Shown in pieces: positions 1 to 64,000 of a stretch of DNA of 64,000 bases. The stretch is from positions 1 to 64,000 of IMG/VR virus record IMGVR_UViG_3300005758_000044. The stretch is one strand, 5' to 3'. The position numbers were made by a program, and so were the translations under genes. Each line of letters begins with the position of its first letter. Positions within the stretch are counted from its first letter, which is position 1. The DNA comes from a virus. Lineage: Duplodnaviria; Heunggongvirae; Uroviricota; Caudoviricetes. Below the pieces are notes generated by a model that ran no database searches, had not been told where the DNA came from, and saw nothing but the letters and a program-made list of their open reading frames with translations.

Positions 1-122
1 TCTCCATCAACATGCATCATTGCCAATGCATGTGGAATAGTATGACGTTTACAATAATCCTTAATGTCTTCAACATCAAGAGTTTGTAAAAAATCATGTA
101 CGTTTTTATACTTGACCTGCAT
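1..122 (-). CDS. hypothetical protein, partial (N-terminus only, continues beyond window start)
   Basis: Open frame on minus strand starting with ATG at 122 (MQVKYKNVHDFLQTLDVEDIKDYCKRH...) and no stop before position 1. Confidence 0.4.
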   Translation of the reverse strand, partial: MQVKYKNVHDFLQTLDVEDIKDYCKRHTIPHALAMMHVDG

Positions 123-244
123 ACTAATTCCTATTTCTGAAAATTGAACTGATACTGTCAACACAAACGTAAATTAGTTGTGATATGATCAGTACCAAGA
201 AAAAAGTTAAAACGGGGTGTGCCCTGCAAATGTAAAAAATTCTT

Positions 245-673
245 TCATAGTTTTCCTTCGTGTTTTAGTCTGCGATACTCTTCACTTTCAATTTGTGTAT
301 CACCAACACTGTAATGCCAAGGTTGGTGGCGACCAAACGTGAAAAACAATGTAGTCACTGGTCCGTTTGTAATTTCAAGTATTTTGTGGTAATAGTTTCT
401 ATCGCCACTCGCGTATGAAAAAGGTCGTCGAACGCGGGTGAACTCCTGTGGTTCACAGAACAAATCTTTTCCAAGATATTGTTCAATATAACATCCACTC
501 AAGACAACCGTCTTGAAGTTCCACGGATGACTGTGAAGATGTATATCACGATCATGTTCATAGATTCTATGGATATACAAAGCAAAATTCTTGGTTTCAA
601 TGATGGCAAATCGTTTGAAATGCAATCGACCTGTTTTGCTTCGAATTTCTTTTACCCACTGTAGAAGTTTCAT
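245..673 (-). CDS. hypothetical protein (His-rich HxH motifs)
   Basis: 142-aa ORF in track, co-oriented with neighbours, coding-like composition. Confidence 0.55.
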   Translation of the reverse strand: MKLLQWVKEIRSKTGRLHFKRFAIIETKNFALYIHRIYEHDRDIHLHSHPWNFKTVVLSGCYIEQYLGKDLFCEPQEFTRVRRPFSYASGDRNYYHKILEITNGPVTTLFFTFGRHQPWHYSVGDTQIESEEYRRLKHEGKL

Positions 674-674
674 A

Positions 675-953
675 CTAGATACTATAATCTATGATTGGAG
701 GCTTGTCAAGATTAGCCAATAGAGTCTTGGTTCTCGTCAAGTTATATCTGGCTTTATGCAATGCCTTTTTGAATCCATCAATATTATCACGTTTGGTTAA
801 CCAGTGGTGTTCACTTAACTCTTCACGTCGAATCATGATTTGTAAACCTTTGACTTCGCCTTCGTATTTTACGATCTGATGTTCGTATAACTTGCGAAGT
901 CGATCTTTTTCACTAAGACCTTCGGTGTTTTTCCATAATTCGTATGCATTCAT
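675..953 (-). CDS. hypothetical protein
   Basis: 92-aa ORF tightly packed between neighbours. Confidence 0.5.
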   Translation of the reverse strand: MNAYELWKNTEGLSEKDRLRKLYEHQIVKYEGEVKGLQIMIRREELSEHHWLTKRDNIDGFKKALHKARYNLTRTKTLLANLDKPPIIDYSI

Positions 954-955
954 AC

Positions 956-2104
956 TTATCGATCACTCTTGAAACAATTATCAGGATCGACACGTCCATA
1001 ATTCGGTGTTCCAAGTCCGGTAAGTCCCATATAAAGGAACGTAACCTCCTTGCCGATCCACTTGTTCTTTTCCTTCAAGATTTGAGCACGCTTCTCATAA
1101 CTACCCTTAAACACAGCATCAAATGTAACGTTCTTCCACTTGAGAGTCACATTGGTAGCAGCACCCTTCCAGTTACCATCACCATCTGTGATGTCAAGAA
1201 TCGTACCCTCGTCATCATCTTCACTCTTGACCTTCACAAGATTCTTGGAACGCTTGTGCTCATAAGGAGCATCCATTTTACGAAGAATGCCACCCTCCTG
1301 TTGGTCATTGAGAAGATCCTGAAACAACTGGTTCATGTGGTCATTCGACTTGACAATCGTGGTTTCGACTTCAACAAAATACTTGGAAAGAGGAATCACA
1401 ACCTTGTCGATCCAATTCTTGCGTTCAGAGTATGGAGCTTCCTCGTCCAAAATATCCGATTTGCCACGGAAATTGTAACCGTCATAGATATAAAACTTGA
1501 CCTTCTTCTCACTTTCTGCCAAATCGGAAGGATCAATATTTTTCGTCTTACGAATCAACTTGCTGATTTCGTTCAGCTGTTGACGAAGATCATTATTGAA
1601 CAGCTCACCGTCGAGAACTGCATTGGGATATTCCTTGAAGAAAGGTTTGAGAGCGTTCTCAACGTGCGGTACACTGACATACTTCTCACCCTTTCTGGTA
1701 AACAACCCGTCCTTGGTAGCAATACAACGATTGCCATTGAATTTACACTGCATTGCCCACTTATCCTTGGCAAAGTCCGGTTGCTTGGTGAGCTTGTTAA
1801 GAGGTTGTGCCAACATAGGTTCCACATACGTAGAAACGTCAACGTCCTTGACACTTTTGTGGTATCCAGTCTTCAACTGTTTCTTGTACTTGGCTTCGAT
1901 TTCAGCCGTTGCCTGTTCGATTGCGGTGGTCTCATTTGACCGCCCAACATTCTTGGCTTCAGCATGACTCCACTCGGAAGTCACCTTTTCACCATCGGTG
2001 AGTCCAGCGACAGTACGATACTTGCTACCGTTCTGTTCCATGTACCAGACACGAATGTTTCCGAGTGAATCCTTGGTGTAGAGCGTAGAATAGGTCTTGA
2101 TCAT
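956..2104 (-). CDS. ATP-dependent DNA ligase-like nucleotidyltransferase
   Basis: 382 aa; covalent nucleotidyltransferase motifs: motif I CKFNGNR (KxNGxR variant of KxDGxR), motif IV VLDGELF, motif V EGGILRK, KVK motif VI. Confidence 0.7.
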   Translation of the reverse strand: MIKTYSTLYTKDSLGNIRVWYMEQNGSKYRTVAGLTDGEKVTSEWSHAEAKNVGRSNETTAIEQATAEIEAKYKKQLKTGYHKSVKDVDVSTYVEPMLAQPLNKLTKQPDFAKDKWAMQCKFNGNRCIATKDGLFTRKGEKYVSVPHVENALKPFFKEYPNAVLDGELFNNDLRQQLNEISKLIRKTKNIDPSDLAESEKKVKFYIYDGYNFRGKSDILDEEAPYSERKNWIDKVVIPLSKYFVEVETTIVKSNDHMNQLFQDLLNDQQEGGILRKMDAPYEHKRSKNLVKVKSEDDDEGTILDITDGDGNWKGAATNVTLKWKNVTFDAVFKGSYEKRAQILKEKNKWIGKEVTFLYMGLTGLGTPNYGRVDPDNCFKSDR

Positions 2105-2156
2105 GATAAGAATGTACCAGAGTTTTTTGAAAAGTCAATAGGTTTTTTGGACTTTT

Positions 2157-2366
2157 TTAATCCAATATATCATCCCTATGTAACTGGTTATACAGTTCTA
2201 TTGCTTCTTTTTCATTTCTGCAAATATGACCTTCAAGGAGATATGCTGTTGATCCCTGTGGTATTTCTTTTCCGGTTAGAAAAGATACCATGTCTTCTCC
2301 AGTAATAAATGGTCCGTTTGGTTTATGTTCCAATTGTGTTAACATTAACGTTCTTAGTTTTTTCAT
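2157..2366 (-). CDS. hypothetical protein
   Basis: 69-aa ORF abutting next gene. Confidence 0.4.
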   Translation of the reverse strand: MKKLRTLMLTQLEHKPNGPFITGEDMVSFLTGKEIPQGSTAYLLEGHICRNEKEAIELYNQLHRDDILD

Positions 2367-2896
2367 AACGAGGCGCAGTTTGAAACGATATCCAATATGG
2401 CTTTTCTATCTGAATAGTCAACATAATATACATGTTGATAGTGTTGATTTATAAAGTCTTTTACCACCTGATCAATCTTTTTTGCTTCTTCGTATGATTG
2501 ATATCGACCTTCTTGGTTGTAACGTTTGTCCTTACGTTCCAAGTAGATATTAACACACGGATACATTCGGTCGTATTCATTTAATACCGGCCAAAGTTTT
2601 TCTCCAATTTTCAATTTGGGATAATATACATCCGAGTATATACACGACAACACAAGAGGACTGTCTGTGACAATGTTTTTGATCCCGGCGTTCAAAAACC
2701 GATACTCGTACTGCATTTGTTTTCCAAACAAATATACCTGATCAAAAGGTGCAACTTTACGTTGTTGGGTCGCCCAGCTTTTGACGTATTCGGTTATTAG
2801 TTCAACCGAATAATGTTTGGTTTTCATTTCACTGAACAACCATGCTGCTGTGGTGCTTTTGCCCGCACCGGGGCCTGCCAAAAAATTGATTCTCAT
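2363..2896 (-). CDS. P-loop nucleotide/deoxynucleotide kinase-like protein
   Basis: Walker A FLAGPGAGKSTTAAW at N-terminus, 177 aa, size typical of dNMP kinase. Confidence 0.6.
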   Translation of the reverse strand: MRINFLAGPGAGKSTTAAWLFSEMKTKHYSVELITEYVKSWATQQRKVAPFDQVYLFGKQMQYEYRFLNAGIKNIVTDSPLVLSCIYSDVYYPKLKIGEKLWPVLNEYDRMYPCVNIYLERKDKRYNQEGRYQSYEEAKKIDQVVKDFINQHYQHVYYVDYSDRKAILDIVSNCASL

Positions 2897-2944
2897 AAAA
2901 GATATGTATCACGTATTTGTCAGTTGATCAATTTAATTTACGCA

Positions 2945-2975
2945 TGAAAAAACCCACCGGATTTCTCCGGTGGGC
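2945..2975 (-). terminator. rho-independent terminator for 2995-3906
   Basis: hairpin cccaccgga-tttct-ccggtggg followed by T-run on minus strand. Confidence 0.7.
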
Positions 2976-2994
2976 TTCACCTTCCTTGGCTTTG

Positions 2995-3906
2995 TTATCG
3001 GTTTGTCACCGACAGATTCATGAATGGCACAACTCCACCACCATTGTAAACAGGCAACTTACCATCCCATCGTTGTAGTGCCTCGTACTGTACCAACGTC
3101 GGGGTCAAAGACTGAGCCAACACAAGGTTAGCCTTTGCCTGAGCTTCAGCTTTCAAGGCGATACTCTTTGCCTCACCTTCGGCCTTAGCAATGTTACTCT
3201 CCTTTTCACCACGAGCCTTCTCAATTGCCTGATCAGCTTCAGCCTTAGACTGCTTCACCTTGGTCTCAGCCTCAATTGCCCTCTGACTTGCCTCAAGAAC
3301 AGCATTGATTCGGGACTGAACACTTTGATCTACACGTAGACCACCATGAAAACTAATCAATTCAAATTTGAATCCTTTCGGTCCCAATTGACTGTTCAAA
3401 TTGCTTCGAACACTATCAAGAAGATATTGTTTCCTCTCGCCAAAGATGTCACTTGCCTTCATGGTGGAAGCGACACGATTGAATGCGTTATTGATCTCGT
3501 TCCTCATAAATCCATGAGTGATTACTTCGGGACTCTGACGAAATTCAACAAAAATTTGAGGAACTTTGTCTGCCACAAAGGTGTATGCGAGAGCAATATC
3601 AGCATTCACTACTGCACCCTCAATGCTGTTGAAGGTAACACTATCATCACCGGGACTCTCTCGGGAGGGTTCCTTAGTCCAAACAGCATTCTGCATGAAC
3701 GTGGGAAACTTATAGATGTCTTCTGTAATGGGATTGTAGAAAACACCACCGGTAACCAAAGGAAAGTCATTGACACCCTTCTGACTACCCCACTGATTTA
3801 CCTTGATACCAACGTATCCCGGTTCGACTCGATCACATCCGGTAAGAGCAAAAATTGCAATAATACCGACCAACAGACTAATCAACTTTTTATTCATTTT
3901 CATCAT
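2995..3906 (-). CDS. SPFH/band-7 (prohibitin-like) lipoprotein
   Basis: signal peptide with lipobox LTGC; SPFH-like core; C-terminal Ala/Glu/Lys coiled coil (AEADQAIEKARGEKESNIAKAEGEAK). Confidence 0.7.
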   Translation of the reverse strand: MMKMNKKLISLLVGIIAIFALTGCDRVEPGYVGIKVNQWGSQKGVNDFPLVTGGVFYNPITEDIYKFPTFMQNAVWTKEPSRESPGDDSVTFNSIEGAVVNADIALAYTFVADKVPQIFVEFRQSPEVITHGFMRNEINNAFNRVASTMKASDIFGERKQYLLDSVRSNLNSQLGPKGFKFELISFHGGLRVDQSVQSRINAVLEASQRAIEAETKVKQSKAEADQAIEKARGEKESNIAKAEGEAKSIALKAEAQAKANLVLAQSLTPTLVQYEALQRWDGKLPVYNGGGVVPFMNLSVTNR

Positions 3907-4132
3907 TTTTCTTAGTTTTCGACTCGTTAAACGCTTTGATCACCTTGATCACGTCACTCCTAAATGTTAGGACAACTCCAAGAAAAAGTCCAGTACAAAG
4001 GGCAACTCCAATCAGATTTTGAATATCGCTTTTGGCAGTTATCAACACACCAGACCATTGCCAAATGCCAATAGTCGCTACGATCAGAGAAACATACTTG
4101 ACAACATACCAAATAATAGTTCTGTTTTTCAT
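3890..4132 (-). CDS. small membrane protein (2 TM)
   Basis: 80 aa, two hydrophobic helices. Confidence 0.5.
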   Translation of the reverse strand: MKNRTIIWYVVKYVSLIVATIGIWQWSGVLITAKSDIQNLIGVALCTGLFLGVVLTFRSDVIKVIKAFNESKTKKNDENE

Positions 4133-4135
4133 AGT

Positions 4136-4519
4136 TTAATCTTCTTTTACGTAAAATTCAGGAATGGTTGCATTCAAAGGAATTACAACATCATCCATAT
4201 GTTCATCGGTTTCAAACGTAGAATATCCACCGCTGCGTGTGCCGGGAATAGGAAGACTATACCACTCATCACGACACTTTTTGGCAGTCGCCTTGAGAGG
4301 TGGAAGTTCATTTCCATCCTTATCAAGAACAATTACGTATCTCGTTGAGTTGTCATATGTATTATCATTGTACTCGCTGTGAATGGAAATAACCATTGTT
4401 GCAGCGTTAGAAGGATAATACTTTTGTGCGAAAGCAATATGCTTTTCGTACTTGGTTTTGTTGGGAACATATCCAATAGCAGAAAGTTCCTCCAATGTGG
4501 CTTTGCGATATTTACTCAT
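4136..4519 (-). CDS. hypothetical protein
   Basis: 127-aa ORF. Confidence 0.5.
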   Translation of the reverse strand: MSKYRKATLEELSAIGYVPNKTKYEKHIAFAQKYYPSNAATMVISIHSEYNDNTYDNSTRYVIVLDKDGNELPPLKATAKKCRDEWYSLPIPGTRSGGYSTFETDEHMDDVVIPLNATIPEFYVKED

Positions 4520-4525
4520 GTTTGT

Positions 4526-4768
4526 TTACTTGTTAAAGTTAAGTCCTTCGGCGAGTCCAATGTAACCAGTCTTGGTTGAATAGACGTACACAGAACTACG
4601 ATGGGTTTTATGTTGTAGAGCAGCACGAATTGCATCATCCAGACTATCGTATTTTTTACGACAAGCACTGGTACACCGTTCGTTGTCGGCATGAAAACCT
4701 CCGTAGATTTTCTCATACCCACATCGCCATCCAAACTTTTCCTTTTTTGATTTAGTAGTCATACGCAT
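4526..4768 (-). CDS. hypothetical Cys-rich protein
   Basis: 80-aa ORF. Confidence 0.45.
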   Translation of the reverse strand: MRMTTKSKKEKFGWRCGYEKIYGGFHADNERCTSACRKKYDSLDDAIRAALQHKTHRSSVYVYSTKTGYIGLAEGLNFNK

Positions 4769-5213
4769 CTTCTTCGATCTTAACAGCGTTTTTGGAAATC
4801 ACAAGTTTAAAGTTTTTGCCAAAAACACCATGAATTTCGCCTTCAAATGGAGAAAATGTTTCCTCAATAGATTCAACAAGTTCAGAAAACTTATCAAGTG
4901 AATCAATGTTCACGTTCTTCTTGCAAAAATCATCATCCTCATCATCCAATTGCCACATATTGTATCCGTTGATTTCAATATCATCAGCAGAGATACGATA
5001 GTAGTATTCATATCCTTCATCATTATACTCGTATGATGCACCGAAAGCAATAGTTTTGATTTCCGGGTTCTTGCTGATGACTTCGTTTCCTACCGCAAGA
5101 ATCAGTTGAACAACAGCCTCACGGTGCGAATTATTGATATCAGTTAGAGCCTTTTTAATTTTACTCTTTGTCATATTGTTAGTTCTTTCGATTGAGAACA
5201 TCGTCCCGATCAA
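4752..5213 (-). CDS. hypothetical acidic protein
   Basis: 153 aa, D/E-rich. Confidence 0.5.
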   Translation of the reverse strand: MIGTMFSIERTNNMTKSKIKKALTDINNSHREAVVQLILAVGNEVISKNPEIKTIAFGASYEYNDEGYEYYYRISADDIEINGYNMWQLDDEDDDFCKKNVNIDSLDKFSELVESIEETFSPFEGEIHGVFGKNFKLVISKNAVKIEEDAYDY

Positions 5214-5571
5214 TCGTCATGTTTTCATATTCGCCACTAAACATGTCTTCATGAATGTCTTGTGTATTTTCAAACAGTTCAATCAAACTGTCAAGAGTAG
5301 GATTGGAAACATATTCCTTGGTTTTAGAATCCCACTCACGGCCGACCTCCTCATCATCGACAGTAATGGTCATATCATCGTACCCAAGATAAAACGTGGT
5401 TGCATCACCATCGTTGAATTCATGGTTGTTGACATACATACTGATGGATTCAAGCTTTGGATTATTATCGAAAATGTTCTTGAGTTCAATCCAAAACTCA
5501 TTTTCGAGTGCCTTTGTGGCATCACGCAACTGATTATTCAGTTCATTAATTCTTGCAATAGTATTCTTCAT
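5179..5571 (-). CDS. hypothetical protein
   Basis: 130-aa ORF. Confidence 0.5.
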   Translation of the reverse strand: MKNTIARINELNNQLRDATKALENEFWIELKNIFDNNPKLESISMYVNNHEFNDGDATTFYLGYDDMTITVDDEEVGREWDSKTKEYVSNPTLDSLIELFENTQDIHEDMFSGEYENMTIDRDDVLNRKN

Positions 5572-5575
5572 ATTT

Positions 5576-6034
5576 TTAATCTCCCATTACCGATTTGTTG
5601 TTAATGTTAATGTTTTTGATTTTGGTTTTTCTCTTTTCTGCAATTTTAGCAAAACTAGGAGGATCACCGATTCCATTTTGCATCCAACTCTTGTATTCCA
5701 TTTCAGCCAAATAATCTTGGGCTGATGGAATGAATTTGTTTGCAAAATCCTCCAAACAATGTTGTTCACCGATGTCACGAACACTTACGGCTCGCCCGTC
5801 ACTGTTAATAATCGTAGGAAAACGATGATCAGCAGTTTCGGGCCCACTATTAGCAAACTTGACTCGTTCAAGTACATTGCTCAAAAACCAACTGTTATGT
5901 GTCAATGTACGATGACGATTGTCAGCGATTGCACCCTTACTACAATCCATGAAGGCGTGAACAGGTTCATAATCTTCGGGTTTACCTCCGAATTTACGAG
6001 CAGAACTCTGAGCATGAATAATAGGTTTAGCCAT
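5576..6034 (-). CDS. hypothetical protein, paralogue of 38095-38457
   Basis: shared N-terminal motif H-A-x-SSARK-x-GG-x-P-x-DY with the ORF at 38095-38457. Confidence 0.55.
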   Translation of the reverse strand: MAKPIIHAQSSARKFGGKPEDYEPVHAFMDCSKGAIADNRHRTLTHNSWFLSNVLERVKFANSGPETADHRFPTIINSDGRAVSVRDIGEQHCLEDFANKFIPSAQDYLAEMEYKSWMQNGIGDPPSFAKIAEKRKTKIKNININNKSVMGD

Positions 6035-6046
6035 AAGTGTTTGTAT

Positions 6047-6619
6047 TTAATAGTAAAGTCCGTAACCAAACTGGACATTAAGATTTTTGTTCCAATATCC
6101 ATTAATTACAGGAATCTCATCTTTTACATCGACTTTTTCAATCACAGCGTCTTTGGGCAAGCTAAGCTTGACAAACCAAATCCACAGATTGACGTAAGAC
6201 TCCTCATATAGACAAATTTCACCGTCTTCACCCATCATATCCTCGGTATCGAAAGAATTCAAGAGCTTTTTTGTCAAACCAAACTTGGTCAATACCTTGA
6301 ACACAGTGTCGGAAAGTGTGTTATTCTCGTATTCCACACAAACCTGATATTCTCCACGATCTTCCCAACTGCGGTTGCTTTCGGTGTAATCGTCGTTATG
6401 ATTAAACGATACACCTGTCAACTTACAACTCTTTTTATAGGCATTTTGAATTTCGTTGACACTGACATTGCTTTGAAGCAACACTTTGTCATGTTTACCA
6501 TGACCGTCATCAGACCAGTCACCCAACACAAGATACATTTTGTTCATTCGTTTTACACAATAACACAAAACCCAGTGTATGTCCACTGGGTTTTGTTGGT
6601 TTTTACTTGTTCTTAGCAA
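6047..6619 (-). CDS. hypothetical protein
   Basis: 190-aa ORF; true start probably the internal MNKMYLVLGDW. Confidence 0.5.
   Translation of the reverse strand: MLRTSKNQQNPVDIHWVLCYCVKRMNKMYLVLGDWSDDGHGKHDKVLLQSNVSVNEIQNAYKKSCKLTGVSFNHNDDYTESNRSWEDRGEYQVCVEYENNTLSDTVFKVLTKFGLTKKLLNSFDTEDMMGEDGEICLYEESYVNLWIWFVKLSLPKDAVIEKVDVKDEIPVINGYWNKNLNVQFGYGLYY
6563..6600. terminator. bidirectional rho-independent terminator
   Basis: aaaacccagtg-tatgtc-cactgggtttt hairpin flanked by A-run and T-run. Confidence 0.7.
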
Positions 6620-7238
6620 CCTTCAACTTGGAAGGAACAAAGGTACCGTTGTTGGCAACAATGTTCTTCATGATTTCCTTGAGACGGTCATCGTCCTCGG
6701 GATACTTCTCAAAAAACGCGTCAACGTGTTTTTGATCCACCCCGTTAGACCTTCCGGTGTATCCATCCCTCCGAAACCACCCATCACCGTGTTCAAAATA
6801 GGTTTCAATGATCTCCAATTGCGTTTTGCTGAAGATTTGATTGAGACCATTAGACAACTTTTCTCCACCGTCAATCGATGCACCCAACCCATCCTGAGCC
6901 TCATCCGTAAGCTGTTTAACGGTGGTGTTGTTGTTGAGATTGGTACAACTCATAAACATACCTCCGAGAGCACAAACATTGCACGTATCAATGGCATTTT
7001 CGGCAAAAAGCTTCTGAACTGAATCAGTAACCCGGATTTGGCCACGATCAATCTTGTCTGACCAATTCGGCAGAACCCAGATTCCCGACGCGGCCACATA
7101 TCGCTTAGCCTTGATTTGAGCAAGAACATCTTGAGCAATAAGGACTCGCTTTTGCGCCTTGGTTGCCTTCTTGAACTCGGCGTTGGTCTTCTTAATTGCT
7201 GCTTTAATCTTTTCGGTCTTAGTCAGTTTGGCACTCAT
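6603..7238 (-). CDS. hypothetical protein
   Basis: 211-aa ORF. Confidence 0.55.
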   Translation of the reverse strand: MSAKLTKTEKIKAAIKKTNAEFKKATKAQKRVLIAQDVLAQIKAKRYVAASGIWVLPNWSDKIDRGQIRVTDSVQKLFAENAIDTCNVCALGGMFMSCTNLNNNTTVKQLTDEAQDGLGASIDGGEKLSNGLNQIFSKTQLEIIETYFEHGDGWFRRDGYTGRSNGVDQKHVDAFFEKYPEDDDRLKEIMKNIVANNGTFVPSKLKVAKNK

Positions 7239-7297
7239 ATTAAGTTTTTATTAGTGTTTCAGTTTACGATACCATCGTACCACGGTTTTCCAGAAAG

Positions 7298-7711
7298 TCA
7301 AGTGGATTCGTCAGAAAAGAGGTCATCAAACTGAACATCAAGTAGTTTTACCGTACTTTTATCTTTTTGTGTAACCTCTACCACAGCGTATTCGTCAGAT
7401 GTGGCATAAAGAAACTTGCAGTATACTTTGTTTTCGCCACGAAAACCACCCATGTAATACACTATTTGTCCATTCTTGAAATTCTTTTTTGGAGTGTCTT
7501 CACCAATGTCGATAGAATATGTACACTCCTTACACCAACCAATTCCATCTCCGGGTTTTGGATTTTTTACTTTTCTATCAACTTCAATGAAAGAGATTTT
7601 TCCTTTCTTTTCACGACAGTGTTCACAAATATACTTGGTGGGCTTATCATAAGTAACTTTGTAAAGGTTGTCTTCGCTGTATCTGACTTTTCCTATTAGT
7701 GTAACTTTCAT
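7298..7711 (-). CDS. hypothetical Zn-ribbon protein
   Basis: CxxC...CxxC pairs. Confidence 0.5.
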   Translation of the reverse strand: MKVTLIGKVRYSEDNLYKVTYDKPTKYICEHCREKKGKISFIEVDRKVKNPKPGDGIGWCKECTYSIDIGEDTPKKNFKNGQIVYYMGGFRGENKVYCKFLYATSDEYAVVEVTQKDKSTVKLLDVQFDDLFSDEST

Positions 7712-8208
7712 ACATCATATTCCTTTCCATCGAAGAACGCTTTACATCCTAACGAATGAGGTACAGCGAAAGCATTCACACCCGATTCACGAAACATGGC
7801 AAAAGTGGCATCATCATGACCTTTCCATTGTTCACGTTGTATGGAATTGCAGATGTCACTGAATTTTTGATGAACGTATACGCTGGTTATGCCACTCTGA
7901 ATGATACCTCGAGCACAATCTGCACAAGGAAGTGCATTGGTATAAAGAGTGGCACCATCAGTGCTTATTCCAAATTTTGCAGCAGCGTAAATGGCATTTC
8001 TTTCTGCATGTTCGTACCACTTGTACTTGTCAGGTCGTTCATTGCGAGCCTGTATGGTGTCATCTACGCCTATTGGCAGACCATTATAACCAGTAGAAAC
8101 AATACGTTTGTCTTTGACAATAATTGCTCCTATTTTAGTTTTTGGATCTTTGCTTTTACTTGCGACCCAATAAACTCCCTCCATGAACCACGAATTCCAA
8201 TCTTTCAT
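7708..8208 (-). CDS. dCMP deaminase
   Basis: cytidine/deoxycytidylate deaminase zinc motifs HAERNAI and PCADCAR, 166 aa. Confidence 0.85.
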   Translation of the reverse strand: MKDWNSWFMEGVYWVASKSKDPKTKIGAIIVKDKRIVSTGYNGLPIGVDDTIQARNERPDKYKWYEHAERNAIYAAAKFGISTDGATLYTNALPCADCARGIIQSGITSVYVHQKFSDICNSIQREQWKGHDDATFAMFRESGVNAFAVPHSLGCKAFFDGKEYDV

Positions 8209-8257
8209 ATGTTGTTGATATTGACATATGAAAAACGATCTGTCTAGTTATATTAAG

Positions 8258-8863
8258 TTATTCAACTTTTTTGATTATATCGATTTTTCCGATATATCCA
8301 AACTCATCACTGATTGTGGCAGTAGATTCCACTTCGTAGACATCACCGTCTTTGGAAACGATACGATATGATATACGAGAATTTCGTTTTTCTTTTACCG
8401 CCGATTGCCACTCAGTTGTTACTCGTTCACGGTCATCTTCGTGTATAACATTTTTCCACCCGTTGTTGAAAAAGTCTTTTAGAGGTACATTCATCAGTCT
8501 GCAATATTCTTCGCTGACCCATGTACAATTACCTTTTTTGTCACATTCAAATATGAGTTCTTGTTTTGAATTTAGAATCCATCGTTGTCGGTTACAAATT
8601 TGTTTGGTTAAATATGTATTTTCTTTGACATCGCTTTCGATACGATTGATTTTGTCGGTGAGACTAGATCCATGATTTGGTTTGAGTTCACTACATATAA
8701 ACTCAATCATGTCGTGTACTTTTACTATCTTTTCGTATTCTTTTTTAAGTTTACCACTTATCCAAGAAATCACTTTGTACAATATACCAAATGCTGCTGC
8801 ACCTGTTATAATGATTTGAAACAGGTGCTCAACGGTAGTTAAATCATATCCAAATAGATTCAT
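8258..8863 (-). CDS. membrane-anchored PAS-domain protein
   Basis: N-terminal TM helix then PAS-like fold (FECDKKGNCTWVSEEY...NVIHEDDRERV...YRIVSKDGDVYEVES). Confidence 0.5.
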   Translation of the reverse strand: MNLFGYDLTTVEHLFQIIITGAAAFGILYKVISWISGKLKKEYEKIVKVHDMIEFICSELKPNHGSSLTDKINRIESDVKENTYLTKQICNRQRWILNSKQELIFECDKKGNCTWVSEEYCRLMNVPLKDFFNNGWKNVIHEDDRERVTTEWQSAVKEKRNSRISYRIVSKDGDVYEVESTATISDEFGYIGKIDIIKKVE

Positions 8864-8924
8864 AATATGTCGTCAGAATAAATATAAAATATACTGGCGA
8901 CAATTAGGATTTTGTTTAATTTGT

Positions 8925-9110
8925 CTATTCGCCTTTGATAAAGGATGATTTTAAGTCTTGTATTGTTACTTTTATTTCATCAAGACTACGCACACGGTCT
9001 CTGTAAAGTATTTCAGTTTTGACACGTTCCTCTTCGATACGTCGTAAAAGATCGTTGATCTTTTTCATTGTGACGACTGGTTTGGTTCTTTCAAATTCGT
9101 TTACATTCAT
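8925..9110 (-). CDS. hypothetical protein
   Basis: 61-aa ORF. Confidence 0.4.
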   Translation of the reverse strand: MNVNEFERTKPVVTMKKINDLLRRIEEERVKTEILYRDRVRSLDEIKVTIQDLKSSFIKGE

Positions 9111-9113
9111 ATT

Positions 9114-9407
9114 TCAACAACAATGTCCTTTCTTTTCTGTATCTTCTGGTTTTACACAATTGTATCTTATGTCTCTTAATCCGTACAAATCCATATACAT
9201 TTTCTGTATAATTGTATCTATTGATTTGACCGACTTGGATATTGTTTCGGTGTTGGCTTCGTTTTTGATTTGGTCACAATACGTCGTGATTATGTTTTTG
9301 ATTTGATCTTCCATTTTTTGAAATTTAATCCCAGAGGTTGTCAAAATGTTTAGCAAACAGTTGAAGTCCTTTGTTTTTACGTTCATTGAACTTTTCTGCT
9401 CTTTCAA
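9114..9407 (-). CDS. hypothetical protein
   Basis: 97-aa ORF. Confidence 0.45.
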   Translation of the reverse strand: MKEQKSSMNVKTKDFNCLLNILTTSGIKFQKMEDQIKNIITTYCDQIKNEANTETISKSVKSIDTIIQKMYMDLYGLRDIRYNCVKPEDTEKKGHCC

Positions 9408-9948
9408 AATAAATATCCCACTCTTTCATTTCATCTGGCGTTTTTTGTTTTTCAGAATCAAACAAACTACCCGTAGTTGGAATTGGATTAAACTTTTCGG
9501 AATCGATGATATATTCAAATGTCCAAATCATTTCGTCCAAAACTTCATTCCACTGAATTTCCGCTAATTCGATACCATATTTGTTTGTTGGATAGCTTGT
9601 TACAAACATACAAGATGGAACTCCAACTTTTTTCATTTTACGAAAATGTTTCAACCTTGGAAGAATATACTCAGCAAAAGTGTTTGATAAACTCCAACAT
9701 TCTTGATCACTTACTCCATACCGAAGTTTTTGATATGTAGACTTGATCCATAGTATGGTATTTCTGTATCCATCATAAATTCCCCACCCTAACCACCGTG
9801 GAACTCTATCACACCACCAATCTGCGTATTTGTTTATACGAAAATATTCTTCAGCTTCATATTTATCGATACATTGTTTGATCTCTAAATTTATTTCTTC
9901 TATTTCAGCTGGTGATCTAAAGTCGAATTCAAGTTGTTTACATTTCAT
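9325..9948 (-). CDS. hypothetical protein
   Basis: 207-aa ORF. Confidence 0.5.
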   Translation of the reverse strand: MKCKQLEFDFRSPAEIEEINLEIKQCIDKYEAEEYFRINKYADWWCDRVPRWLGWGIYDGYRNTILWIKSTYQKLRYGVSDQECWSLSNTFAEYILPRLKHFRKMKKVGVPSCMFVTSYPTNKYGIELAEIQWNEVLDEMIWTFEYIIDSEKFNPIPTTGSLFDSEKQKTPDEMKEWDIYFERAEKFNERKNKGLQLFAKHFDNLWD

Positions 9949-10055
9949 ATTCCGAACGTATCATCACATTTTATTAGCGTCAAGAACTATTTGGTCAAGA
10001 ATAAAAATGTGTCCAACTATATATTATTGACATTTCACAAAGATCAAATTAGATT

Positions 10056-10265
10056 TTGAATATGGATTACGAAAAACCATTTTACGTCAGAGGAATTAGA
10101 GTCGCAGTACGTAACGGTGGTAAATCAGTTGTTGTTTATCACAAACATACAGAGGTTTCGGAGGATCAGAGAATAATGATAGACAACGTGATTCAGTATT
10201 TGATGGACGAATACTTTGTGATAACAAAAAAGTGTAGAGTTGATATACACTGTGAAGAAAACTAA
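10056..10265 (+). CDS. hypothetical protein
   Basis: 69-aa ORF immediately upstream of the pyrophosphatase. Confidence 0.45.
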   Translation: MNMDYEKPFYVRGIRVAVRNGGKSVVVYHKHTEVSEDQRIMIDNVIQYLMDEYFVITKKCRVDIHCEEN

Positions 10266-10268
10266 GTT

Positions 10269-10793
10269 ATGAACAAACTAGATATTTTTATCGGTGAAAA
10301 AGCACCAGAAATAGTAAATGCAATAGTAGAAATACCAAAAGATAGTAGTGCAAAGTACGAATACGATCCAAAATATGACTGTTTTAGATTAGATCGTTGT
10401 TTGATTAGCAGCATGAGATATCCAGCTAGTTATGGATTTATACCACAAACAATCAGTGATGATGGTGATCCCTTGGATATTTTGGTTTATAACACTGTTC
10501 CGATTCAAACAGGAACACTAGTAGAATGTAGAATTGTCGGAGGATTAAAAACAATTGACAATGGTGTACCCGACTACAAAATCCTCGGAATACCACTGTA
10601 CAATCCAAATAACTATACTTATATCGATCAAATTGATGATGTGTTTTTGGAAGTTACCGCTGACTTTTTTACACACTACAAAAATTACAACAAATCAACC
10701 AAAACAGTATCAGTTGATAAATGGTACAGAAGAGAAACGATCTGGCAACTAATAAAAGATAAACACCAACTATACTTAAATCACAAATCGTAA
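10269..10793 (+). CDS. ppa: inorganic pyrophosphatase (family I)
   Basis: signature DGDPLDILV and overall PPase fold, 174 aa. Confidence 0.85.
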   Translation: MNKLDIFIGEKAPEIVNAIVEIPKDSSAKYEYDPKYDCFRLDRCLISSMRYPASYGFIPQTISDDGDPLDILVYNTVPIQTGTLVECRIVGGLKTIDNGVPDYKILGIPLYNPNNYTYIDQIDDVFLEVTADFFTHYKNYNKSTKTVSVDKWYRRETIWQLIKDKHQLYLNHKS

Positions 10794-11143
10794 ATTTTGA
10801 ATTTGGGATTATCGTATCCAAACTGTTTTACTAAAGATCCTGCTCTTGAGTTTGCTTCATCCTCAATATTTCCACCTACATCTTGATGTGGTTCGTTTAG
10901 ACGATTATCTTGGTTTTGTTTGTGATGAACAAATTCATGAGCTATGCTTCTAAGTATATCTGCAAGTCCACGATTTTTAACATATACCTTAGTTAGTCCA
11001 GTGGATGGATCATAAAAAGCATATGTCTTAAATGAAGGATCTCTGTCGGATACCAATTGAACTTTGAACGAATTGGTAATTCCTAGTTGAGCCAACACAT
11101 ATTTGACAAACTTGGCAATGATTAACTTCTTTTGTTTATTCAC
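10781..11143 (-). CDS. HExxH-motif protein (putative metallopeptidase-like)
   Basis: IAHEFVHH motif; loosely related to the ORF at 55551-56039. Confidence 0.45.
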   Translation of the reverse strand: MNKQKKLIIAKFVKYVLAQLGITNSFKVQLVSDRDPSFKTYAFYDPSTGLTKVYVKNRGLADILRSIAHEFVHHKQNQDNRLNEPHQDVGGNIEDEANSRAGSLVKQFGYDNPKFKIYDL

Positions 11144-11159
11144 ATGTCATAAATATGAA

Positions 11160-11990
11160 TTATGACATAAATAACTCGATTTTTTCCATTATTAGATCTA
11201 CGTCAAGTTCATTTGCATACACGTTCAATCTATTTGTTCTTCTAAAGTCCCAATATTCTTCTGGAAAATCATGTCGGTTTGCCGATTCTTCAAATATCAT
11301 ATTCTTTTTCAATGCTTCAGCACACGCTGATATGGACGTTGAATTTCCCATATGCAATTTTGCTCCGTTTATTACTTCACATATGGATAACATGTCCGTA
11401 CTGTCAAACCATTGTATTTTTTTACCACCTGCTTGTACGGTAAAAGCTTCATATTCGGATTTCGTTCCTAAAAAAACCATTTCATTTTTATACTTTTGTA
11501 CAACAGTTTTCCAAGGATAATTTGGTATTGTCCGATTGGCTCCATTGGTTCTTATGACACTTATAGGTGCTAGTGATTTTGCATCACATTCTATCCACGG
11601 TTTATATCCGTCATTAACATCTATATTAACATCACAGATCTCATAATATATGTCAGCATAACTAACCCGTGGACTGTAAAATACTGTTTTTCTAAAATAG
11701 TTCAGATTATAGTCAATATGATCTGGAACACCATATTCAAACTTGTTTATGTACGGTTGTCGTAACAGTAATCTTTTTACAAAGTTATAGGTTCTTTGAT
11801 CAAATGGTTTGTTTGGAAACACACACATTTCAACATTGGGGTTGAAATCTATATGAAGATCAATATGAGAATATAAATCACTTTTACCTACAGACTGAAT
11901 TACTTTTAATCCATATAGCAAATCGCCTATTTCTCCTGAATGATAAAAAGTAGGAAACATAAGTTTGGATGTGAAGTCGCTTGTCTTCAC
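11160..11990 (-). CDS. GT9 (heptosyltransferase-like) glycosyltransferase
   Basis: C-terminal GT-B pattern KIQWFDSTDMLSICEVINGAKLHMGNSTSISACAEAL. Confidence 0.5.
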   Translation of the reverse strand: MKTSDFTSKLMFPTFYHSGEIGDLLYGLKVIQSVGKSDLYSHIDLHIDFNPNVEMCVFPNKPFDQRTYNFVKRLLLRQPYINKFEYGVPDHIDYNLNYFRKTVFYSPRVSYADIYYEICDVNIDVNDGYKPWIECDAKSLAPISVIRTNGANRTIPNYPWKTVVQKYKNEMVFLGTKSEYEAFTVQAGGKKIQWFDSTDMLSICEVINGAKLHMGNSTSISACAEALKKNMIFEESANRHDFPEEYWDFRRTNRLNVYANELDVDLIMEKIELFMS

Positions 11991-12033
11991 TGGGTTTCAC
12001 GGAACTTACTCGTCAGCAATTACCATCCAAAAA

Positions 12034-12282
12034 TTACGACAACTGAATTTTATTCTGAAGTTCCTTCGGAACAAATTCTTCATTTACCGATCCGCATGAA
12101 ACACAATAGAATGTTGGAATTGGTAAATAACCGTCTCTTCCGTCTGGATTTATCAATGCGCTTACTTTACGGAGAAATACTCCCTGATTAAACACAGTGT
12201 TTCCACAGTTGGTGCAGTTAACTTCGGTTGTTTGTTTAACGTCGATGCCTCCGCGTGGAGCTTGTAGTGGTGTTTGATTCAT
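12034..12282 (-). CDS. hypothetical Zn-ribbon protein
   Basis: CTNCGN...CVSCGS. Confidence 0.45.
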   Translation of the reverse strand: MNQTPLQAPRGGIDVKQTTEVNCTNCGNTVFNQGVFLRKVSALINPDGRDGYLPIPTFYCVSCGSVNEEFVPKELQNKIQLS

Positions 12283-12295
12283 AACTTTGTTTTGT

Positions 12296-12661
12296 TTACT
12301 TAAGGTTTACGAGCTTATATTTAAGCTTGTTTAGAACCGCCAACATTTCATCTCTAATATTGAGAAGATCAGTGTCTTGTTCTTTAATCTCCTTTGGAAG
12401 ATCATTTGTCAAATACCCAATAGCAGAATCAATAAACGCAACTGGTTCTTGATCCGTTATATTTGATAATTTAATGTTGAATCCGCCTTTGGAGGAAATC
12501 TTTCCGTTTTTACCCATGAACACTTCAACGAATTGATCCATCAATCCATCAAGATCAGTATATGCTTCGCCTAAAGCCTCATGAGCGCTAAAACTATCAA
12601 CTTGCCAGTGATATACATGAAGTTGATGTGTCAATGTAAGAAGTGTGGTTACAAAATTCAT
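12296..12661 (-). CDS. hypothetical protein
   Basis: 121-aa ORF. Confidence 0.5.
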   Translation of the reverse strand: MNFVTTLLTLTHQLHVYHWQVDSFSAHEALGEAYTDLDGLMDQFVEVFMGKNGKISSKGGFNIKLSNITDQEPVAFIDSAIGYLTNDLPKEIKEQDTDLLNIRDEMLAVLNKLKYKLVNLK

Positions 12662-12693
12662 ATGTTAGATTACAATAAATATACATCTGGTTG

Positions 12694-12891
12694 TTATTTC
12701 TTTCTCAGAACAATATTAAATTTAGTCACCTTGGACTTACAAACAATATTGCCTTCACCGAGGATTGCATAAATGTCATCAAATATATGAAGCAAATCGC
12801 CCGGATCAATGTCCGATCCTTCTTTGAGTTTCGTATACTTTGTCATTTCTTTTTCTTCAACACGAACTAGATTGTCAGCAAATAATTTCAT
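12694..12891 (-). CDS. hypothetical protein
   Basis: 65-aa ORF. Confidence 0.4.
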   Translation of the reverse strand: MKLFADNLVRVEEKEMTKYTKLKEGSDIDPGDLLHIFDDIYAILGEGNIVCKSKVTKFNIVLRKK

Positions 12892-12900
12892 TTTGTAGTG

Positions 12901-13503
12901 TTAGTATATGTAGTTAAATGGTTTCCAAATACCAATTCCACCGCTATTATGTGGATACCCATATTTAACAGTTCCTTCTTTTTGTTTGGATATAATTTCC
13001 ATCTTGTGACCTATCAGTCCATCCCATACACGTCGAACACCATATGTGTCTTTATGAATGTGGTTTGGATTTATATCATGAAATGCTACTACACCTCTGG
13101 TCGATAACAGTTTGGAATAGATGTTGAAATCTTCCATAACCTTATCGAATGTGTGATCACCATCGATGAAAATCAAATCAAATTTAGAGTTGTCAGTCTG
13201 TTTCAATACTGTATTGACCGTATTTGGATTTTGTGAAGACGCGTTGATCAATACAACATCAGACGCAAACATTCTGTGTTTTTCCCGTTCTTCAGCATAT
13301 TCGGGTGGAACAATATCAATAGATACTTTGAATCCGCTACTGTATTGACACATAAGCCAAAATGTAACACCGGTATACGTTCCAATCTCAAGAATGTTGT
13401 TGGGTTTATATTCTCTCAAAAATGCTTCAAATGCACACAATTCATCATACACCTGTCGGCAATCTTCAAAATTGGTAAATACATGATCTACGTAACTTTT
13501 CAT
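12901..13503 (-). CDS. class I SAM-dependent methyltransferase
   Basis: motif I ILEIGTYTGVTF and LIFIDGDHTFDKV (macrocin-O-MTase/cephalosporin-hydroxylase-like MTase family). Confidence 0.6.
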   Translation of the reverse strand: MKSYVDHVFTNFEDCRQVYDELCAFEAFLREYKPNNILEIGTYTGVTFWLMCQYSSGFKVSIDIVPPEYAEEREKHRMFASDVVLINASSQNPNTVNTVLKQTDNSKFDLIFIDGDHTFDKVMEDFNIYSKLLSTRGVVAFHDINPNHIHKDTYGVRRVWDGLIGHKMEIISKQKEGTVKYGYPHNSGGIGIWKPFNYIY

Positions 13504-13607
13504 TTTGTTATACTTATAGTCTATATGTATTGTGTTGTCAATTTTATAACACCAAGACTGTTTAATTTATTTAGATAACATCACCCACTTGTGGATATTT
13601 ATAACAT

Positions 13608-15224
13608 ATGTCAATCATCAAAACTCAGTTAAAGTACGCAGAATTCACTGATACCAATAAGGTTTTAGCAAATAAAACTGTTGAGATTCAAGGTGCTAAT
13701 TTGTTGATGCGTACCGACAAAGACGGATATCCAGTTGGTGAAAACGTTAGTGCATCGCCTGTAAATGACTCAGATCCTTTTAGAGTCGTTGTTTTTCAAG
13801 ACGACAAATTCAAAATAATAGACAGTGATTTAGTAGGAAATCGCGGTGCTAAAGGTCCACAGGGTGATAAAGGCATTCAAGGTGACAAAGGTGAGCCAGG
13901 CGACAAAGGTGAACTGGGAGATCGTGGTCCACAAGGACTTCCGGGTGGTCCAGAAGGATATAGAGGACCGCAAGGTGACAAAGGCGAACCAGGCGACAAA
14001 GGCGAACGTGGTGACAAAGGCGAACCGGGAGATTTAGGTCCACAAGGATTGATAGGGCCACAAGGACTACCCGGTGGTCCAGAAGGATATAGAGGGCCAC
14101 AAGGTGACAAAGGTGAACCAGGCGACAAAGGTGAACGTGGTGACAAAGGTGAACAGGGTGATATTGGTCCGCAAGGTTTTATTGGTGCACAAGGTTTTAT
14201 TGGTGCACAAGGTTTGCCTGGTAAAGACGGCGTAGATGGTATTGATGGTGATAAAGGACCCATCGGCGACAAAGGAATTGATGGTGATAAAGGACCCGTT
14301 GGTGATAAAGGGCAAATTGGTGATAAAGGTCCACAAGGTGACCGTGGACCACAAGGGTTGCCAGGAGGAGCTCAAGGCGCACAGGGTGCTCAAGGTTTTC
14401 CCGGTATACCAAAAATCATATACAAACTGTCGCCAACAAACACTACTATAAGAAACCTAGTATTCGACGAAAAGGTTTTTTTCCAGAATGTTATTATCGG
14501 TAGATGTGAAAACGGTTCAACATCTGTTGATATAACAAAAAAAATCTGTTTTGCTGATTGTATATTTAATGCGAACGACACTCTGATTGATATTCAAAAT
14601 GATATTTTGAACGGAATAGTAAACGAAATTAGTTTTGAACGATGCCAGTTTAATGGATTGAAAGCTAATCAATCTATCATAAAATTTTCCAATAACTCAA
14701 AAATCAAAAGCATTTCATTTATCAATAACACATTTGAAGCTAGCGGTTTTGATGAATTGCCTAGATTTATAATATCAGGGTTGGGACGTGGTGCAAATAT
14801 AGAAAGATTTGTGTTTAACGACAACGATTTGTCCGACTTTGGTGTGGGTCAAAAGTTTGAAATCCCAGAACTGTTTCATCCTTCTGTTGAATCTTACATC
14901 GTAAGAAACAATCGTGGATTTGCTACAAAAATAACCAAAAAAGTATCAATCAACCCCGGATCAACAAACAGTGGATTTGTAACATTGTCATTAAGCGAAT
15001 TTCCATTTGGGTTTGCTGAAAATAACGAATTATCACTATCGTCAATCAAAGTAATTCCGGTATCACATCCTGGCAATTTTACTTCAGGCAATGGATGGTA
15101 TATTTCAAAACACACCAACTGGCCAACGGAAACTACTCCGGCAAAATTCATGCTAAACTCAATAATAGCACCATCTTCTATATGGTCATTCGTTGTTGAA
15201 ATTAACTGTGAAACAAAAAACTAA
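13608..15224 (+). CDS. collagen-like triple-helix repeat protein with non-collagenous C-terminal domain (fibre/tail-fibre candidate)
   Basis: ~190 residues of uninterrupted G-X-Y (GDKGEPGDKGERGDKGE...) then about 270-aa Asn/Ser-rich C-terminal domain. Confidence 0.8.
   Translation: MSIIKTQLKYAEFTDTNKVLANKTVEIQGANLLMRTDKDGYPVGENVSASPVNDSDPFRVVVFQDDKFKIIDSDLVGNRGAKGPQGDKGIQGDKGEPGDKGELGDRGPQGLPGGPEGYRGPQGDKGEPGDKGERGDKGEPGDLGPQGLIGPQGLPGGPEGYRGPQGDKGEPGDKGERGDKGEQGDIGPQGFIGAQGFIGAQGLPGKDGVDGIDGDKGPIGDKGIDGDKGPVGDKGQIGDKGPQGDRGPQGLPGGAQGAQGAQGFPGIPKIIYKLSPTNTTIRNLVFDEKVFFQNVIIGRCENGSTSVDITKKICFADCIFNANDTLIDIQNDILNGIVNEISFERCQFNGLKANQSIIKFSNNSKIKSISFINNTFEASGFDELPRFIISGLGRGANIERFVFNDNDLSDFGVGQKFEIPELFHPSVESYIVRNNRGFATKITKKVSINPGSTNSGFVTLSLSEFPFGFAENNELSLSSIKVIPVSHPGNFTSGNGWYISKHTNWPTETTPAKFMLNSIIAPSSIWSFVVEINCETKN
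13837..14410 (+). repeat. G-X-Y collagen coding repeats
   Basis: 9/18-nt periodic ggtgacaaaggcgaaccaggc units. Confidence 0.85.
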
Positions 15225-15225
15225 A

Positions 15226-15258
15226 TAAAAAAACCCACCTTTCGGTGGGTTTTTTGTT
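15226..15258. terminator. bidirectional rho-independent terminator
   Basis: aaaaaaacccacc-tttcg-gtgggttttttg. Confidence 0.8.
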
Positions 15259-15608
15259 TAGACTCTTTTCTTTTTATACAAACTCAACAGTATTGTATTT
15301 GCTTTTGTTTTATCTTTGTGGTTAACATACTCTTTCAATACCAACTGAATAGCTGGATCATCTTTAGCTTTGTTTAACCACTCACGAAATTCGTCTGGGT
15401 CATAGTCACCACCAGTAGGATCCGTTTCTCTTGGATCCATTTTGGCACCTACATCTGTTTCCCATCCACGTCCCGGTTCATCACCGTTATCATCGGTCTT
15501 TTTCACATCAGTAGGTTCAGAAGATTCCATCGAACACGCAGCACATGATTCATTTAATACTTCATCAATGGCTTCACGAATAAGTTGTCTAAGTTTTTCA
15601 GTGGTCAT
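15258..15608 (-). CDS. hypothetical acidic protein
   Basis: 116 aa D/E/P-rich. Confidence 0.5.
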   Translation of the reverse strand: MTTEKLRQLIREAIDEVLNESCAACSMESSEPTDVKKTDDNGDEPGRGWETDVGAKMDPRETDPTGGDYDPDEFREWLNKAKDDPAIQLVLKEYVNHKDKTKANTILLSLYKKKRV

Positions 15609-15634
15609 ACAAATAAATATAGGTAAATTACCGA

Positions 15635-15883
15635 TTATCTACTTTTTATACACTGAAAACTATCTACGGGTACTTCCAACAACACATCATTGTTGTCCAA
15701 TACCAAGTTGACAAACCTACTATCAATGCTTTCGATTTTGTCAACATTGTAAATGTCGTTACGATTAATATAACGAGGCCATACTTCTTTTAAGTTGGTC
15801 TTGTCAATATCTATATCCATGTTTTTTAAGAATCTAATCTTCATAGTGCTAATAATATAGTAGATACTAATGCTTTTTGTCAA
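15635..15883 (-). CDS. hypothetical protein
   Basis: 82-aa ORF. Confidence 0.45.
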   Translation of the reverse strand: MTKSISIYYIISTMKIRFLKNMDIDIDKTNLKEVWPRYINRNDIYNVDKIESIDSRFVNLVLDNNDVLLEVPVDSFQCIKSR

Positions 15884-15889
15884 CTATTT

Positions 15890-16510
15890 CTACTTTATTA
15901 TATACCACGAACGAACCCATTCTTCGTTTGTAGTATTTACTTTATAGTTGTTTTGTGTACAAAATTCATCAACGGCACTGATTACACCAAATACTCCATG
16001 GTAAAAAGAATACGATCCATCAGGGCGTTGTCCCGACCAAATATGTTTATCTTTACCATTCGAATTAAAATTTCCATCATACCAGTTCATTCTAAAATAA
16101 TCATGACCGGCAAATATTCCACCTTTTCTAACTTTTGGAAACCACATTTCCAAATCTCGTTTCACAAAATCATAACGATGATTGGCATCAATATAAACAA
16201 AATCTAAGGATTCATCATCGAAAAACTCAATAGCATCTTCGCTGAAACACCTTAACATATGACATCTACGTTCGTGTCCAGCAATACTATTAAAACAATT
16301 GGTGTACGTTGTAACCGGATTACAACTATTCAAAACATCTTGATACTCACCATCATCTAATTTTGCCCAAACATCAATCAAATACAACTTTCCAGACCAC
16401 CGTTGAAGAATTTGTTGAGCATATTCACCCTCAAATGCACCAACCTCAACGCCCCTTCCAGTTAGTTTGTGTTGTTCAAACAAATTTACCAAATCGTTTC
16501 TGTCATTCAT
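15890..16510 (-). CDS. class I SAM-dependent methyltransferase (same family as 12901-13503)
   Basis: GVEVGAFEGEYA motif I and FVYIDANHRYDFV. Confidence 0.6.
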   Translation of the reverse strand: MNDRNDLVNLFEQHKLTGRGVEVGAFEGEYAQQILQRWSGKLYLIDVWAKLDDGEYQDVLNSCNPVTTYTNCFNSIAGHERRCHMLRCFSEDAIEFFDDESLDFVYIDANHRYDFVKRDLEMWFPKVRKGGIFAGHDYFRMNWYDGNFNSNGKDKHIWSGQRPDGSYSFYHGVFGVISAVDEFCTQNNYKVNTTNEEWVRSWYIIK

Positions 16511-16515
16511 ATAAT

Positions 16516-16893
16516 TTACGAATGTGATTTATCATCATCATACATTGTACTTTCAAGTCTATTCAGTCTATCTAAAATAGAATTGATCACATCATCAGAT
16601 GATGGGTCTTTATCCTGTTGTTGTTTGATACGTCGATCATTTTCAATTTTTTCAATACGATCCAACACATCTCTAATACCTTGATCGTCAGATTCGCTAA
16701 GAATGTCACATGTCCAGTCTTCAACACCATCGCTGTTTTTACCAAGCAACGTCGGATACAGTTCCAACAACTCTTGTTCAATCATCTTTACAAATGGATC
16801 AATTTGTTCTGATTGAATTTTTCTAATTTTACGAGCGTAGAGAAGAATTGAATGAATAGAAATTGCTCTATTGGTCATTTGTTTTTTGTTCAT
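16516..16893 (-). CDS. hypothetical protein
   Basis: 125-aa ORF. Confidence 0.5.
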   Translation of the reverse strand: MNKKQMTNRAISIHSILLYARKIRKIQSEQIDPFVKMIEQELLELYPTLLGKNSDGVEDWTCDILSESDDQGIRDVLDRIEKIENDRRIKQQQDKDPSSDDVINSILDRLNRLESTMYDDDKSHS

Positions 16894-16928
16894 AAGTTAT
16901 AACGTATCTTATAGATATAGTTGGGTCA

Positions 16929-16962
16929 ATAAAAAACCCACAAGAACTCAATCTTGTGGGGA
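16929..16962 (-). terminator. rho-independent terminator for 16991-17839
   Basis: cccacaag-aactcaat-cttgtggg hairpin with flanking A-run on plus (T-run on minus). Confidence 0.7.
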
Positions 16963-16990
16963 TTATACTAATTAGATAACACTATTCTAA

Positions 16991-17839
16991 TTATTTCTCA
17001 TTCTCATTTTTTGTAATACCACCTTTGCTCTTGGCTCTAAGTGCAAAATTGTATTGTGCCATCTTTACTCTGTTTTGATGTGGAATTGGTTTTCCAGCTT
17101 TCTTCAAAGCATCATTTTGTTTTTCCAATGCTGCTTTCATCTTTTCAATCTCAGCTTTGGACTTGTCATCAAACATACCCTTTTTGCTAGGGTGAACTGC
17201 TGGTTTTCCACCTTTGCCTTTACCACTCAACCAACCACCCTTGCCTTTAGCAGACTCGTTTGTTGGTTCAAACGGTGATGGATGATTAGGAACAGAACCA
17301 CCAGCTTCAGCAACTGGTGACATAGCAAGTCTCGACAGTGCCTTGTTAGCCAAATCAATATCAATTTTTGCTTTTTCAATTCCAGCAAGATGTTCGCCCG
17401 GTACACCGTGATCTTCACGTATACCTTTGATACCAATAGATGATGCTACTTTGGTAACACCTTTAGTTGCTTCTACTGCCTCTTCCAATACACGACGAGT
17501 TGCTTCATTTACCTTGGTCAATGCCAACGCAAAGGCTTCTTTGTATTTGATGTTATCACGCGTATAACCCTTTCTGGTAATTTCAGCAATAAATTTCTCG
17601 GTAACCAATGTTTTGTCTTCTACTGATTCAAGCGATTCCAACAATGCTCGAATTTGTGATTCCATGGCAGTATGTTTAGCTTCCATTTCTTTCAATCGTT
17701 GTTTTTCACGATTCAATTCTTCGGTCAACATACCAAACTCATTGATCAATGATTGAGTTTGTGGATCGTCTGCTCTAACTTCGTTTACAATTTCTTGATA
17801 TACTTCTTGAATGATTTGTTTTAGGTCGTTTCGTGTCAT
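16991..17839 (-). CDS. coiled-coil protein (structural/scaffold candidate)
   Basis: 282 aa, heptad-rich, Lys/Gly-rich C-terminus. Confidence 0.5.
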   Translation of the reverse strand: MTRNDLKQIIQEVYQEIVNEVRADDPQTQSLINEFGMLTEELNREKQRLKEMEAKHTAMESQIRALLESLESVEDKTLVTEKFIAEITRKGYTRDNIKYKEAFALALTKVNEATRRVLEEAVEATKGVTKVASSIGIKGIREDHGVPGEHLAGIEKAKIDIDLANKALSRLAMSPVAEAGGSVPNHPSPFEPTNESAKGKGGWLSGKGKGGKPAVHPSKKGMFDDKSKAEIEKMKAALEKQNDALKKAGKPIPHQNRVKMAQYNFALRAKSKGGITKNENEK

Positions 17840-17888
17840 AGGAATAAAATGTTATATGCTGCATAGCATGATAACATAAATATATTCC

Positions 17889-18209
17889 TTATGCTGAAAC
17901 TATACCCTTTTTTATCAACGATTCGAACCACTGACGCCCAACATTTGTAAACCTATAATCCCATATGAGTCTGCCATATTTGCGACTCAATTCTTTTACC
18001 GTCAATGTTCCATAACCTTTTCTCTGAAACTCATCATTTATACTAATGTATTCGATACATACACCCTCATACTCTAGGGTGGGTTTATAATACTTACACC
18101 ACCCCACAACATTTTGTTGGTTATCACGAATGGTACAATAATATCGTTCCAAATCGTCTTGTTCCAAATAAATGTGATCAAAATAAACTCTATTCTTTAG
18201 TCCTACCAT
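17889..18209 (-). CDS. GNAT family N-acetyltransferase
   Basis: acetyl-CoA binding motif FQRKGYGTLTV. Confidence 0.55.
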   Translation of the reverse strand: MVGLKNRVYFDHIYLEQDDLERYYCTIRDNQQNVVGWCKYYKPTLEYEGVCIEYISINDEFQRKGYGTLTVKELSRKYGRLIWDYRFTNVGRQWFESLIKKGIVSA

Positions 18210-18215
18210 ATTGTG

Positions 18216-19244
18216 TCAATTCAAATAATCAAGAAGTCTATCCAAAACTTTTTTATATTCATCAAACCATGCTTTGTTTCCACATTGTGTTGTTGGTATT
18301 TTAGATAAATCAATTGTTTCATTGGTCTCTGCCAAACCATATGAATTTGCATCAGCACAATTTGCATGTTGTTCATAATGATTTGGCATAGGTACCATCA
18401 ACAATGGCTTGTTTTGATATATAGCTTCTGAACTGGTTTCAAAACCCCCACTACATACCACGGCTTTACAAACTTTCATTTTTTCCTGAAACAACTTAGA
18501 ATCTAAGTTGTACAAATGTAAGTTGGATGGAACGATGTGTTGTTTAGTCAATTTAGTAAAACATTGTATTTGAAGTTCTGGATGATTTTTTGACTCTTCA
18601 ATCAACTGTGGTAACATGTCTTCATTCATTAGATATACAAGAACAAAATCTTCCATCTTGTAATCTGCTATCTCATAACTTTCACGCCGAAGTATTGGTG
18701 GACTCACAATCATTTTTGAGTCAACAAATTTATAGTAACTCAACGCTACAATTTTTGCCCGAATACTTGTCACCCAATTTATGATGGCTAGAAATAGTTT
18801 TTGTACATAGTATCCATCTATACGAGGATACATGTGTGAATACATAGAATATTGATGACCAATACTAACATATTTGATGCGTGGGAAAAATATTGCAGTC
18901 AATCCAACCAACGGTTCGTAGTAATTAAATATAACGTCTGGTTTTTCTTTTCGTATTCGGTCACATATTTTTATGAATGAACTTGCAAGTCTTGGTAACT
19001 CATATATATTTTTCAAAAATGTTTTCCATATAATCACCCTCCCGTCTTTGCCAAATACAAAATCAAATCCTTCATATTCTATCACTTCGAATTCTTGTTT
19101 GAAATATTGTGACAAACCTTTTTTCTTTTTAGCAGCAAATGCGCAGCCGATCTTATATCCCTTGGATTCAAGATATTGTTTTACGGCAATCGATTGTGTT
19201 ATATGTCCGTTACCCTCTGTTTGAACTCCGAATAAAATCTTCAT
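18216..19244 (-). CDS. GT1-family (MGT/MurG-like) glycosyltransferase
   Basis: N-terminal GNGHITQS and C-terminal CSGGFETSSEAIYQNKPLLMVPM...EQHANCA donor-binding motif. Confidence 0.7.
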   Translation of the reverse strand: MKILFGVQTEGNGHITQSIAVKQYLESKGYKIGCAFAAKKKKGLSQYFKQEFEVIEYEGFDFVFGKDGRVIIWKTFLKNIYELPRLASSFIKICDRIRKEKPDVIFNYYEPLVGLTAIFFPRIKYVSIGHQYSMYSHMYPRIDGYYVQKLFLAIINWVTSIRAKIVALSYYKFVDSKMIVSPPILRRESYEIADYKMEDFVLVYLMNEDMLPQLIEESKNHPELQIQCFTKLTKQHIVPSNLHLYNLDSKLFQEKMKVCKAVVCSGGFETSSEAIYQNKPLLMVPMPNHYEQHANCADANSYGLAETNETIDLSKIPTTQCGNKAWFDEYKKVLDRLLDYLN

Positions 19245-19944
19245 ACGTTAATAATTTAATATCACCATCTAATGTTTCAACAACAAAAGTGTTGTTCTCA
19301 ACCCAATCACCTGTATTGTAATAGTTTACACCTTCTATATTTTTCAATTCAGGTTTGTGTATGTGACCACATAGTACAGAGTCATACCCATGATTAATAC
19401 AGTACATAATCATTGTGTCCTCATAACTAGAAATATATTTTACAGCTTCTTTTGCTTTTTGTTTTAGAAAGTTGCTAAAGCTGAACTTAAATACACGAAA
19501 AAGTTTATTCAAATGTAAACTGTAATCATATATTACAGCTCCTATTTTTTGTATCCACTTGTTTTTTGTAACAATTCCATCAAATTGATCACCGTGAAGT
19601 ATAAGTATACGTTCATTTTTTAGTGTAATGTGTACCGTCTCACGAACTATAGAAATATTACTTCCAAAATAAGCACCATCAAATGGTTCCAGAAAATCAT
19701 CGTGGTTGCCCCATAAATACACAACATTAACACCTTTACGACTCATTCTTAGTATTTTTTGAATTACAGTGTTATAGTTAGAATGCCATTTCATTCTCCG
19801 TTTCAACACCCAACCATCAATAAAATCACCAACAATATACAGGTTTTCACACTCAATTACACTTATCAACTCAAGCAATTTTTCGTGGTTACAATAATCA
19901 CCACCCAAATGTACGTCACTTAAAAATAATGATCTTACTTTCAT
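19210..19944 (-). CDS. calcineurin-like metallophosphoesterase (LpxH-like)
   Basis: LSDVHLG, GDFIDGW, WGNHDD motifs. Confidence 0.75.
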   Translation of the reverse strand: MKVRSLFLSDVHLGGDYCNHEKLLELISVIECENLYIVGDFIDGWVLKRRMKWHSNYNTVIQKILRMSRKGVNVVYLWGNHDDFLEPFDGAYFGSNISIVRETVHITLKNERILILHGDQFDGIVTKNKWIQKIGAVIYDYSLHLNKLFRVFKFSFSNFLKQKAKEAVKYISSYEDTMIMYCINHGYDSVLCGHIHKPELKNIEGVNYYNTGDWVENNTFVVETLDGDIKLLTYEDFIRSSNRG

Positions 19945-19989
19945 AGATATAAGTATAAAAAAGAGTGTTACGGATATGAAACACTACAC

Positions 19990-20391
19990 TTATAGTTTTT
20001 CCCAACCGTTGCTCCAATAACCATCTCCATAGTGAATATACAACTCTTCGCCAGCTTGTATTTTTCGCCTGGTATAAATGTAAATACCTTCATCCACAGT
20101 TGACCACACACAGTTGTTGTCGTCATCGTGATTGTATAAACTCAAATATCCCAATCCAATAACATAACTGTCACTGCCTATAGGATGAGCAAATACAATC
20201 TTTCTCAGAGGTTCTGGCACATCCTTCCATGCATATCTAATAAAACTACTAAATGGATTGTATTCTACAATTATGTTCTGATCCAAGTCATTTGACGTAA
20301 ATACTCCCAATCCCCCTTTGTGACTTTTACGCACAAACAATCCATCGTTTATAAAATACTTCTCAAAATGATGCGGTTGAAACATAGACAA
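19990..20391 (-). CDS. SET-domain protein (putative lysine methyltransferase)
   Basis: GLGVFT (GxG motif) near N-terminus and C-terminal ELYIHYGDGYW (ELxxDYG..YW) SET signature. Confidence 0.5.
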   Translation of the reverse strand: MSMFQPHHFEKYFINDGLFVRKSHKGGLGVFTSNDLDQNIIVEYNPFSSFIRYAWKDVPEPLRKIVFAHPIGSDSYVIGLGYLSLYNHDDDNNCVWSTVDEGIYIYTRRKIQAGEELYIHYGDGYWSNGWEKL

Positions 20392-20396
20392 TAAAC

Positions 20397-20672
20397 TTAT
20401 TTTTTGTTACGATATACCAAAATCATCACCGTAATAATCATATTCAATAATAATCCAATTCCACTATTGATATAGTTGAATATTCCAGTGACGTTGTTTT
20501 CGGTCAAATACAACAATACAAATATCTGACCTATGAAGCCCAATACCCACATGACAATACTAACATTGTAACTACTTTTATGTTTGAAAATTGCCCACAG
20601 TTGAAACAATGGACCAATATTAAACAATATTGTAAATATAATGCCGTAATACTCGGATTTGTTCATATCCAA
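20397..20672 (-). CDS. small membrane protein (3 TM)
   Basis: 91 aa hydrophobic. Confidence 0.5.
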   Translation of the reverse strand: MDMNKSEYYGIIFTILFNIGPLFQLWAIFKHKSSYNVSIVMWVLGFIGQIFVLLYLTENNVTGIFNYINSGIGLLLNMIITVMILVYRNKK

Positions 20673-20700
20673 TCAAACATACCACACACACTATAGAGGG

Positions 20701-21774
20701 TCAATTTTTTATACCCACCCGGCTAACAAATTCTCTCAACTGTTTCACCACTAACTTATCCAACGGTATTCCTCTAAATACATGCTTTATCTTAGCCAAA
20801 GGCATGTTTAATTGTTTTTCTAACGCAGCATACAAACTGTTAATATCCTTGGGTTTGCTCTGCAACGCATCCAATATAGCCTTATCTAACTGTGCTTTTT
20901 TCATGTGCAAGTCTCTGGCTATCTGTTGTTTCTGACGTTCGACATCACTAATTTCCGGTGGTTTGGTTCCAAAAAATTGATAGTAGTTTACAGTGTTTTC
21001 ACGATCAAATCTTTGAAACAATATTTTGTTTTTATCAATACCAACCCTATTAAAGAAATCATCCAACTTGTTTCGATCTTTGATAATCTCCGAATCTTCT
21101 TGCCAAAAACTAATAATATACTTGTCTTCACCCTTCACACCATATACACGACCATCACATTCAGCATACTCACGACTATCGTAACAACGTTTCAGTGTGC
21201 TCAATAATCCTATCAAATTATGATGTGTTGGTCTGTCCAACAGATCGTTAAAAACACTTGATATACTTCGATAAGAAAAATTCCCGTCACTACTTCTTTT
21301 TTCTATAGCAGTCAATACAGTATCATCCGTATGTAATATTTCATTTTCAACTTGTTTGTTTTCACACAATATGGTCTTTTTACTATAATCCCACGCAAAC
21401 CAATATCGCTGGTTGTCAACAATATCATTATATACTAAAAACGTATATAACCCATCATCATACCAACTATATTCGTTGTTTCCATAATATACACCATCAG
21501 GACTTTCACTCAACGATTTATACTTGTCTATGATCTTCCAAATTCTATCTTCATCCTCAAACGACAACTCTTCACCATATGTATTCAAATGTGAAGGGTT
21601 GCCAGGCATCCACCGCCACTTGCCATGTTTTGGTCCCGGCCAGATTTGATTGTGACTGTCTATAGAATCATCTTTACCAACAACTTTGTAATGAACCTTT
21701 CCATAGCTGTCTACATAGCCCAAAATCCATTTCAAATTGCTGCCCTCAACAAGTAAATTTTTAAGTTTAATCAT
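20701..21774 (-). CDS. paralogue family protein A (MIKLKNLL...FRGIPLDKLV)
   Basis: shares N-terminal MIKLKNLL and C-terminal GMP[IL]A[KQ]I[KR]xxFRG[IV]PLDxLV with the next two genes. Confidence 0.55.
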   Translation of the reverse strand: MIKLKNLLVEGSNLKWILGYVDSYGKVHYKVVGKDDSIDSHNQIWPGPKHGKWRWMPGNPSHLNTYGEELSFEDEDRIWKIIDKYKSLSESPDGVYYGNNEYSWYDDGLYTFLVYNDIVDNQRYWFAWDYSKKTILCENKQVENEILHTDDTVLTAIEKRSSDGNFSYRSISSVFNDLLDRPTHHNLIGLLSTLKRCYDSREYAECDGRVYGVKGEDKYIISFWQEDSEIIKDRNKLDDFFNRVGIDKNKILFQRFDRENTVNYYQFFGTKPPEISDVERQKQQIARDLHMKKAQLDKAILDALQSKPKDINSLYAALEKQLNMPLAKIKHVFRGIPLDKLVVKQLREFVSRVGIKN

Positions 21775-21781
21775 ACAATTA

Positions 21782-23227
21782 TCACAACATAATCTGTTGT
21801 TTCATCATTCTCTTATACAATGACTCTTTTTTAACCAACTGATCCAATGGTACTCCTCGAAACTTTTGACGTATTTGTGCTATAGGCATTCCATACTGCT
21901 TTTCAGCCTGAGCTATCAAACTATATCTATCCTTCTTTTCAGAATGCTTTTTAGCCATCTCATCCTTGACATATTGTTCCAATTCCTTCTTACGATCATC
22001 ATTCAATGTAGTAATACCACTGTCAATAAATGACTGCAACTTCTTGATCTCAAATTCCAACATATCAACTTCACGTTCCAAATTTTGCTTTTCTTGTGGA
22101 GTAAATCGCGCAGCCGTTGTATGTAATTGAGCACGTTTTTCAATAAATATATCCGTTTTATTATCCAATATCGGAGCAATAGGTTCCTCCGGTGTGGTAG
22201 AGGATGCTTTGTGAAACCCAGACAACTTATAATAAATCCGATCGCCTACACTCACATAAGGCGTTTGATTGGATGTACGCACTATTTCAACATACGCTTC
22301 ATCATCTTCAATAGACAATATCTTAGCATATAAATTCAAATACTTAAACTTTATAATATCACCAACTGAAAAATCTTTATTGGTCGTACTAGCCGGGTGT
22401 TCTGGTTTCGGAACCTCTACTGGTTTTGGTGTTTCTTTCCACACACCCAAATCTCTAGGATATATCTCAATAATGTTACCTTCAAAAAATCTTCCACCCG
22501 GATTGGTAACTAAGGTAAACTTAACAGTGACACGATCATTATCGATAATACTATCAATTACACCTCTTGGATTATATGGATCTGATGCATCAGACGAATT
22601 GTAATAATACACAACTCTATCCCCAACCTTAACTATGTCACCTTTGCTGATTTGTACCTTGTCGGGTCTAGATACATAGTTTGGATCAATAAACTGTTCA
22701 TATGTATACAAATTAATGTACGGTTCATACAATATCTCTTCGGGTTTGTATCCATTAAACTCTATGGCCTGTTTCCAAAAATCCATATATTCCAACGCAA
22801 CACTTTTGTTATCCCAAAAACTACATATTATAACCTTCTTGCCATCTTCACCGTCCACCTCAAATATACGAGCACGACTTATAGCGTCACCATCGAGACG
22901 CTTTATATCATACAATATACTCTCCAAATTGCTATGCCCACCGCCATTATTTCCTTTTCTCAAACGATTGATATTATACAACTTGTCATGATCACGATTA
23001 TCACCATCTTTCTGTTCCACCTCTTTTATCTCGGCCACAACACTGGGATCCGATGAAAAAAACTCCTTTTTGATATCACTATAACCAAATAACTCCGTTT
23101 TGTTTGTTTTTTTGTCACGATACACAAAAAACGCAGACCGATTCGCTGGAGTTGTATATCCATACCGTTTTCCACCATATTTGAGTGTATCGGGATTTTC
23201 TGCAAGAAGATTTTTCAATTTTATCAT
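21782..23227 (-). CDS. paralogue family protein B
   Basis: start taken at MIKLKNLL; same N/C-terminal motifs. Confidence 0.55.
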   Translation of the reverse strand: MIKLKNLLAENPDTLKYGGKRYGYTTPANRSAFFVYRDKKTNKTELFGYSDIKKEFFSSDPSVVAEIKEVEQKDGDNRDHDKLYNINRLRKGNNGGGHSNLESILYDIKRLDGDAISRARIFEVDGEDGKKVIICSFWDNKSVALEYMDFWKQAIEFNGYKPEEILYEPYINLYTYEQFIDPNYVSRPDKVQISKGDIVKVGDRVVYYYNSSDASDPYNPRGVIDSIIDNDRVTVKFTLVTNPGGRFFEGNIIEIYPRDLGVWKETPKPVEVPKPEHPASTTNKDFSVGDIIKFKYLNLYAKILSIEDDEAYVEIVRTSNQTPYVSVGDRIYYKLSGFHKASSTTPEEPIAPILDNKTDIFIEKRAQLHTTAARFTPQEKQNLEREVDMLEFEIKKLQSFIDSGITTLNDDRKKELEQYVKDEMAKKHSEKKDRYSLIAQAEKQYGMPIAQIRQKFRGVPLDQLVKKESLYKRMMKQQIML

Positions 23228-23241
23228 ATGTGTTATAAATA

Positions 23242-24606
23242 TCAAATACTTATTTTTGCAATCTTTTCTTTTTTAGCTTGTGCTATTTTTGGACTAACCA
23301 CTCCAATTGTACCCTTCTTCAAATCAGCCGCGGGTAAATTAGATGTAGAATATCTACCAATATTCAATACAAACTTAACAGACCCAGATTGACGTATCGC
23401 AGTCACACTCTGACTGTCTATTCCTATAGTCTGCTTCAATATAACACTATTACGACTCTTCGCTACCTTGGGTAACAACAAATAATACTGTATCCATTTT
23501 ATAAATGCCACTACATTACTCGCTATCTGACTACCCAAATATCTAAACTCTATGGTTCGCTTGCTTCTCATAGCAGCCACATTGGTACCCCAATATCGAC
23601 CCAAATCACTCAACAACACAAATAACCGCTCGTTGCTCAATACAAATGACTTTTCTTTGGTACTCTGATTCTCCGGCGTCTTTATCAACTTGTTTACTAT
23701 AGAATTATGCAACTTGTCTCTCAATTGTGCCCATGATGCCAAATCCCGCCCCGGCCCAACTTGATTCTTGATCGCTCGCTCATCCACCAATGTCGTTATC
23801 GCCAATAAATCAAACGCATCAAAATCATCAGGTAACCCAATATGCACATGAGCACTCGTTCCTCCACTAACATTCTGCTCAGATACATAATCACTTATCT
23901 GCTTCACCAACTCAAACTCACTCTGCTTCAAATGCTTGCTTCGTATCTCAATGTTGTCTCCATCAGGACCCACTCCCCATACATCCTTGCCACCATCACC
24001 ATACTGAACATTCTCACCCATATTATTCTGTATATATGACATAGCCTCCCTCACATTGTCTTCAATAGATGACTTGTCAGCCACACTGCTACGATCCACA
24101 TATCTCTCCCACTCACCACTTCGTATTATCCAACTAATATAATCATCACGGTAATCATAAAAATCCCGACCTAACCAATAATTATACTCATACTTAACAT
24201 CATCTCTACTGCTCTTCCACTGGTCATACGCCTTATCATACTCTTCATCAGTCTCAAAATCACGCGGTTCAGGCTCAGATACTAAACTGTCATACGTATC
24301 TGTATCTATAGGACCATAACTGTTATCCCATCTGCTCACATCATTATACATCCTACGATTAACATCTCGACGCTGCTCCTCCACCCACTCACTATAATTG
24401 CCATCTACTTCACTGTTGTTCTCTAACTCAAGTCGCAACTTGTTTTCATCCACCTCTTCACTGCTAGATGGCTCATATTCAAACTCTATTCCAAACGTAT
24501 AAGCATCCAACTCTCCCGTGCCATACTTCTTAACCAATCCAGCTTTTACCGCCGGTGCCTTATCAAATGGTATTATCTCATTCACCACATTCGCAAGTTT
24601 TATCAT
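23242..24606 (-). CDS. paralogue family protein C
   Basis: start taken at MIKLANVV (ATG 24606); divergent C-terminus. Confidence 0.5.
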   Translation of the reverse strand: MIKLANVVNEIIPFDKAPAVKAGLVKKYGTGELDAYTFGIEFEYEPSSSEEVDENKLRLELENNSEVDGNYSEWVEEQRRDVNRRMYNDVSRWDNSYGPIDTDTYDSLVSEPEPRDFETDEEYDKAYDQWKSSRDDVKYEYNYWLGRDFYDYRDDYISWIIRSGEWERYVDRSSVADKSSIEDNVREAMSYIQNNMGENVQYGDGGKDVWGVGPDGDNIEIRSKHLKQSEFELVKQISDYVSEQNVSGGTSAHVHIGLPDDFDAFDLLAITTLVDERAIKNQVGPGRDLASWAQLRDKLHNSIVNKLIKTPENQSTKEKSFVLSNERLFVLLSDLGRYWGTNVAAMRSKRTIEFRYLGSQIASNVVAFIKWIQYYLLLPKVAKSRNSVILKQTIGIDSQSVTAIRQSGSVKFVLNIGRYSTSNLPAADLKKGTIGVVSPKIAQAKKEKIAKISI

Positions 24607-24649
24607 ATGCAAAATAAATATACCCCATATACCCATAGTGCCTATATAT

Positions 24650-24668
24650 TTACGCTGCCCACCACCAA
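24650..24668 (-). promoter_or_regulatory. GGTGGGCAGCG-TAAATA upstream element
   Basis: minus-strand reading GGTGGTGGGCAGCGTAAATATATAGG ~50 nt upstream of ATG at 24606. Confidence 0.4.
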
Positions 24669-24708
24669 AAAAATACATATATATCTAACCATTTTGTATT
24701 TATATCAC

Positions 24709-25662
24709 ATGAAACATAGCCTTAGAACTGTAAAAATGCCGCCGGACAAAATTCAATCTACTTTGGATAAACATTTCTCAAAAACATATCCAGATGGATT
24801 TCACGGTTATAGAGGTGCAAAATATACAGAAAATAGTTTGTTTATTAACCCACAAAAACTTACACGCACCTCAAAAGACACAAACAACTTATACTACGTT
24901 CTGATGGATAATCTTCCAAGTTACAAAAATTATCCATCCAGAAGCAAAAGCATCATATTTTCCAACAACAAATCATACACAGAATTATACGGAACACACA
25001 CTTTTCAAGTTTTTCCTTCAAACTACGCAAAAATAGCAGTCGCGGAAATTAAAAACGATTTCATAAAATTTACATACGCATTTAGAGTTTTCGAATTATA
25101 CGATACAACATCACTCGTTTCAAATCTAGCACGGGGACTAAATGTACTATACACTACACATCCACACCTTAATGAACTGAAAAATATATATGACACCAAT
25201 AACATACCACAATTAAAAGAATGGATCGTCGATATGTCAAATTTACTAATGACTTCACTGCCTTCAAGCGACGGTTTCTACAAAGATGTGCCACGAACAT
25301 TAGAGTTTTTACAAAAAATCAACAACACTGATTATAAACAATATATACAACCTCTCTTGTATTTGTACGGAAACGACATTTCATATCGCCATCATATCGT
25401 TTTGCCATACACATTTGGTGAACAGTCTTTTATGTCCACCTTTTTGCTTTTGTTAGAAACTCAGGGACGCATACTCAATATCCTAGACGACTTGTTCAAT
25501 CCAACTAAAAATGATATTCAACTGATGGACGTGTCTCAAGCAAAAACACTCATGTCCGATCCAAAAATATACGAACTATGGACAGACTCTTTATGCTACC
25601 TTGTACGAACCAAACAAGATGACATAAACGAACGCGTCAATTATAAAGACTTCTACAAATAA
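24709..25662 (+). CDS. hypothetical protein
   Basis: ORF 24607-25662 trimmed to the first ATG clear of the divergent promoter region. Confidence 0.5.
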   Translation: MKHSLRTVKMPPDKIQSTLDKHFSKTYPDGFHGYRGAKYTENSLFINPQKLTRTSKDTNNLYYVLMDNLPSYKNYPSRSKSIIFSNNKSYTELYGTHTFQVFPSNYAKIAVAEIKNDFIKFTYAFRVFELYDTTSLVSNLARGLNVLYTTHPHLNELKNIYDTNNIPQLKEWIVDMSNLLMTSLPSSDGFYKDVPRTLEFLQKINNTDYKQYIQPLLYLYGNDISYRHHIVLPYTFGEQSFMSTFLLLLETQGRILNILDDLFNPTKNDIQLMDVSQAKTLMSDPKIYELWTDSLCYLVRTKQDDINERVNYKDFYK

Positions 25663-25667
25663 ACATT

Positions 25668-26402
25668 TTAGTTGTACCACCCACGAACAGCACGCACTAT
25701 AGAACTTATGTCTCTATACACAGACGGTACCAAATATCCATTCACCATCTTATTCTTGCTCTCAATGCCAATAGGATTCTGTATATCCGAACTATAAAAT
25801 CCTCTAACCTTTTTATACGCATCCATCACCACCTTGTCAGTCAATTCACCATCCGAATTCTTTACCTCCACAAAAAACTCAAAATGATTCTTATAATACT
25901 CACGGTTTTTACTCAATGACTCATATACCTTACGTATAAACTCCTCCGGTACCTTACGATCTCTCTCCTTACTCCTCTCTATAGCAACATCCAAATCAGT
26001 GTCAATATATACCATGCCAGTATCATAACCAAATGACTTCAATATTCCTTCTCTCTTAAATAAACTAGACGCACTATTGCTGGTTCCATCCACAAACAAC
26101 GGCAACGCACCGTTAACATACCCTGATAATTGATTGACCGTCACCTTCTTAATCATATCCACATGCACGTCAAACTCACCAGATATATCTCTGCCAAACT
26201 TCTTGCTCAAATACTCCGTATAAATATCCGTATTCACCACCCTAGGCATTATCCCTCCATCACTTATCTTGTTCAATACATAACTCTTGCCAGCACCCGG
26301 TATGCCCGCAAAAAATACAGCCTTAAATATACCTCGATCATTCACACTCTCCAAAAGATCGACGCTCATACTAGTCTCCTCAAAAAAATCACGATATCTC
26401 AT
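25668..26402 (-). CDS. P-loop kinase (polynucleotide kinase / zeta-toxin-like fold)
   Basis: Walker A GIPGAGKSYVLNK, then RVVNTD. Confidence 0.55.
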   Translation of the reverse strand: MRYRDFFEETSMSVDLLESVNDRGIFKAVFFAGIPGAGKSYVLNKISDGGIMPRVVNTDIYTEYLSKKFGRDISGEFDVHVDMIKKVTVNQLSGYVNGALPLFVDGTSNSASSLFKREGILKSFGYDTGMVYIDTDLDVAIERSKERDRKVPEEFIRKVYESLSKNREYYKNHFEFFVEVKNSDGELTDKVVMDAYKKVRGFYSSDIQNPIGIESKNKMVNGYLVPSVYRDISSIVRAVRGWYN

Positions 26403-26442
26403 ATTTTCTATAAATATACTCCTCTCCCTCTATAGATAGATT

Positions 26443-26460
26443 ATTTACGCTGCCCACCCC
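26443..26460 (-). promoter_or_regulatory. GGTGGGCAGCG-TAAATA upstream element
   Basis: minus reading GGTGGGGTGGGCAGCGTAAATAATCTATCTATAGAGG upstream of ATG 26402. Confidence 0.4.
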
Positions 26461-26498
26461 ACCAACAATATCCGCCCGGTATTCACACAATCACTCAT

Positions 26499-26963
26499 TT
26501 ACCTATTACCATACGTTCCAGCCAATATATCCAAACAATATACCATTCTGCCATGCACCGTCGTAGTCAATAACATAACATTATGCTTAATATCACTCAC
26601 CTCTCCCTTAACCTCATTGCCATAATACGTGTTCTTGTACACACTATCACTAAAATATCCCTCATATCCATGCTTACCCATATTGATACCACGCTCATAC
26701 GGAAATACCAAAAACTCCCGGTTCCATGGATCCATCATATACCTGCCCGCAACTATACCATTCACTCTCCTACTACTACGATACTCATATCCATACTCGT
26801 TACGCACATAATAATCCAATATGCCACTATACCTTATCAAATCTTTACTGCTATCCCGTATCCTTATATCCAAATAATTCGCCATGTAACTACATAACGT
26901 ATACGCACTATTATTCAATACCCACTCGTCATTCATTACCATATATTCTGTATGCTTATTCAT
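26499..26963 (-). CDS. hypothetical Tyr-rich protein
   Basis: ORF trimmed to MNKHTEYMVM; the longer N-terminal extension in the track reads through a tandem repeat and promoter motif. Confidence 0.5.
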   Translation of the reverse strand: MNKHTEYMVMNDEWVLNNSAYTLCSYMANYLDIRIRDSSKDLIRYSGILDYYVRNEYGYEYRSSRRVNGIVAGRYMMDPWNREFLVFPYERGINMGKHGYEGYFSDSVYKNTYYGNEVKGEVSDIKHNVMLLTTTVHGRMVYCLDILAGTYGNR

Positions 26964-27002
26964 AAATATATACAAAACCCTCCCTATCCCCATAGAGGTT
27001 AT

Positions 27003-27018
27003 TTGCGCTGCCCACCCC
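27003..27018 (-). promoter_or_regulatory. GGTGGGCAGCG-CAAATA upstream element
   Basis: minus reading GGGGGGTGGGCAGCGCAAATAACCTCTATGGGG upstream of ATG 26963. Confidence 0.4.
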
Positions 27019-27055
27019 CCACTCACTCCACTCACTCCACTCACTCCACTCACTC
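27019..27055. repeat. tandem 9-mer (CCACTCACT)x4
   Basis: ccactcactccactcactccactcactccactcact. Confidence 0.8.
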
Positions 27056-27076
27056 TCTTATACCTCATATATACAA

Positions 27077-27268
27077 TCAACCACATCTCTCCACCTCCGC
27101 ACGACGCATCACTATAACCTCATCATAATACTTATACACATCTTCTATTCGCACATCAACTCCCGATAACGCCATCAACGCAACTACTCCCTCACATTGC
27201 ATTCTTCTACGCATCTCAGGTCGCTCACCCCACAACTTCACATAATCAATTCGCCGCCACTTTTCCAT
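27077..27268 (-). CDS. hypothetical protein
   Basis: 63-aa ORF, weak. Confidence 0.3.
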   Translation of the reverse strand: MEKWRRIDYVKLWGERPEMRRRMQCEGVVALMALSGVDVRIEDVYKYYDEVIVMRRAEVERCG

Positions 27269-27597
27269 ATCACCATCTTACCACACTTCCACTTCCTCGT
27301 CAATAATTAACATATTTCACTAATACGTATTCAATTTATTCACATATGCTGTTTCTCACTTTTTGTAAAACTTATATATACGCAATATATACGGTCAGTC
27401 TTACACCCAACCAACGCATAATAGCGTTTTAGCTGCTGAAGCGCAATTTTATTTGCATAGCGTTGCGTATATATGAATCAGCGTATATATGGTTATTGTG
27501 ATAATGAGTATAAGTTAGCGTATAATAGCAACTAGTGTGTGTGTAAGTTGTTGATAATGGGTATAATGGTGGGGTTTACGGGGTGAAAAAAATGTGC

Positions 27598-27626
27598 TTG
27601 ACAAGTTGAAAAAAATGAAATAAAAT
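27598..27626 (+). promoter_or_regulatory. consensus sigma70 promoter (TTGACA-17-TAAAAT)
   Basis: exact -35 with 17-nt spacer; first of three tandem promoters. Confidence 0.6.
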
Positions 27627-27653
27627 CCCGAAAAAATGTGCTCAAGAAAGTTA

Positions 27654-27682
27654 TTGACAAGCTAAATGAGTTATGGTATAAG
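27654..27682 (+). promoter_or_regulatory. consensus sigma70 promoter (TTGACA-17-TATAAG)
   Basis: second tandem promoter. Confidence 0.55.
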
Positions 27683-27712
27683 CGACGCTTTTTTGGCGAC
27701 CCAAATGGGGTA

Positions 27713-27741
27713 TTGACAAACGATGTAAAAAGGTGTATGCT
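27713..27741 (+). promoter_or_regulatory. consensus sigma70 promoter (TTGACA-17-TGTATGCT, extended -10)
   Basis: third tandem promoter. Confidence 0.55.
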
Positions 27742-27935
27742 AATGGTGATGCGCTATAGTAAAAGCAATTTGCGCAGGGTTGGTACGCAGTTAGTATAAC
27801 ATGCAAACGCTGATTTGTCAAGGTTTTTATGGTTTTCCGCGTTATGGGTGGTTGGAGTTGGTTTCCGCGGCTGAAGGAACAAAGAGTATGTGGGTGCTTG
27901 ACTTTGTATAAAGGTATGGTAGAGTGTATGTAGAT

Positions 27936-28688
27936 ATGAGCGTATTGTTTTTCATCAAAGGAAATGCTAAGCTTGGTAAGGAGATTTACACGTTTTCGTT
28001 GCCTAGTGGTTTTACGTGTCCGGGAGCTGTGGAGTGTTTGAGTCGTGCTAATCGTGAGACTGGCAAGATTGTGGATGGAAAGCAGACATTGTTTCGGTGT
28101 TTTAGTGCTAGTCAGGAGACGTTGTATCCTGTTGTGAGGGTGCAGCGGTGGAAGAATTTTGATGCTTTGAGCAAGTTGAGTAGGAGTGAGATGGTTGTGT
28201 TGATAGCTAGTAATTTGCCAAAGAAGGCACGTATTGTTAGGGTGCATGTTGCTGGTGATTTTTTCAATGAGGACTATTTTTTGGCCTGGATGGATGTTGC
28301 TAGTATGTTTGGCAGTGTGGTATTTTATGCTTACACCAAGAGTGTTAATATGTGGGTAAAGCATATGGATAAGGTACCGCGTAACTTTGTATTGACGGCT
28401 AGTTTTGGTGGTCGGCATGACAATTTGATTGAGCAGCACAAGTTGAAGTATGCCAAGGTAGTTTACAGTGTTGAGCAAGCCAAAGAGCTTAATTTGGCTA
28501 TTGATCATGATGACACGCATGCTTATTTGACAAATGAGTCATTTGCATTGTTGTTGCATGGTACGCAACCCAAGCAAAGTGATGCTTCTGTTGCGTTGCA
28601 GAAGTTGAGAAAGCAGGGTATTGGTGGATATGGCAAGCAGAAGCAGAAGCGTATTGAAGCAAATACCGCGAACAAAACTGTTGAGTGA
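27936..28688 (+). CDS. phage GP88-like family protein (conserved CPG..C cysteines)
   Basis: MSVLFFIKGNAKLGKE...FTCPGAVEC; own early promoter TTGACTTTGTATAAAGG at 27895. Confidence 0.45.
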   Translation: MSVLFFIKGNAKLGKEIYTFSLPSGFTCPGAVECLSRANRETGKIVDGKQTLFRCFSASQETLYPVVRVQRWKNFDALSKLSRSEMVVLIASNLPKKARIVRVHVAGDFFNEDYFLAWMDVASMFGSVVFYAYTKSVNMWVKHMDKVPRNFVLTASFGGRHDNLIEQHKLKYAKVVYSVEQAKELNLAIDHDDTHAYLTNESFALLLHGTQPKQSDASVALQKLRKQGIGGYGKQKQKRIEANTANKTVE

Positions 28689-28691
28689 GGC

Positions 28692-28719
28692 TTGACTTTT
28701 TCTAAACATGGTATAAACT
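28692..28719 (+). promoter_or_regulatory. early promoter (TTGACT...TATAAACT) with CAA-rich leader
   Basis: cttgactttttctaaacatggtataaactg; near-identical copy at 29158. Confidence 0.6.
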
Positions 28720-28762
28720 GTATATACGGTAGCAACAACAACAACAACGAAAGAACGACGAT

Positions 28763-29107
28763 ATGAATATGAACGTCCGGGTTGAGACGAGTGAGGCTAA
28801 GAAGGTGACTGTGACGATTAGTCGTGAGGCGCTGTGGCATAACTTTGTGAACTGTTGGAGGGATTTGGCCTGGGATGAGTATCATGGTGTTGGACATTTG
28901 GAGGGTGTGGCCAAGGTGTTGCTGAGTGGTGAGAAGATGGATTTGTATACTCTGCGTAAGTTGTTTCGTGAGGGTAACACGATGTTGTTTATGGGTGACG
29001 CGATGGAGTTTCTGGATGTTCCTCGCAGTGTGAATCTGTGGCGTGAGATTGTGGTTGTGGATGGTGATGATCGGTATGTGATTAGTCACGAGCACATCAA
29101 CTTCTGA
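28763..29107 (+). CDS. hypothetical protein, paralogue of 35771-36109
   Basis: ~55% identity with the minus-strand ORF at 35771-36109 (VTVTISREALWHNFVNCWRDLAWDEY...). Confidence 0.6.
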   Translation: MNMNVRVETSEAKKVTVTISREALWHNFVNCWRDLAWDEYHGVGHLEGVAKVLLSGEKMDLYTLRKLFREGNTMLFMGDAMEFLDVPRSVNLWREIVVVDGDDRYVISHEHINF

Positions 29108-29116
29108 AGGATTTGG

Positions 29117-29147
29117 GGTTTGCGGTGATCCTGACTGACAAAACCGC
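29117..29147 (+). repeat. conserved upstream hairpin element (GGTTTGCGGTGATCC...AAAACCGC)
   Basis: stem GCGGT/ACCGC, loop begins GATCC, ends AAA; abuts -35. Confidence 0.6.
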
Positions 29148-29157
29148 TTGACTTTTT

Positions 29158-29185
29158 CTAAACTTGGTATAAACTGTATATACGG
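29158..29185 (+). promoter_or_regulatory. early promoter with CAA-rich leader
   Basis: duplicate of 28692 module. Confidence 0.6.
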
Positions 29186-29216
29186 TAGCAACAACAACAA
29201 CGAACAACGCATATAT

Positions 29217-29465
29217 ATGGGAACACGTAGCAACATTGGTATTCGTAATCTTGACAACACGATTACTGGTATTTACTGTCATTGGGATGGATATCCCGAG
29301 TGGAATGGAAAGATTTTGTTGGAGAATTACAATGATGTTGACAAGGTGAATGCTTTGATGGAGTTGGGTGATTTGTCGAGTTTGCGGATCAAGTTGAATC
29401 CTGAGCCTGGCAAGCCGCATACGTATGATGAGCAGCAGAACGATGTGTGTGGCATATGGACGTGA
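29217..29465 (+). CDS. hypothetical protein
   Basis: ATG after (CAA)n leader; possibly continues via frameshift into 29425-29640. Confidence 0.5.
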   Translation: MGTRSNIGIRNLDNTITGIYCHWDGYPEWNGKILLENYNDVDKVNALMELGDLSSLRIKLNPEPGKPHTYDEQQNDVCGIWT

Positions 29466-29640
29466 TCGAGGTGAGAAGGGAACGGAGAGCAAGTTGTTTA
29501 AGTCGTTGAGTCAGTTTGAGCGGTATATGGATAGTAATGGTGCTCAGTATCAGTATTTGTTTGACACTAATGTTGGCGAGTGGACGTATCGTGATTACAA
29601 GACTGACTGGAGGGTTTTGAAGTTGGAAGATTGTAAGTGA
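29425..29640 (+). CDS. hypothetical protein (overlaps previous in another frame; possible frameshifted continuation)
   Basis: 71-aa ORF with coding-like composition and no promoter of its own. Confidence 0.3.
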   Translation: MMSSRTMCVAYGRDRGEKGTESKLFKSLSQFERYMDSNGAQYQYLFDTNVGEWTYRDYKTDWRVLKLEDCK

Positions 29641-29695
29641 AGTCAAGGGTTTGTGGGCGACCGCGAACCCTTTTTTATGCATGTATATGGTTTTC

Positions 29696-29713
29696 CGCGG
29701 CTGGTTGGTGCAA
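29696..29713 (+). promoter_or_regulatory. ATGGTTTTCCGCGGCTGG motif
   Basis: one of ~15 copies of a conserved 18-mer containing CCGCGG. Confidence 0.5.
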
Positions 29714-29721
29714 ACGACTGC

Positions 29722-29749
29722 TTGACTTTGTATAAAGTCATGATAGGAT
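29722..29749 (+). promoter_or_regulatory. early promoter
   Basis: cttgactttgtataaagtcatgataggat. Confidence 0.55.
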
Positions 29750-29758
29750 GGTGGTCAG

Positions 29759-29941
29759 ATGGATGCTAAATTTTCGAGTGAAGGGTTACCGTTGTGTCCA
29801 CATTGTGAACAGCCTATGGATCATATGCGTCCCAAGGGGCGTGATACTGAGACGATGGGTGGATACAGTGTGGAGTATTTTATTTGTGAGTGTGATTGTG
29901 AATTTGAGCTAATTGATTCAAAAAGGTTGTATCCCGCTTGA
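29759..29941 (+). CDS. small Zn-ribbon protein
   Basis: CPHCEQP...CECDCEF. Confidence 0.5.
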   Translation: MDAKFSSEGLPLCPHCEQPMDHMRPKGRDTETMGGYSVEYFICECDCEFELIDSKRLYPA

Positions 29942-29966
29942 CTTTTTGTAAAAGGTTGGTAGAGTG
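29938..29966 (+). promoter_or_regulatory. early promoter
   Basis: cttgactttttgtaaaaggttggtagagt. Confidence 0.55.
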
Positions 29967-29974
29967 TATTGACG

Positions 29975-30151
29975 ATGAATCGAGACGATGAGCGTAAGGC
30001 GGTTGCTAGTTTGATTTACTTTTCGGATCATGTGACCAAGGATCGAGTGGAACAGTGGATTGAGAAGTTGAAGGAACAGGGTCATGTGGTTGCATCTGAT
30101 ACACGGGAATATGAACCTGCGTATGGCGAACCGTGTTGGTATATTCCTTGA
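29975..30151 (+). CDS. hypothetical protein
   Basis: 58 aa from first ATG. Confidence 0.45.
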   Translation: MNRDDERKAVASLIYFSDHVTKDRVEQWIEKLKEQGHVVASDTREYEPAYGEPCWYIP

Positions 30152-30176
30152 CTTTTTGTAAACCGGTGATATTCTG
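30148..30176 (+). promoter_or_regulatory. early promoter
   Basis: cttgactttttgtaaaccggtgatattct. Confidence 0.55.
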
Positions 30177-30185
30177 TATTTCACG

Positions 30186-30368
30186 ATGAAAACTTGGTTG
30201 GTTATGGATGTAAACGGGTGGGTGTTTCGTCACAATGAATATGGCGATGAACCCGAGTGGATTGGAACGATTGAAGGTGGAGAACATGGCACTCGTTGGT
30301 TTATGATGTATGGAGACAACCGAGTGTTGAATGTGGAAGAACTGCAACAAATCCTTGACTTTCTATGA
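30186..30368 (+). CDS. hypothetical protein
   Basis: 60-aa ORF. Confidence 0.45.
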   Translation: MKTWLVMDVNGWVFRHNEYGDEPEWIGTIEGGEHGTRWFMMYGDNRVLNVEELQQILDFL

Positions 30369-30613
30369 ACAAGCGTATATTGAATACTGCTATTAACAAG
30401 TGTAGTAGGTTTAGTGACACAAAGGAGTGGGTAGGGTATCTTACAGACATGGAAATTGTGACACTGATTGAAGCTGGTGTAACGCCGACAGAGTATTGTC
30501 AACGGCATGTTGAGCGTGCTAGAAGCAACATTAAGTATGGAATTTCCAGTCCTATTTGGTTTTATTTTCATCCCAATGGACTTGTGATGAAAGATTCGTT
30601 GAAAAAGCATTGA
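30365..30613 (+). CDS. hypothetical protein
   Basis: 82-aa ORF. Confidence 0.45.
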   Translation: MNKRILNTAINKCSRFSDTKEWVGYLTDMEIVTLIEAGVTPTEYCQRHVERARSNIKYGISSPIWFYFHPNGLVMKDSLKKH

Positions 30614-30638
30614 TTTTTGGAAAACCCGCTGGTATTTT

Positions 30639-30821
30639 ATGAATGATCTAACAAAGTTGCAGAAAGAGGTTAATGACCTCAAGAACGAACTTCGCACGTC
30701 TAACAGTGAACGTGAACGGCTACAACGCATGGTAAACGACTTGAAGAGAGACAACGAGTTGTTGAGGATGCGTGCTGTTTATGTTCAAAACCAGTACAAT
30801 TCTTTTTGCGATTCTTTCTGA
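30639..30821 (+). CDS. small coiled-coil protein
   Basis: 60 aa heptad. Confidence 0.45.
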   Translation: MNDLTKLQKEVNDLKNELRTSNSERERLQRMVNDLKRDNELLRMRAVYVQNQYNSFCDSF

Positions 30822-30827
30822 AATCGT

Positions 30828-30856
30828 TTGACTTTTTGTAAACCGCTGGTATAGTC
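30828..30856 (+). promoter_or_regulatory. early promoter
   Basis: tttgactttttgtaaaccgctggtatagt 8 nt before helicase ATG. Confidence 0.55.
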
Positions 30857-30864
30857 TTTGAACG

Positions 30865-32223
30865 ATGAAACTACTTGATCCTCAAATTCCTCATTCGGAG
30901 AACTTGCTCAACAGTCTTTATTTGAATGGCATTGCTGCTGATTTGAGTGAGACTGGATGTGGCAAGACGTATGTTGCTACGTATGTGGCAAAAACCATGA
31001 ATGTTCCTGTCGTGGTTATTTGTCCCAAGGCGGTGATTCCTGTTTGGAAGCGGGTTATGGCGAGTGCTGGTATTGGTGCCATGGTGTCGATCAACTATGA
31101 AAAGTTGATGCGTGGCAATACCAAGTATTTGACGTATGATGAAGCCAAGTTGAAGATTCCCAACACGCCGACGTGGCAGAGCATGATTGTGAATCTTCCC
31201 AAAAACTGTTTGATCATTTTGGATGAAGTTCACAAGTGTAAGGGTGCCAAGAGTTTGAATGGTGCTTTTCTTACAGCTTGTAAGTCATATGGCTACAAGT
31301 TGTTGGTGATGAGTGCTACTGCTGCTACCAATCCATTGGAGATGCGTCATTTTGGGTATGCTACCAATCTTCACAACTGGTTCAACTTCAACAAGTGGTG
31401 TGGCAATATTGGTGCTGAGTTTAATGCTCAGTATGGTGGCATGTCTATTGACATGAAGAGTCAGCGGGTGCAAGAAGGAATGAAGTGGATTCATGATCAA
31501 TTGTTCAATGTGCAGGGTATTGCCAGTCGATTGACGCGTGAACAGATGAAGGCTATGTTTCCGGACAATCGGGTGTTGGCCGAGTGTTTTGATATGGGAA
31601 CCAATACTGCCAAGATTCAGGCGGTATACGACCATATGGAGGCTGAGATTGCTCGATTGGATGAACGTTCCAAAGATTATCGTGCTCATGTGTTTGCGGA
31701 GATCATGAAGGCACGTCGTATGGCTGAAATCCTCAAGGTTCCTACTTTGGTCGAAATGATCGAAGATCTGTATGAAGAGGGTATCAGTCCGGTGGTGTTT
31801 GTGAACTTTGAAGACACCATGGCGGCATTGCAGAAGCGACTGGCGTCTTATGGAGACGTTGTTGGAGTGATCAAGGGTGGACAGAGTGCCAAGGAACGTC
31901 AGCTTCACATTGATGAATTTCAGGCCAATACCCGGCGAATTATGCTGGTGAACTTGGCTGCTGGCAATGCTGGTATCAGTCTTCATGATTTGGATGGCAA
32001 GTTTCCTCGACACAGCATTGTGTGTCCTTCGTTTAGTGCCATTAACTTGGTTCAAGCGTTGGGTCGAATTCATCGTGCTGAAGGCAAAAGTCCTTGTTTG
32101 CAGAAGATTGTGTTTGCTGCTGGAACGATTGAAGAGCGGTGCTGTCAACGTGTTCAATCAAAGCTTGACAATCTGGATATGTTGAATGACGGCGATTTGG
32201 TTGGTGACATCAAGATCTGGTGA
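30865..32223 (+). CDS. SF2 DNA helicase
   Basis: motif I LSETGCGKT, motif II ILDEVHK, motif VI QALGRIHRAEG. Confidence 0.8.
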   Translation: MKLLDPQIPHSENLLNSLYLNGIAADLSETGCGKTYVATYVAKTMNVPVVVICPKAVIPVWKRVMASAGIGAMVSINYEKLMRGNTKYLTYDEAKLKIPNTPTWQSMIVNLPKNCLIILDEVHKCKGAKSLNGAFLTACKSYGYKLLVMSATAATNPLEMRHFGYATNLHNWFNFNKWCGNIGAEFNAQYGGMSIDMKSQRVQEGMKWIHDQLFNVQGIASRLTREQMKAMFPDNRVLAECFDMGTNTAKIQAVYDHMEAEIARLDERSKDYRAHVFAEIMKARRMAEILKVPTLVEMIEDLYEEGISPVVFVNFEDTMAALQKRLASYGDVVGVIKGGQSAKERQLHIDEFQANTRRIMLVNLAAGNAGISLHDLDGKFPRHSIVCPSFSAINLVQALGRIHRAEGKSPCLQKIVFAAGTIEERCCQRVQSKLDNLDMLNDGDLVGDIKIW

Positions 32224-32243
32224 TGGTATAGTTTCTATAACCT

Positions 32244-32516
32244 ATGAGTTACAAGCTGGTTGGAATTCGATATCCGAGCTACTACGACGTTTCAAACAAA
32301 CGAGACGTTGCCCCGGTGATCGTTGAAACGGATGATTCAACGAAGTTGAGTGGCATGATTAATGAACTGTTGTTCAATGAACGTGAACAGGATCGAGTCA
32401 ATTATGTTTTGACTCGGTGGGGTGGCAAGATGTATATTTGTGAACCTGTTGACGTTGAGAACAAACGATATGACAAGGTTCAAATCAATTACCATCCGCA
32501 TCAAAGTCTGACTTGA
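32244..32516 (+). CDS. hypothetical protein
   Basis: 90-aa ORF. Confidence 0.5.
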   Translation: MSYKLVGIRYPSYYDVSNKRDVAPVIVETDDSTKLSGMINELLFNEREQDRVNYVLTRWGGKMYICEPVDVENKRYDKVQINYHPHQSLT

Positions 32517-32589
32517 CAAACGAGTGGGTATAGACTACCGTATATATGGTGGTTTATATACCACCCCGGACTATGATTTTCCGCGTAAT

Positions 32590-32666
32590 GGCCCCGTAGC
32601 TCAATTGGACTAGAGCGCACGGCTTCTATCCGTATGGTTGGGGGTTCAAGTCCCTCCGGGGCTACC
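32590..32666 (+). tRNA. tRNA-Arg (anticodon TCT)
   Basis: GGCCCCG acceptor, GCTCAATTGGACTAGAGC D-arm, loop CTTCTAT, GGTTCAAGTCC T-arm, encoded CCA. Confidence 0.7.
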
Positions 32667-32676
32667 AATTTATATT

Positions 32677-33108
32677 ATGACTACTACATCTACTTATATT
32701 GTTGAAAGCGGTAATTGGAAGATACGAATTGTCGCTGAAGACTATGGAGATGAGTATTCATATTTGGAAGCCGCTACACGTGCCATAGAGGGTGTATTTG
32801 GTAGTAGGCCCCTAGGTGAAAAGTGTGAGTTTGTATGTTTGATGGATGCTAAGGGTCAAGACTATTTTGATCTTGATACCAATGTAGAAGAGTTGCCACC
32901 GCCAATGTTTAGTGTGGTGACTGGTGTTCGTAAGGAAAACGAAACAACGTTGCGTGTGTATCTAACCAGCCTTTTGTTTGCCAATGCTGGTCAACCAGTC
33001 AACTTCAAATTGGCAATGCAAGCAGAAGCTTTGGAACCGGATAAAGTCAAGTCATTCAAAGAGTTAGCGGCAAAAAAGTCCAACAAATCTAAAAAGAAAA
33101 AGAGTTGA
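32677..33108 (+). CDS. hypothetical protein
   Basis: start at ATG after the tRNA; Lys-rich tail. Confidence 0.5.
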   Translation: MTTTSTYIVESGNWKIRIVAEDYGDEYSYLEAATRAIEGVFGSRPLGEKCEFVCLMDAKGQDYFDLDTNVEELPPPMFSVVTGVRKENETTLRVYLTSLLFANAGQPVNFKLAMQAEALEPDKVKSFKELAAKKSNKSKKKKS

Positions 33109-33140
33109 CAAACTGATGTGTTGGTGGTAACGTATATATC

Positions 33141-33329
33141 ATGAGTAACAAAGTTATCAGAGATATGAACAACAAGACGGTTGGAACACTTCGCACTCAA
33201 GGAAATGTTACACGTCTTACTGATGTCAACAATCGAACTGTTGGAACTTACAATAGCAAGACCAATGTGACTTACAGTGGTGGAAAGCCTATTGGTCAAG
33301 GTGATCAGTTGCTTCGAATTCGTCTTTAA
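33141..33329 (+). CDS. hypothetical protein (NKTVGT repeats)
   Basis: 62 aa; promoter TTGACAAACTGATG... upstream. Confidence 0.45.
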   Translation: MSNKVIRDMNNKTVGTLRTQGNVTRLTDVNNRTVGTYNSKTNVTYSGGKPIGQGDQLLRIRL

Positions 33330-33436
33330 TACAATGTGGTGTTGGTGTAAGTAGCACGCCTATCATCCCGATAGGAGGTCCAGTTCATAACTGTGGCACC
33401 ACTCCATTTTTATGCACCTATGCAGTGTTTTCCGCG

Positions 33437-33468
33437 CATAAAAAGACCCACCACATAGGGTGGGGTAT
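33437..33468 (-). terminator. rho-independent terminator
   Basis: cccacc-acatag-ggtggg with T-run on minus. Confidence 0.6.
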
Positions 33469-33478
33469 TTGTGGGATG

Positions 33479-33604
33479 TTACACGAAAAACCAAACAATG
33501 TGTAGACCAAAGCCTAATACTGCAAAAAATGCAGCAACAATTAGCAATTGCTTTTGTAGTGGCGTTTGTAGTCGCCAACGTTCTTTAAGTGTGTAATGGT
33601 TCAT
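33479..33604 (-). CDS. small hydrophobic protein (~41 aa)
   Basis: MNHYTLKERWRLQTPLQKQLLIVAAFFAVLGFGLHIVWFFV translated by hand; below ORF-track cutoff. Confidence 0.3.
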   Translation of the reverse strand: MNHYTLKERWRLQTPLQKQLLIVAAFFAVLGFGLHIVWFFV

Positions 33605-33610
33605 TGGATG

Positions 33611-33943
33611 TTACTCGTCTACGGACTTATAGATGGGATCGCCCGCGGGATTATATCCGATAATCTCAACCTTACCTTCTTCGATCAAATTGTCAAGTTC
33701 CTGTTGAATCATTTGCTGTTTGGCAAACTCAACCAATTGTTCTTGACTCATATCGTTTTCTTGCATGAACTGCTGAATTTCTTGTGGCAGTTCATGATCT
33801 TCTGGATAATCTTGGTCAAAAACATCCACGTCGAGTGATGCACAGTGAGTCAACAATGCATCAATGGTTCCTGTAAAACTTCCTGTAATTCGATTGGTTT
33901 CTTTCATTGTACACAGCATACCACATTTTGTATACTGTGTCAA
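33611..33943 (-). CDS. hypothetical acidic protein
   Basis: 110-aa ORF. Confidence 0.45.
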   Translation of the reverse strand: MTQYTKCGMLCTMKETNRITGSFTGTIDALLTHCASLDVDVFDQDYPEDHELPQEIQQFMQENDMSQEQLVEFAKQQMIQQELDNLIEEGKVEIIGYNPAGDPIYKSVDE

Positions 33944-33993
33944 CAGAGAAGTTGGGGATTGGACCCAACTTCATCTTGATGAATGCCAACTAC

Positions 33994-34389
33994 TTAGGCG
34001 ACGGCCTCGGTCTTCTCCACATCCTTGACGGCCATCGGATAGTTGGCGAGGTAGGTTTCCTTCTTGATGGTCTTGATGGGGGCGGTGCCACGATAGGCGT
34101 TGTAGGTGGAGCCGGTGCCGTAGACATTCACGTCGTAGGTAGCGTCAACAGGAATGTAAACGTAGGTGCGGTTCTTGATGGTTCCACGGGTGGGGCGACC
34201 ACGACCAACCGGCACACCGTCGATGAGCACCACCCGCTTCACCTTGATGCCGGTGCCATACTTGAGGCGGCGCTTCGACTTGGTTTCGGTGGCAGGATGA
34301 AGATCGACACCAGTCTCACCCACAGAAGCAACATCAGCGGTCGGGGTGACGGTGGAGGTGGCGGAGGCGTTCAGATAGGAGGGATTCAT
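33994..34389 (-). CDS. hypothetical protein
   Basis: trimmed to MNPSYLNAS; reverse-oriented early promoter at 34465. Confidence 0.45.
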   Translation of the reverse strand: MNPSYLNASATSTVTPTADVASVGETGVDLHPATETKSKRRLKYGTGIKVKRVVLIDGVPVGRGRPTRGTIKNRTYVYIPVDATYDVNVYGTGSTYNAYRGTAPIKTIKKETYLANYPMAVKDVEKTEAVA

Positions 34390-34508
34390 ATCTAGTGTAG
34401 TGTTACTGTTTTTGTTTTTGTTATCGGAAGAACTTGTGTCCTTCAACTGGAAATAGATTATCAGACATTTAGAGAAAGTCAAGCCTCGCTGTCATTTTCT
34501 GAAAGTTT

Positions 34509-34526
34509 ATGATTTTCCGCGGTTGG
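34509..34526 (+). promoter_or_regulatory. TGATTTTCCGCGGTTGG motif copy
   Basis: variant of conserved 18-mer. Confidence 0.45.
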
Positions 34527-35008
34527 TTGACATGAGTGCAAAGAAAAACGGAGACACCGGTTGGTTAGACCAATGTCTCCGTTTATTTTCAAAACCGACT
34601 TGCAAATCGGTTTCACAGGTAGTTTATCGGTTAGCTACACCAATATCAACTGTATGGATCTTTCTCCATTGTCATGAGCACGAACACTTCACTACTTTGA
34701 AGGTTAGGCCCATTCACGAACATGACCGGAGGTACGTTCACTACCTTGAAGTTTATCCGGTGTTACAACATGGCATATTTCTTCGCTACCTTGAAGACAT
34801 GTGCTGAACAACAATGGACGTGTCATTTTGGCTCTTACGGAGGCTCGGGAGTATTCAGTCTTTTCCACGTTCCGGAAAGTTTTAGTGTTACGCGTCACAC
34901 CATCACTTTCAAAATCTGAAACTACTTTATCACACTTTCTTGATTTGTCAAGCTACTCTCTTACATACCAGAGAGGGGCTTTTTGACCTGACCCCAAGGT
35001 GTTTGGCA

Positions 35009-35683
35009 TTAAGCCTCTACTTCATCGGTATATTCCTCATCCTCGGGATGATACCTGCCAAGACCTTCACGAAGAGTGATACCGTCGTCGCTGTGCCAGT
35101 CATACTCGTTGGTGTTGGTGATCTCACCATTCACGATGGTTTCGTCTCCCAAAAACCCACCACCCTCGTCAGCAAACTCATGGAAGAATTCAAGGGTGGG
35201 ATAATCCTTGGAAACCTTGAGCCACAACCGAGTCACAGGATTCCATGCGGTTTCGTAGTAAATAGTGGCACGACCGTGACCATTGCCGCCTTCGTCAATC
35301 GACCACTCTCCTACGTCATAGGCGTTCCACTTGGTGCCCCAGTTGGCATTAGCCCAGTTATACCAGTTGTTGAACCCATACTTGGCAAGAAGTTCGTCAC
35401 TCTTCTCTTGCGTGATACCAAGACCCCATGGCTTTCCTTCCTTCAACTGCCATTCATTGAGTTCACCAGCCTCCTTCTTCTTGTTCCAGTCAGCCCAGAT
35501 CTTGTCAATTTCATCTTGGGTTTGAATACGAACCGGACTGGTTGTATTCAGGATCTCATCGGGCATGGGAACCACACCATTGAAGTCGAGGTTGGTGTCC
35601 TTGGTCTTGACAGCTTCAACGAACCTGCGAACATCATTGAGGGGACCAGTGACGGTGAAGTTATTAGCAGTGTGATTTGGCAT
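35009..35683 (-). CDS. hypothetical Trp-rich protein (WGTKWNA / ETAWNP motifs)
   Basis: 224 aa; reverse early promoter at ~35705. Confidence 0.55.
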   Translation of the reverse strand: MPNHTANNFTVTGPLNDVRRFVEAVKTKDTNLDFNGVVPMPDEILNTTSPVRIQTQDEIDKIWADWNKKKEAGELNEWQLKEGKPWGLGITQEKSDELLAKYGFNNWYNWANANWGTKWNAYDVGEWSIDEGGNGHGRATIYYETAWNPVTRLWLKVSKDYPTLEFFHEFADEGGGFLGDETIVNGEITNTNEYDWHSDDGITLREGLGRYHPEDEEYTDEVEA

Positions 35684-35770
35684 ATGTAGTATCTATTACG
35701 GTTAAGAGTCTATCAGAGTTTTAGAGAAAGTCAATGGGTTTTTTAGGATTACCCACAACCTTTTGTTGGG

Positions 35771-36109
35771 TTAGAAATTGATGTCTTGGTGGCGAATCAC
35801 ATGCTTTTCACCATCGTCGTCAACAATAATCTCACGATGAATTTCGGTTCCGATGTCCAGAAATTTCATGCCATCGTCCATGAGCATACAGGTCAGTCCG
35901 ACACGAAACAACCCGCGAAGCTTCTGAATGTCGAGTTTTTCACCGTTGAGCAACACCTTTGCAACGTCATCAACCATCGAAAGACCAGTGTATTCGTCCC
36001 ATGCGGTGTCTTTCCAACACGTCACAAAGTTGTCCCACAAAGCTCTGCGGGTGATAGTGACGCTAACCTTCTTGATGTCCGAAGAAACCACGCTGAAGTT
36101 CGTATTCAT
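35771..36109 (-). CDS. hypothetical protein, paralogue of 28763-29107
   Basis: VSVTITRRALWDNFVTCWKDTAWDEY...HQDINF. Confidence 0.6.
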   Translation of the reverse strand: MNTNFSVVSSDIKKVSVTITRRALWDNFVTCWKDTAWDEYTGLSMVDDVAKVLLNGEKLDIQKLRGLFRVGLTCMLMDDGMKFLDIGTEIHREIIVDDDGEKHVIRHQDINF

Positions 36110-36142
36110 TACACAATCAGATTATCAGAGTTTTAGAGAAAA

Positions 36143-36343
36143 TCAAGCCTTGTCTTCAATTTGAAGAAAATTAGCAATGTTGTTACGAATGATCTTGACA
36201 CACTCTTCCTGAGACAAACCTTCTTCAAATTGCATGTCACCGCTGATGTATCGGCCAAATTGTCCACCATCGGCAAACCAATTGGCGAACTTTTGAGACT
36301 CAAACAGCCACATCAACTTGGTGATCAACTCTTTGTTGTTCAT
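36143..36343 (-). CDS. hypothetical protein
   Basis: 66 aa with reverse early promoter at 36355. Confidence 0.45.
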   Translation of the reverse strand: MNNKELITKLMWLFESQKFANWFADGGQFGRYISGDMQFEEGLSQEECVKIIRNNIANFLQIEDKA

Positions 36344-36445
36344 TGTGGATATATCCTAACAGCTTTTTAGAGAAAGTCAAGCCTCACTTGATTTTCCGCG
36401 TATGAATGATTCACCAAAAAACCACCTTGTTACAGGTGGTTGAAA

Positions 36446-36521
<76 letters not shown>

Positions 36522-36527
36522 GAAAGA

Positions 36528-36803
36528 TTACCGGCCCGTGAATCGAACCACACGGCCCAGTCGAGTAAGATATGTGTCAAAGTCCTGAATATCTACCATA
36601 TTCAACTTGACTTGCTTGCCCTGTTGTTCAATCGCCTTGATGAAGGTGGGAGCATCACAATCTTCCTCAAGATAGGCATGACTTTGAGTGTAATAGCTGA
36701 AACCGCTAATTTCGCTGGTGATTCCAGATCCAATCAGATCCATCATGGGAACCTTGAGCCAACCGTGTCCGGGATCGCTAATGAAGTCGTAGGTAACGTT
36801 CAT
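36528..36803 (-). CDS. hypothetical protein
   Basis: 91 aa. Confidence 0.5.
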   Translation of the reverse strand: MNVTYDFISDPGHGWLKVPMMDLIGSGITSEISGFSYYTQSHAYLEEDCDAPTFIKAIEQQGKQVKLNMVDIQDFDTYLTRLGRVVRFTGR

Positions 36804-36836
36804 GTTGAAGATACTCTATCAGGGTTTTAGAGAAAG

Positions 36837-37355
36837 TCAAGCCGTCACCGCAACCATTGGAGTGATTTTCTGATAGCAGACGTTGCACCGATAGGTATGA
36901 GTTCCAGCCTGCATCCGACGAACACGGGTGACGGTGATTTGATGCTTTTTGCCTTGACAACCACACACATAGCCATAACGAGTAACGTTGCGAACACGTG
37001 CGTTGGTGACATCATAACTGTGACAACGAGTGGCAGGAACATTGAACCAACTCATTACTTGCTTCCAAACGTGGCCGTGACCCGTGCCTGGATTGTTCTT
37101 GAACACGGTGTATTGAACTACGTGTGCAAACTCATGAGGCACCGTTTGGTTGATCATGGTGTCAACATTTTCCATGAGCAACACTTTGTTGAGGCTGATG
37201 AACGGTTCTCCGAAACGAGTACCACCTCGACCAGCAGCCGTTCCTCGGAGGTTGTAGTCTAGCGTAGGAACCACTCGTTGACCAGTTTGTTGGAACACAA
37301 TGTCACTGCACTGGTTGATCTTGTCTTGAATCCGCTGATGAATCTCAATGTTCAT
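36837..37355 (-). CDS. SprT-like zinc metalloprotease
   Basis: HEFAHVV HExxH motif plus C-terminal Zn-ribbon CGCQG...CNVC. Confidence 0.6.
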   Translation of the reverse strand: MNIEIHQRIQDKINQCSDIVFQQTGQRVVPTLDYNLRGTAAGRGGTRFGEPFISLNKVLLMENVDTMINQTVPHEFAHVVQYTVFKNNPGTGHGHVWKQVMSWFNVPATRCHSYDVTNARVRNVTRYGYVCGCQGKKHQITVTRVRRMQAGTHTYRCNVCYQKITPMVAVTA

Positions 37356-37402
37356 GTTGAAGAAACAATATCAGAGTTTTAGAGAAAGTCAAGCCGTCAT
37401 TG

Positions 37403-37609
37403 TCAAAGCAGATCCAGTGGAGTGTCTCGACTTACATGCACCATGCCGATACGTTTGCCGTCTTTGTCCTTGATGGGTCTGCGAATCTCGGTGGTATTTT
37501 CGCTGTCAAGCACTGCTGCACGTGCGTTACGCAATGCTCTGGCAGTTTCGTTGATGAAGGTGTGATCGAAGGCGGGAGTCTCTGTGGTAAAGTAGATGTT
37601 TACATGCAT
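37403..37609 (-). CDS. hypothetical protein
   Basis: 68 aa; reverse promoter plus reverse-oriented hairpin element at 37625-37675. Confidence 0.45.
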   Translation of the reverse strand: MHVNIYFTTETPAFDHTFINETARALRNARAAVLDSENTTEIRRPIKDKDGKRIGMVHVSRDTPLDLL

Positions 37610-37643
37610 ATACAGATGTTATCACCTTTTTAGAGAAAGTCAA

Positions 37644-37675
37644 GCGGTTTTCTGCGAAGGATCACCGCAAACCTT
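37644..37675 (-). repeat. conserved upstream hairpin element (reverse orientation)
   Basis: revcomp GGTTTGCGGTGATCCTTCGCAGAAAACCGC. Confidence 0.55.
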
Positions 37676-37684
37676 GTAAATCAC

Positions 37685-38020
37685 TTACGACTCGTCTTCA
37701 ACTTGGAGCTCGACTTCCTCTTCATCACCCTCGGTGCGGGACATATACCAATCACTTGCGGTGACGGTGCCCTTTTCAAGGTCATACACAATGTCATCAC
37801 CGTAGTCGGAGCCGTCACCAGCACCGCTGTAACCATACGCTCCCCACGCCCAGTCTTCGACATCATTTGCAAAGTCGTCGTCGTCCTTGGGATGTGGAAC
37901 CAGATCGACGTTCAAAAATCCCTCATCGTTTCCACCAGAGAAATGAAGAGTGATCTTCTTGATACCCAACTGCTTGGCCCGGTCGTAAATGGCCTTGTTC
38001 AACGGCATCGGAGTTTCCAT
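37685..38020 (-). CDS. hypothetical highly acidic protein
   Basis: 111 aa D/E/G/Y-rich. Confidence 0.5.
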   Translation of the reverse strand: METPMPLNKAIYDRAKQLGIKKITLHFSGGNDEGFLNVDLVPHPKDDDDFANDVEDWAWGAYGYSGAGDGSDYGDDIVYDLEKGTVTASDWYMSRTEGDEEEVELQVEDES

Positions 38021-38044
38021 AGTTTTGTGTAGTATCTGTTGTTG

Positions 38045-38074
38045 TTACGTTTGTTACTGTTACGTTTGTTACTG
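38045..38074. repeat. tandem 15-mer in CAA-rich leader (minus strand)
   Basis: ttacgtttgttactg x2. Confidence 0.7.
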
Positions 38075-38094
38075 TATCAGAGTTTGTTTGAAAG

Positions 38095-38457
38095 TCAAGG
38101 GGCAAGTTCCAATCCGGTGGTGGTGCTACGTCTACCCACCTTGAGCATCCAATCTTCTGGATCGTTGTGAAGAAGCTTCAAATAGTCAGCGGGTGTAGGA
38201 ATCCAACCACAATCTTCTTCGACGTGTTGTTCAGCAATCATCTTGGTAGCAATGTGTTGACCTTTGCTGTTGACAACCGTGTGACCGAACTTTTCAATCG
38301 CCCACTGAATACCAGCACTATGATGACGAAGAGCACGATGTGTCCAATCGCCGGTATATTGCTTTGTTTCATCAAACCAATCGTGGATTGCAATGTAGTC
38401 CGAAGGTGAACCGCCCCACTTACGGGCAGAGGATTCTGCATGTTTCCAAGGTGTCAT
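38095..38457 (-). CDS. hypothetical protein, paralogue of 5576-6034
   Basis: HAESSARKWGGSPSDY motif. Confidence 0.55.
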   Translation of the reverse strand: MTPWKHAESSARKWGGSPSDYIAIHDWFDETKQYTGDWTHRALRHHSAGIQWAIEKFGHTVVNSKGQHIATKMIAEQHVEEDCGWIPTPADYLKLLHNDPEDWMLKVGRRSTTTGLELAP

Positions 38458-38486
38458 GTTGAAACTACTGTATCAGTGTTTTAGAA

Positions 38487-38660
38487 AAAGTAAAGACCCA
38501 TTTCAGAAAAACAGATAATAGACGAGATATGACACAGCGACAAAAAACAAAAGCATCGTGCCCTTGGAATATTCTTTGACATTGGTTAAGAAGCAACAAA
38601 TCAGGCTGACAATATAGACCGTGCAGTAAATTGATGCCAAGATCAGAAAAAACGGATGTT
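38487..38660 (-). CDS. small membrane protein (~57 aa, 2 TM)
   Basis: MKHPFFLILASIYCTVYIVSLICC...; preferred over the overlapping track ORF 38465-38704. Confidence 0.3.
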
Positions 38661-38891
38661 TCATAGTGGATACAGTTTATCACTGATTGACAGACATTCA
38701 ACAACTTTTGCTTCCGTTATCTTGTTGCGCCAGTATTCATTGGATCTCCTGCCCATTTCAGTTTCAATCTCATTTATATTCTGAATTTCTACTTCACGAT
38801 TTGCAACACGAAACCGCTTTACAGCATGATATGAATTCGCTTGAGCGTAAAATGTTGCCAATTCAATATCAGATAAATCAGAAATTTTCAT
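38661..38891 (-). CDS. hypothetical protein
   Basis: 76 aa. Confidence 0.45.
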   Translation of the reverse strand: MKISDLSDIELATFYAQANSYHAVKRFRVANREVEIQNINEIETEMGRRSNEYWRNKITEAKVVECLSISDKLYPL

Positions 38892-39029
38892 AGTAGATCA
38901 ACTAACTTTTGAATTGATTCGGTTGCATCACACCTAATGTATTCTGCAATGCTTTGGGACAGGTTTTCCGTCTTCCACCCACTAGGCTATGGGTTCTACC
39001 GAATCAACTGAAAATATCCTATCATGCTT

Positions 39030-39200
39030 TTATCGAAAGTCAACAGACAATTTTTTCCAACCTTTTAGGATTTCTTGCTGAGTTGTTGGGTCGTTTGAAC
39101 ACAACATTAACGCATTTTGCATTGATGTCAATGCAGTTTCTGCATCATTTTTTGATGAAAATCCCGATGCAATAACACACTTCTTGATTACAAGTTTCAT
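39030..39200 (-). CDS. hypothetical protein
   Basis: track ORF starts at TTG inside the promoter; trimmed to ATG (MKLVIKKC...). Confidence 0.4.
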   Translation of the reverse strand: MKLVIKKCVIASGFSSKNDAETALTSMQNALMLCSNDPTTQQEILKGWKKLSVDFR

Positions 39201-39236
39201 CTTCACATAGCATATCGACGTTTTGTAGAAAGTCAA

Positions 39237-39446
39237 TCACTTAAGTGAAACAAGTTCAATTTTCTGATCGTGGTGAAATCCAGTCTGTCGTGGCTGAATA
39301 TCCCATCCATCAATCAGATAACCGATTCTTACACTTTTACGAGTAACATCAACACTAACCACTTTACATTTGAACCCGTTCAATACGCTGATGTCTTTCA
39401 TGACAAAAACATCATCAATAGCGAGATCTTTGGCTCTAATAGTCAT
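39237..39446 (-). CDS. hypothetical protein
   Basis: 69 aa with reverse promoter at 39465. Confidence 0.45.
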   Translation of the reverse strand: MTIRAKDLAIDDVFVMKDISVLNGFKCKVVSVDVTRKSVRIGYLIDGWDIQPRQTGFHHDQKIELVSLK

Positions 39447-39521
39447 GTGTAAAATGCTATCAGAGTTTTAGATAAAATCAAGCCTTGGTTTCATCATTCA
39501 GCCGCGGAAAACCATACGGGT

Positions 39522-39552
39522 GCATAAAAAAATCCACCCGTTAGGATGGATT
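39522..39552 (-). terminator. rho-independent terminator
   Basis: atccacccg-ttag-gatggat with T-run on minus. Confidence 0.55.
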
Positions 39553-39572
39553 GTGATTGACACTCTATGGTA

Positions 39573-40085
39573 TTAGAGGGTGCGGTCGAGGGTGGCAAAC
39601 AGACCCGCCGTCTCAGGGAAGGTCTGAATCAGCCAGGCACGAGCCTTGTCAGCATCAGCAAACTGAAACTGATTGACAGGGCGACCACGGCCACTGGCAG
39701 ACGGAGCGGTGCCGACAAACGACAACTTGGTGAACTGGGCGACGGCGGGCAGAGTGTTGGTATACTCCCGCTGGACACGGGAAGGGGTCACACCCTGTGC
39801 CGCGTTCTTGAGCAGGGTAGCACCAGTGGCAGCGATGTGGAAATCCACCTCAGCGAGCTTGTTACGAATGTCGAGGAAGGTGAACGACTTGTCGAAGTAG
39901 GTGGCAGCGACCAGAACCGCCTTCCACCACGGGAGGGAGTTGCGAATCTTGGCCAGACCGTTCTTGAGACGAAACTCGTTCATCTCGTTGGTGAACTGAA
40001 TGTCCTGAGCCAGCGACCGAATACGAATGTCGGTGCGGCCGATGGTGATAGTGGAACCAATGACGGAGTTAGTGTTAGCGCTCAT
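39573..40085 (-). CDS. hypothetical protein (GC-rich island)
   Basis: 170 aa; local GC ~52%. Confidence 0.5.
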   Translation of the reverse strand: MSANTNSVIGSTITIGRTDIRIRSLAQDIQFTNEMNEFRLKNGLAKIRNSLPWWKAVLVAATYFDKSFTFLDIRNKLAEVDFHIAATGATLLKNAAQGVTPSRVQREYTNTLPAVAQFTKLSFVGTAPSASGRGRPVNQFQFADADKARAWLIQTFPETAGLFATLDRTL

Positions 40086-40212
40086 TTTTTTATTCTGTTA
40101 GTTGTTAGTTGTTAGTTCTTACTTAAATCTCAAACTTACGGTTTATACTTTATCAGAGTTTTGGAGAAAGTCAAGGGGCTTTTTAACCTAACCCCAAGGT
40201 TTTTTGATTCAA

Positions 40213-40722
40213 TCAGTGCCACTCACTGAAGAAGCAAGCCTCACCGCCCCAAGGATATGCGAACGAGTAACTGTTGATTCGGAAACTCACCTTGCCGGTG
40301 CCGTCAACCCGAATACGAGCAATCGACTCGTTGGTTCCCACACTGTTGAGATTGGGAGTGGTTTCGCCGCACATGGGGCCGGTATACTTGCGGTCAGCAC
40401 CAATCGAAACGTACTTGACACTTGCACCCGTGACAGCCGTGATCTTGTAGAAGTCGATGTTGGTCTGCTCGTAACCCCACGAGCACACAAAGATGTCACC
40501 AACCTTCACTTCCGCCCTGGGAGCAGCAACCTTGGTGGCCAGGTTTTTGTTGATGTGAAGCGACCCGTAATGTCCTTCGGGCGACACACTGAGCGTACCA
40601 TCACGCGATGCCTTCCAAACACGGCACTTGGTTCCGGCAGGAACACATTTGTTGCTGTATGCCATCTTCACGTCAGCGTTGAGGGTGATGAAGTCGTTAC
40701 GACGAATCGATGTGTTATTCAT
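40213..40722 (-). CDS. hypothetical protein (GC-rich island)
   Basis: 169 aa; sigma70 promoter TTGAAA-16-TATACT upstream on minus strand. Confidence 0.5.
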   Translation of the reverse strand: MNNTSIRRNDFITLNADVKMAYSNKCVPAGTKCRVWKASRDGTLSVSPEGHYGSLHINKNLATKVAAPRAEVKVGDIFVCSWGYEQTNIDFYKITAVTGASVKYVSIGADRKYTGPMCGETTPNLNSVGTNESIARIRVDGTGKVSFRINSYSFAYPWGGEACFFSEWH

Positions 40723-40894
40723 TACGAAAATGAGTATAGGCTAGACTGCGCAGTTTTCAACCACTTTTTAGAGAAATCTTTTTACTTGACATTTGATACA
40801 AATCAGCATGCGGCGTAGCAGTTGGATAGCCGCGGTAAATCAGAAAGTTTATTTTGGGGCTTGAAATATGCCACGATGCTACTAGACTGTCCAC

Positions 40895-41236
40895 ATGAAC
40901 AAGAACGTTGTTGCCTACATCAAGAACCAACTGGCCACCAACCCCGCTTGGGCTGCTAGGGCTATCGTCAAGTTGCACCAAATGCAGACCTTCGATGAGC
41001 AGAACAGCCAGACGACCAAAGAAAGCAACGGTGTTGGTTTCAACGGCACTGATGCTACTATCCTGAGCAGTTTTGCTGAACAAATCAATCGTGGTCGCAC
41101 GCTCAGTCCCAAGCAGTTGGCCATTGCTTTCAAGAAACTGCCCAAGTATAGCCGACAAGTGATTGGATTCATTCCTGCTGAGAAGTTGGCCGAGATTGAG
41201 GCTCAAGTTGTCAAGAGTGAAGTGGCGACGGCCTAA
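40895..41236 (+). CDS. hypothetical protein
   Basis: 113 aa; promoter cTTGAAAtatgccacgatgcTACTAGACT. Confidence 0.5.
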   Translation: MNKNVVAYIKNQLATNPAWAARAIVKLHQMQTFDEQNSQTTKESNGVGFNGTDATILSSFAEQINRGRTLSPKQLAIAFKKLPKYSRQVIGFIPAEKLAEIEAQVVKSEVATA

Positions 41237-41308
41237 CACAGTGGTTGACAAAAGTCAACCATTTTCTTCAGTGTTGACGTTTTCCGCGTTGGGTGATATA
41301 GTTGAATC

Positions 41309-41539
41309 ATGATATTACTAAATCTGAATGAATTGTTGAAGTTTGCTCTTGACAGTGTTGTCAACTATGTTAGTACCATATTCCTTTTGTTTTTGTTGGG
41401 AGTGCTTGCTGTAGGTCTGCTGACGCATCTTGCTGAAAAGATCGCCGGAGTTGTGGTGACCATCATCATGATTTCCCGCGGCCAAAGTGTGCAGGGTTTG
41501 CAGCAACAACAACAAGATGATGACAAAGATGAAGATTGA
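41309..41539 (+). CDS. small membrane protein with polyQ/acidic tail
   Basis: TTTTCCGCG motif lies in its promoter spacer (TTGACGTTTTCCGCGTTGGGTGATATAGT). Confidence 0.45.
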   Translation: MILLNLNELLKFALDSVVNYVSTIFLLFLLGVLAVGLLTHLAEKIAGVVVTIIMISRGQSVQGLQQQQQDDDKDED

Positions 41540-41579
41540 CCGTTGACTTTTTGGAAAACCGTGATAGAGTGTCTTTGTT

Positions 41580-41807
41580 ATGAACGACTACGAAGACGTT
41601 TGTTACGAGGACAGTGTGAGTTCCGAAACAGACGATTACCAGAGTCACGGATGGCCTGGTGACGGTAGCGGCGAGGATGACCTTGCTGACTACAATCAGA
41701 ACGAGGCAGACGACTATCGCCACGAAGGTGCTGAGGATAGTCACCTCGAAATGGAGTATGAGGACCGTAACGGTTGTGGGTATGAAGCCGACGGTTTCGA
41801 CTACTAA
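41580..41807 (+). CDS. highly acidic small protein (DNA-mimic candidate)
   Basis: 75 aa, about 40% D/E, aromatic residues interspersed. Confidence 0.5.
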   Translation: MNDYEDVCYEDSVSSETDDYQSHGWPGDGSGEDDLADYNQNEADDYRHEGAEDSHLEMEYEDRNGCGYEADGFDY

Positions 41808-41863
41808 CTCCAAACAATAAGGTTGGGTGTTATCCTTCTTCGAAAACACCACTCTATTTCTTT

Positions 41864-42064
41864 ATGAAGTGTCAACCTATTATCAGTGTTTTGCATCGTG
41901 AAAACGACGAACTGTTCGTTATTTTCCGCGTGGGTGGATTGATGTTCAACTGGTGGACCAGTGTTCATGCCAAAAACACCTATGGAAAGGTATACATGAA
42001 ACCATATGGCACGGTGTGGTTTGCACAACTTTACCGGCTGGAATTTGTTTATACCACGATTTGA
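41864..42064 (+). CDS. hypothetical protein
   Basis: weak; internal TTTTCCGCG motif; real start may be MFNWW. Confidence 0.3.
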   Translation: MKCQPIISVLHRENDELFVIFRVGGLMFNWWTSVHAKNTYGKVYMKPYGTVWFAQLYRLEFVYTTI

Positions 42065-42102
42065 CCTCTTGACAGTTTGTAGAAACCTGATATTCTCTAA
42101 CC

Positions 42103-42387
42103 ATGATTGAATCTACTGTAGCAACATCTAACATCGACGATCTTGATCTGGAAGCTCTTGATGATGAACAGTTTCATCGAGAATTGACTGATATGGTGGC
42201 AACTTTGCCGGGATCCTCGAGCGAGGACATGCAGCGGTATGCTGACAAGATGAAAATGCTGGATGACATTCATATTGAAGTGTTTGGACCTCCCAAGCCG
42301 ATTGAGTGGGATCATGATGACAGCATGGATTTCAAGTATGTTGAACCGTTTCAGGCATATCGATTGTCTGGTGGTTCTGCTTATTGA
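42103..42387 (+). CDS. acidic hypothetical protein
   Basis: 94 aa. Confidence 0.5.
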   Translation: MIESTVATSNIDDLDLEALDDEQFHRELTDMVATLPGSSSEDMQRYADKMKMLDDIHIEVFGPPKPIEWDHDDSMDFKYVEPFQAYRLSGGSAY

Positions 42388-42420
42388 CAACAACAACAAA
42401 ATACAATAAACTGATAGAGT

Positions 42421-42573
42421 ATGGGCAAGAGTTATCGACGCAACGACGAATACGGAAACAAGTATCGTGGTGCACGAAAGAGCAACAAGAAGATTGACAA
42501 GAATCGCAAGGTTCGGTCGTCATATGAAGTGAACGACGAAAACGATAATATGTGGATGCGAGCTGGACAATAC
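42421..42573 (+). CDS. small basic protein (~50 aa)
   Basis: TTGACA-17-TAAACT promoter then leaderless ATG. Confidence 0.3.
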
Positions 42574-42622
42574 GAAAACTAAGTATTGACTTTCTCTAAA
42601 ACCAAGATACACTGTCTTCACC

Positions 42623-42865
42623 ATGAAACTGAAGAAGATTAAGACCATCAGTGAGTTGGCGAATCTGGCACGAACCAACAAATACTATGAACAGCTTGCT
42701 ATTGTGGCTGCTTCCAATTTGGGTGGTGGCAATTTGAGTTTGAATGAAGCTATCGATTGGTTGAAAACCAATGCCATGGAAACCAACGCATCGGGTGAAG
42801 TTGCTGACAGCGAATCAGGAGTGGTTGATGAAATCAACTTTTGTCGAGATTTGGTGAAGGCTTGA
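42623..42865 (+). CDS. hypothetical protein
   Basis: 80 aa. Confidence 0.5.
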   Translation: MKLKKIKTISELANLARTNKYYEQLAIVAASNLGGGNLSLNEAIDWLKTNAMETNASGEVADSESGVVDEINFCRDLVKA

Positions 42866-42897
42866 CTTTCTCTAAAAGACTGATAAAGTTATTCGAC

Positions 42898-43149
42898 ATG
42901 AGACACAAGTGGATTCGAATGAATTCGTCGTTGCCCAACCTGAACGTGTTGATGGTTGATGGCAAGGAAGCTGGGTTTATTGAAAAGCCCAAGGATACCA
43001 AGACAGATCGTAACGCATGGCGTGTTCATCTTGGTGTGGGTGATCGCAACAAGTTTGTTGGTCATCGGTGGTCCAAAGCGGATGCCCAGCGATTGCTTGA
43101 GAGTTTTTGTGTTGGTGGTGTTCGTGGTTTGAATTACGGTGTGAGATGA
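42898..43149 (+). CDS. hypothetical protein
   Basis: trimmed to ATG 8 nt after -10. Confidence 0.5.
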   Translation: MRHKWIRMNSSLPNLNVLMVDGKEAGFIEKPKDTKTDRNAWRVHLGVGDRNKFVGHRWSKADAQRLLESFCVGGVRGLNYGVR

Positions 43150-43157
43150 AGGTTATA

Positions 43158-43185
43158 GGTTTGCGGTGATCCTAATCAAAACCGC
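43158..43185 (+). repeat. conserved upstream hairpin element
   Basis: AGGTTTGCGGTGATCCTAATCAAAACCGC. Confidence 0.6.
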
Positions 43186-43220
43186 TTGACTTTCTGTAAA
43201 ATGTGGATATTCTGTAACAC

Positions 43221-43487
43221 ATGGACATTTCAAGTAAGCAACCTGACTTTGTAAGCGATACGGGTGTGAAGTGGTACTTTGACACACATACCACAGAATA
43301 TGCTAGAAGCGATAGTTTGAAGAGTAGTGGCAAAGGAATTGCTACAATTCGTTGTTATGTGGTAGTGTTTCCCAGCGGTGAAACCACAAGAGTGGTACTG
43401 GATAACAACACCCCTATTTACGAAAGTACCAGTTTGGATGCAATTGGTTGTTTTTTGGATATGCTGAAACTTAGTTTACAGCATTGA
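43221..43487 (+). CDS. hypothetical protein
   Basis: 88 aa. Confidence 0.5.
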   Translation: MDISSKQPDFVSDTGVKWYFDTHTTEYARSDSLKSSGKGIATIRCYVVVFPSGETTRVVLDNNTPIYESTSLDAIGCFLDMLKLSLQH

Positions 43488-43627
43488 TTTGAATTGACTT
43501 TCAGTCAAGATGCCTAGTTCTGTCTGCGGGGCTAACCGCTTTCTAGTGTAAGAAAACACCGATCCCCTTAAGGTTCAAATAGAAATGCATCTTGACTTTT
43601 TCTAAAACTTCGATACACTTCTACGTA

Positions 43628-43915
43628 ATGGAAACTGAAACCAAGAAGAAACGCAACAAAGCAGGTGCAAGCATTGTTTTGCCTGCTGATACATGGACGA
43701 TGAAACAGGCACATGCACTGAATCCAAGTGTGTGTCATGCAAGTGTTTATCATCGTGTCAAGTATCTTCAGAGTGAAGGCAAGGTGATTGTTTGTGGTTC
43801 GGTGCAGATTGGACGTGGCAAGCCTAGTTTGATGTATCGCATGGCAACTGAATCGGATGTGGTTGTTGCACAGGAAGTTGCTGAATCAAAACTTCCAGCT
43901 GATTTGCCTTTCTGA
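43628..43915 (+). CDS. possible winged-helix DNA-binding protein
   Basis: trimmed to METETKKK; VYHRVKYLQSEGKV...GRGKP resembles wHTH recognition helix/wing. Confidence 0.4.
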   Translation: METETKKKRNKAGASIVLPADTWTMKQAHALNPSVCHASVYHRVKYLQSEGKVIVCGSVQIGRGKPSLMYRMATESDVVVAQEVAESKLPADLPF

Positions 43916-43956
43916 GGCTTGACTTTTTCTAAAGTTGTGAGATACTTATTTCAATA

Positions 43957-44076
43957 TGAAACCGCAGGTTAAGATTCGCAAGAGTTGGGGAGTTACCAAT
44001 CCAGTTACTCGGCGAGTTGAAAACAAGAAATCCTACAATCGCAAAGAGAAGTGGGGCAAAAACTGGGAAGACTAAC
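43957..44076 (+). CDS. small basic protein (~39 aa)
   Basis: MKPQVKIRKSWGVTNPVTRRVENKKSYNRKEKWGKNWED, own promoter, followed by terminator. Confidence 0.3.
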
Positions 44077-44082
44077 AACACA

Positions 44083-44111
44083 AGAGGAACGTCAGTTCCT
44101 CTTTTTTTTGT
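44083..44111 (+). terminator. rho-independent terminator
   Basis: agaggaac-gtca-gttcctct + TTTTTTTT. Confidence 0.8.
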
Positions 44112-44159
44112 ATGTCAATGGCGAATTAAAATTAAGCGCAAGGTTTTCTACTAAATATA

Positions 44160-44285
44160 TTTATTTGCCATAAGCAAAAGCAAGCTGCTGCAGCAAAAGC
44201 AAGCACCACAAGCAAAACAACCTCTTCAATATCAATAACAACCATAAGCAAAAGCAAGCGAAAACAAGCGCTGCAATATGGCAAA
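44160..44285. repeat. direct repeats AAGCAAAAGCAAGC (4 copies) plus related AAGCAAAACAA units
   Basis: ataagcaaaagcaagctgctgcagcaaaagcaagcacc...ataagcaaaagcaagcgaaaacaagcg. Confidence 0.75.
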
Positions 44286-44326
44286 AGTATAAAAAGTCGC
44301 TTGACGTTTTGTGAAAGTGTGGTAGA

Positions 44327-44584
44327 TTGATCTTCGTTATGACACTTCAACAGTTTCAAGATGCTTTCGCAATCGCCAAAGATTTCAACCGTGATTTGTC
44401 GGAGGTGGATAACAGCATTCTGTTTGGATATGGTTTGCCCGAGTTCAAGCCGGTGCATACGACGTTGGAAGCAGTTGCGAAGACCATCAGATGGCAAGCG
44501 CTTCAATTCAACGGGCAATGGGATTCTGAGGCTTTGAATGAGATTGCTGAACTGGGAAGACGCAACTTCTTGGTGTTGGGTTGA
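44327..44584 (+). CDS. hypothetical protein
   Basis: 85 aa. Confidence 0.5.
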   Translation: MIFVMTLQQFQDAFAIAKDFNRDLSEVDNSILFGYGLPEFKPVHTTLEAVAKTIRWQALQFNGQWDSEALNEIAELGRRNFLVLG

Positions 44585-44592
44585 AGTTGAAA

Positions 44593-44619
44593 AGGTTTGC
44601 GGTGATCCTATAAAACCGC
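44593..44619 (+). repeat. conserved upstream hairpin element
   Basis: AGGTTTGCGGTGATCCTATAAAACCGC. Confidence 0.6.
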
Positions 44620-44656
44620 TTGACTTTTTCAACAAATCGAATACAGTAGTTGAACA

Positions 44657-44860
44657 ATGATACTTTCCACAGCAAAGTACGAAGCAGAGTGCTGGGCGAC
44701 TGGTAAAACGAATGAGGAATTGCAAGAAGAAATCAACTACCTAGATTCGCTGTGGTCAATGAAACATCCTAATCCGTTTCCCAAAAACGCCCAGCACTCC
44801 TATTCACGACTGTATACTCTTCAAGAAATTCTCAAAAGCCGGTTGACTTCTTCTAAATAA
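44657..44860 (+). CDS. hypothetical protein
   Basis: 67 aa. Confidence 0.5.
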   Translation: MILSTAKYEAECWATGKTNEELQEEINYLDSLWSMKHPNPFPKNAQHSYSRLYTLQEILKSRLTSSK

Positions 44861-44891
44861 TCACTAGACTAACAACAACAATAATACATAA

Positions 44892-45116
44892 ATGAAAACA
44901 TTCGTTACCGCTATCGTTACCGTCTTCGGTGTCATCGCATTCGTCATTCTTCTTTCAGCACTGTTTGCTCTGCCAGTTATGTGGCTGTGGAACTATGTGG
45001 TTCCTCATCAGTTTGGTTTGAAAGAGATTGACTTTCTTCACGCATGGGGTCTTAACGTGCTGTGTGGATTCATCTTCAAGAGTTCCTCCTATTCCAACAA
45101 CAACAAGTCTAAGTAA
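44892..45116 (+). CDS. small membrane protein
   Basis: 2 TM helices. Confidence 0.5.
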   Translation: MKTFVTAIVTVFGVIAFVILLSALFALPVMWLWNYVVPHQFGLKEIDFLHAWGLNVLCGFIFKSSSYSNNNKSK

Positions 45117-45167
45117 CACTTGACTTTCTCTAAAACTCAGTTAGACTAACGTCCACAACAATAAATT

Positions 45168-45572
45168 ATGCCTAAGAACAAGAATCACAAGGAACGTATC
45201 ACCCTCGACGACAGTATGATGGATGTCGTCATGAAGATGGCTGACGGCAATCCGGGTGCACTCACAGTTATCACGCGGTTGATTTCTGACAAGAATGATC
45301 CCGACGATTGGGCTGGCGGATTTGGTAAACTGCTGAGTCTCGACTCCCACGGCATCTATGGTTCCAACATTTGGGTGTTGTTCAAGAACGTGTGTGACCA
45401 GAGCATCTTGAATGTGGTGACTGTGCTTCGGGCAGTTCAGCTGGGACTTTACTCTGAACGTGATCTGTGGAATTGTATTGACAACTGCACTCCATTGGAC
45501 TGTGAACGGCTGCTGTCAAGTGTTCGTAAGGAACTGCCTCGATTTGGTAATGCTGAATCACAGACCGCTTGA
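45168..45572 (+). CDS. hypothetical protein
   Basis: 134 aa. Confidence 0.5.
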   Translation: MPKNKNHKERITLDDSMMDVVMKMADGNPGALTVITRLISDKNDPDDWAGGFGKLLSLDSHGIYGSNIWVLFKNVCDQSILNVVTVLRAVQLGLYSERDLWNCIDNCTPLDCERLLSSVRKELPRFGNAESQTA

Positions 45573-45605
45573 CATTTCAAGAAAGTCTGATACTCTGTAT
45601 TCACA

Positions 45606-45836
45606 ATGAATATGTTTCTTGCTTACATTCACAACAACGTCCTTGGTACATGTATCGCTTGTGCAGACGAATCACACGCCTTGGAATTGGTCAAGGATCG
45701 ATTTAAGTTTGTCATTGGCCGTGACATGACGGAGAGTGAAGTTGCTGAGTTTGTAAACGATGGAACGATTTATAACGATGAAGACCACGATAATTTCCAC
45801 AGCTGGTCTATCGGACTGGTCGAAAATTGGGGTTGA
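45606..45836 (+). CDS. hypothetical protein
   Basis: 76 aa. Confidence 0.5.
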   Translation: MNMFLAYIHNNVLGTCIACADESHALELVKDRFKFVIGRDMTESEVAEFVNDGTIYNDEDHDNFHSWSIGLVENWG

Positions 45837-45901
45837 CTTTCTTCAAAACAACTAGTAAAGTAACAAAGTAATCGAAGTAACAACGTAATCGAACTAAAAT
45901 T

Positions 45902-46321
45902 ATGAATCGTATCAATCGAAAGTCGGGATTTACAATCGTTGAACTGTTGGTGGTGGTTGTCATCGTGTTTATTCTGTTTGGTATCATTGCTGGAACGGTA
46001 GGATCGTTGTTCGGAACCAGTGACGGCAAGCGTGTGGGTGTTCTAACCAAGTTTAGTCACCGGGGAGTGTTCATCAAGAGTTACGAAGGTGAACTGAACA
46101 TGGGTGGGGTTCGAAATCATACTGACAGTGAAGGTCGCAGTTCGATGGTTGCCAACACCTGGCAGTTTAGTTGTTCGGATGCCCGAATTGCCAGACAGCT
46201 TGAGGATTTGCTTGGCAAGGAAGTGGTTGTCAAGTATCACCAGAGTTTTCCCGGTCTGAGTCGAAGCACCAGTTACGATGTGGTGAGTGTGGAGGAAGTG
46301 AAGCCCGACAAGGGTAAGTGA
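45902..46321 (+). CDS. type IV prepilin/pseudopilin-like protein
   Basis: class III signal peptide KSGFTIVELLVVVVIVFILFGI (G-F-T-x-x-E motif) at N-terminus. Confidence 0.6.
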   Translation: MNRINRKSGFTIVELLVVVVIVFILFGIIAGTVGSLFGTSDGKRVGVLTKFSHRGVFIKSYEGELNMGGVRNHTDSEGRSSMVANTWQFSCSDARIARQLEDLLGKEVVVKYHQSFPGLSRSTSYDVVSVEEVKPDKGK

Positions 46322-46448
46322 TTACAAGACAACAAGATGCCCACATGGACGAAAGTCTGTGTGGGTTTTTTGTTTGCAGTCAACAACACCGCGGAAAAAA
46401 ACAAGTGGGGCTTGACTTTTGCCAAAAATGTGAGAAACTGTTTTCACA

Positions 46449-46580
46449 ATGAACGACGAAATCATGTTTCTTGCTACGGTGACGGTTGAAGAACTGGAAG
46501 GATATGATCAGTATCTTGCTGAGTTGGAAGCGAAGCAGGATTTGGACATGATGCTCAATCAAATGGCTGGTGAGGCTTGA
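46449..46580 (+). CDS. small acidic protein (~43 aa)
   Basis: hand-translated MNDEIMFLATVTVEELEGYDQYLAELEAK...; own promoter. Confidence 0.3.
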   Translation: MNDEIMFLATVTVEELEGYDQYLAELEAKQDLDMMLNQMAGEA

Positions 46581-46613
46581 CTTTCTGTAAAACTTTGATA
46601 AATTATTGACCAC

Positions 46614-46973
46614 ATGAAGAAGAACATCATTCACGTTATTTATCCTGCTCAGACGACGATTGCTTTTGTTCATGAGTGTGATGAAACGGTGGAAACGATT
46701 CTGGAGTTGGTGTTTGGAATGTTCAACCACGGTTCGTGTCAAGAGACTGAACTGTTTCTCAAGTCCAAGATTCGTTCGTTGAGTGTCAACGACATTGTGT
46801 GTGTGAACGGGCGTTATTTTCAATGTGCTCCGGTTGGTTGGAATGAAGTGTCACCCGAGTATGTGACTCAGTTGGAAAAGGATGTGGCTAACGCTCCTAT
46901 GACTTCGCTTCATGGTCCTTGGTTTGGATTGAGTGAAGTGATGTATGCTCGTCAAAAGGCTCAGTTGGTTTGA
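46614..46973 (+). CDS. hypothetical protein
   Basis: 119 aa. Confidence 0.5.
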   Translation: MKKNIIHVIYPAQTTIAFVHECDETVETILELVFGMFNHGSCQETELFLKSKIRSLSVNDIVCVNGRYFQCAPVGWNEVSPEYVTQLEKDVANAPMTSLHGPWFGLSEVMYARQKAQLV

Positions 46974-46981
46974 TGTTGACA

Positions 46982-47007
46982 AGGTTTACGGTAATCCTAA
47001 AAACCGT
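46982..47007 (+). repeat. upstream hairpin element variant with compensatory stem change (ACGGT/ACCGT)
   Basis: GGTTTACGGTAATCCTAAAAACCGT. Confidence 0.55.
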
Positions 47008-47015
47008 TTGAATCG

Positions 47016-47032
47016 TGGTTTTCCGCGGCTGA
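47016..47032 (+). promoter_or_regulatory. GTGGTTTTCCGCGGCTGA motif copy
   Basis: conserved 18-mer. Confidence 0.5.
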
Positions 47033-47085
47033 CGATGTATGATGGGGCTTGACTTTTTCTAAAAAAAGTGTAGATTATATACACA

Positions 47086-47307
47086 ATGACTCCCGCTGAA
47101 GAATTAAATTCGATCTACGAACGCATTGGTGATGGCGAACCAATCACCGATGAATTGAGCGAACGAATTGAACTGCTGGAGAACATTGTCAATCCGAAGG
47201 TTGTTTATCGGTGTGAACCAGTTGAACCGGAAGGTTGTGGTTGCGATCATCCAAGTTATTGTTGGGACTGTGCAGCAATCCGTGGTGGTTGTCCGGAAGA
47301 TGCTTGA
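47086..47307 (+). CDS. small Cys-rich protein
   Basis: CEPVEPEGCGCDHPSYCWDC. Confidence 0.5.
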   Translation: MTPAEELNSIYERIGDGEPITDELSERIELLENIVNPKVVYRCEPVEPEGCGCDHPSYCWDCAAIRGGCPEDA

Positions 47308-47340
47308 CTTTCTCTAAACTCCTGATAACCTTTACTCACA

Positions 47341-47730
47341 ATGAACGCTAACGATCTTGCTGTGTGTTTGATTCCTTCCAATTTGACGTGGTTCACCTTT
47401 AGTCAAAACAATAGCGGTGGACGGTTCACTGTGGATGACAAGGTGGATGCATATGTGATTATTCAGGCACCTGATGCTGATACCGCGAACCAATTGGCTG
47501 AACGTATCGGTATCTACTTCAACGGTGTGGACGAGGGATACGACTGTGAGTGCTGTGGCGACCGATGGAGTTCGATGTACAGTGATGACTACGGAACCGA
47601 TATGCCTAAGATTTACGGACATGAAGTTTCGTATTCGCCTGATGCTGTGATGACCAGTGTGTACCCGGGCGATACTTGGATAAAGATGGGTGTCAAGGTT
47701 TATCCTTACTCGGTGATCAGCAAGATGTAA
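47341..47730 (+). CDS. hypothetical protein
   Basis: 129 aa. Confidence 0.5.
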   Translation: MNANDLAVCLIPSNLTWFTFSQNNSGGRFTVDDKVDAYVIIQAPDADTANQLAERIGIYFNGVDEGYDCECCGDRWSSMYSDDYGTDMPKIYGHEVSYSPDAVMTSVYPGDTWIKMGVKVYPYSVISKM

Positions 47731-47738
47731 CAACTTAC

Positions 47739-47770
47739 AAGGTTTGCGGTGATCCTTCGCAGAAAACCGA
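47739..47770 (+). repeat. conserved upstream hairpin element
   Basis: GGTTTGCGGTGATCCTTCGCAGAAAACCGA. Confidence 0.55.
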
Positions 47771-47811
47771 TTGACTTTCTTCAATTGTCTGTTATCTTGA
47801 AATCACAACAT

Positions 47812-48189
47812 ATGACAAAGTACATCGTAACCGTAGACAGCAGTGGCGACCGGCGTTGGTACAACGAATTCGACCAACTTCACCGCACTGATGGTCCAGC
47901 TGTGGAATATGCTGATGGCACCAAGATTTGGTATCAAAATGACAAACGTCACCGCACTGATGGTCCAGCGGCGGAGTATGCCGATGGCACCAAGCGTTGG
48001 TATCTCAACGGCAAACGTCATCGTGACGATGGTCCTGCTATTGAGTATGTTAACGGAAACAAGTTTTGGTTCATTGAAGACCGTGAGCTGACAGAAGCTG
48101 AGTTTTTGAAGCGAACCAAGGCCAAGGCACCGTGTGAAGGCAGAACGGTTGAAGTGGATGGAGTGCGGTACAAGCTGGTTGCTGTGTAA
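47812..48189 (+). CDS. MORN-like repeat protein
   Basis: three tandem HRTDGPAxEYADGTKxWYxNxK repeats. Confidence 0.5.
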   Translation: MTKYIVTVDSSGDRRWYNEFDQLHRTDGPAVEYADGTKIWYQNDKRHRTDGPAAEYADGTKRWYLNGKRHRDDGPAIEYVNGNKFWFIEDRELTEAEFLKRTKAKAPCEGRTVEVDGVRYKLVAV

Positions 48190-48263
48190 CCGCTGAAGAA
48201 GCCTTGGGGTGAGGATAAAAAGCCCCTTGACTTTCTGTAAAGTTCTGACATACTGATTTCACG

Positions 48264-48452
48264 ATGAAACACGAAAAGTGGGTTGATGTCAACGGAGTTA
48301 CAGTCTACGAAACCGGCCGTCGCAGTTCCAAATTAGGTATCAACAAAGTGTTTCTCACCCGTGGTGAATTGATCGCCACAAAAGTGTTGTTGTCAGGCAC
48401 CGTAACCAAATACGGTACAACATTTATCGCTCCTTTCAAAAAGATTGTTTGA
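48264..48452 (+). CDS. hypothetical protein
   Basis: 62 aa. Confidence 0.5.
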   Translation: MKHEKWVDVNGVTVYETGRRSSKLGINKVFLTRGELIATKVLLSGTVTKYGTTFIAPFKKIV

Positions 48453-48485
48453 CTTTCTCTAAACTGCTGATAGGATAGTTCCACA

Positions 48486-48644
48486 ATGATTAAGATTACA
48501 TTCACTGATTCGTCAACTGTTGTTGTCAAGCGAGTTGTTTTTTATCTTGTATACGGACGACCGGTGATTGGTGTTATCTACAATGATGGTGATGAACCGA
48601 TTGTGCAATGTGTTGAAGAAGTGGAAAGTATTGAAGCTGCTTGA
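48486..48644 (+). CDS. small protein (~52 aa)
   Basis: hand-translated; own promoter. Confidence 0.3.
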   Translation: MIKITFTDSSTVVVKRVVFYLVYGRPVIGVIYNDGDEPIVQCVEEVESIEAA

Positions 48645-48677
48645 CATTCTCTAAATTGCTGATACACTGTATCCACA

Positions 48678-48905
48678 ATGAAAAACGAAGATGTGGTTCG
48701 TATCTGTCGGAACATCATCACCGGACAGTATTACTTGGTTCGTGGTGAATGTAAGGATTTGTTTGACGAATACGACTATGTGGTAATTCGAAGGGATGAT
48801 AAAGACGACTATAAAGACCACTATGTACGCAAACATCTGTTTGACAGTTTTGAGAATGTATCGTATCGGATGTTCAAGAAACTTAACAAAGAAGCTGGGT
48901 TCTAG
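48678..48905 (+). CDS. hypothetical protein
   Basis: 75 aa. Confidence 0.5.
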   Translation: MKNEDVVRICRNIITGQYYLVRGECKDLFDEYDYVVIRRDDKDDYKDHYVRKHLFDSFENVSYRMFKKLNKEAGF

Positions 48906-48946
48906 TTGACTTTCGATAAAACTGTGATACATTGATTTCAGATTTC

Positions 48947-49021
48947 GGGATCGTAGCTCAGTGGTAGAGCAGTGGTCTTTTAAACCATTGGTCGTGGGTT
49001 CAAGTCCCACCGGTCCCACCA
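48947..49021 (+). tRNA. tRNA-Lys (anticodon TTT), canonical
   Basis: GGGATCGTAGCTCAGTGGTAGAGCAGTGGTCTTTTAAACCATTGGTCGTGGGTTCAAGTCCCACCGGTCCCACCA; own early promoter at 48905. Confidence 0.8.
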
Positions 49022-49023
49022 CT

Positions 49024-49172
49024 TTTAGAATTCATCAGGTTGCCGAATACGAGGCTTAATCTGAAAGGACGATGAGTCTGATGAATTCTTGATTTACAGA
49101 TTGTTGTCCGCGTGGATATGGTACGAACGTGGACTCACGAAGCGAGGCGGCCCCAAATCGACAACAATCTGT
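49024..49172 (+). ncRNA. two consecutive long-stem hairpins downstream of tRNA-Lys
   Basis: 12-bp perfect stems AGAATTCATCAG/CTGATGAATTCT and CAGATTGTTGTC/GACAACAATCTG each enclosing 38-50 nt. Confidence 0.35.
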
Positions 49173-49174
49173 TA

Positions 49175-49203
49175 AGGTTTGCGGTGATCCTAATCAAAAC
49201 CGC
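49175..49203 (+). repeat. conserved upstream hairpin element
   Basis: AGGTTTGCGGTGATCCTAATCAAAACCGC. Confidence 0.6.
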
Positions 49204-49249
49204 TTGACTTTCTTCACAGAAGTTCTTTACAAGTCAGAAAAGTCTGATA

Positions 49250-49800
49250 AGATATTTTCAGTTGATGAGGCTATAGACAATCCGTTGGGAAATAAAGCAG
49301 AGAAATGACGGGACTCTGCCATCAACCTATAATTTTCAGTGGAAAATAACCGGAAGTAATGTACCGGGCCTCCACAAGGAGGTGAGATACGTAGTCATCG
49401 TGTATCCACTGACAGCTAACTCAGAGAGTGCCAGTCAATAGATGCCGAGCATGGGGCGACTGGTAATGCCGCTGAGGAAATGGAGAACCAGACCTGCTGT
49501 TCAAAGAATGAAAACTGGATCACTTTTAACCAAGCAATAGAGATTAGCTACTCGAAAACAGTCAAAAGTTGTACTGATAACAGCGTTGCAGGCGGCCTGT
49601 AAAATAATGTACGCAAACGGAAACAGATGAACAATGACTTTTTTGCTTGGTTGTATTTTTGAAAGCATAGCAAGATAACAGATAGACGCCGAACCTGTTG
49701 GTTGTAAAAGGTGACGCACACCGCCGTCGCGGGGGTCCACGTTCAATTCGTGGTAGGTTCGTAGGGAACATACGGCCATCCTTAAATGGAGAGTCGGTGA
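49250..49800 (+). ncRNA. promoter-driven ~550-nt non-coding transcript (unclassified structured RNA candidate)
   Basis: early promoter at 49204 followed by 560 nt with no plus-strand ORF >40 aa; local stems e.g. CCTCC-ACAA-GGAGG; ends at next promoter 49810. Confidence 0.4.
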
Positions 49801-49854
49801 AATCCTGAAACTTGCTATTGACTTTCTCTAAAACTCTGATAAGGTAGATTCACA

Positions 49855-50013
49855 ATGATTGAGATTATCCGTAATCCGTTGACAAAGTTGTCACTTCTCA
49901 GCAACATTTGGATTGAAGATGGTATGTTGTTTCACATCCTCATTCCACATGACACAGAACAAATCGAATTGTTGACTGACAATGAGATTGGTCAATATAT
50001 GGGCGGCAATTAA
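49855..50013 (+). CDS. small protein (~52 aa)
   Basis: hand-translated after promoter at 49810. Confidence 0.3.
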   Translation: MIEIIRNPLTKLSLLSNIWIEDGMLFHILIPHDTEQIELLTDNEIGQYMGGN

Positions 50014-50221
50014 AAAGTTGTTGACTTCATGATCTTTCGTTGGTACAGACAATGGAAATGTAGTCGTGGAAACCACGAATTGGTGTCTGGTTATGTGCCT
50101 ACCAACAACCCTTTGGCACTAGATCGTGAAGTCAAGTGTGTGCATTGTTCATTCAAAAAAATCGTTGGTAGACAATACTTCTTCGATTGACTTTCAGTAA
50201 ACCACTGATAGGATAATCATC

Positions 50222-50458
50222 ATGGCATACGATCCGGATCTTAGAAACTGTCAAAACATTCTTGAATCCAAGAGAACTTTTGTTGCCGATGACAGACAAC
50301 ATGCATATGAATCTGTTGTCAATGCCCTTAGCAAGGCAGGCTTTGGTGTGACCATGGTGGGTGATGTTCTCACTGTTCGTAACAAAGGATTTGATGCTAC
50401 GTTTATTCTTCACGAAGTAAGGCTTGACAGAGACCGCGTCGAACCTGATGGAAAATAA
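50222..50458 (+). CDS. hypothetical protein
   Basis: 78 aa. Confidence 0.5.
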   Translation: MAYDPDLRNCQNILESKRTFVADDRQHAYESVVNALSKAGFGVTMVGDVLTVRNKGFDATFILHEVRLDRDRVEPDGK

Positions 50459-50720
50459 AAGCGTGTATATGTCAAATACGAACTGGACAGATACACCGCC
50501 AAATACGCCGGGGTGGTATTGGGTAAGACGCAAGAAAGAATGTAGTGTGGAGTATTTTCCATACTATGGTCAATACCCCGAACACTGGTCTGTCATTCGT
50601 CAGAATACTTTGGACATGCTGATTGAAAGCGGTAACCAACAGCTAACAGATGAATTTGCCAATCTTGACCAGAAGACGTTCGTCGTAGAATACAACGGTC
50701 CAATCTTTCCACCAAACTAG
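50448..50720 (+). CDS. hypothetical protein
   Basis: start uncertain (MENKSVYM or MSNTNW). Confidence 0.4.
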   Translation: MENKSVYMSNTNWTDTPPNTPGWYWVRRKKECSVEYFPYYGQYPEHWSVIRQNTLDMLIESGNQQLTDEFANLDQKTFVVEYNGPIFPPN

Positions 50721-50758
50721 TTGACTTTCAGTAAACCACTGATAGGATATTCGCACAA

Positions 50759-50917
50759 TGAAAATCTTGGTGTATTATCCTGCTACGCAAAAAACCCAAA
50801 TCATTGAATGTGAAAGAATTGAGGCGGGTCCCGGCGGAATCATGTGGGTCAATCGCCGTGATTGTGGATTTGTTGGATTTTGCGAGGACTATACAATTAC
50901 CATAGTCGATCATTGAC
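50759..50917 (+). CDS. small protein (~52 aa)
   Basis: hand-translated after promoter at 50720. Confidence 0.3.
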
Positions 50918-51085
50918 TTTCAATTGACTGGTGGCGAAACGGCAAACGCACGGAGGCATCCGATTCTCCAATGTTGTATGTCGGCAGACAGAAGCATTGG
51001 CATTGCACGAATGAAGGTTCAAATCCTTCCCAGTCAACCATTTTCCGTTTGACATTTTCTAAAACCCTGATAACCTATTGTTGTT

Positions 51086-51433
51086 ATGAAAATCACATAC
51101 TCAATCGCAGAAGCACTCACCATCCTCACCGAACGTGCCAAGGCACTCAACCACATTCAAGATTTGTCGGTTGAAGTAACATACCCACAAAACCCCATTG
51201 GTGCACAAGACACCAATACCACCGATCAACATCCTTTGGAAGCTTACGCCGTAGTCGTCCGGGAATATGGCGGTTCTAGGCACAATACGAACAAGATTCC
51301 AGCCATCAAGGCGATTCGAGACCGAGTCCGGGGTTTGGGACTCGCTGACGCAAAGTGTGTCATTGAATCCGACCCCGCGTTGGTGCTCATTCACTTTTCT
51401 CGCTGCAATACGTTGAGCGGAATTTCCGAGTGA
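51086..51433 (+). CDS. ribosomal protein bL12 (L7/L12) C-terminal-domain homologue
   Basis: IKAIRDRVRGLGLADAKCVIESDPA aligns to bL12 CTD [24 protein letters not shown]; novel N-terminal half. Confidence 0.6.
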   Translation: MKITYSIAEALTILTERAKALNHIQDLSVEVTYPQNPIGAQDTNTTDQHPLEAYAVVVREYGGSRHNTNKIPAIKAIRDRVRGLGLADAKCVIESDPALVLIHFSRCNTLSGISE

Positions 51434-51474
51434 CCAGCCGATAATCAATTCACAAGGTTGTGGGTCATCCTTTC

Positions 51475-51508
51475 AACAAAACCCCACCCATATATACAGG
51501 GCATCTGC
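51475..51508 (+). repeat. upstream hairpin element variant (GTGGGT/ACCCCAC stem)
   Basis: GGTTGTGGGTCATCCTTTCAACAAAACCCCACCC. Confidence 0.5.
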
Positions 51509-51580
51509 GCTGCCCACCAGCCGCTTTTGTCGCCGGATGCCACTTGACTTTCTCTAAAACCGATATACACTGTACCCACA

Positions 51581-51838
51581 ATGAATCCTACGAACTACAC
51601 GGTCGGTCAACGCATCATCCTCACCAAAGACAACTGGTTGACCATTCGCAACAGCAATCGCAGTATTCACGCATATCCAGACGATAACTACGTTAACATC
51701 GTTTATCAATTGATGACCAACAACGTCGCAGGCACCGTCACCAAGCGATTTACGCCCGGTTATGAGTTCAACGTTACCTTTGACAATGGTCAAGTGCTGC
51801 AAATGAAAGATCACTGGGTCACTCCCATTTCCAAGTAA
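51581..51838 (+). CDS. hypothetical protein
   Basis: 85 aa. Confidence 0.5.
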   Translation: MNPTNYTVGQRIILTKDNWLTIRNSNRSIHAYPDDNYVNIVYQLMTNNVAGTVTKRFTPGYEFNVTFDNGQVLQMKDHWVTPISK

Positions 51839-51893
51839 TTCAGTTCAAAAATCCGGTTGACTTTCTCTAAAACTTCGGTAACCTAGTCTCCTA

Positions 51894-52109
51894 ATGAATA
51901 ACGAACTGATCGCTAAGGCCCTCAAGAAGTTCCCCAAGGCCAAAAAGATCGCAGTCGAAAACTTCACCATGGGCTACAACGAACTGTCTATGGAAGCTTC
52001 CATGAACCTCGAAATGGATGCCTCACTCTACAAGTGGAACGCACACACCACCAACGCCATTCGTTACGTGCTACAACACAAACACGCATTCAAAACCATG
52101 GCAGACTAA
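51894..52109 (+). CDS. hypothetical protein
   Basis: 71 aa. Confidence 0.5.
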   Translation: MNNELIAKALKKFPKAKKIAVENFTMGYNELSMEASMNLEMDASLYKWNAHTTNAIRYVLQHKHAFKTMAD

Positions 52110-52136
52110 CACACAATCGGTTGTGGGTGATCCGTC
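52110..52136 (+). repeat. upstream hairpin element variant (GGGT/ACCC stem)
   Basis: GGTTGTGGGTGATCCGTCAAAACCC. Confidence 0.5.
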
Positions 52137-52307
52137 AAAACCCTCAACAACACCACTACAAATAGTAGTGTCGCGACAATAAGAACTGCTATTCAATCAA
52201 AAACACCTCGCTACGTCAACCACATAATGGTTTTCCGCGCCTGGTGTTGCTGCTTTTTATAGAAAGTTCTTGTGTTTGCCACTCTGCCGGTATAGAGTAT
52301 TGCCACG

Positions 52308-52625
52308 ATGAACGACACCGTGACACCCTTTGTTCCCACCCGCTTTGTTCCCACCCGTGACGATCTGATCGGCTACATCTCCGATATCTACAAGGAAATC
52401 AATGGGTTTCGTCCTCGCCCCGACTGGTCCATGCTCACTTACGAGGAGCTTGACAAGTGGGGTCGTGAGTTGTCCGCCGAAGCCATCCTCCACCGTAAGC
52501 AACAGGTGCAATGGGCCCGCCTGGCCCGCAAACTACGTCGTGCTCGTCAACGGGCTTGGGTGCAAAAGAAACGCACCTACTTCACACCCGTCACCTTCAC
52601 ACTGGGCATGCTAATGCCCACCTAA
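52308..52625 (+). CDS. hypothetical Arg-rich protein (GC-rich)
   Basis: 105 aa. Confidence 0.5.
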   Translation: MNDTVTPFVPTRFVPTRDDLIGYISDIYKEINGFRPRPDWSMLTYEELDKWGRELSAEAILHRKQQVQWARLARKLRRARQRAWVQKKRTYFTPVTFTLGMLMPT

Positions 52626-52664
52626 ACCACCGGGAGCTGTCAAGCTCCCTTTTTCACTATTGCC

Positions 52665-52682
52665 ATGGTTTTCCGCGGCTGG
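52665..52682 (+). promoter_or_regulatory. ATGGTTTTCCGCGGCTGG motif copy
   Basis: exact consensus. Confidence 0.5.
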
Positions 52683-52689
52683 TTGATGC

Positions 52690-52720
52690 ATAAAAAGACC
52701 CGGATTTTACTCCGGGTTGT
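52690..52720 (-). terminator. rho-independent terminator
   Basis: gacccgga-ttttac-tccgggt with T-run on minus. Confidence 0.65.
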
Positions 52721-52727
52721 CAATCTT

Positions 52728-53238
52728 TTACTTGGCAAAGTTCAACTTCCTGAACTTGATGGCACGAATCGAATCCATCTTGAGAGTGATAACCGGCTGC
52801 TTGAAGTCACCCCAATCCTTCTCAGGAATAAAGGCCTTCATCTTGGTAACTTCCTCCTCAGTCAGCTCCCGACCATTCAGAACATACTTGGTTCCCTTGG
52901 TCCGATGAGGAAAGAACTGAAGGTATTTCTGGTCCGGGTTCTTCTTGGAAAAACACAGCGGAGTGACCTTGCCATCGTTGGTGGTCTCATGCAGATACCA
53001 CGTCTCGCCACCCTCGTAGTTCGCCTCAACACCAGCCTCCTTCATCCGACGATTCACTCGAGCCTCATGGTTCACATTCACCAAACCATTGCGCCGGGTA
53101 ACCTTCACAGCACCCACAAAAGGATTGCCAGTCTTGCGCATCTTCACTTCGGTCTCAGTCTCGAGCGTCACAAACTGACACTCAGTGCCGAGAATACGGA
53201 GGAAGGTAACCAATTCGCTGTTGTCTTTGATAGTGATC
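52728..53238 (-). CDS. hypothetical protein
   Basis: track ORF trimmed; no in-frame ATG after the promoter region so GTG start assumed. Confidence 0.4.
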
Positions 53239-53463
53239 GTCTTCACGGGTAAAAGACTACCAGATGATGTCCATCTTTCAACAAATAAAAGCCGCCGGGT
53301 GCCACATAAATGCCTTGACATATACCACCACCCACCAATCCCCATACACATCCATATCACCTTGTCAATACCTTTCTTCAGTTTCCGCGTATGCTCAAAC
53401 ATACACTTTGTTCAAAATATGCCTTGTATATACGCCAACACCTGATACTCTGTTCTCCGACAT

Positions 53464-53638
53464 GAATAAGAACATCGTCCGCTACAACGTCACCAAAAAC
53501 CTCCAAACTCCCATGAACCTCCGCATCAGCCTCGACACTCGCCTTCGCCGCTCTCATGTCACCCGTGTCGCCCGTGACTACGCACATCTTCGTGAATCCA
53601 TGGGTGACCTCACTGTCAAGAACTGGGACAACCTCTAA
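53464..53638 (+). CDS. small protein (~58 aa)
   Basis: MNKNIVRYNV...; promoter with TGATACTCT -10. Confidence 0.35.
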
Positions 53639-53648
53639 CATCACAATC

Positions 53649-53676
53649 GGTTCGGGGTCATCCATAAACCCCACCA
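53649..53676 (+). repeat. upstream hairpin element variant (GGGGT/ACCCC stem)
   Basis: GGTTCGGGGTCATCCATAAACCCCACC. Confidence 0.5.
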
Positions 53677-53800
53677 CTTGTCAACTACATTGTGGTTCAC
53701 CATAGCCATATACACCCCACTCCACCCCACCCAAAACACTACCTTTTTGACCAGCATGCCTGGTACCCACCCCTACCCAAAATAACCCAAAAAACAAGGG

Positions 53801-53859
53801 GCAGGGTGGTATCCACCCCCCACCCTGCGCTACTTCTGAACAGGGGGTAGCGCTACCCC
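53801..53859. repeat. inverted repeat GCAGGGTGG...CCACCCTGC plus perfect 16-bp palindrome GGGGTAGCGCTACCCC
   Basis: 53801-53828 IR; 53844-53859 palindrome within C-rich non-coding region. Confidence 0.7.
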
Positions 53860-54052
53860 TCCCACCCGCGCAGAGTTGCGCAACACACAAGCAAAAAAAT
53901 ATCATGGGAAAAACCGTATATATGGTTAACATAATGGTGTGTTTTTGTGGCATAGATTTTTGATAAGAGGGTGAAAAAGTGATGCGCACGCGGTGGGTGC
54001 AGAAAAAGTTTGGGGAGTTTTGTATATATGGTTATAGTTATGATAAAAAGAT

Positions 54053-54964
54053 ATGAGTGAAACAGTTGCATTGGTTAGTGTATCTGACGACAGATATGGG
54101 CGAAAAGGAGGAGCGTATGGTATTACACAGAACAAGGTGCGTCGTATAATTGAAAACAATGATCAATTTGGCATAGGCAGGCTGATGTTTTGGAATTGGA
54201 GAGATATAGAGAGCAGTGATTTGTATAGTGGCAATAGGGTATTATTGAGCAATGCGGATCCTGCGGTGAATGGTCGGTGTTACAAGCCGTATGTTATAAT
54301 GAGGGCGTTGAGAGAGATGAATGATGGGGATTATGTTATATACAATGATGTATCGCCGGAGTGGTGGGAGGTTGGCGAGGATTTTGAGATAACGGATGGT
54401 TATCAGTTGGATGTTATCAAGCGGTTGTGTAGCAGCAATGGTGATATATTGAGTTGTAGGGTGAGTTGGCAGGCACCTGATGGGGTATTTGCGAATCATA
54501 CGCATGAGAATTTTACGAGTGAGAGGTGTATGAGGTATATGGAAATGGAGAGGTATCGGCATTGTTTGCAGCATGCTTCTGGAATGATGGTATTTAGAAA
54601 GAGTGTGCGTAGTATTGAGTATGTGGATAGGTGGATGAAGTATAATTTGGTGGATGAGTGTTGTGGGTTAAAGAATATAGATACTGGTGAGGATTATTGG
54701 GGAGAAGAGGCGAGTGTGCATGGCAAGATAGGGCATCGGCATGATCAGTCTATATCTGGGTTATTGGTGAATGATATTGGCAACCGGCTATTGAATATAC
54801 CTGATTATTGGAATCCTTATCCTACCAAGACCTATAATTTTTTGAGTTTTTGTATGACCGGGCACAAATATGAGTTTGTTGATTCTGTTATAGAGCCTAG
54901 CGGGGTGTACTATAAGAATGTATATATGAATGACCGTTGGAGTATTTTGAAAATGAGTCGGTGA
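54053..54964 (+). CDS. hypothetical protein (possible nucleotide-sugar transferase-like)
   Basis: 303 aa, G+T-rich coding strand. Confidence 0.5.
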   Translation: MSETVALVSVSDDRYGRKGGAYGITQNKVRRIIENNDQFGIGRLMFWNWRDIESSDLYSGNRVLLSNADPAVNGRCYKPYVIMRALREMNDGDYVIYNDVSPEWWEVGEDFEITDGYQLDVIKRLCSSNGDILSCRVSWQAPDGVFANHTHENFTSERCMRYMEMERYRHCLQHASGMMVFRKSVRSIEYVDRWMKYNLVDECCGLKNIDTGEDYWGEEASVHGKIGHRHDQSISGLLVNDIGNRLLNIPDYWNPYPTKTYNFLSFCMTGHKYEFVDSVIEPSGVYYKNVYMNDRWSILKMSR

Positions 54965-55000
54965 TATACGAGTTGTCGGTATATTTATTGTAACGTATAT

Positions 55001-55561
55001 ATGATATTATTGAAGCAACTGTTGAGCAGCATATTGAGTGAGGCAATGACATACAGTCAGTTATTGTCACAAACTGATGGTGTGCGTAGAAACAAGGGTG
55101 GGCGAATGAGAGTTCGTAGTTTGGCAGGCAGTGCTAATGAGGATAGTGAGCAGTGGAATTTTGGGTATAAGAGTGCTAGTGATCATAACACTACGAATGG
55201 ATCACATGAGGGTCGAATATCATTTGATAAGGATGCGTACAATCGTAACAAGGGCAAGCGTAGTATGAACGAGGTAGAGTGTAAGGTAGATTGTAGTTGT
55301 CCTGACTATATGTATCGATGGGCGTATGCCAATTATTATAGAGATGCGGGCAGTTTGGGCAAAGACAGTTTGAATAGGTGTAATGGCAGTGTACCTGGCA
55401 AGACCAATCCTCGATTGAAGCCAAGTTTATGTAAACATTTGGTTGCGTTGAGTGGATATTTGAAGACCAAATTGGATGAAAGTGTTTATGATGATATGGG
55501 TGAGAAGTTGAGTGATGTTGTTAGCAAGAACAAACAATTTGAAATAAAGTATGAAGAATAA
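55001..55561 (+). CDS. hypothetical Cys-rich protein
   Basis: 186 aa. Confidence 0.5.
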   Translation: MILLKQLLSSILSEAMTYSQLLSQTDGVRRNKGGRMRVRSLAGSANEDSEQWNFGYKSASDHNTTNGSHEGRISFDKDAYNRNKGKRSMNEVECKVDCSCPDYMYRWAYANYYRDAGSLGKDSLNRCNGSVPGKTNPRLKPSLCKHLVALSGYLKTKLDESVYDDMGEKLSDVVSKNKQFEIKYEE

Positions 55562-56039
55562 GATAGACACGATGTTGTGTGAGGGTGACGTTGACAAAAA
55601 CCGAATCAAGGTTGCGTTGGCGTTTTTCATCAAACTTTTGAAATTGACGAGTGCGTCTAATCGAATCAGTTTGAAGTATGGATATTTGGATGTTGATCCT
55701 GAGAGTCAACTACCTACACAGGCTAGTGTTAAGGTGAGTGAGAGCAAGCCACACAAGTATACTATTACGATGCGTAGCAACAATCCTATGAGTGTTGACG
55801 AGCAGATACGTCATTTGGCGCATGAGGTAAAGCATATTGAACAAGTTGAGAGTGGGCGATTTGATGTATATGGCAACAAGTGGGATGGAGTTACATATCC
55901 TACTGGGTATACGAGATCTGATTATATGAAGTATCCGTGGGAGCAAGATGCTCGTAGTGGTGCTGCTGAGATGTCGTTGGAGTTTACAAGATATATGCGT
56001 GACAGAGGCAGCAAAAAGAAGATTGTGAAGATACGTTGA
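55551..56039 (+). CDS. HExxH-motif protein
   Basis: LAHEVKHIEQ; loosely related to 10781-11143. Confidence 0.45.
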   Translation: MKNKIDTMLCEGDVDKNRIKVALAFFIKLLKLTSASNRISLKYGYLDVDPESQLPTQASVKVSESKPHKYTITMRSNNPMSVDEQIRHLAHEVKHIEQVESGRFDVYGNKWDGVTYPTGYTRSDYMKYPWEQDARSGAAEMSLEFTRYMRDRGSKKKIVKIR

Positions 56040-56098
56040 AATATAAAAAGTTGCACACAAAACTTGACAAGTAAATTTTTGTGTGGTAGATTATTATA

Positions 56099-56320
56099 AT
56101 GATTGATCAAATAGAAAATGTTTTGAAATCACATTATGGAGTTACTGAGTGTGTTGTTAATGAACGAAGTGACAATTGTACTGTTGAGGTATATTGTTTA
56201 GGAGGCGATGTTGATTACATCAAGCTTGCTTTGGTGCAGTTGTGTGAAGTTGATGATAGCGACGTAACGATTGAAGGTGGTAGTGACGACCGTCAACTTT
56301 TTGTGATAAGTTTGAACTAA
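56099..56320 (+). CDS. hypothetical protein
   Basis: 73 aa. Confidence 0.45.
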   Translation: MIDQIENVLKSHYGVTECVVNERSDNCTVEVYCLGGDVDYIKLALVQLCEVDDSDVTIEGGSDDRQLFVISLN

Positions 56321-56586
56321 CGATCTCCGTAGAGATTTAGTTTTTTTGGAGGTTCTGGTTTTATTTCTTGTTCGATTTGTTTGATTGCGTAGAGTTTGCT
56401 TTCCAGAGGAGCGAGTCGATATTCGCCTTTGAATTGGCATACATTGAAATATGCTTCTAATGTTTCGGTGATACTTGCGTATATTACTTTACGTGGGTCG
56501 TTAACAAGAATCCATCTATCACCGGGTGGGACTCTGGTGGCGATTAGTTCGTTGTGTTCTGTGATTTTTGTGGTGGGTTCGTTCAT
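56317..56586 (-). CDS. hypothetical protein
   Basis: 89 aa. Confidence 0.45.
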   Translation of the reverse strand: MNEPTTKITEHNELIATRVPPGDRWILVNDPRKVIYASITETLEAYFNVCQFKGEYRLAPLESKLYAIKQIEQEIKPEPPKKLNLYGDR

Positions 56587-56594
56587 AGTATATG

Positions 56595-57437
56595 TTAATA
56601 GTCTTTGAGCAAGGCGAAGCAGTCTACTGATTGTGGGTTAAAGTCTGTTAAGTTATTGATTGCGTTGCCGAATGTAGTGAATTCGCCGAAGGTATCATCT
56701 ATCAAAAGTATTTTTTTGTTTTCTACGTATGTTTTGACGATTTCTTGAGTTTCTGGATCTGTGAATTTGAGAAACTTGAAATAGCGACGATAGCTGGCTG
56801 GAATTTTTTTGATACTGAAAGGTTTGTCTGGATGAGATCGTTGTATTGCAGCTAGCAATTTTTTTAAAGCGTCTTTTGTTTTTTCGCTTTTTTCTCGATC
56901 AATCATATCTTGGTTGATGGTTACGTCTTTTCTCAATTGTTTTACAAATGCGTCGTTTGATATGAACACGTCACGTTTTGCGTATTTTTTGAATTCGTTT
57001 ACCAAAACGGTGTTGAGTGTTGCTGAAGTTGGCATCGAGATGATGGCATCGTATTGATCTATTGGAAATTTGTTGTTGAATGTTTTGACTGTGTGTTCTA
57101 CGAGGAAGTCTATAATAATGCGTGATGATTGGTCTGAGTTTGGATTTTTCAACGCGGTTCTTACTGCGTCTCTGGATCTGTTTGCTATGACACGTTGTTC
57201 TTTTTGGCTATCAGCGTATTGTGAAAAAATCAAATCGATTTTGGATTGTTGCAATTGAAAGCCATAAAACACATGTACTGGTATGTTGTTTCTTGGATTT
57301 TTGCTAATGACTTTCATTGTGGTATTGCCAAACAGAGGGTGTATGACATCATATGGTCTTTCGTTGTTAACGTCCAAGTCCATTTGTTTGGTTTTTGGGT
57401 TTATGCCGATACCCTCTGTTGTGCCAATTTGATTCAT
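56595..57437 (-). CDS. phosphoribosyltransferase-like domain protein
   Basis: C-terminal KKILLIDDTFGEFTTFG resembles type I PRT PRPP-binding motif. Confidence 0.45.
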   Translation of the reverse strand: MNQIGTTEGIGINPKTKQMDLDVNNERPYDVIHPLFGNTTMKVISKNPRNNIPVHVFYGFQLQQSKIDLIFSQYADSQKEQRVIANRSRDAVRTALKNPNSDQSSRIIIDFLVEHTVKTFNNKFPIDQYDAIISMPTSATLNTVLVNEFKKYAKRDVFISNDAFVKQLRKDVTINQDMIDREKSEKTKDALKKLLAAIQRSHPDKPFSIKKIPASYRRYFKFLKFTDPETQEIVKTYVENKKILLIDDTFGEFTTFGNAINNLTDFNPQSVDCFALLKDY

Positions 57438-57605
57438 ATGATGATAAATATCAAAAAAAATTTGAGTTTTTCACAATTGTTAAATACTTATTGGTGTAAA
57501 TGATTAGATATACACACATTAAACGCTGGGATACCTTTACAAATTGTGAAGGGCGTTGGCGGCTGGTGTTGTGAAGTCTTGTATAGAAAATCTCAAACAA
57601 CATCG

Positions 57606-57640
57606 ACCGTCACCCAGAAATGAGTGACGGTTTTTTGTTT
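57606..57640 (+). terminator. rho-independent terminator
   Basis: ccgtcac-ccagaaatga-gtgacgg + TTTTTTGTTTTTT. Confidence 0.7.
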
Positions 57641-57645
57641 TTTGG

Positions 57646-57675
57646 CATTGACGAAACGAGATGGTGGTGATAGTG
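57646..57675 (+). promoter_or_regulatory. early-type promoter for tRNA cluster
   Basis: TTGACGaaacgagatggtggTGATAGTGT. Confidence 0.55.
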
Positions 57676-57732
57676 TAAGTGGACAGTAGACAACGAGTTT
57701 GAAAACTCGATCTACGAAAGATTTAAAAAGCA

Positions 57733-57762
57733 GTTGACGAAACGAAAGTTTCTGATATACTG
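57733..57762 (+). promoter_or_regulatory. second early-type promoter for tRNA cluster
   Basis: TTGACGaaacgaaagtttcTGATATACT. Confidence 0.55.
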
Positions 57763-57951
57763 AGTGAAGATTAAAGACGGTTTGAAACTCCATCTGTTGA
57801 ACCGCCGCCAGTGAGTCGATGAAAATCGACGATAGGTAAAGTCTGGAAAAATCAATTGATTGGTCCTTGGGTGTTATCCTCGTAGAGAACCCGTAGGGCG
57901 ATGACGGCATAACCGAGGTTATTGCTGTGAACATTGAAAAATAAATGTAAG

Positions 57952-58041
57952 TGCCAACATGACCCGAATGGCTAAGGGCCCTGTTTTGTAAACAGGTATG
58001 AGGTAAAACTCTTTGTCGGTTCAAGTCCGACTGTTGGCTCC
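57952..58041 (+). tRNA. tRNA-Tyr (GTA), canonical class II
   Basis: acceptor GCCAACA/TGTTGGC, loop TTGTAAA, long variable arm, T-arm GTCGGTTCAAGTCCGAC, CCA. Confidence 0.7.
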
Positions 58042-58050
58042 AATTTATAA

Positions 58051-58129
58051 TGGTGTATGTAGCATAATTGGTTTAATGCCCCAGATTGTGAGTCTGGCAG
58101 ATGCGGGTTCAAATCCCGTCGTACACCCC
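58051..58129 (+). tRNA. tRNA-His (GTG) with G-1
   Basis: extra 5' G pairing with C73, loop TTGTGAG, T-arm GCGGGTTCAAATCCCGT. Confidence 0.75.
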
Positions 58130-58190
58130 AAATTTCGAGAGTAACGGTTGATGACCGAAGTTGATGCGATCCATCAGAACTCTCACATTA

Positions 58191-58266
58191 TGGTCCCATC
58201 GTCTAATAGGAAAGGATTCTAGATTCTCAATCTGGAGAACTCGGTTCGACTCCGAGTGGGACTGCC
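58191..58266 (+). tRNA. tRNA-Glu (CTC), canonical T-arm
   Basis: acceptor GGTCCCA/TGGGACT, loop TTCTCAA, T-arm CTCGGTTCGACTCCGAG. Confidence 0.55.
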
Positions 58267-58275
58267 AATTTACAA

Positions 58276-58348
58276 TCACCTTATCGTCTAACATAGGACG
58301 CCCAGTGCTCGAGTGGGAAATTTTGGTTTGATACCAAGTAAGGTGGCC
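58276..58348 (+). tRNA. tRNA-like, degenerate (T-loop TTTGATA, no U33)
   Basis: acceptor CACCTTA/TAAGGTG + CCA but non-canonical anticodon arm. Confidence 0.3.
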
Positions 58349-58357
58349 AATTTACAA

Positions 58358-58432
58358 TGGTCTATTCGACTACCAGCTAGGTCGCTAGTTTTTCAAACTG
58401 GAGAAGTGGGGGCGGCACCCACATAGACTACC
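58358..58432 (+). tRNA. tRNA-Glu (TTC), non-canonical T-loop GGCGGCA
   Basis: GGTCTAT-TC-GACT..GGTC-G-CTAGT-TTTTCAA-ACTGG..GTGGG-GGCGGCA-CCCAC-ATAGACT-A-CCA. Confidence 0.5.
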
Positions 58433-58442
58433 AATTTACATA

Positions 58443-58516
58443 TATCCGCCCATGTACCAAGGCTGGCGACAGAGACTCCAAATCTCAGTGGGTAGGTTCG
58501 ATTCCTACGGTGGATG
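58443..58516 (+). tRNA. tRNA-Trp (CCA)-like, canonical T-arm
   Basis: loop CTCCAAA, T-arm GTAGGTTCGATTCCTAC, acceptor ATCCGCC/GGTGGAT, CCA. Confidence 0.45.
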
Positions 58517-58994
58517 CCATTTTTCTTTTGTTTTTACCAGCATAGGTATCCGATTGACTATGACAATTCGGACATAATATTCGAAGGTTTTCTATACGAT
58601 TATCGTTTCGGATTCCATTGATATGATCCAATTGTAATGATAATGGTTTGTCACACCACGATGTAATTTTACAAACAGAACATTCGTTTTTTAGATATTT
58701 TTCAGAAATTAGTCGGAGTTTAAGACGATTCATTGATTTGTATTGTGAATTCTGTATGAGAATCGTTTTCATATCTTGTCTTATAACGTTTTGCGCATTA
58801 AGTCTGTATTTTGAAGAATCAAAGTGTGATGTGGTCAAATTCAATTTTTTACATTTATCTTTGATATTTTTGTATTGAGCACCACACACATTTAGTTTAA
58901 GTTTGAATATGATATCATTAAATGAATTGCTAGAATAAAACAATTTGATAAAATCATCGTCGTTCATGTTTTTTATTATGTTTTTTTGGTTCAT
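58485..58994 (-). CDS. HNH homing endonuclease
   Basis: LQLDHINGIRNDNRIENLRILCPNCHSQ HNH motif; C-terminal codons are antisense to tRNA-Trp. Confidence 0.8.
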   Translation of the reverse strand: MNQKNIIKNMNDDDFIKLFYSSNSFNDIIFKLKLNVCGAQYKNIKDKCKKLNLTTSHFDSSKYRLNAQNVIRQDMKTILIQNSQYKSMNRLKLRLISEKYLKNECSVCKITSWCDKPLSLQLDHINGIRNDNRIENLRILCPNCHSQSDTYAGKNKRKMASTVGIEPTH

Positions 58995-59069
58995 AAGTAA
59001 TACAATCGTTGTGGTGTATAATCACACTACTTATAAATAGTAGATAATTTAGAAAATACACATTTTAAT

Positions 59070-59099
59070 TATGGGTGCGTTACCCACCGTCCATGCCAA
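59070..59099 (+). pseudogene. tRNA 3'-half remnant (T-arm TGGG-TGCGTTA-CCCA + acceptor + CCA)
   Basis: no matching 5' acceptor strand within 150 nt; abuts HNH gene start. Confidence 0.35.
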
Positions 59100-59108
59100 T
59101 TTACAAAT

Positions 59109-59183
59109 GCGATATAGGTGTTTATAGATACACGCGAGTTTTCCAAACTTGAGTAGGGGGTGCATTACCCTCATATCGCTCCA
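59109..59183 (+). tRNA. tRNA-Gly (TCC), non-canonical (T-loop TGCATTA, D-loop TTATAGAT)
   Basis: GCGATAT-AG-GTGT..ACAC-G-CGAGT-TTTCCAA-ACTTG..GGGGG-TGCATTA-CCCTC-ATATCGC-T-CCA. Confidence 0.5.
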
Positions 59184-59190
59184 ATTTTTT

Positions 59191-59256
59191 GGGGTATAAG
59201 AGGAACAGCAGACTCATTTCCCTGTCACGGAAAAGATAGTGGGGGCAGCACCCATA
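59191..59256 (+). tRNA. tRNA-Asp (GTC), non-canonical (T-loop GGCAGCA)
   Basis: perfect anticodon stem TTTCC/GGAAA, loop CTGTCAC, T-arm GTGGG-GGCAGCA-CCCAT, CCA. Confidence 0.5.
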
Positions 59257-59273
59257 TACCTCGCCATTTTAAT

Positions 59274-59348
59274 TGTGGAGTATCATAACAGTAATGAGAC
59301 TAGCTGTTAACTAGTAATATGTAGGGGCGGAACCTACCTCCACAGCCA
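59274..59348 (+). tRNA. tRNA-Asn (GTT), non-canonical (T-loop GGCGGAA)
   Basis: acceptor TGTGGAG/CTCCACA, anticodon arm ACTAG-CTGTTAA-CTAGT, T-arm GTAGG-GGCGGAA-CCTAC, CCA. Confidence 0.55.
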
Positions 59349-59349
59349 T

Positions 59350-59688
59350 TTTTTTACCATACAGATGAAGGCGACAAGCTAGTATATTTTGAGTGGTTCG
59401 CCCCAATCCTTTTACCCGGGCGGGGTTCTTGGTTCGACTCCAAGAGAGTGTATGATGCAACGAAGTAGTAACTGTGTGGGATCCTGAAAGACGACCATAG
59501 AATAAGTGAATCCGGAACATAGTTTCTATGATTGGAACAAACGTGAAATCCAGTAAACAATTTTTGAATAGCTGATAAGGTCTGAAGAAGCTAGCATAAG
59601 TAAGACACGAACCAACGGAGTATCTGTTGTGGAATAGTAAGCGATAAGTTAGTTGAATAGATTGATCACTATATCAACTGATTTTCAT
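59350..59688 (+). ncRNA. unassigned structured region with orphan canonical T-arm (CTTGGTTCGACTCCAAG) and local stems
   Basis: no ORF, no complete cloverleaf; GGCGA...TCGCC and CCCGGGCGGGG stems. Confidence 0.25.
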
Positions 59689-59762
59689 GGCCATATAAAG
59701 TAATAGTAACCTAACCCTCTGTCTAAGGGAAGTCCGGGGAGCGTAACCCCGTATGGCCGCCA
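59689..59762 (+). tRNA. tRNA-like (GTC?), non-canonical T-loop AGCGTAA
   Basis: acceptor GGCCATA/TATGGCC, T-arm CGGGG-AGCGTAA-CCCCG, CCA; weak D/anticodon stems. Confidence 0.35.
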
Positions 59763-59775
59763 ATTTCTAACTGTT

Positions 59776-60621
59776 ATGATTACAAAAATTGATGTTAACA
59801 ACAAGTCTTGTGGCATAGGTGATATTGTCAGTGTTTTGCCTTACGTTGAAATGTATCGTCAAATGACGAACAACGAAGTATGGTTCGACATGAAACACAA
59901 CATTTCACATCTGTTTAAAAATTCATATCCGAACATATTGTTTGGAGAGCCAACAAAGTGTGATGAAATAAAGACCATTGGGTTTAAGTGGGATCGTCCA
60001 ATGAGACAATCTGCTGCCGAATGTCTTGGATTGACATACGTTGAATTACATCCTAAGATTGACGTTGTTGTTGGTCCACGATATATCAAACAAAAGTATG
60101 TGACATTATCGATGCAATCTACGCACCAAGGGCGATATTGGAACTATAAAAATGGGTGGGATATTCTAATCAAAGAGTTGAAAACCAAACACAAGTTGAG
60201 CGTAGTTTGTATTGACAAGTACCGAGATTTTGGTGATGGTAAGTGGAGAAATTTTGTTCCAAAAAATGCTATAGATCGATGTGGAATTGAATTACAAGAT
60301 GCAATAAACTATATTCATCATGCTGAATTTCACATAGGATTGAGTAGTGGATTTTCGTGGATTTCACACGCGATGGACAAACCTGTCGTGGTAATGAAAA
60401 GTGTAACCGAAAATTGGTTTGAGTTTACAAAAAACATGATTTGTGTAAATAACGAATTTGTATGTCATGGATGTCTTAATCATATGGACACACAAGTGGC
60501 TGATCTAGATGATTGGGTATTTTGTCCACACCATAAAAATACAGATCGTATGTTTGAGTGTAGCAAAACAATTACTCCAAAAATGTTCCTTGAAAAAATG
60601 AAACCTTTGTTAGAACGATAA
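59776..60621 (+). CDS. GT9 (heptosyltransferase-like) glycosyltransferase
   Basis: HAEFHIGLSSGFSWISHAMDKPVVVM GT-B C-terminal pattern. Confidence 0.5.
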   Translation: MITKIDVNNKSCGIGDIVSVLPYVEMYRQMTNNEVWFDMKHNISHLFKNSYPNILFGEPTKCDEIKTIGFKWDRPMRQSAAECLGLTYVELHPKIDVVVGPRYIKQKYVTLSMQSTHQGRYWNYKNGWDILIKELKTKHKLSVVCIDKYRDFGDGKWRNFVPKNAIDRCGIELQDAINYIHHAEFHIGLSSGFSWISHAMDKPVVVMKSVTENWFEFTKNMICVNNEFVCHGCLNHMDTQVADLDDWVFCPHHKNTDRMFECSKTITPKMFLEKMKPLLER

Positions 60622-60717
60622 TTTAAGTGTATACAAAGAAAACTTGACTCGCTTCGGGGGTATCGGCGCCAGTCTAAAATAGGGGTACAAGTCCCAAGAA
60701 TGCCCCCACATTTTAAT

Positions 60718-60793
60718 TCCAGAGTAGCTCAATGGTAGATGCGTTCGGCTGTTAACCGAAATGTTGTAGGTTCAAGTCCTACCTCTGGAGCCA
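60718..60793 (+). tRNA. tRNA-Asn (GTT), canonical
   Basis: TCCAGAG-TA-GCTCAATGGTAGATGC..TTCGG-CTGTTAA-CCGAA..GTAGGTTCAAGTCCTAC-CTCTGGA-G-CCA. Confidence 0.75.
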
Positions 60794-60799
60794 ACTTAT

Positions 60800-61040
60800 A
60801 CATCTTCTGACGTGACTAAAGCGACATAACCAATGCGCAACGGTAAGGTACGCTAGAAATATGTTGTGAAAGAAGTACCCTCAGTCACCGTCATGTGGTG
60901 AAATAGACATATGACGTAAAACTTTTCAATAGGGATGAGTAATCGTAAAAAAACAAACTAGATAGATAAGCAAGTTCGAAATTGCTTGACCATTGTGAGA
61001 TCCTAGTGTATGTTTAGATGAAAGGCCCTGCCAATTTACG
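60800..61040 (+). ncRNA. unassigned structured spacer (long hairpin TGACGTGACT...AGTCACCGTCA; T-arm-like GCAAGTTCGAAATTGCTTG)
   Basis: no ORF, no complete tRNA. Confidence 0.25.
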
Positions 61041-61047
61041 GTGAGTG

Positions 61048-61128
61048 TTCCCTATGGCTGTCTGTAAAACAGTTGCCATCAATAAATAGGGCGGACGGCA
61101 AGTGGTTCAACTCCTCCACTCACCACCA
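61048..61128 (+). tRNA. tRNA-like (anticodon loop CTGTAAA, GTA?), aberrant D/T arms
   Basis: perfect 7-bp acceptor GGTGAGT/ACTCACC + CCA; extended anticodon hairpin ATGGC..GCCAT. Confidence 0.3.
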
Positions 61129-61212
61129 ATTTCTGAAACCGTATGTTCAGAGAGCCCCGTAGTTTTTCTTCGTTAGCTACGGTAAAGTATCAAAAAACGA
61201 TTTGATTTTTAT

Positions 61213-61371
61213 GGTCGGTGCTAGAGGAGCAACTGTTGACTCATTGGGTCGTGGCTCACCGCAAGGTGCGAACCCATTGGTAACAAACTAATAACCATAG
61301 TCAATGTTATCATGTATTGAGAAATGCCGATTTCGCACAGCGAGTTGGTTCGAATCCAACACCGACCACCA
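61213..61371 (+). tRNA. long tRNA-like (159 nt): canonical T-arm GTTGGTTCGAATCCAAC with acceptor GGTCGGT/ACCGACC + CCA; possible insert/intron
   Basis: acceptor halves are 150 nt apart; internal stems include a variable-arm-like TCGC-ACA-GCGA. Confidence 0.3.
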
Positions 61372-61378
61372 CTTTTTT

Positions 61379-61465
61379 GGGTGTGTCGCATAGCAGCAAT
61401 TGCAGGAGACTGTAAATCTCCCGGCCTAACGGCCTACGTAGGTGCGAGTCCTACCGTACCCACCA
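61379..61465 (+). tRNA. tRNA-Tyr (GTA) class II, non-canonical (T-loop TGCGAGT, D-loop TAGCAGCAAT)
   Basis: anticodon arm GGAGA-CTGTAAA-TCTCC, variable arm GGCC-TAAC-GGCC, T-stem GTAGG/CCTAC, CCA. Confidence 0.55.
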
Positions 61466-61469
61466 TTTT

Positions 61470-61560
61470 TGAATTGTGTTGAAATAAACTTGGAGCGAGT
61501 GAACTCGGTCAACATAGTAATGGCCAAGTGTAGTTGAGGCTACACCAATTCAAAGAGTTT
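61470..61560 (+). ncRNA. cloverleaf-like structured spacer without CCA
   Basis: outer stem GAATTG/CAATTC enclosing arms CTTGG..CCAAG (with CGAGT-GAA-CTCG) and GTGTAG-TTGAGG-CTACAC. Confidence 0.3.
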
Positions 61561-61563
61561 TAT

Positions 61564-61639
61564 CCGGACTAAGCTAACTTAGTAGAAGCGTCTGCCTGAA
61601 GAGCAGAATGAGTCGGAGCGTAACCGACAGTCCGGGCCA
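61564..61639 (+). tRNA. tRNA-Phe (GAA), non-canonical (T-loop AGCGTAA)
   Basis: CCGGACT..anticodon arm TCTGC-CTGAAGA-GCAGA..GTCGG-AGCGTAA-CCGAC-AGTCCGG-G-CCA. Confidence 0.55.
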
Positions 61640-61653
61640 TTTTAATACTAATT

Positions 61654-62556
61654 ATGAAGATTATAGTTACAGGAGGTTGTGGATTTATTGGGTCACACAT
61701 TGTTGATGAACTTGTCAATGGAAATCATGAAGTATTAGTGATTGACAATCAAAGTGCAAACAATGACGTGTTTTATATCAATTCTAATGCTAAGTATTTT
61801 AATTGTGATATAAACGATTATGATCATGTGTTTGAACTGACAAAAGGAGTGGAATGTATATTTCACCTGGCGGCAGAATCGAGAATTGGACCATGTATTG
61901 AAAATCCAATACTTGCTACAAAAACAAATGTGTTGGGCACGTGCAACTTGTTACAATCAGCAAAATTGAACGGTGTGAAGAGGTTCATATATTCTTCTAC
62001 ATCATCTGCTTATGGCAATAATACTTCGCCTCAAGTAGAAACGATGACAACTAATTGTTTGAATCCGTATTCGGTTACAAAAGTTGCGGGGGAAGAGTTG
62101 TGTAAGATGTACTATGATCTGTACAAATTACCCACGATATCATTTAGATATTTTAATGTCTATGGTGATAGACAACCTACTAAGGGACAATATGCTCCGG
62201 TGATCAGTATTTTTATGAGACAGTTGAAATCCAATCAACCACTTACAATAGTTGGTGATGGAGAGCAACGTAGAGATTTTGTAAATGTACACGACATAGT
62301 TTCTGCCAATATGTTGGCGATGAATACCACGGAGTCAGAATGTTTTGGAAAAATATTCAACATTGGGTCTGGTATCAATTATTCTGTACAACAGATTGCC
62401 GATTTGATTAGTTCTAACCAAGTATATTTACCTGCTAGAGACGGAGAGTCAAAAGGAACATTGGCAAATATTGATTTGGCAAAACGATTGCTCAAGTTTT
62501 ATCCACAACACGATGTTATAGAGTGGATTGACCAAAGGTTGTACAATGTGAAGTGA
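61654..62556 (+). CDS. NAD-dependent epimerase/dehydratase (SDR; UDP-sugar epimerase/decarboxylase-like)
   Basis: TGGCGFIGSH Rossmann motif, SSTSSAYG and YSVTKVAGE (YxxxK) catalytic motif. Confidence 0.85.
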   Translation: MKIIVTGGCGFIGSHIVDELVNGNHEVLVIDNQSANNDVFYINSNAKYFNCDINDYDHVFELTKGVECIFHLAAESRIGPCIENPILATKTNVLGTCNLLQSAKLNGVKRFIYSSTSSAYGNNTSPQVETMTTNCLNPYSVTKVAGEELCKMYYDLYKLPTISFRYFNVYGDRQPTKGQYAPVISIFMRQLKSNQPLTIVGDGEQRRDFVNVHDIVSANMLAMNTTESECFGKIFNIGSGINYSVQQIADLISSNQVYLPARDGESKGTLANIDLAKRLLKFYPQHDVIEWIDQRLYNVK

Positions 62557-62557
62557 T

Positions 62558-62758
62558 ATGAACACTTTAATAGACATACTGAACACCATGGATGTTCCTA
62601 TATTAAGGAAACATGATCTGGGATGGTTGAAGAGAAATCTTGCTGTAAGAAACAGAAATCACCCAGACTTTTATAGAGCAATGACAATCATTCATGATTT
62701 GACGAAGAAAAAAATTGACAAATCTGATGATGATGGTAATATGAGTACAGTTCATTGA
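62558..62758 (+). CDS. hypothetical protein
   Basis: 66 aa, translationally coupled to epimerase. Confidence 0.45.
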   Translation: MNTLIDILNTMDVPILRKHDLGWLKRNLAVRNRNHPDFYRAMTIIHDLTKKKIDKSDDDGNMSTVH

Positions 62759-62883
62759 AATATGACACAAAGTTTTTAAAAAGGTGACATCAATATTTGC
62801 GGTGCACCTGGCGGAACTAGATAGATCTTGGAGTAGGGCACGAAACAAGAGAACGAAGGTGAAATCCTAGGGAAACCATTTAT

Positions 62884-62962
62884 GCAAGTGAAGCCACAAT
62901 AGACGGGCACCCGGCTCTTAACCGGACGATTCGTGTGGGAGCATTACCCACCACTTGCACCA
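62884..62962 (+). tRNA. tRNA-Lys (CTT), non-canonical (T-loop AGCATTA)
   Basis: GCAAGTG..CCGG-CTCTTAA-CCGG..GTGGG-AGCATTA-CCCAC-CACTTGC-A-CCA. Confidence 0.5.
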
Positions 62963-62969
62963 ATTTTAT

Positions 62970-63044
62970 GGGATTCAAGCATTAAGAGTGATGCAGTAGG
63001 CTTTTAACCTTCAGAACACGGGGCAGTACCGTGGAGTCCCACCA
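62970..63044 (+). tRNA. tRNA-Lys (TTT), non-canonical (T-loop GGCAGTA)
   Basis: GGGATTC-AA-GCAT..ATGC..loop CTTTTAA..CACGG-GGCAGTA-CCGTG-GAGTCCC-A-CCA. Confidence 0.5.
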
Positions 63045-63054
63045 GATTTTCAAT

Positions 63055-63127
63055 GCTCCTATACGATAATGTAGTCCCTGTGCCTGATTAGCGCAGTGTC
63101 GTGGTTCAAGTCCACGTAGGAGTACCA
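63055..63127 (+). tRNA. tRNA-Ile (GAT), canonical T-arm, D-loop lacking GG
   Basis: 6-bp anticodon stem CTGTGC/GCGCAG, loop CTGATTA, T-arm CGTGGTTCAAGTCCACG, CCA. Confidence 0.55.
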
Positions 63128-63133
63128 ATTTAT

Positions 63134-63212
63134 GGAGTCGAAGCCACAATAGACGGGCACCCGGCTTTTAACCGGAATATTCGTGTGGGAGCATTACCCA
63201 CCGGCTCCACCA
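63134..63212 (+). tRNA. tRNA-Lys (TTT), non-canonical, near-duplicate of 62884 with loop CTTTTAA
   Basis: GGAGTCG..CCGG-CTTTTAA-CCGG..GTGGG-AGCATTA-CCCAC-CGGCTCC-A-CCA. Confidence 0.5.
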
Positions 63213-63297
63213 ATTTCAACGGGTAACTGGCCCCGAAAGTGACTGCCGACCGGTACATTCGGTAAAACACAGAGACAGCTTGGAGAGTACAGCACCA
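63213..63297 (+). ncRNA. structured spacer ending in CACCA (no cloverleaf found)
   Basis: hairpin ACCG-GTACATT-CGGT; no acceptor pairing. Confidence 0.2.
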
Positions 63298-63408
63298 ATT
63301 TTAATAGAGGGGTTTGGTAGTTAAAAACCGTCAAAGTCAGGGAAAACTACAAGTCGAGATAGATATAAATGAACGTATCGTGAAATCCTTAACGCAAACA
63401 ATTTTGAT

Positions 63409-63486
63409 GGTGTTATGGACTAGAACATTCGGGATAGTCGGGGGACGAAAATCTTCCTATTACGGGTTCGAATCCCGTTAACACCA
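63409..63486 (+). tRNA. tRNA-like (GAA?), canonical T-arm, no encoded CCA
   Basis: acceptor GGTGTTA/TAACACC, D-stem GACT/AGTC, T-arm ACGGGTTCGAATCCCGT; weak anticodon stem. Confidence 0.4.
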
Positions 63487-63617
63487 CTGATTTTTTGAAA
63501 TCATTGAGGGGTCAGTGCATAGATCAGTTCGGGTAGTGGAGTAATTACCATGAGCCAAAGATTAATACGAATAAGGTATTGGCTGATAGCGACCTGAGTT
63601 TCAAAATTAATTTCAAT

Positions 63618-63695
63618 TGTCCCGTAGCTCAGTTGGTTTAGAGCAATGTGTTGATAACGCATGGGTCGTCGGTTCAAGTCCGACCGGGACAACCA
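63618..63695 (+). tRNA. tRNA-Ile (GAT), canonical
   Basis: TGTCCCG-TA-GCTCAGTTGGTTTAGAGC..loop TTGATAA..GTCGGTTCAAGTCCGAC-CGGGACA-A-CCA. Confidence 0.8.
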
Positions 63696-63745
63696 AATTT
63701 TAATATAATGCTATACTTTTGAGCTATAACTTACTATTTATTCGT

Positions 63746-64000
63746 ATGGATAAATGTAAACTTGAAAATGAAATAAATAATGGACTTTCAATCAGTGAAA
63801 TTTCCAAAAAGTATAATTTGGGAAAAACAACAGTTAGATACTATCTTAAAAAGTATTTGCTTAAAACCAACAAAAAACGAAAATATTCAGTAATAGATTG
63901 GTCTGAATGTCAATCACTTTACGATGGTGGTTTGACTTGGCGGGATTTGCAAAAAAGATATCCGTCTAATTCTATAAACTGGGCTGTAAAAAATGGATTC
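63746..64000 (+). CDS. hypothetical protein, partial (possible homing-endonuclease-like N-terminus)
   Basis: open frame from ATG 63746 to window end; Lys-rich MDKCKLENEINNGLSISEISKKYNLGKTTVRYYLKKY resembles the N-terminus of the HNH protein at 58485. Confidence 0.35.
   Translation, partial: MDKCKLENEINNGLSISEISKKYNLGKTTVRYYLKKYLLKTNKKRKYSVIDWSECQSLYDGGLTWRDLQKRYPSNSINWAVKNGF

Follow-up and report, generated by a model that had tools for sequence, protein, structure and literature searches.

The window, the whole 64,000-nt stretch of uncultivated-phage DNA that was analysed, carries 12 tRNA genes; the relatives that its proteins have among GenBank phages are all remote, and most of the proteins are without a family assignment. 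The promoter motif TTGACTTTCTCTAAAAC..TGATAnnnT occurs in it 59 times, compared with 8 expected, and the spacer is 16 nt in all consensus promoters of the window. At nearly all promoters of the block described here, an ATG lies 6–10 nt (mode 9) past the -10 hexamer. One plus-strand segment of this block, hereafter the element, had been singled out from its sequence as a candidate promoter-driven, non-coding structured RNA gene. The features of the element, of the DNA just upstream and of a related module elsewhere in the window are as follows.

48906–49203, plus strand: upstream ORF-free RNA island (promoter, tRNA-Lys, hairpins)
49204–49209, plus strand: TTGACT, an orphan -35 box that lacks a correctly spaced -10 (38 nt from TAAGAT)
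49226–49253, plus strand: element promoter TTTACA-16-TAAGAT, identified by spacing and by conservation in relatives
49260–49327, plus strand: module G, with 99% of cells paired across 7 distinct sequences (6 relatives and the window)
49336–49412, plus strand: module C, a four-way junction of tRNA size (z = -4.4, 0/200 shuffles)
49413–49518, plus strand: module D, with 95% of cells paired across 9 distinct sequences
49526–49654, plus strand: module H, a long hairpin closed by AACCAAGCAA/TTGCTTGGTT, 6 distinct sequences
49667–49687, plus strand: linker ATAGCAAGATAACAGATAGAC before the tRNA-like unit, present in all aligned 3' domains
49691–49760, plus strand: module K, a tRNA-like cloverleaf, identified by compensatory changes and covariance-model alignment
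49762–49807, plus strand: tail hairpin T, directly 3' of K
49796–49814, plus strand: nearly invariant motif GGTGAAATCCTGAAACTTG, which marks the 3' end of the element
38912–39043, minus strand: solo module X, with its own consensus promoter (39043–39016) and the ATTTTCAGTTGAT start seen in the array

The original prediction placed a full consensus promoter at 49204. A promoter does precede the element, but not at that position: TTGACT at 49204–49209 is separated from the -10 by 38 nt and is thus an orphan -35 box, whereas a properly spaced promoter lies at 49226–49253, built of TTTACA (49226–49231), a TG within the spacer (49245–46) and TAAGAT (49248–49253). The same promoter, AAGTTCTTTACAAGTCAGA...TAAGAT, is found 5' of homologous elements at loci L002, L003, L004, L029 and L051, and the upstream AAGTTC is conserved along with it in other phages. 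The orphan box probably marks the joint left when the RNA cassette, promoter included, recombined into a site behind a standard early promoter. Judged from the spacing, transcription is predicted to start at A49260. The -35 box of the next promoter begins at 49818, 3' of the element; no intrinsic terminator is predicted after the element in the window, and a T-run follows the 3' motif in relatives. The further claim that every other promoter of the block is followed by an ATG describes the usual arrangement but has four exceptions besides the element, at 48906 (tRNA-Lys), 39043 (minus strand), 57734 and 34951 (minus strand).

The promoter at 48906–48933 heads the upstream island, in which tRNA-Lys(UUU) occupies 48947–49021, 230 nt upstream of the element. 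Two long hairpins follow the tRNA at 49027–49089 and 49096–49172 (z = -2.5 and -2.8), neither with detectable homologues, and a small hairpin lies at 49181–49203.

The element is non-coding. As originally read, it holds no plus-strand frame over 40 codons: the longest ORF between 49254 and the -35 box at 49818 encodes 40 aa (49480–49602), and the only longer ones, of 92 aa (49501–49779) and 69 aa (49562–49771), are antisense. A conserved protein-coding frame, named at the outset as the finding that would speak against an RNA gene, was looked for among the relatives, and no ORF is common to them. That the element codes for a protein, whether by way of an atypical start, by frameshifting or from the antisense ORF 49501–49779, is extremely improbable. 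That 92-aa ORF is the one feature in favour of coding, but its length is within chance, arising in 9.5% of shuffles of the region, and it is absent from the relatives, whose longest antisense ORFs measure 31–73 aa. It also covers modules H and K, which elsewhere are not adjacent; neither antisense ORF has a PHROGs match; and substitutions track base pairs, not codons.

Homologues in uncultivated phages

Viral (IMG/VR) and JGI metagenome contigs yielded about 25 distinct homologues of 561–1130 nt, and one of the carrier contigs is 295,831 bp long. An exact-pattern scan with the T-arm segment recovered one IMG/VR contig, L002, and one with a promoter-proximal 20-mer recovered three further viral contigs; a related 20-nt pattern that contained one ambiguity code matched 32 metagenome contigs, 3 of them by chance, and a segment of module G matched in L006. 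A gapped pattern for the 3' domain added 6 viral contigs among many chance matches. The metagenome matches L033, L037 and L038 were rejected as chance, as were 75 of the 81 new loci returned by the loose gapped pattern.

The family is carried by a clade of uncultivated phages. Between the window and the carrier phages, the RNA modules are the best-conserved DNA, with 87–93% identity compared with 65–78% for coding DNA. BLAST searches of GenBank phages (50,697 records) for near and distant relatives left the window element unmatched, and the 944-nt element of L003 likewise had no GenBank phage match. A scan of GTDB (one genome per species) for the invariant core of module D and for module A returned nothing, and therefore offers no host clue and no sign of host-RNA mimicry.

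Rfam 15 detected only tRNAs in the whole window at the gathering threshold, and only tRNAs and noise at E<=10 in 48900–49900, L002 and L003. The Infernal search proposed with the original prediction thus assigned the element to none of the expected classes: group I and II introns, RNase P, tmRNA, 6S, OLE, GOLLD and ROOL gave no match even at E<=10, and no Rfam 15 model of a known self-cleaving ribozyme matched in the region. The family is absent from Rfam 15 and from GenBank phages; the 8,495 unnamed candidates of the IMG/VR structured-RNA catalogue (PMC10690425) may overlap with it. Pfam and PHROGs searches of the neighbouring ORFs revealed no RNA-processing enzyme and no Ro-like partner. In 22 relatives a 60-aa Zn-ribbon ORF precedes the element; the window has none, and the association of this ORF with the element is therefore one of synteny, not of an obligatory partner.

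Covarying folds of the modules

The folding energy of the whole region is ordinary (z = -0.88), with both strands uninformative, so energy alone would not have flagged it. The relatives, sought for a covariation alignment, are more telling, with compensatory changes in several helices.

Module G consists of a closing stem (49261–49267/49320–49326), a hairpin (GCAGAG 49297–49302/CTCTGC 49314–49319) and a pseudoknot that pairs CCGT (49282–49285) with ACGG (49308–49311). Its folding z-score is -2.0. Across phages, the pseudoknot covaries, reading CCGT/ACGG, CCAG/CTGG, CCAA/TTGG or UCAA/UUGG. Module D contains four helices, P1 (49413–16/49496–99), P2 (49420–24/49472–76), P3 (49429–36/49458–65) and P4 (49444–46/49455–57), together with a second pseudoknot, CCAG (49488–91) with CTGG (49515–18), that appears across phages as CCAG/CTGG, CCGG/CCGG, UCUGG/CCAGA or CCGA/UCGG. 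Its 21-nt core, GCCGAGCATGGGGCGACTGGT, is invariant, and the window copy is 91% identical to that of L005. Five pairs of module D are changed on both sides, its covariation score is reached by 0/500 shuffles, and controls with slid partners are 15–48% paired, compared with 95% for the true alignment.

Modules C and H rest on few sequences (4 and 6, respectively). In module C, an 8-bp closing stem (49336–43/49405–12) surrounds three hairpins; the distinct sequences show one compensatory pair, and the middle arm is 10–19 nt longer in relatives. The CCTCC-ACAA-GGAGG stem noticed from the sequence proved to be a real hairpin of this module, at 49369–49382. The other stem noticed with it, GGGCGACTGG...GCCGCTGAGG, does not form, as GACTGG pairs with an upstream CCAGTC and CTGAG with CTCAG. 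Module H is the weakest-supported of the modules: its 12-bp closing stem, which encloses an inner helix (CGTTGC.../...GCAAACG), is kept, and two inner pairs covary, from GC to CG.

Module K mimics a tRNA. Its 7-bp acceptor stem (GAACCTG/TAGGTTC, extended by C49690-G49761) continues straight into a 5-bp T stem, CCACG (49737–41) with CGTGG (49749–53), whose 7-nt loop, TTCAATT, fits the tRNA T-loop pattern (TTCRANY). The loop of the first arm always contains GG, the residues with which the T loop interacts in tRNAs. It is in the middle arm that K departs from a tRNA: a search for an anticodon stem with a 7-nt loop gave none, and the arm (CCGC-CGTC-GCGG in the window) has 4–7 bp and a loop of 3–6 nt across copies and therefore no anticodon. 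No CCA is encoded in the window. The window copy receives no tRNA call from Rfam or ARAGORN; the L003 copy scores 17.3 bits against a tRNA cut-off of 29 bits, and ARAGORN calls the L002 copy an aberrant tRNA ('tRNA-???'). Direct checking of six sequence versions showed compensatory changes that preserve every one of the 7 acceptor and 5 T-stem pairs. When 15 distinct sequences were aligned to the covariance model, 100% of the T stem was paired and 4 of its 5 pairs were doubly changed.

The tail hairpin T is formed by the stems CGGC (49773–76)/GTCG (49793–96) and TCC (49779–81)/GGA (49788–90). Seven versions of it, folded independently, take the same shape, and pairs 102-130 and 103-129 of alignment A8 covary in 6–7 of the 15 sequences. 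Over the K+T domain as a whole, the 15 distinct sequences are 90% paired, compared with 34–48% when slid; 18 of the 32 pairs are doubly changed, the doubly changed cells number 67 where 20 are expected, and 0/500 shuffles reach the score. These values come from an alignment fitted to covariance model R1, which favours structure; the acceptor and T stems were also verified sequence by sequence. At several helix positions of module D and of K+T, G-U pairs occur in all or most sequences.

About 10 kb from the element, the solo module X folds as a 98-nt four-way junction (39009–38912; z = -5.3, 0/200 shuffles). It is 90–93% identical to copies in L012, L029 and L034, where D follows X as a separate transcription unit.

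With about 25 homologues, no conserved ORF and compensatory changes in two pseudoknots and a cloverleaf, the element is supported as the promoter-driven, non-coding structured RNA gene that had been predicted.

Folding also suggested a helix closing the element from its 5' to its 3' end (ATTTTCAG with CTGAAAA). It was rejected because its 5' half lies upstream of the predicted start and changes in its 3' half are uncompensated.

A chain of exchangeable modules

The element ranges from 561 nt in the window to ~1130 nt in L007, and BLAST of defined pieces revealed a mosaic: modules are present in one phage and absent from another even where the first module is 98–100% identical. Their order is fixed as A, B, (tRNA-Asp), C, D, E, M, F, G, H or I, J, K, T, and at least 15 module types make up the repertoire. 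The window contains G-C-D-H, followed by the tRNA-like cloverleaf K and the tail hairpin T; its first position is held by G where other phages usually have A, and the closing-stem sequence is common to G and A. Every locus has its modules in collinear order and retains the 5' hairpin and K+T, which would also allow for one functional RNA with exchangeable peripheral domains. The minimum-energy folds of several relatives split into the same units, and the fold of L011 comprises eight hairpin domains side by side. A chain of separable modules is thus a better description of the element than one monolithic fold.

Modules occur outside the array as well. In L029 and L012, X followed by D forms a promoter-driven unit of its own just 5' of the main array; in the window, D belongs to the array itself, and X, headed by a consensus promoter of its own, stands alone 10 kb off on the opposite strand. 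L006 has modules F and G between tRNA-Leu and tRNA-Arg, and L004 has more promoter-driven single hairpin RNAs with the same ATTTTCA start. A true tRNA-Asp sits between modules B and E in 7 relatives, and a second tRNA-like unit, J, lies just upstream of K in many. In L051, a 317-aa antisense gene of endonuclease-VII type (PHROG E = 1.4e-7) is inserted, and together with two new promoters it parts A-D from the remaining modules; L030 has a similar insertion.

Possible function and comparison with known RNAs

With slightly better than even confidence, we read the element as an array of independently folding RNAs, organized like a tRNA operon, processed at its tRNA-like unit and acting in trans early in infection. 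An early sigma-70-type promoter (49226–49253) would drive a transcript of ~555 nt, in which G, C, D and H, independently folding modules of which two contain pseudoknots, would be followed by the anticodon-less cloverleaf K and the conserved tail hairpin T. Such an element would act like a tRNA operon that carries structured RNAs as cargo and not tRNAs alone. The tRNA-like units (K, and J in relatives) and the true tRNA-Asp may be recognition points for host tRNA-processing enzymes: RNase P is predicted to cut at G49691 and RNase E in the AU-rich linkers, and cleavage would free stable small RNAs for action in trans at an early stage of infection. The modules would most likely serve as decoys or binders of host factors, their content varying between phages much as in an accessory or anti-defence gene island. 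We suggest this role in an arms race tentatively, because the modules are of aptamer-like complexity, with pseudoknots and loops that do not vary (the 21-nt core of D, for example), are rapidly gained and lost, and have their home in a tRNA island.

One large 'ornate' RNA acting as a single folded unit, in the manner of GOLLD or ROOL, is a less likely account that still deserves weight. It might form multimers or cages, with the modules arranged peripherally around a core of the 5' hairpin and K+T. The setting is that of GOLLD and ROOL, a phage-encoded RNA of 560–1130 nt with multiple pseudoknots beside tRNA genes, and so are the conserved ends and the variable middle able to carry a tRNA (PMC12286853); the collinear modules and the constant presence of the 5' hairpin and K+T fit too. 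However, neither family's model finds a match at E<=10 in the element's region of the window, in L002 or in L003, the common core amounts to only ~170 nt, the arrays of L051 and L030 are split by a gene and new promoters, and modules are found alone elsewhere. A decaying tRNA gene cluster, in which the units are pseudo-tRNAs with no function of their own, would account for the position in a tRNA region, for a K that is tRNA-like yet fails tRNA models, and for the cloverleaf shape and tRNA size of modules C and X. We consider decay improbable, since compensatory changes keep the helices, loops and cores such as the 21 nt of module D are invariant, the modules are better conserved than adjacent genes, and a dedicated conserved promoter is present.

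There is similarly little probability that the element is a long cis-acting leader regulating the downstream gene at 49855–50013. Although no terminator separates the two in the window, that gene has a full consensus promoter of its own, with the ATG 9 nt past the -10, and relatives differ in their downstream genes and carry a T-run after the element. Function at the level of DNA, as a palindromic replication origin, packaging site or recombination hotspot, would agree with the plentiful inverted repeats and with the mosaic exchange and nuclease-gene insertions at the locus, but is very improbable: the many and in part invariant G-U pairs, which would be A-C mismatches on the other strand, mark the plus strand as RNA, and the pseudoknots, the T-loop motif and the fixed orientation behind a promoter also fit RNA.

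The array reading can be extended, more speculatively, to an RNA accessory island. It is possible, though we think it unlikely, that the element is a cassette-variable array of aptamer-like RNAs, some descended from tRNAs, each of which would neutralize or hijack a different host factor. It is equally a matter of speculation whether the targets of such an island would be, for example, tRNA-targeting or RNA-sensing defences, and whether the tRNA-like units would serve as built-in processing signals. If true, phages would have in RNA an equivalent of protein anti-defence islands, and to our knowledge no system of this kind has been described so far. The natural subsets of modules, and the solo modules with their own promoters, give a handle on which piece does what; single modules of 70–130 nt are tractable for expression, pull-down and structure solving, and the tRNA-like unit K yields a testable prediction of RNase P processing. 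The family also adds several pseudoknotted folds, with a covariance model, that current databases miss.

Some observations sit less easily with the array. Independent units would not need a collinear order and kept ends, which could mean a one-piece RNA. K is without CCA and continues directly on its 3' side into a conserved hairpin, an uncommon arrangement in a processing substrate. In the window, the element also lacks a terminator.

Cloverleafs joined to other structured RNAs are known from several systems. In MALAT1-mascRNA and the TMERs of murine gammaherpesvirus 68, a tRNA-like cloverleaf whose anticodon arm is degenerate is joined to a structured RNA, and the two are cut apart by RNase P or RNase Z, which the cloverleaf recruits. 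The element resembles them in its architecture, while its processing is only proposed here, and these are eukaryotic or eukaryotic-virus systems. In tmRNA and the bacterial Y RNAs, too, a tRNA-like domain is joined to other structured RNA; the likeness lies in acceptor/T-arm mimicry without an anticodon, combined with pseudoknotted domains. The tRNA-like domain of tmRNA is built from both ends of the molecule and is accompanied by a tag ORF, whereas K folds locally as a 70-nt cloverleaf and comes with neither tag ORF nor CCA. ARAGORN found no tmRNA, and Rfam no tmRNA or Y RNA, in the region; the sole Rfam match of tmRNA type was a permuted tmRNA (12 bits, E = 5.7) over tRNA-Lys.

The closest parallels are among phage RNAs. 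The element is of the same kind as the large structured RNAs of phage tRNA islands, which are abundant and whose function is still unknown (GOLLD, ROOL), but it is a member of neither family. GOLLD is found in the tRNA islands of phages and prophages, is hundreds of nucleotides long with pseudoknots, and has a conserved 3' part and a variable region that sometimes contains a tRNA (PMC12286853). The element likewise lies beside tRNA genes, with tRNA-Asp in the variable region of 7 relatives. It differs in having no Rfam model match (in the 64-kb window at the gathering threshold, and at E<=10 in the region, L002 and L003), in a conserved 3' part that consists of a 125-nt tRNA-like unit and hairpin, and in modules that are gained, lost and used alone. 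ROOL, found in phages and prophages, measures ~600 nt, often neighbours tRNA genes and has no known function (PMC12286853); in size and setting it resembles the element. Again there is no model match, and ROOL has one conserved multi-pseudoknot fold where the element is a chain of cassettes. The conserved folds of GOLLD and ROOL have no counterpart in the element. RNAC and RNAD of phage T4, small stable non-tRNA RNAs of its tRNA region whose role is unknown (PMC3014915), may be a precedent, judged by genomic setting, for additional structured RNAs carried in a tRNA operon. T4 has two such small RNAs, whereas the element's family draws on 15 or more module types, combined into arrays that reach 1.1 kb and have their own promoter.

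Promoter spacing and early-gene mRNAs

At almost all consensus promoters in the window, an ATG lies 6–10 nt past the -10 hexamer, with a mode of 9, as at the following promoters:

47304, 48449, 48641, 49818, 50721 and 51049, plus strand
36380, 36840 and 37392, minus strand

No Shine-Dalgarno sequence was found between the consensus promoters of the window and their ATGs. Because of this short spacing and the missing Shine-Dalgarno sequences, the early-gene mRNAs appear to be leaderless or nearly so, judging from the sequence, which may offer a hint at the translation habits of the host.

Further RNA modules and candidates in the window

Beside the structured RNA gene (the element), the window carries the following units and candidates:

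39043-38912, minus strand, RNA module X, standing alone behind a consensus promoter of its own and sharing the ATTTTCAGTTGAT start of the element
34951-34535, minus strand, candidate non-coding RNA, a promoter and behind it ~390 nt that hold no convincing ORF
49027-49089 and 49096-49172, a pair of long hairpins, possible further modules, between tRNA-Lys and the promoter of the element

Module X is a 98-nt four-way junction with a folding z of -5.3, shares 90–93% identity with copies in three related contigs (L012, L029 and L034), and is directly followed by an ORF start at 38891. The stretch at 34951-34535 holds three CTTCAAGGTAG(C/T)GAA repeats at ~60 nt spacing and is closed by a strong terminator-like hairpin (AAACGGAGACA...TGTCTCCGTTTTTCTTT); it is a candidate for another non-coding RNA. 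The two hairpins near the element have perfect closing stems of 12 and 13 bp (z = -2.5 and -2.8, respectively), and a search for their relatives found none. The covariance model of K+T, the tRNA-like cloverleaf and tail hairpin that form the 3' domain of the element, gave weak matches (E = 0.15–0.45) at 59377-59488 of the window and at 12003-12748 of L001; these are probably noise, although L001 is a related phage contig of 157 kb.

Insertions and possible recombination joints

A ~45-nt repeat, GTTTGCGGTGATCC.AATCA.AAACCG.TTGACTTTCTTCA, consisting of a small hairpin and a -35 box, is present twice in the window (47676-47790 and 49129-49220) and is visible in the mechanical ORF list as near-identical peptide strings. 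Since the copy near the element ends in the orphan -35 at 49204 (TTGACT, without a -10 at the correct spacing), the arrangement suggests that promoter cassettes serve as recombination joints. In the related loci L003, L005, L007 and L035, an AU-rich linker, TTTTTTAGTTCTTTT(A)ATAATTT, recurs between modules; the upstream half of the promoter of the element has a similar sequence. The linker could be what is left of a promoter, a site of processing or a joint at which recombination takes place.

The RNA array of one relative (L051) is interrupted by an inserted gene:

L051 194-1147, minus strand, endonuclease VII type gene of 317 aa, antisense within the array

This gene, a probable homing nuclease, splits modules A–D from the remaining modules and is followed by new promoters. 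In another relative, L030, a similar AT-rich insertion lies behind module B (~150–960 of the extracted element), and then a new promoter.

Neighbouring proteins

In 22 related loci (L002 8762-8941 and 21 others), a 60-aa CxxC...CxxC protein is encoded upstream of the RNA element, at a distance of at most ~1 kb; it is missing from the window. Separately, a 115-aa ORF of the window (51086-51433) matches the C-terminal domain of ribosomal protein L7/L12, with a Pfam E of 8.6e-6, just above the cut-off.

Follow-up and report, generated by a model that had tools for sequence, protein, structure and literature searches.

bL12 (L7/L12) uses its C-terminal domain (CTD) to bind IF2, EF-Tu, EF-G and RF3, the contact being made by a positively charged and conserved site on helices 4 and 5 (PMC6753160), and the NMR shifts seen upon binding of EF-G or EF4 fall on bL12 residues 66-70 and 80-85 (PMC3505967). 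bL12 docks on uL11 through the alpha4/alpha6 cleft, K95 and L106/L110, alpha6 and the cleft being required for productive docking (PMC3505967). Phage-encoded proteins with a bL12 domain have been described by Mizuno et al. (2019), both as stand-alone proteins of ~100 aa and embedded in large proteins, for instance Ralstonia phage RSB3 ORF10 (98 aa), an N4-like roseophage gene product of ~106 aa and a 418-aa protein of Salmonella phage FSL SP-076 (PMC6375957). In that study, one MS peptide of the Salmonella-phage protein was recovered in 70S fractions, and a tagged viral bL12-domain protein failed to co-purify with ribosomes (PMC6375957). Al-Shayeb et al. (2020) reported rpL7/L12 among the translation genes of huge phages (PMC7162821), and the rpL7/L12 label for phage genes is now routine (PMC11934525).

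Here we describe a gene found on a 64,000-nucleotide stretch of viral DNA (hereafter the window), whose product resembles bL12 in a short helix-loop-helix segment. The features of the locus are the following:

51049..51076, + strand: promoter-like element, with TTGACA at 51049-51054, TAACCT at 51071-51076 and a spacer of 16 nt between them
51086..51433, + strand: coding sequence, an ATG-started open reading frame (ORF) of 115 aa plus stop, for a phage protein with a bL12-like hairpin
51086..51184, + strand: family-specific N-terminal module, residues 1-33 (MKITYS, helix 7-22, LSVEVTY)
51185..51229, + strand: variable linker, residues 34-48 (PQNPIGAQDTNTTDQ), predicted to be disordered
51230..51430, + strand: C-terminal domain, residues 49-115, with four predicted helices (50-66, 70-80, 86-94 and 97-107)
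51284..51388, + strand: bL12-like helix-loop-helix, residues 67-101 (NTNKIPAIKAIRDRVRGLGLADAKCVIESDPALVL), equal to E. coli bL12 62-94 (alpha4-alpha5) according to Pfam, PDB, hhalign and NCBIfam

The DNA of the window is that of a phage, encoding a tail fibre, an ATP-dependent DNA ligase and a helicase matching PHROGs, along with 12 tRNAs. The ORF at 51086-51433 is a real gene and belongs to an unnamed family of phage proteins of roughly 100-120 aa. Public gene calls on JGI and Logan contigs include it, and since the protein is also present on contigs of up to 289,645 bp in these collections, a jumbo phage is the probable source. In word-indexed and exhaustive HMMER searches, the homologues formed ~30 clusters at 90% identity, and ~25 representatives were left at 50%, every one of them metagenomic, 96-122 aa long and alignable from M1 to the C-terminus. 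Full-length conservation extends to ~33% identity in related phage contigs, the homologues sit in syntenic small-gene blocks, and 15 positions spread across both halves of the protein are invariant (M1, K2, A10, L14, L51, A53, Y54, A55, R65, K70, I74, R78, L86, K90 and E94). One homologue, P0008, is apparently frameshifted. When 50,697 phage records (INPHARED) were searched at the DNA and protein levels, with tblastn for the bL12-like protein, no match was obtained to the 5-kb region, to the bL12-like protein or to the window helicase, and ten neighbouring genes compared with Pfam and PHROGs gave no informative match. We set aside an overlapping ORF on the opposite strand (51101..51448, - strand) as shadowing the conserved + frame, because it is on the + strand that the homologues, the Pfam match, the promoter and the public gene calls all lie.

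The promoter-like element upstream of the gene contains in its spacer a conserved TTTTCTAAAACC box and a TG. Its TAACCT -10 hexamer lies 9 nt from the ATG, and the gene has no Shine-Dalgarno sequence. The same element, TTGACTTTCTCTAAAAC-N3-GATAnnnT, occurs in ~40 copies within the window, ~28 of which are followed by an ORF-opening ATG 7-10 nt (mostly 9) past the -10 hexamer; one copy is found immediately 5' of a tRNA-Lys. Close homologues retain the promoter-to-ATG arrangement, and so does L001, a homologue of 35% identity, with another promoter sequence (TTGACT-17 nt-TATGCT-9 nt-ATG). From the promoter arrangement at homologues, L001 included, it also follows that some database entries carry an artefact of gene calling, the extension MGRWCLYAIST. 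Taken with the usual start-site spacing of sigma-70 promoters, the distance from the -10 hexamer to the ATG implies leaders of 0-3 nt for these transcripts. The gene at 51086-51433 is of the early phage type and has a promoter of its own, from whose closeness to the ATG we infer an mRNA that is leaderless or nearly so. An earlier, sequence-only reading of this DNA had held that all mRNAs of the phage are leaderless. The ~28 element copies with an ATG at 7-10 nt support this for the gene block, though not for every mRNA of the phage.

The same reading had proposed that the C-terminal 60 residues match the bL12 CTD. The homology is significant, as the product matches the Pfam Ribosomal_L12 model (PF00542) at E=8.6e-6 and 26.4 bits, marginally above the gathering score of 25.9, but the confident match covers residues 67-101 only, that is model positions 9-42 of 67 (34 of 67 positions) and not the whole domain. 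PF00542 is matched at E<=10 by 28 of the 28 aligned family members, the best at E=9.8e-8, and several homologues have no precomputed PF00542 match. Other comparisons return the same segment. With phmmer, CTD chains of E. coli bL12 came up among the PDB sequences at E=0.01, matched in the stretch 67-101, and the boundaries were again 67-101 when the 28-sequence family profile was compared with the PDB. With hhalign, the family profile aligned to E. coli bL12 at E=2e-6 over 33 columns, and to a profile made from 15 complete CTDs, namely that of E. coli bL12 and the tandem ones in P0032, P0035, P0039 and P0050, at E=6e-15 with a probability of 98.4%. In the latter alignment, residues 54-110 are placed on CTD positions 3-56 of 69, with high posterior at ~66-100 only; the beta1-like and beta2-like flanks of the hairpin are aligned with low posterior. 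A counterpart of alpha6-beta3 is absent, the protein stopping 14 residues past the matched stretch and ~20 past alpha5.

The NCBIfam equivalog model for bL12, TIGR00855, reaches 21.8 bits (E=2e-4, residues 67-100 only) against a cut-off of 84.4 bits. The bL12 N-terminal dimerisation/bL10-binding domain (PF16320) has no match at E<=10 in the 28 family members, and hhalign of residues 1-48 with E. coli bL12 gives a probability of 0.1%, in agreement with the earlier statement that the N-terminal part is unrelated to bL12. A bL12-like N-terminal pattern noticed by eye (ITxxxIxEAxxxLT) was discarded, since neither the PF16320 scan nor hhalign lent it statistical support. Based on these findings, we conclude that the similarity to bL12 is genuine and well beyond chance, yet comprises a piece of ~35 residues corresponding to alpha4-alpha5. 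Since the TIGR00855 score stays below the cut-off, the bL12 N-terminal domain (NTD) is lacking and alpha6-beta3 is missing, the protein is neither ribosomal protein bL12 nor a complete bL12 CTD.

Within the hairpin, the residues that matter for factor binding can be followed by mapping the family alignment onto E. coli bL12 numbering. The invariant K70, I74, R78, L86, K90 and E94 are the counterparts of E. coli K65, I69, R73, L80, K84 and E88. The equivalent of E. coli K70 is K or R throughout the family, that of V66 is I, L or V, that of E82 is D or E, and those of G79 and A83 are conserved in at least 90% of members. K81, a basic residue of the bL12 site, is Ala in the phage family. Judged by this alignment, the factor-contact residues of bL12 are retained, whereas the elements for docking on uL11 and the bL10 anchor are missing. 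Without the bL12 NTD, a location of the protein on bL10 cannot be assumed.

How the hairpin is embedded in the protein was addressed by structure prediction. Two AlphaFold2 models, built from 13 and 28 sequences, concur on a C-terminal domain with a pLDDT of 90-95 and no strands, an all-helical fold that is a prediction from a shallow alignment (28 sequences at most). In the 28-sequence model the N-module, in which M1, K2, A10 and L14 are invariant and I3, E9 and V29 nearly so, has a pLDDT of 86-90 and a helix at 7-22. Its residues 26-32 have a strand-like periodicity that is clear in a hydrophobic-moment test. The linker falls below a pLDDT of 60 (below 50 for residues 37-45), and its length and sequence vary in the family, with gaps in the alignment. 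The predicted layout is thus a small N-module, a disordered linker and a compact four-helix domain that holds the hairpin. The sequence-only reading had expected the bL12 CTD alpha/beta fold; the two models depart from it in their all-helical C-terminal domain, and searches for their structural neighbours gave no significant one, with bL12 absent from the match lists.

Several observations beyond the models point to a helical context for the hairpin. Family-wide, the hydrophobic positions 54, 57, 58 and 61 follow an i, i+3, i+4, i+7 pattern and do not alternate. The family member P0087 has the usual N-module and then two long helix-plus-hairpin units with no second N-module, P0099 terminates right after alpha5, and many bacterial proteins likewise have 2-3 helix-hairpin units lacking beta2-alpha6-beta3. 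Together with the AlphaFold models, these features lead us to predict that the flanks of the hairpin are helical rather than beta1/beta2. The hydrophobic-moment test of helix versus strand gave no clear signal either way for residues 50-66 and 97-107. In the subfamily to which the window protein belongs, the segments YAVVVREYG and PALVLIHFS resemble beta1/beta2 of complete domains (e.g., in P0032).

We found that the gene evolves differently from its surroundings. Its pN/pS is 0.66 (0.45-0.99 among non-independent pairs of six close relatives), against 0.21-0.27 for four neighbouring genes at the same loci, so that, in this small sample, amino-acid change is ~3 times faster than in the neighbours. 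In these six relatives, replacements recur at positions 72, 76, 79, 82, 87 and 91, and the bL12-like core is unchanged. Fast change around a fixed core is the pattern expected of a host-interaction surface, or of relaxed constraint, and the data fit either.

The GC content of the gene had been taken earlier as the mark of a GC-rich island acquired from a host. Our figures speak against this: the ORF is at 50.0% GC, the 20-kb small-gene block in which it lies (34-54 kb) averages 45.2%, other genes in the block are at 50-52%, and homologues elsewhere have a similarly small GC excess over their own loci. Given this small excess, the phage-type promoter and the full-length conservation to ~33% identity, recent capture from a host is disfavoured, and we rejected it as an explanation. 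An ancient origin of the hairpin from cellular rplL is plausible.

Considering all the above results, we tentatively propose, with somewhat less than even confidence, that the phage protein may be an early, leaderless-expressed, off-ribosome presenter of a stalk-like GTPase-binding hairpin, tethered by its linker to the family-specific N-module. Binding away from the stalk is proposed because the contact residues are kept and both the uL11 cleft and the bL10-anchoring domain are missing. The hairpin would bind a host translational GTPase early in infection, and the protein could then serve as a competitor, or as an adaptor whose N-module gives self-association or a second partner. In either mode, host translation would be biased toward the phage. 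The occurrence of the hairpin elsewhere in helix-only units (P0087, P0099 and transmembrane (TM)-anchored bacterial proteins) is in line with this proposal, as is the elevated pN/pS, though relaxed constraint would have the same effect. Moreover, Pseudomonas phage UNO-G1W1 encodes a release-factor GGQ-type domain fused to a bL12-like hairpin, a fusion that links the module with translation in at least one phage protein besides that of the window. Against the proposal, the function rests on a motif of ~35 residues, the equivalent of K81 is replaced by Ala, and many proteins of bacteria that are secreted or anchored in the membrane, and do not have to function in translation, contain the hairpin as well.

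The suggestion of the sequence-only reading that the protein could titrate EF-G, EF-Tu or IF2, or retarget ribosomes, is conjectural. As factor binding by the bL12 CTD in isolation has a Kd of just 0.1-0.4 mM (PMC3505967), plain titration of abundant factors would be quantitatively doubtful without avidity. We regard it as rather unlikely that the protein is a soluble mimic of the factor-recruiting surface of the stalk, made early by a jumbo phage with almost all early genes leaderless, that captures a host GTPase, self-associates through its N-module or delivers the factor elsewhere, and so tilts initiation to phage messages. IF2 would be the most interesting candidate partner of such a mimic, since the availability of IF2 favours 70S initiation on leaderless mRNAs, and co-evolution with the host factor would in that case account for the threefold excess of amino-acid change over the neighbouring genes.

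Other explanations have to be weighed against the off-ribosome presenter. The main one, to which we give appreciable weight, though well short of an even chance, sees in the hairpin a generic helix-loop-helix module for interaction or scaffolding, sharing its ancestry with bL12, whose partner in this family is something other than a translational GTPase, such as another protein of the phage or some other target in the host. Its resemblance to the factor site would then reflect no more than the residues needed for folding of the hairpin, and indeed the equivalents of I69, L80 and A83 are hydrophobic core positions. The strongest matches to the family profile outside the family are non-ribosomal proteins with 2-7 hairpin units, many of them with signal peptides or TM segments, genuine bL12 is absent from the best 150 matches, and the neighbouring genes give no functional hint. 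However, conservation is not confined to the core, the equivalents of the exposed basic residues K65, K70, R73 and K84 being invariant or conservatively replaced too. The release-factor fusion in UNO-G1W1 and the detection of the Salmonella-phage bL12-domain protein in 70S fractions (PMC6375957) likewise argue for a link to translation. A circular permutation, in which residues 2-32 supply beta2/alpha6-beta3, pack on residues 50-105 and thereby rebuild a complete alpha/beta CTD with its uL11-docking cleft, appears improbable to us. The strand-helix-strand order of the N-module would fit, with residues 26-32 clearly strand-like, the beta1/beta2-like segments YAVVVREYG and PALVLIHFS of the closest subfamily would find their place, and the best alternative hhalign alignment puts residues 6-32 on CTD 48-69 (alpha6-beta3). 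This alignment is nonetheless at chance level (E=0.3-0.7, probability 0.1-0.2%), both AlphaFold models are free of strands throughout and have the two modules parted by a disordered linker, the 54/57/58/61 pattern is helical, and in P0087 the helix-hairpin unit is doubled while the N-module stays single.

We consider it very unlikely that the protein is a true stalk component that replaces host bL12 on bL10 and recruits factors to phage-modified ribosomes. Earlier proposals on viral bL12 take it to be built into the ribosome (PMC6375957, PMC7162821), and the layout of N-module, flexible linker and factor-binding C-terminal domain does parallel that of bL12. The protein has, however, no detectable similarity to the bL10-binding NTD, falls far below the TIGR00855 cut-off, and lacks alpha6 together with the uL11 cleft needed for productive docking (PMC3505967); in addition, the tagged protein of Mizuno et al. 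did not co-purify with ribosomes (PMC6375957). Similarly, there is little to recommend the view that an rplL fragment was once captured and that the gene is what is left of it, decaying or dispensable and functionless today. A pN/pS that is high relative to the neighbours and the apparent frameshift in P0008 would be expected of a remnant, but the ratio stays below 1, length and architecture are kept in ~25 subfamilies to ~33% identity with the 15 invariant positions lying in both modules, and a dedicated promoter is kept in distant lineages.

If the proposed activity of the off-ribosome presenter is true, the protein would be a compact and easily expressed case of a phage using the GTPase-binding surface of the stalk off the ribosome, and it would offer a handle on how host translation is biased by a phage with dozens of leaderless early genes. 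The main present value of our results is corrective. The label "ribosomal protein L7/L12" for this family, used by JGI for members of the protein's 90% cluster, overstates what the proteins are. What they share with bL12 is a portable hairpin of ~35 residues that is also found in many non-ribosomal proteins, and counts of virus-encoded ribosomal proteins based on PF00542 may therefore include proteins unable to join the stalk or to form the CTD fold.

Among known systems, the N-terminal UBA-like domain of EF-Ts has three helices and a motif (VKELRERTGAGMMDCKKAL) resembling the phage hairpin, and this motif has been proposed to contact EF-Tu like helices 4 and 5 of L7/L12 (Wieden et al. 2001, pmid 11231892, as listed in PMC12179292). 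We did not retain this link, because the similarity to EF-Ts residues 1-55 is not significant in hhalign (residues 74-104 on EF-Ts 9-39, E=0.052, probability 1%). The context predicted for the phage C-terminal domain is that of the tandem proteins of bacteria, often TM-anchored (e.g., P0044, P0075, P0141 and P0154; NF005269-like), which have a preceding helix plus KIxAIKxxRExTGLGLxEAKxxVE and no beta2-alpha6-beta3. Such tandem helix-hairpin proteins outscore real bL12 against the family profile. They differ from the phage family in being cellular, in carrying 2-3 units and in having no MKITY-type N-module, and NF005269 gave no match to the window protein at E<=1.

With the bL12 CTD (PF00542; E. 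coli 1CTF), the phage protein shares the alpha4-loop-alpha5 pattern K-[IV]-x-[AV]-I-K-x-[IV]-R-x(3,4)-G-L-G-L-x-[DE]-A-K-x-[LV]-[IV]-E, with the contact residues for IF2, EF-Tu, EF-G and RF3 among it, and a flexible linker before the hairpin-bearing domain. It differs from bL12 in having neither the dimerisation/bL10-binding NTD nor alpha6-beta3, and thus no alpha4/alpha6 cleft for uL11, as well as in a 4-5-residue insertion before alpha4, the change of K81 to Ala and flanks that are predicted to be helical.

Like the published phage bL12-domain proteins, the window family is phage-encoded and non-ribosomal, was found through the bL12 CTD model and consists of small early-region genes. The proteins of RSB3, RSJ5, UNO-G1W1 and vB_Ecl_SABI match the E. 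coli CTD in essentially the hairpin only, too. In architecture, on the other hand, the window family differs both from RSB3 ORF10, where the hairpin is N-terminal and followed by unrelated sequence, and from the large embedded forms. PHROGs 5819 and 26927 match the window family weakly (E 1e-2 to 9e-5), in the hairpin only. By these profile comparisons and the tblastn search of INPHARED, the window family is distinct, beyond the hairpin, from the phage bL12-domain families described. Phage proteins with a bL12 domain are thus already published (PMC6375957, PMC7162821), and what is new here is a distinct family of them.

A conserved promoter-like element, TTGACTTTCTCTAAAAC-N3-GATAnnnT, recurs in about 40 copies across the window; their positions, and that of a tRNA-like element, are:

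about 28,690-51,900, promoter-like element copies, on the + strand at 41.5-51.9 kb and on the - strand at 34.5-40.2 kb
2138 and 7301 (-), further promoter-like element copies
28692-28750 (+), a promoter-like element copy followed by TATATACGGTAGCAACAACAACAAC repeats, with no ATG
29148-29206 (+), a second such copy, likewise followed by TATATACGGTAGCAACAACAACAAC repeats and with no ATG
50925-51040 (+), a tRNA-like element just 5' of the promoter of the bL12-like gene

In about 28 of the roughly 40 copies, an ATG that opens an ORF lies 7-10 nt 3' of the -10 hexamer. The elements and their close ATGs make up an array of units, each with one promoter for one gene and apparently leaderless. One copy, at 48906, stands directly 5' of a tRNA-Lys (48947-49021). 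The GC-skew changes sign at about 27-28 kb, close to both of the copies that run into TATATACGGTAGCAACAACAACAAC repeats, and these two segments could specify a non-coding RNA or belong to a region connected with an origin.

Promoter position also bears on the start codon of the bL12-like family. Several database proteins matched in our searches (P0012, P0014, P0015 and P0018), as well as a related contig (L001:6001-6033), carry the N-terminal extension MGRWCLYAIST. We rejected this extension as the true N-terminus, since it arises where gene callers run on across the promoter (TTGACT...TATGCT). In the family, it is the ATG of MKI..., located 9 nt 3' of the -10 hexamer, that is the conserved start.

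The tRNA-like element at 50925-51040 retains a T-arm and ends 3' in GGTTCAAATCCTTCCCAGTCAACCA. ARAGORN called it only when introns were allowed, as a tRNA-Pro(UGG) that contains an insert of 40 nt and whose anticodon stem is weak. Its score against the Rfam tRNA model was 18.7 bits, below the gathering score of 29. Such an element precedes the homologous gene on three other contigs (L011, L012 and L015) and is absent at the corresponding loci of L004, L010 and L013. The element probably represents a tRNA that has degenerated or been interrupted.

Within a set of related contigs, the pN/pS of the bL12-like gene (51086-51433) was 0.66, and that of its neighbours (50222-50458, 51581-51838, 51894-52109 and 52308-52625) was 0.21-0.27. 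In the window copy of the last of these, a 105-aa gene on the + strand, five codons close to the N-terminus are directly duplicated (FVPTR FVPTR), as judged against four homologues.

The window contains 12 tRNAs, and a 289,645-bp contig also encodes its bL12-like protein. Deposited phages gave no match to the window regions tested, whether at the DNA or at the protein level. The source is probably an uncultured jumbo-phage lineage.

Class I release factors carry a GGQ motif. In Pseudomonas phage UNO-G1W1, the 160-aa protein WYN05139.1 (L009:1249-1731) joins a GGQ-type domain of peptide chain release factors (TIGR00019, E=1.8e-16), which reads GAGGM at the position of the GGQ, to the bL12-like helix-loop-helix hairpin and a Cys-rich tail. 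Beyond this protein, bL12-like units occur in large sets of non-ribosomal proteins, which fall into two classes. One has 2-7 complete bL12-CTD-like domains in tandem, often with a signal peptide ahead (P0032, P0035, P0039, P0050, P0038), and the other has 2-3 hairpin units built of helices only, in many cases together with a TM segment (P0044, P0075, P0141, P0154, P0172). Against the phage family profile, both the tandem-domain and the helix-hairpin-repeat classes outscore real bL12.

Follow-up and report, generated by a model that had tools for sequence, protein, structure and literature searches.

In standard tRNAs, G18 is intercalated between bases 57 and 58, where it bonds to Ψ55, and this G18–Ψ55 contact is a near-universal lock of the tRNA corner. 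Host core enzymes have their target residues here, namely U54 for TrmA, U55 for TruB, and G18 for TrmH. Alphaproteobacterial tmRNA is accepted by AlaRS, EF-Tu, and the ribosome. Its two-piece form (RF01849) has the T-loop consensus GGCgGUA in Rfam and reads GGCAGUA in Pelagibacter. The T-loops of riboswitches follow a YGNRA consensus with an intercalating adenosine, and one rRNA T-loop is GGAAG (bioRxiv 10.1101/2022.12.26.521914). In mitochondrial tRNAs, the D-loop/T-loop interaction is lost and the loops vary in size and sequence (PMC7609411). For phage tRNAs, changes in the anticodon loop have been put forward as a means of evading anticodon nucleases (van den Berg et al. 2023; PMC10264068). 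Our literature searches found no description of a tRNA class with A18 and G55.

The cluster described here comes from a jumbo phage; the window is the whole 64,000-nt stretch of its IMG/VR record that was analysed. On the + strand at 57.9-63.7 kb, ten non-canonical (NC) tRNAs stand alongside about seven canonical ones, and, judged from their sequences, the NC units are very probably tRNAs that function with an A18:G55 elbow. Mechanical scanning for cloverleaves (stems of 7/4/5/5 bp, 7-nt loops, discriminator plus CCA) recovered the NC units of the initial annotation with the T-loops it had read, and added an Asp-GUC unit at 59689. NC-model (R1) bits are scores from a model built on NC tRNAs, under which those of the same phage outside the seed reach 57-65 bits; MFE is the minimum-free-energy fold.

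58359..58433, +, NC tRNA-Glu (UUC): D-loop ACC-AG-CTA, T-loop GGCGGCA; R1 64.4 bits; MFE is the cloverleaf; absent from RF00005 matches at E ≤ 10 and from ARAGORN output
59109..59183, +, NC tRNA-Gly (UCC): D-loop TTAT-AG-AT, T-loop TGCATTA, U73; NC model 53.9 bits; not found by ARAGORN or the Rfam tRNA model
59191..59266, +, NC tRNA-Asp (GUC): D-loop AAC-AG-CAG, T-loop GGCAGCA, G73; NC model 58.8 bits; copies at 98-99% identity in contigs L062, L072, and L101
59274..59348, +, NC tRNA-Asn (GUU): D-loop AAC-AG-TA, T-loop GGCGGAA, G73; NC model 63.8 bits
59689..59762, +, NC tRNA-Asp (GUC) with U37: anticodon loop CUGUCUA, D-loop AAT-AG-TA, T-loop AGCGTAA; NC model 58.5 bits; 98.7% identical in contig L081, 83.5% in L115
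61379..61465, +, NC tRNA-Tyr (GUA) with a long variable arm: D-loop AGC-AG-CAA, T-loop TGCGAGT, U54:A58 retained alongside G55; found by ARAGORN and RF00005 (46 bits)
61564..61639, +, NC tRNA-Phe (GAA): D-loop ACTT-AG-TAG, T-loop AGCGTAA; found by ARAGORN; Rfam 42.1 bits, NC model 59.8 bits
62884..62962, +, NC tRNA-Lys (CUU) with an 8-nt variable loop: D-loop CAAT-AG-AC, T-loop AGCATTA; NC model 42.1 bits
62970..63044, +, NC tRNA-Lys (UUU): D-loop TAAG-AG-TG, T-loop GGCAGTA; NC model 58.8 bits
63134..63212, +, NC tRNA-Lys (UUU), paralogue of 62884: T-loop AGCATTA; Rfam 29.8 bits, NC model 42.4 bits; compensatory acceptor-stem changes among orthologues

The T-loop form of these ten tRNAs is N-G55-C56-R57-N-N-A. 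U33 is present in 10/10, as is an encoded CCA with ATTT after it; a purine at 37 is found in 9/10, the exception being U37 of 59689. The MFE fold is a cloverleaf or near-cloverleaf in seven, and three lack a full cloverleaf as MFE. Over 20 shuffles, the 17 cloverleaf-plus-CCA matches in the window compare with a mean of 0.05 per shuffle and the ten NC-type matches with none, greatly exceeding chance.

The canonical class was borne out by ARAGORN and Rfam. Its members, together with the elements that frame and interrupt the cluster, are as follows.

57606-57631, terminator hairpin that ends the preceding unit
about 57655-57685, second, similar sigma-70-type promoter
57734..57761, +, sigma-70-type promoter, the best one upstream of the tRNAs: TTGACG-16-TATACT, with TG
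57765..57950, +, 5′ leader RNA of the tRNA transcription unit, structured and conserved
57953..58042, +, long-variable-arm tRNA with canonical elbow: UGU anticodon, U73; ARAGORN Thr-tgt; RF00005 47.2 bits
58053..58130, +, canonical tRNA-His (GUG): T-loop TTCAAAT, GG in the D-loop; ARAGORN, RF00005, cloverleaf scan
58192..58267, +, canonical tRNA-Glu (CUC): ARAGORN, RF00005, cloverleaf scan
58448..58519, +, canonical-elbow tRNA-Trp (CCA): ARAGORN
58485..58994, −, HNH homing-endonuclease gene within the cluster: Pfam HNH_3/HNH
60718..60793, +, canonical tRNA-Asn (GUU): ARAGORN; RF00005 62.1 bits
63618..63695, +, canonical tRNA-Ile (GAU): ARAGORN; RF00005 66.4 bits

Like the annotated phage T5 cluster, this one combines tRNAs with HNH endonuclease genes, small ORFs, and unusual units resembling stable RNAs; several CCA-terminated non-tRNA units also occur. 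Both promoters are kept in the alignment of relatives, and the leader RNA has invariant blocks, and its hairpins show compensatory changes, across seven related contigs; an Rfam search with it gave no match. The cluster had been taken to end at 63.7 kb, but it extends past the window by at least 8.5 kb. A Tyr identity for 57953..58042 was rejected: its 7-nt anticodon loop, UUUGUAA, gives UGU, and ARAGORN calls it Thr-tgt, likewise for the orthologue in contig L017. The NC tRNAs had further been described as a shadow set of the canonical ones. The classes mostly differ in anticodon, however, and overlap in only four: Asn-GUU and Lys-UUU are shared in the window, as had been noted, and Glu-UUC and Met-CAU just past its end.

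To define the class, 184 distinct NC tRNAs with 38 anticodons, from 49 viral contigs of IMG/VR plus several MAG contigs, were set against 403 canonical tRNAs; G55 and C56 belong to the NC set by definition, and because the set was picked by T-arm pattern and stem pairing, its stem statistics are circular and its class counts are not a prevalence. The initial annotation considered the class unexpected in phage, yet it is widespread in uncultured phage contigs. As in RF00005 tRNAs, the NC units have a 7/4/5/5-bp cloverleaf, 7-nt anticodon and T loops, U33, purine 37 (178/184), CCA, and bacterial identity elements, whereas A18 replaces G18, G55 replaces U/Ψ55, and positions 54 and 58 are often A/G and U/G. 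Compared with canonical tRNAs, their D-loops are shorter (7-8 nt) and A60 is preferred (122/184, versus T60 in 358/403 canonical tRNAs); R57 is present in 183/184.

The D-loops had been read as lacking G18G19, and the elbow contacts as lost. G18 is indeed missing, but G19 is kept: NC tRNAs with 7-nt D-loops have A18 in 74/76 and G19 in 75/76. G19:C56 and G53:C61 are likewise retained. The elbow is thus re-wired rather than lost, the 18:55 contact being swapped for an A:G combination and often the 54:58 pair too, which is U:A, A:U, or G:G. Both G:G (64 vs. 4) and A:U (51 vs. 19) track G55. U55 occurs with GG 340 times and G55 with AG 108 times, the discordant combinations numbering 14 and 13. 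In aligned 7-nt D-loops, A18/G55 is found 75 times, G18/U55 107 times, A18/U55 twice, and G18/G55 never (Fisher p = 5e-50).

Orthologues show that the two loops change together, as the claim of co-adaptation had it. In all nine orthologue clusters with both states the 18/55 switch is concerted (AG in 29/29 G55 members, GG in 14/14 U55 members), and the switches are repeated and independent. The contig L099 orthologue of tRNA-Tyr 61379 has AGC-GG-CTA with TTCGAGT, and the L001 and L099 orthologues of tRNA-Lys 62884 combine CAGT-GG-AC and TTCAACT. In Xanthomonas phage X1, the orthologue of tRNA-Lys 62970, at 83% identity, carries TAA-GG-TG together with ATCGTTA.

By analogy with the YGNRA T-loops of FMN and cobalamin riboswitches, rRNA, and RNase P, A18 may sit in the slot of G18 and pair with G55. 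The NC loop likewise has G at position 2, a purine at position 4, and a non-canonical 1-5 pair (G...G is present in the rRNA GGAAG loop), and in those motifs an adenosine from a distant loop enters between positions 4 and 5, opposite the position-2 base. The NC elbow would then be the T-loop form with G at position 2 and an intercalating adenosine, placed inside a tRNA. Unlike in the riboswitch, rRNA, and ribozyme motifs, it lies in a tRNA T-arm, the adenosine would be A18 of the D-loop, and the position-3 C still pairs with G19 in tRNA fashion. The T-arm loops of alphaproteobacterial tmRNA are identical to the commonest NC T-loops. The tmRNA, however, lacks an anticodon arm and partners SmpB, whereas NC anticodons cover nearly all amino acids. 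A likeness to mitochondrial tRNAs had also been proposed, and, as in animal mitochondrial "type II" tRNAs, GG and the T-Ψ-C consensus are missing. The comparison does not hold further, as NC loop sizes are fixed, G19:C56 and G53:C61 are kept, and 18:55 strictly co-varies.

The identity elements of the NC set fit the anticodons: G3:U70 in 6/6 Ala against 4/178 non-Ala tRNAs, U73 in 8/8 Cys, G73 in 11/11 Asp, 8/8 Asn, and 8/8 Trp, and C73 in 10/11 His. Orthologues across many contigs are 80-99% conserved with compensatory stem changes. These matching elements, the conservation across many phages, and the concerted 18/55 switches bear out the view that the units are functional and not decaying. 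NC and canonical tRNAs would be co-transcribed from the early sigma-70-type promoters, and the former excised from the precursor with the encoded CCA as 3′ end. As the identity elements are intact, host synthetases would probably charge them, and they would serve translation of phage mRNAs.

On balance, these are probably genuine jumbo-phage elongator tRNAs that fold to the usual L-shape by means of another corner lock. As the rationale for the changed elbow, we tentatively favor the idea that it insulates the tRNAs from host factors recognizing the canonical core. The re-wired core would strip the residues for TrmA, TruB, and TrmH and, less markedly, U8, U16/17/20, G46, and U47. Such a tRNA would fold without host modifications or chaperones and be a poor ligand for host factors, nucleases included, whose recognition relies on the canonical T-loop and elbow. 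Residues depleted in NC tRNAs are U8, G46, U47, U16/17, U20, and D-loop U, as well as the target residues of T54, Ψ55, Gm18, D, s4U8, and m7G46, which is circumstantial support for the suggested escape from nucleases or modification enzymes. Depletion of the other modification targets could equally reflect relaxed constraint. Two arrays are wholly NC (17/17 and 12/12), which we reckon as support for insulation. For a phage-modified translation apparatus, also suggested initially, no evidence was found, and no tRNA-related phage enzyme was identified within the window.

Neutral compensatory drift is a rather unlikely account, in which the NC tRNAs work and A18:G55 is an equal alternative without particular advantage, reached occasionally by phage tRNA genes that evolve fast under weaker constraint. 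It would suit the NC fraction per array, which spans 0 to about 0.6 continuously in most arrays, the lower conservation of R15, Y48, and A21 in NC tRNAs, and the functioning of the same T-loop type in other RNAs; moreover, no selective agent was identified. However, the 184 aligned 7-nt D-loops include no G18/G55 and two A18/U55. Since intermediates are essentially absent, each 18/55 switch crosses a fitness valley, yet there are at least nine. Drift must also accommodate the two entirely NC arrays and the restricted occurrence of the class, with no ordinary chromosomal NC tRNA among the genome matches listed and none in the six cultured phage clusters inspected. The inspected tRNAs of T5, Bacillus phage CM1, Xanthomonas phage X1, S-CRM01, CcrBL9, Gordonia phage Rosalind (L243), and Ea9-2 have U55 and G18 throughout.

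The strongest form of the nuclease-escape idea appears improbable. Here, a phage factor or infection-triggered host factor would destroy or disable tRNAs with the canonical T54-Ψ55/G18 elbow, leaving the NC tRNAs as a resistant pool that sustains phage translation. The signature spans 38 anticodons irrespective of isoacceptor, in keeping with an agent that recognizes some feature common to all tRNAs, and some arrays are wholly NC. The bacterial toxin CdiA-CT E479, which cleaves the T-loop between T and Ψ, is a precedent (PMC9086364). Resistance to anticodon nucleases through loop changes has been proposed for phage tRNAs (PMC10264068), and this phage also has U37 variants of Asp (59689) and Ile (63055), conserved positions likewise off the host consensus; that work covers the anticodon loop only and does not mention T- or D-loops. 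However, most arrays, the present cluster included, keep many canonical tRNAs and four anticodons are duplicated, so an agent disabling all canonical tRNAs is unlikely to be the whole story. Literature searches did not find an elbow-directed anti-phage nuclease, and no candidate nuclease was found within the window. We know of no such elbow-directed enzyme.

It is very unlikely that the NC units are tRNA-shaped RNAs acting outside translation, such as decoys or sponges that would occupy tRNA-binding defence proteins or enzymes of the host: T5-type tRNA regions do contain stable tRNA-like RNAs with no assigned function, and this cluster several CCA-terminated non-tRNA units, but a decoy should copy the canonical elbow, not alter it, and the retained identity elements and proper anticodon loops indicate decoding. 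A pseudogene reading, in which decaying duplicates lost conserved loop nucleotides, might appeal to the poor tool scores and to the debris in the cluster (59069-59098; 58277, 61039, 63409), but it is largely refuted by perfect stems, U33, CCA, and nearly constant R37, by loop changes that obey one exact, co-varying pattern, by anticodons that agree with identity elements, and by conserved orthologues with compensatory changes.

The two classes also differ in detection. In the window, 8/10 NC tRNAs are missed by ARAGORN and 7/10 by the Rfam tRNA model, and over the comparison set ARAGORN recalls 41% of NC tRNAs versus 99% of canonical ones. Standard tRNA finders thus overlook most NC tRNA genes.

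Genuine debris, aberrant units (a further one lies at 61039), and intermediates between the classes are also present in the cluster:

58277..58349, +, odd tRNA-like unit: T-loop TTTGATA, D-loop AACATA, anticodon loop without U33
59069..59098, +, orphan 3′ tRNA fragment adjoining the HNH gene: T-arm TGCGTTA, acceptor 3′ strand, and CCA; 5′ half not found in the sequence
63055..63127, +, tRNA-Ile (GAU) with U37: canonical T-loop TTCAAGT, D-loop AATGTA without GG; ARAGORN, cloverleaf scan; Rfam 35.8 bits
63409..63486, +, tRNA-like unit: canonical T-arm, no CCA, aberrant anticodon arm; RF00005 36.3 bits

Orthologues of 58277 retain the body with variable, expanded anticodon loops, and ARAGORN gives the one in contig L017 a 4-base anticodon. 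Units 58277 and 63055 are intermediates that belong to neither class.

A mechanical cloverleaf scan of the window, in which U33 was demanded and position 37 left free, showed that the two tRNA classes proposed in the initial annotation are real. All nine non-canonical (NC) units named there were recovered with exactly the T-loops assigned to them, and a tenth was found at 59689. In all ten, the acceptor stem is 7 bp, the anticodon and T stems are 5 bp, and the anticodon and T loops are 7 nt; 19 to 21 of the 21 stem pairs are formed, U33 is present, and CCA is encoded. This recovery is far above the shuffled expectation (17 cloverleafs in the window versus 0.05 per window in shuffled sequence; 10 of the NC type versus none), and the minimum-energy fold is a cloverleaf for most of the ten units. 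An alternative alignment yielding canonical T-loops, which had been envisaged, is ruled out: the register is set by the acceptor and T stems, and 10/10 units have loops of the form NGCRNNA. The D-loops, described as devoid of G18G19, lack G18 and keep G19, so that A-G stands in place of G-G. Units 58277 and 63055 are intermediates between the classes. The unit at 57953, previously called Tyr, has the anticodon UGU according to ARAGORN; this tRNA (57953-58042, + strand) combines the long variable arm of Leu/Ser/Tyr tRNAs with a UGU (Thr) anticodon and U73, and is kept in the comparison contig L017.

The NC class extends well beyond this phage. Scanning IMG/VR with one non-canonical T-arm returned at least 118 loci; among the matches listed, 184 distinct NC tRNAs with 38 anticodons came from 49 viral contigs, themselves from about 46 metagenomes, and from several MAG contigs, and the same listed loci held 403 canonical tRNAs. 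The NC T-loop is N54-G55-C56-R57-N58-N59-A60, 7 nt long and with G53:C61 retained, where G55 and C56 are invariant (184/184) by class definition and R57 is found in 183/184. Positions 54:58 co-vary, being U:A, A:U, or G:G in 173/184. The 7-nt D-loop pattern is A14-R15-N-A18-G19-N-A21 (A18 in 74/76, G19 in 75/76). Canonical tRNAs from the same contigs carry G18-G19 and U54-U55-C56-R57-A58. The NC signature is independent of the isoacceptor. In most arrays the NC share is between 0 and 0.6, and two arrays are entirely NC: 17/17 in L123 (JANPIW010000267, Verrucomicrobiaceae MAG) and 12/12 in L185 (DASYAY010000066, Chthoniobacter MAG). Both are short contigs binned with Verrucomicrobiota that could be phage, plasmid, or host DNA, and the ORFs flanking the two arrays gave no informative PHROG or Pfam match.

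As the D-loop was outside the search pattern, its behaviour constitutes independent evidence. Among tRNAs with a 7-nt D-loop, 75 were A18/G55, 107 were G18/U55, two were A18/U55, and none was G18/G55 (Fisher p = 5e-50, relatedness ignored). Since this p value ignores relatedness, tRNAs with the same anticodon and stems at least 80% identical were also grouped as orthologues. Nine of the resulting clusters, namely Lys-CUU, Lys-UUU (two), Glu-UUC, Trp, Ala, Tyr, Cys, and Arg-UCG, contained both states, and in 9/9 the G55 members were AG (29/29) and the U55 members GG (14/14). Thus, the A18/G55 switch has been made repeatedly and across isoacceptor families, with both sides changing together each time. 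A nearest-neighbour test of independent origins, only moderately informative beside the orthologue clusters, showed that for 49 of 147 NC tRNAs the closest canonical tRNA serves the same amino acid. The earlier view that the D- and T-loop changes are co-adapted therefore stands by virtue of the strict 18/55 co-variation; the accompanying claim of elbow loss does not, as G19:C56 is kept. One of these orthologue pairs joins window unit 62970 to a tRNA-Lys in the G18/U55 state from Xanthomonas phage X1, which has been cultured. This unannotated tRNA-Lys (UUU; L121:12001-12074, OQ427096 137064-137137) has the T-loop ATCGTTA with an A54:U58 swap; many viral contigs have similar A54:U58 tRNAs, as does Bacillus phage CM1 (Phe).

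In a standard tRNA, G18 lies between bases 57 and 58 and is bonded to Psi55, G19 pairs with C56, and U54-A58 form a reverse-Hoogsteen pair. These two contacts, G18-Psi55 and T54-A58, rank with the most conserved of all tertiary contacts in biology, and the residues making them are substrates of the near-universal enzymes TrmH, TruB, and TrmA. The NC class is a widespread natural one that appears to swap these contacts for A18-G55 and for A:U or G:G at 54:58. Like bacterial elongator tRNAs, NC tRNAs have the cloverleaf, U33, R37, and synthetase identity elements consistent with the anticodon, and they keep G19 and C56; A18 and G55 replace G18 and Psi55. In FMN and cobalamin riboswitches, T-loops follow the consensus YGNRA, and the inserted base is nearly always an adenosine facing the G at position 2 (bioRxiv 10.1101/2022.12.26.521914). 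NC tRNAs share the G at position 2 and the purine at position 4; their counterpart of the non-canonical 1-5 pair would be 54:58 (U:A, A:U, or G:G), and closure of an rRNA T-loop by G...G is known (GGAAG; bioRxiv 10.1101/2022.12.26.521914). The counterpart of the intercalating adenosine would be A18, known from sequence to be conserved and to co-vary strictly with G55. By analogy, the NC elbow is probably a T-loop of the riboswitch/rRNA type set in a tRNA, with G55 and A18 and an untouched G19:C56, in which A18 would insert between 57 and 58 opposite G55. Since G19:C56 is untouched, the stacking surface for RNase P, the ribosome, and T-boxes should be preserved. As this class has arisen repeatedly, the tRNA corner would have a second viable design, that of riboswitch and rRNA T-loops. 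A comparison with mitochondrial tRNAs, made in the initial annotation, does not fit: those have lost the loop-loop interaction altogether (PMC7609411), and here G19 (75/76), C56 (184/184), a 7-nt T-loop, and a defined D-loop pattern are present.

A scan of the genome collection was dominated by Pelagibacteraceae matches that represent the T-arm of tmRNA and not tRNAs, and through these tmRNA genes a further likeness was found. The alphaproteobacterial two-piece tmRNA (RF01849) has the consensus T-loop GGCgGUA, the same as the commonest NC loop, GGCRGUA; among the matches listed, L130:3283-3345 and about 100 other Pelagibacteraceae loci carry this loop. Alphaproteobacterial tmRNA is aminoacylated and functions on the ribosome. 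The window units themselves are not tmRNA domains, as neither ARAGORN nor Rfam matched tmRNA in the window and only the T-loop sequence is common to both.

Several features outside the NC selection criteria, namely R37, G3:U70, and the discriminator base, bear on whether these tRNAs work. A purine is present at 37 in 178/184 NC tRNAs (the exception in the window is 59689, with U37). G3:U70 is found in 6/6 NC Ala tRNAs versus 4/178 of the others. The discriminators are U73 for Cys (8/8) and Gly (8/10), G73 for Asp (11/11), Asn (8/8), and Trp (8/8), and C73 for His (10/11). Canonical tRNAs from the same contigs obey the same rules, which are those of bacteria. Furthermore, identity to orthologues from related contigs is 80-99%, with compensatory changes in the stems, and a covariance model (R1) seeded with 101 NC tRNAs scores non-seed NC tRNAs of the window phage at 57-65 bits. 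On the expression side, promoter-like sites and a conserved leader lie upstream of the cluster. The high stem-pairing percentage of the NC set was left out of the argument, because the set was picked by a stem scan and the figure is circular. The NC units are thus apparently working tRNAs, in agreement with the initial judgement of function over decay. Pseudogenization is essentially excluded by the unselected identity features, the conservation between genomes, and the model hits, the stems being intact.

Why phages would carry such an elbow is the weak part of our interpretation. Target residues of host core enzymes are depleted in NC tRNAs beyond the elbow too: U8 (0.68 vs 0.89 in canonical tRNAs), G46 (0.37 vs 0.64), U47 (0.44 vs 0.68), U16/17 (0.30 vs 0.57), and U20 (0.47 vs 0.67). 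In addition, 18/55 intermediates are almost absent. Considering this depletion and rarity together with the isoacceptor independence and the variable NC share, all-NC arrays included, the reading we prefer is insulation of NC tRNAs from host factors which recognise the canonical core. NC tRNAs would then be independent of TruB, TrmA, TrmH, and similar enzymes and poorly recognised by other binders of the standard T-loop, possibly including nucleases; T-loop cleavage between T and Psi is known for a bacterial toxin (CdiA-CT E479; PMC9086364). Neutral compensatory drift toward A18:G55 is a serious rival to insulation. We consider it rather unlikely that A18:G55 is a 'self' mark, with a phage or host nuclease or inactivator hitting every G18/T54-Psi55 tRNA and a resistant, orthogonal NC pool sustaining phage translation; if so, the 100% NC arrays would be the end-state of an arms race. 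A factor removing all canonical tRNAs during infection is disfavoured because canonical tRNAs, some sharing anticodons with NC tRNAs, sit in the same cluster.

Standard tools largely overlook the NC class. In the cluster, ARAGORN reported 9 tRNAs and the Rfam tRNA model (RF00005) 7 to 10, depending on the threshold. Three of the ten window NC units (46.0, 42.1, and 29.8 bits) exceeded the RF00005 gathering threshold of 29 bits, and seven were not reported even at E<=10. ARAGORN, run locally, found 398/403 canonical (99%) and 76/184 NC tRNAs (41%), with 4/64 among the G54:G58 type. Therefore, tRNA counts for uncultured phages are systematically low, which touches codon-usage, host-prediction, and recoding analyses. 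G55/A18 tRNAs were absent from the cultured phages inspected (T5, Bacillus CM1, Xanthomonas X1, Caulobacter CcrBL9, Gordonia Rosalind, Erwinia Ea9-2, and Synechococcus S-CRM01), whose clusters were all U55/G18, with a few tRNAs bearing an A54:U58 swap or a U56 variant. Only body-level similarity emerged from blastn of the window, L123, and L115 (another comparison contig) tRNA arrays against INPHARED, and the plasmid collection gave nothing useful for the class. The searchable full-text literature, itself incomplete, held no description of A18/G55 phage tRNAs among reviews on T-loop modifications and non-canonical tRNAs, work on phage anticodon-loop evasion (PMC10264068), and work on tRNA arrays. 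The class is apparently undescribed, absence from such literature being no proof of novelty. It offers an experimental handle on the purpose of elbow modifications and of the chaperone activity of TruB and TrmA, and on why phages carry tRNAs; its scaffolds are possible starting points for engineered tRNAs insulated from host enzymes.

The source of the window is a jumbo phage, since exact protein matches put the sequence on a 77-kb JGI metagenome contig (sample 3300007171) and on one of 0.2-1 Mb; none of 50,697 deposited phage genomes matches it closely. Its tRNA cluster, on the + strand from 57.9 kb, does not end at 63.7 kb and runs on for 8.5 kb or more beyond the window. Upstream lie a terminator and then two sigma-70-type promoters. 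Between these tandem promoters and the first tRNA is a structured leader of about 185 nt (57765-57950, + strand), conserved in related contigs, with the invariant blocks GGYTTGAAACTCCATCTGTTGARCC, GGGAAAATCAATTGATTGGTCC, and GAACCYATAGGGCGAT and hairpins showing compensatory changes in 7 related contigs; it matched no Rfam family. Besides tRNAs, the cluster holds a gene for an HNH endonuclease, two for sugar metabolism, and small ORFs, a layout similar to the annotated tRNA region of phage T5. No relatives of ORF 59776-60621 were found in IMG/VR. An orphan 3' tRNA fragment (59069-59098, + strand; T-arm, acceptor 3' strand, and CCA) abuts the start of the HNH gene (58485-58994, - strand), as if that gene had displaced the 5' half of the tRNA. 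Every cluster unit ends in CCA followed by ATTT, including five that are not tRNAs:

60923-61033, + strand, CCA+ATTT-ended non-tRNA unit
61039-61128, + strand, CCA+ATTT-ended non-tRNA unit
61480-61547, + strand, CCA+ATTT-ended non-tRNA unit
62780-62878, + strand, CCA+ATTT-ended non-tRNA unit
63213-63297, + strand, CCA+ATTT-ended non-tRNA unit

These resemble the 'stable RNAs of unknown function' of the T5 tRNA region. In the unit at 61039-61128, an acceptor-like stem of 8 bp is accompanied by a long arm capped by a Tyr-like loop, CUGUAAA; the unit at 63213-63297 is 89-94% identical in six relatives and has no stable predicted fold. A tRNA-like family (58277-58349, + strand; L017:9467-9542; L027:2640-2740) has a conserved body and a variable, enlarged anticodon loop, with a 4-base anticodon, CUCU, in the L017 member (ARAGORN). 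Its T-loops are TTTGATA in the window and TGAAAAT in the relatives; position 56 is therefore not C. The second copies of Asp-GUC (59689-59762, + strand) and Ile-GAU (63055-63127, + strand) have U37 in place of the usual purine, and their loops, CUGUCUA and CUGAUUA, are also seen in Bacillus phage CM1 and in further phage contigs. Anticodon-loop changes of this kind have been proposed to blunt anticodon nucleases (PMC10264068).

A Pfam and PHROGs search for tRNA-related enzymes in the window and around the all-NC arrays found nothing tied to the elbow. The window matches comprised only an HNH endonuclease, a DNA ligase, a P-loop kinase, a metallophosphoesterase, sugar enzymes, and a helicase. 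RNA repair by three of these is conceivable:

956-2104, - strand, ATP-dependent ligase
19210-19944, - strand, metallophosphoesterase
25668-26402, - strand, P-loop kinase, zeta-toxin/polynucleotide-kinase-like

Regions 41000-52700 (+ strand) and about 33000-41000 (- strand) contain dozens of tiny genes, each with its own promoter, TTGACTTTCTCTAAAAC..TGATAnnnT. Between 33000 and 52700, their start codons lie about 10 nt past the -10 box, without a Shine-Dalgarno sequence, and many are preceded by AAGGTTTGCGGTGATCCTAATCAAAACCGC. Long ORFs are few in 33-52 kb because the region is filled with these small promoter-headed genes. Stop-codon recoding is not the reason: the 'ORFs' obtained by reading through TAG are low-complexity junk in which the early promoter motif appears reverse-complemented, and the TAG recoding test within the window was negative. 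The same phage has a CUA tRNA, a canonical-elbow amber suppressor labelled Pyl by ARAGORN, about 4.3 kb past the window end (L246:5907-5982). A tRNA-like RNA of about 113 nt (50925-51038, + strand), called by neither ARAGORN nor Rfam, combines an acceptor-type stem (TGACTGG/CCAGTCA) with a canonical T-arm (GAAGG-TTCAAAT-CCTTC) and ends in CCA, two extra internal hairpins replacing the D and anticodon arms. The roughly 770 nt at 49030-49800 (+ strand), 3' of tRNA-Lys 48947, show neither the small-gene pattern nor long ORFs, and gave no Rfam match at E<=1 beyond noise. At their end stands the motif GTGAAATCC, which recurs at 59543, 62862, and 63380.
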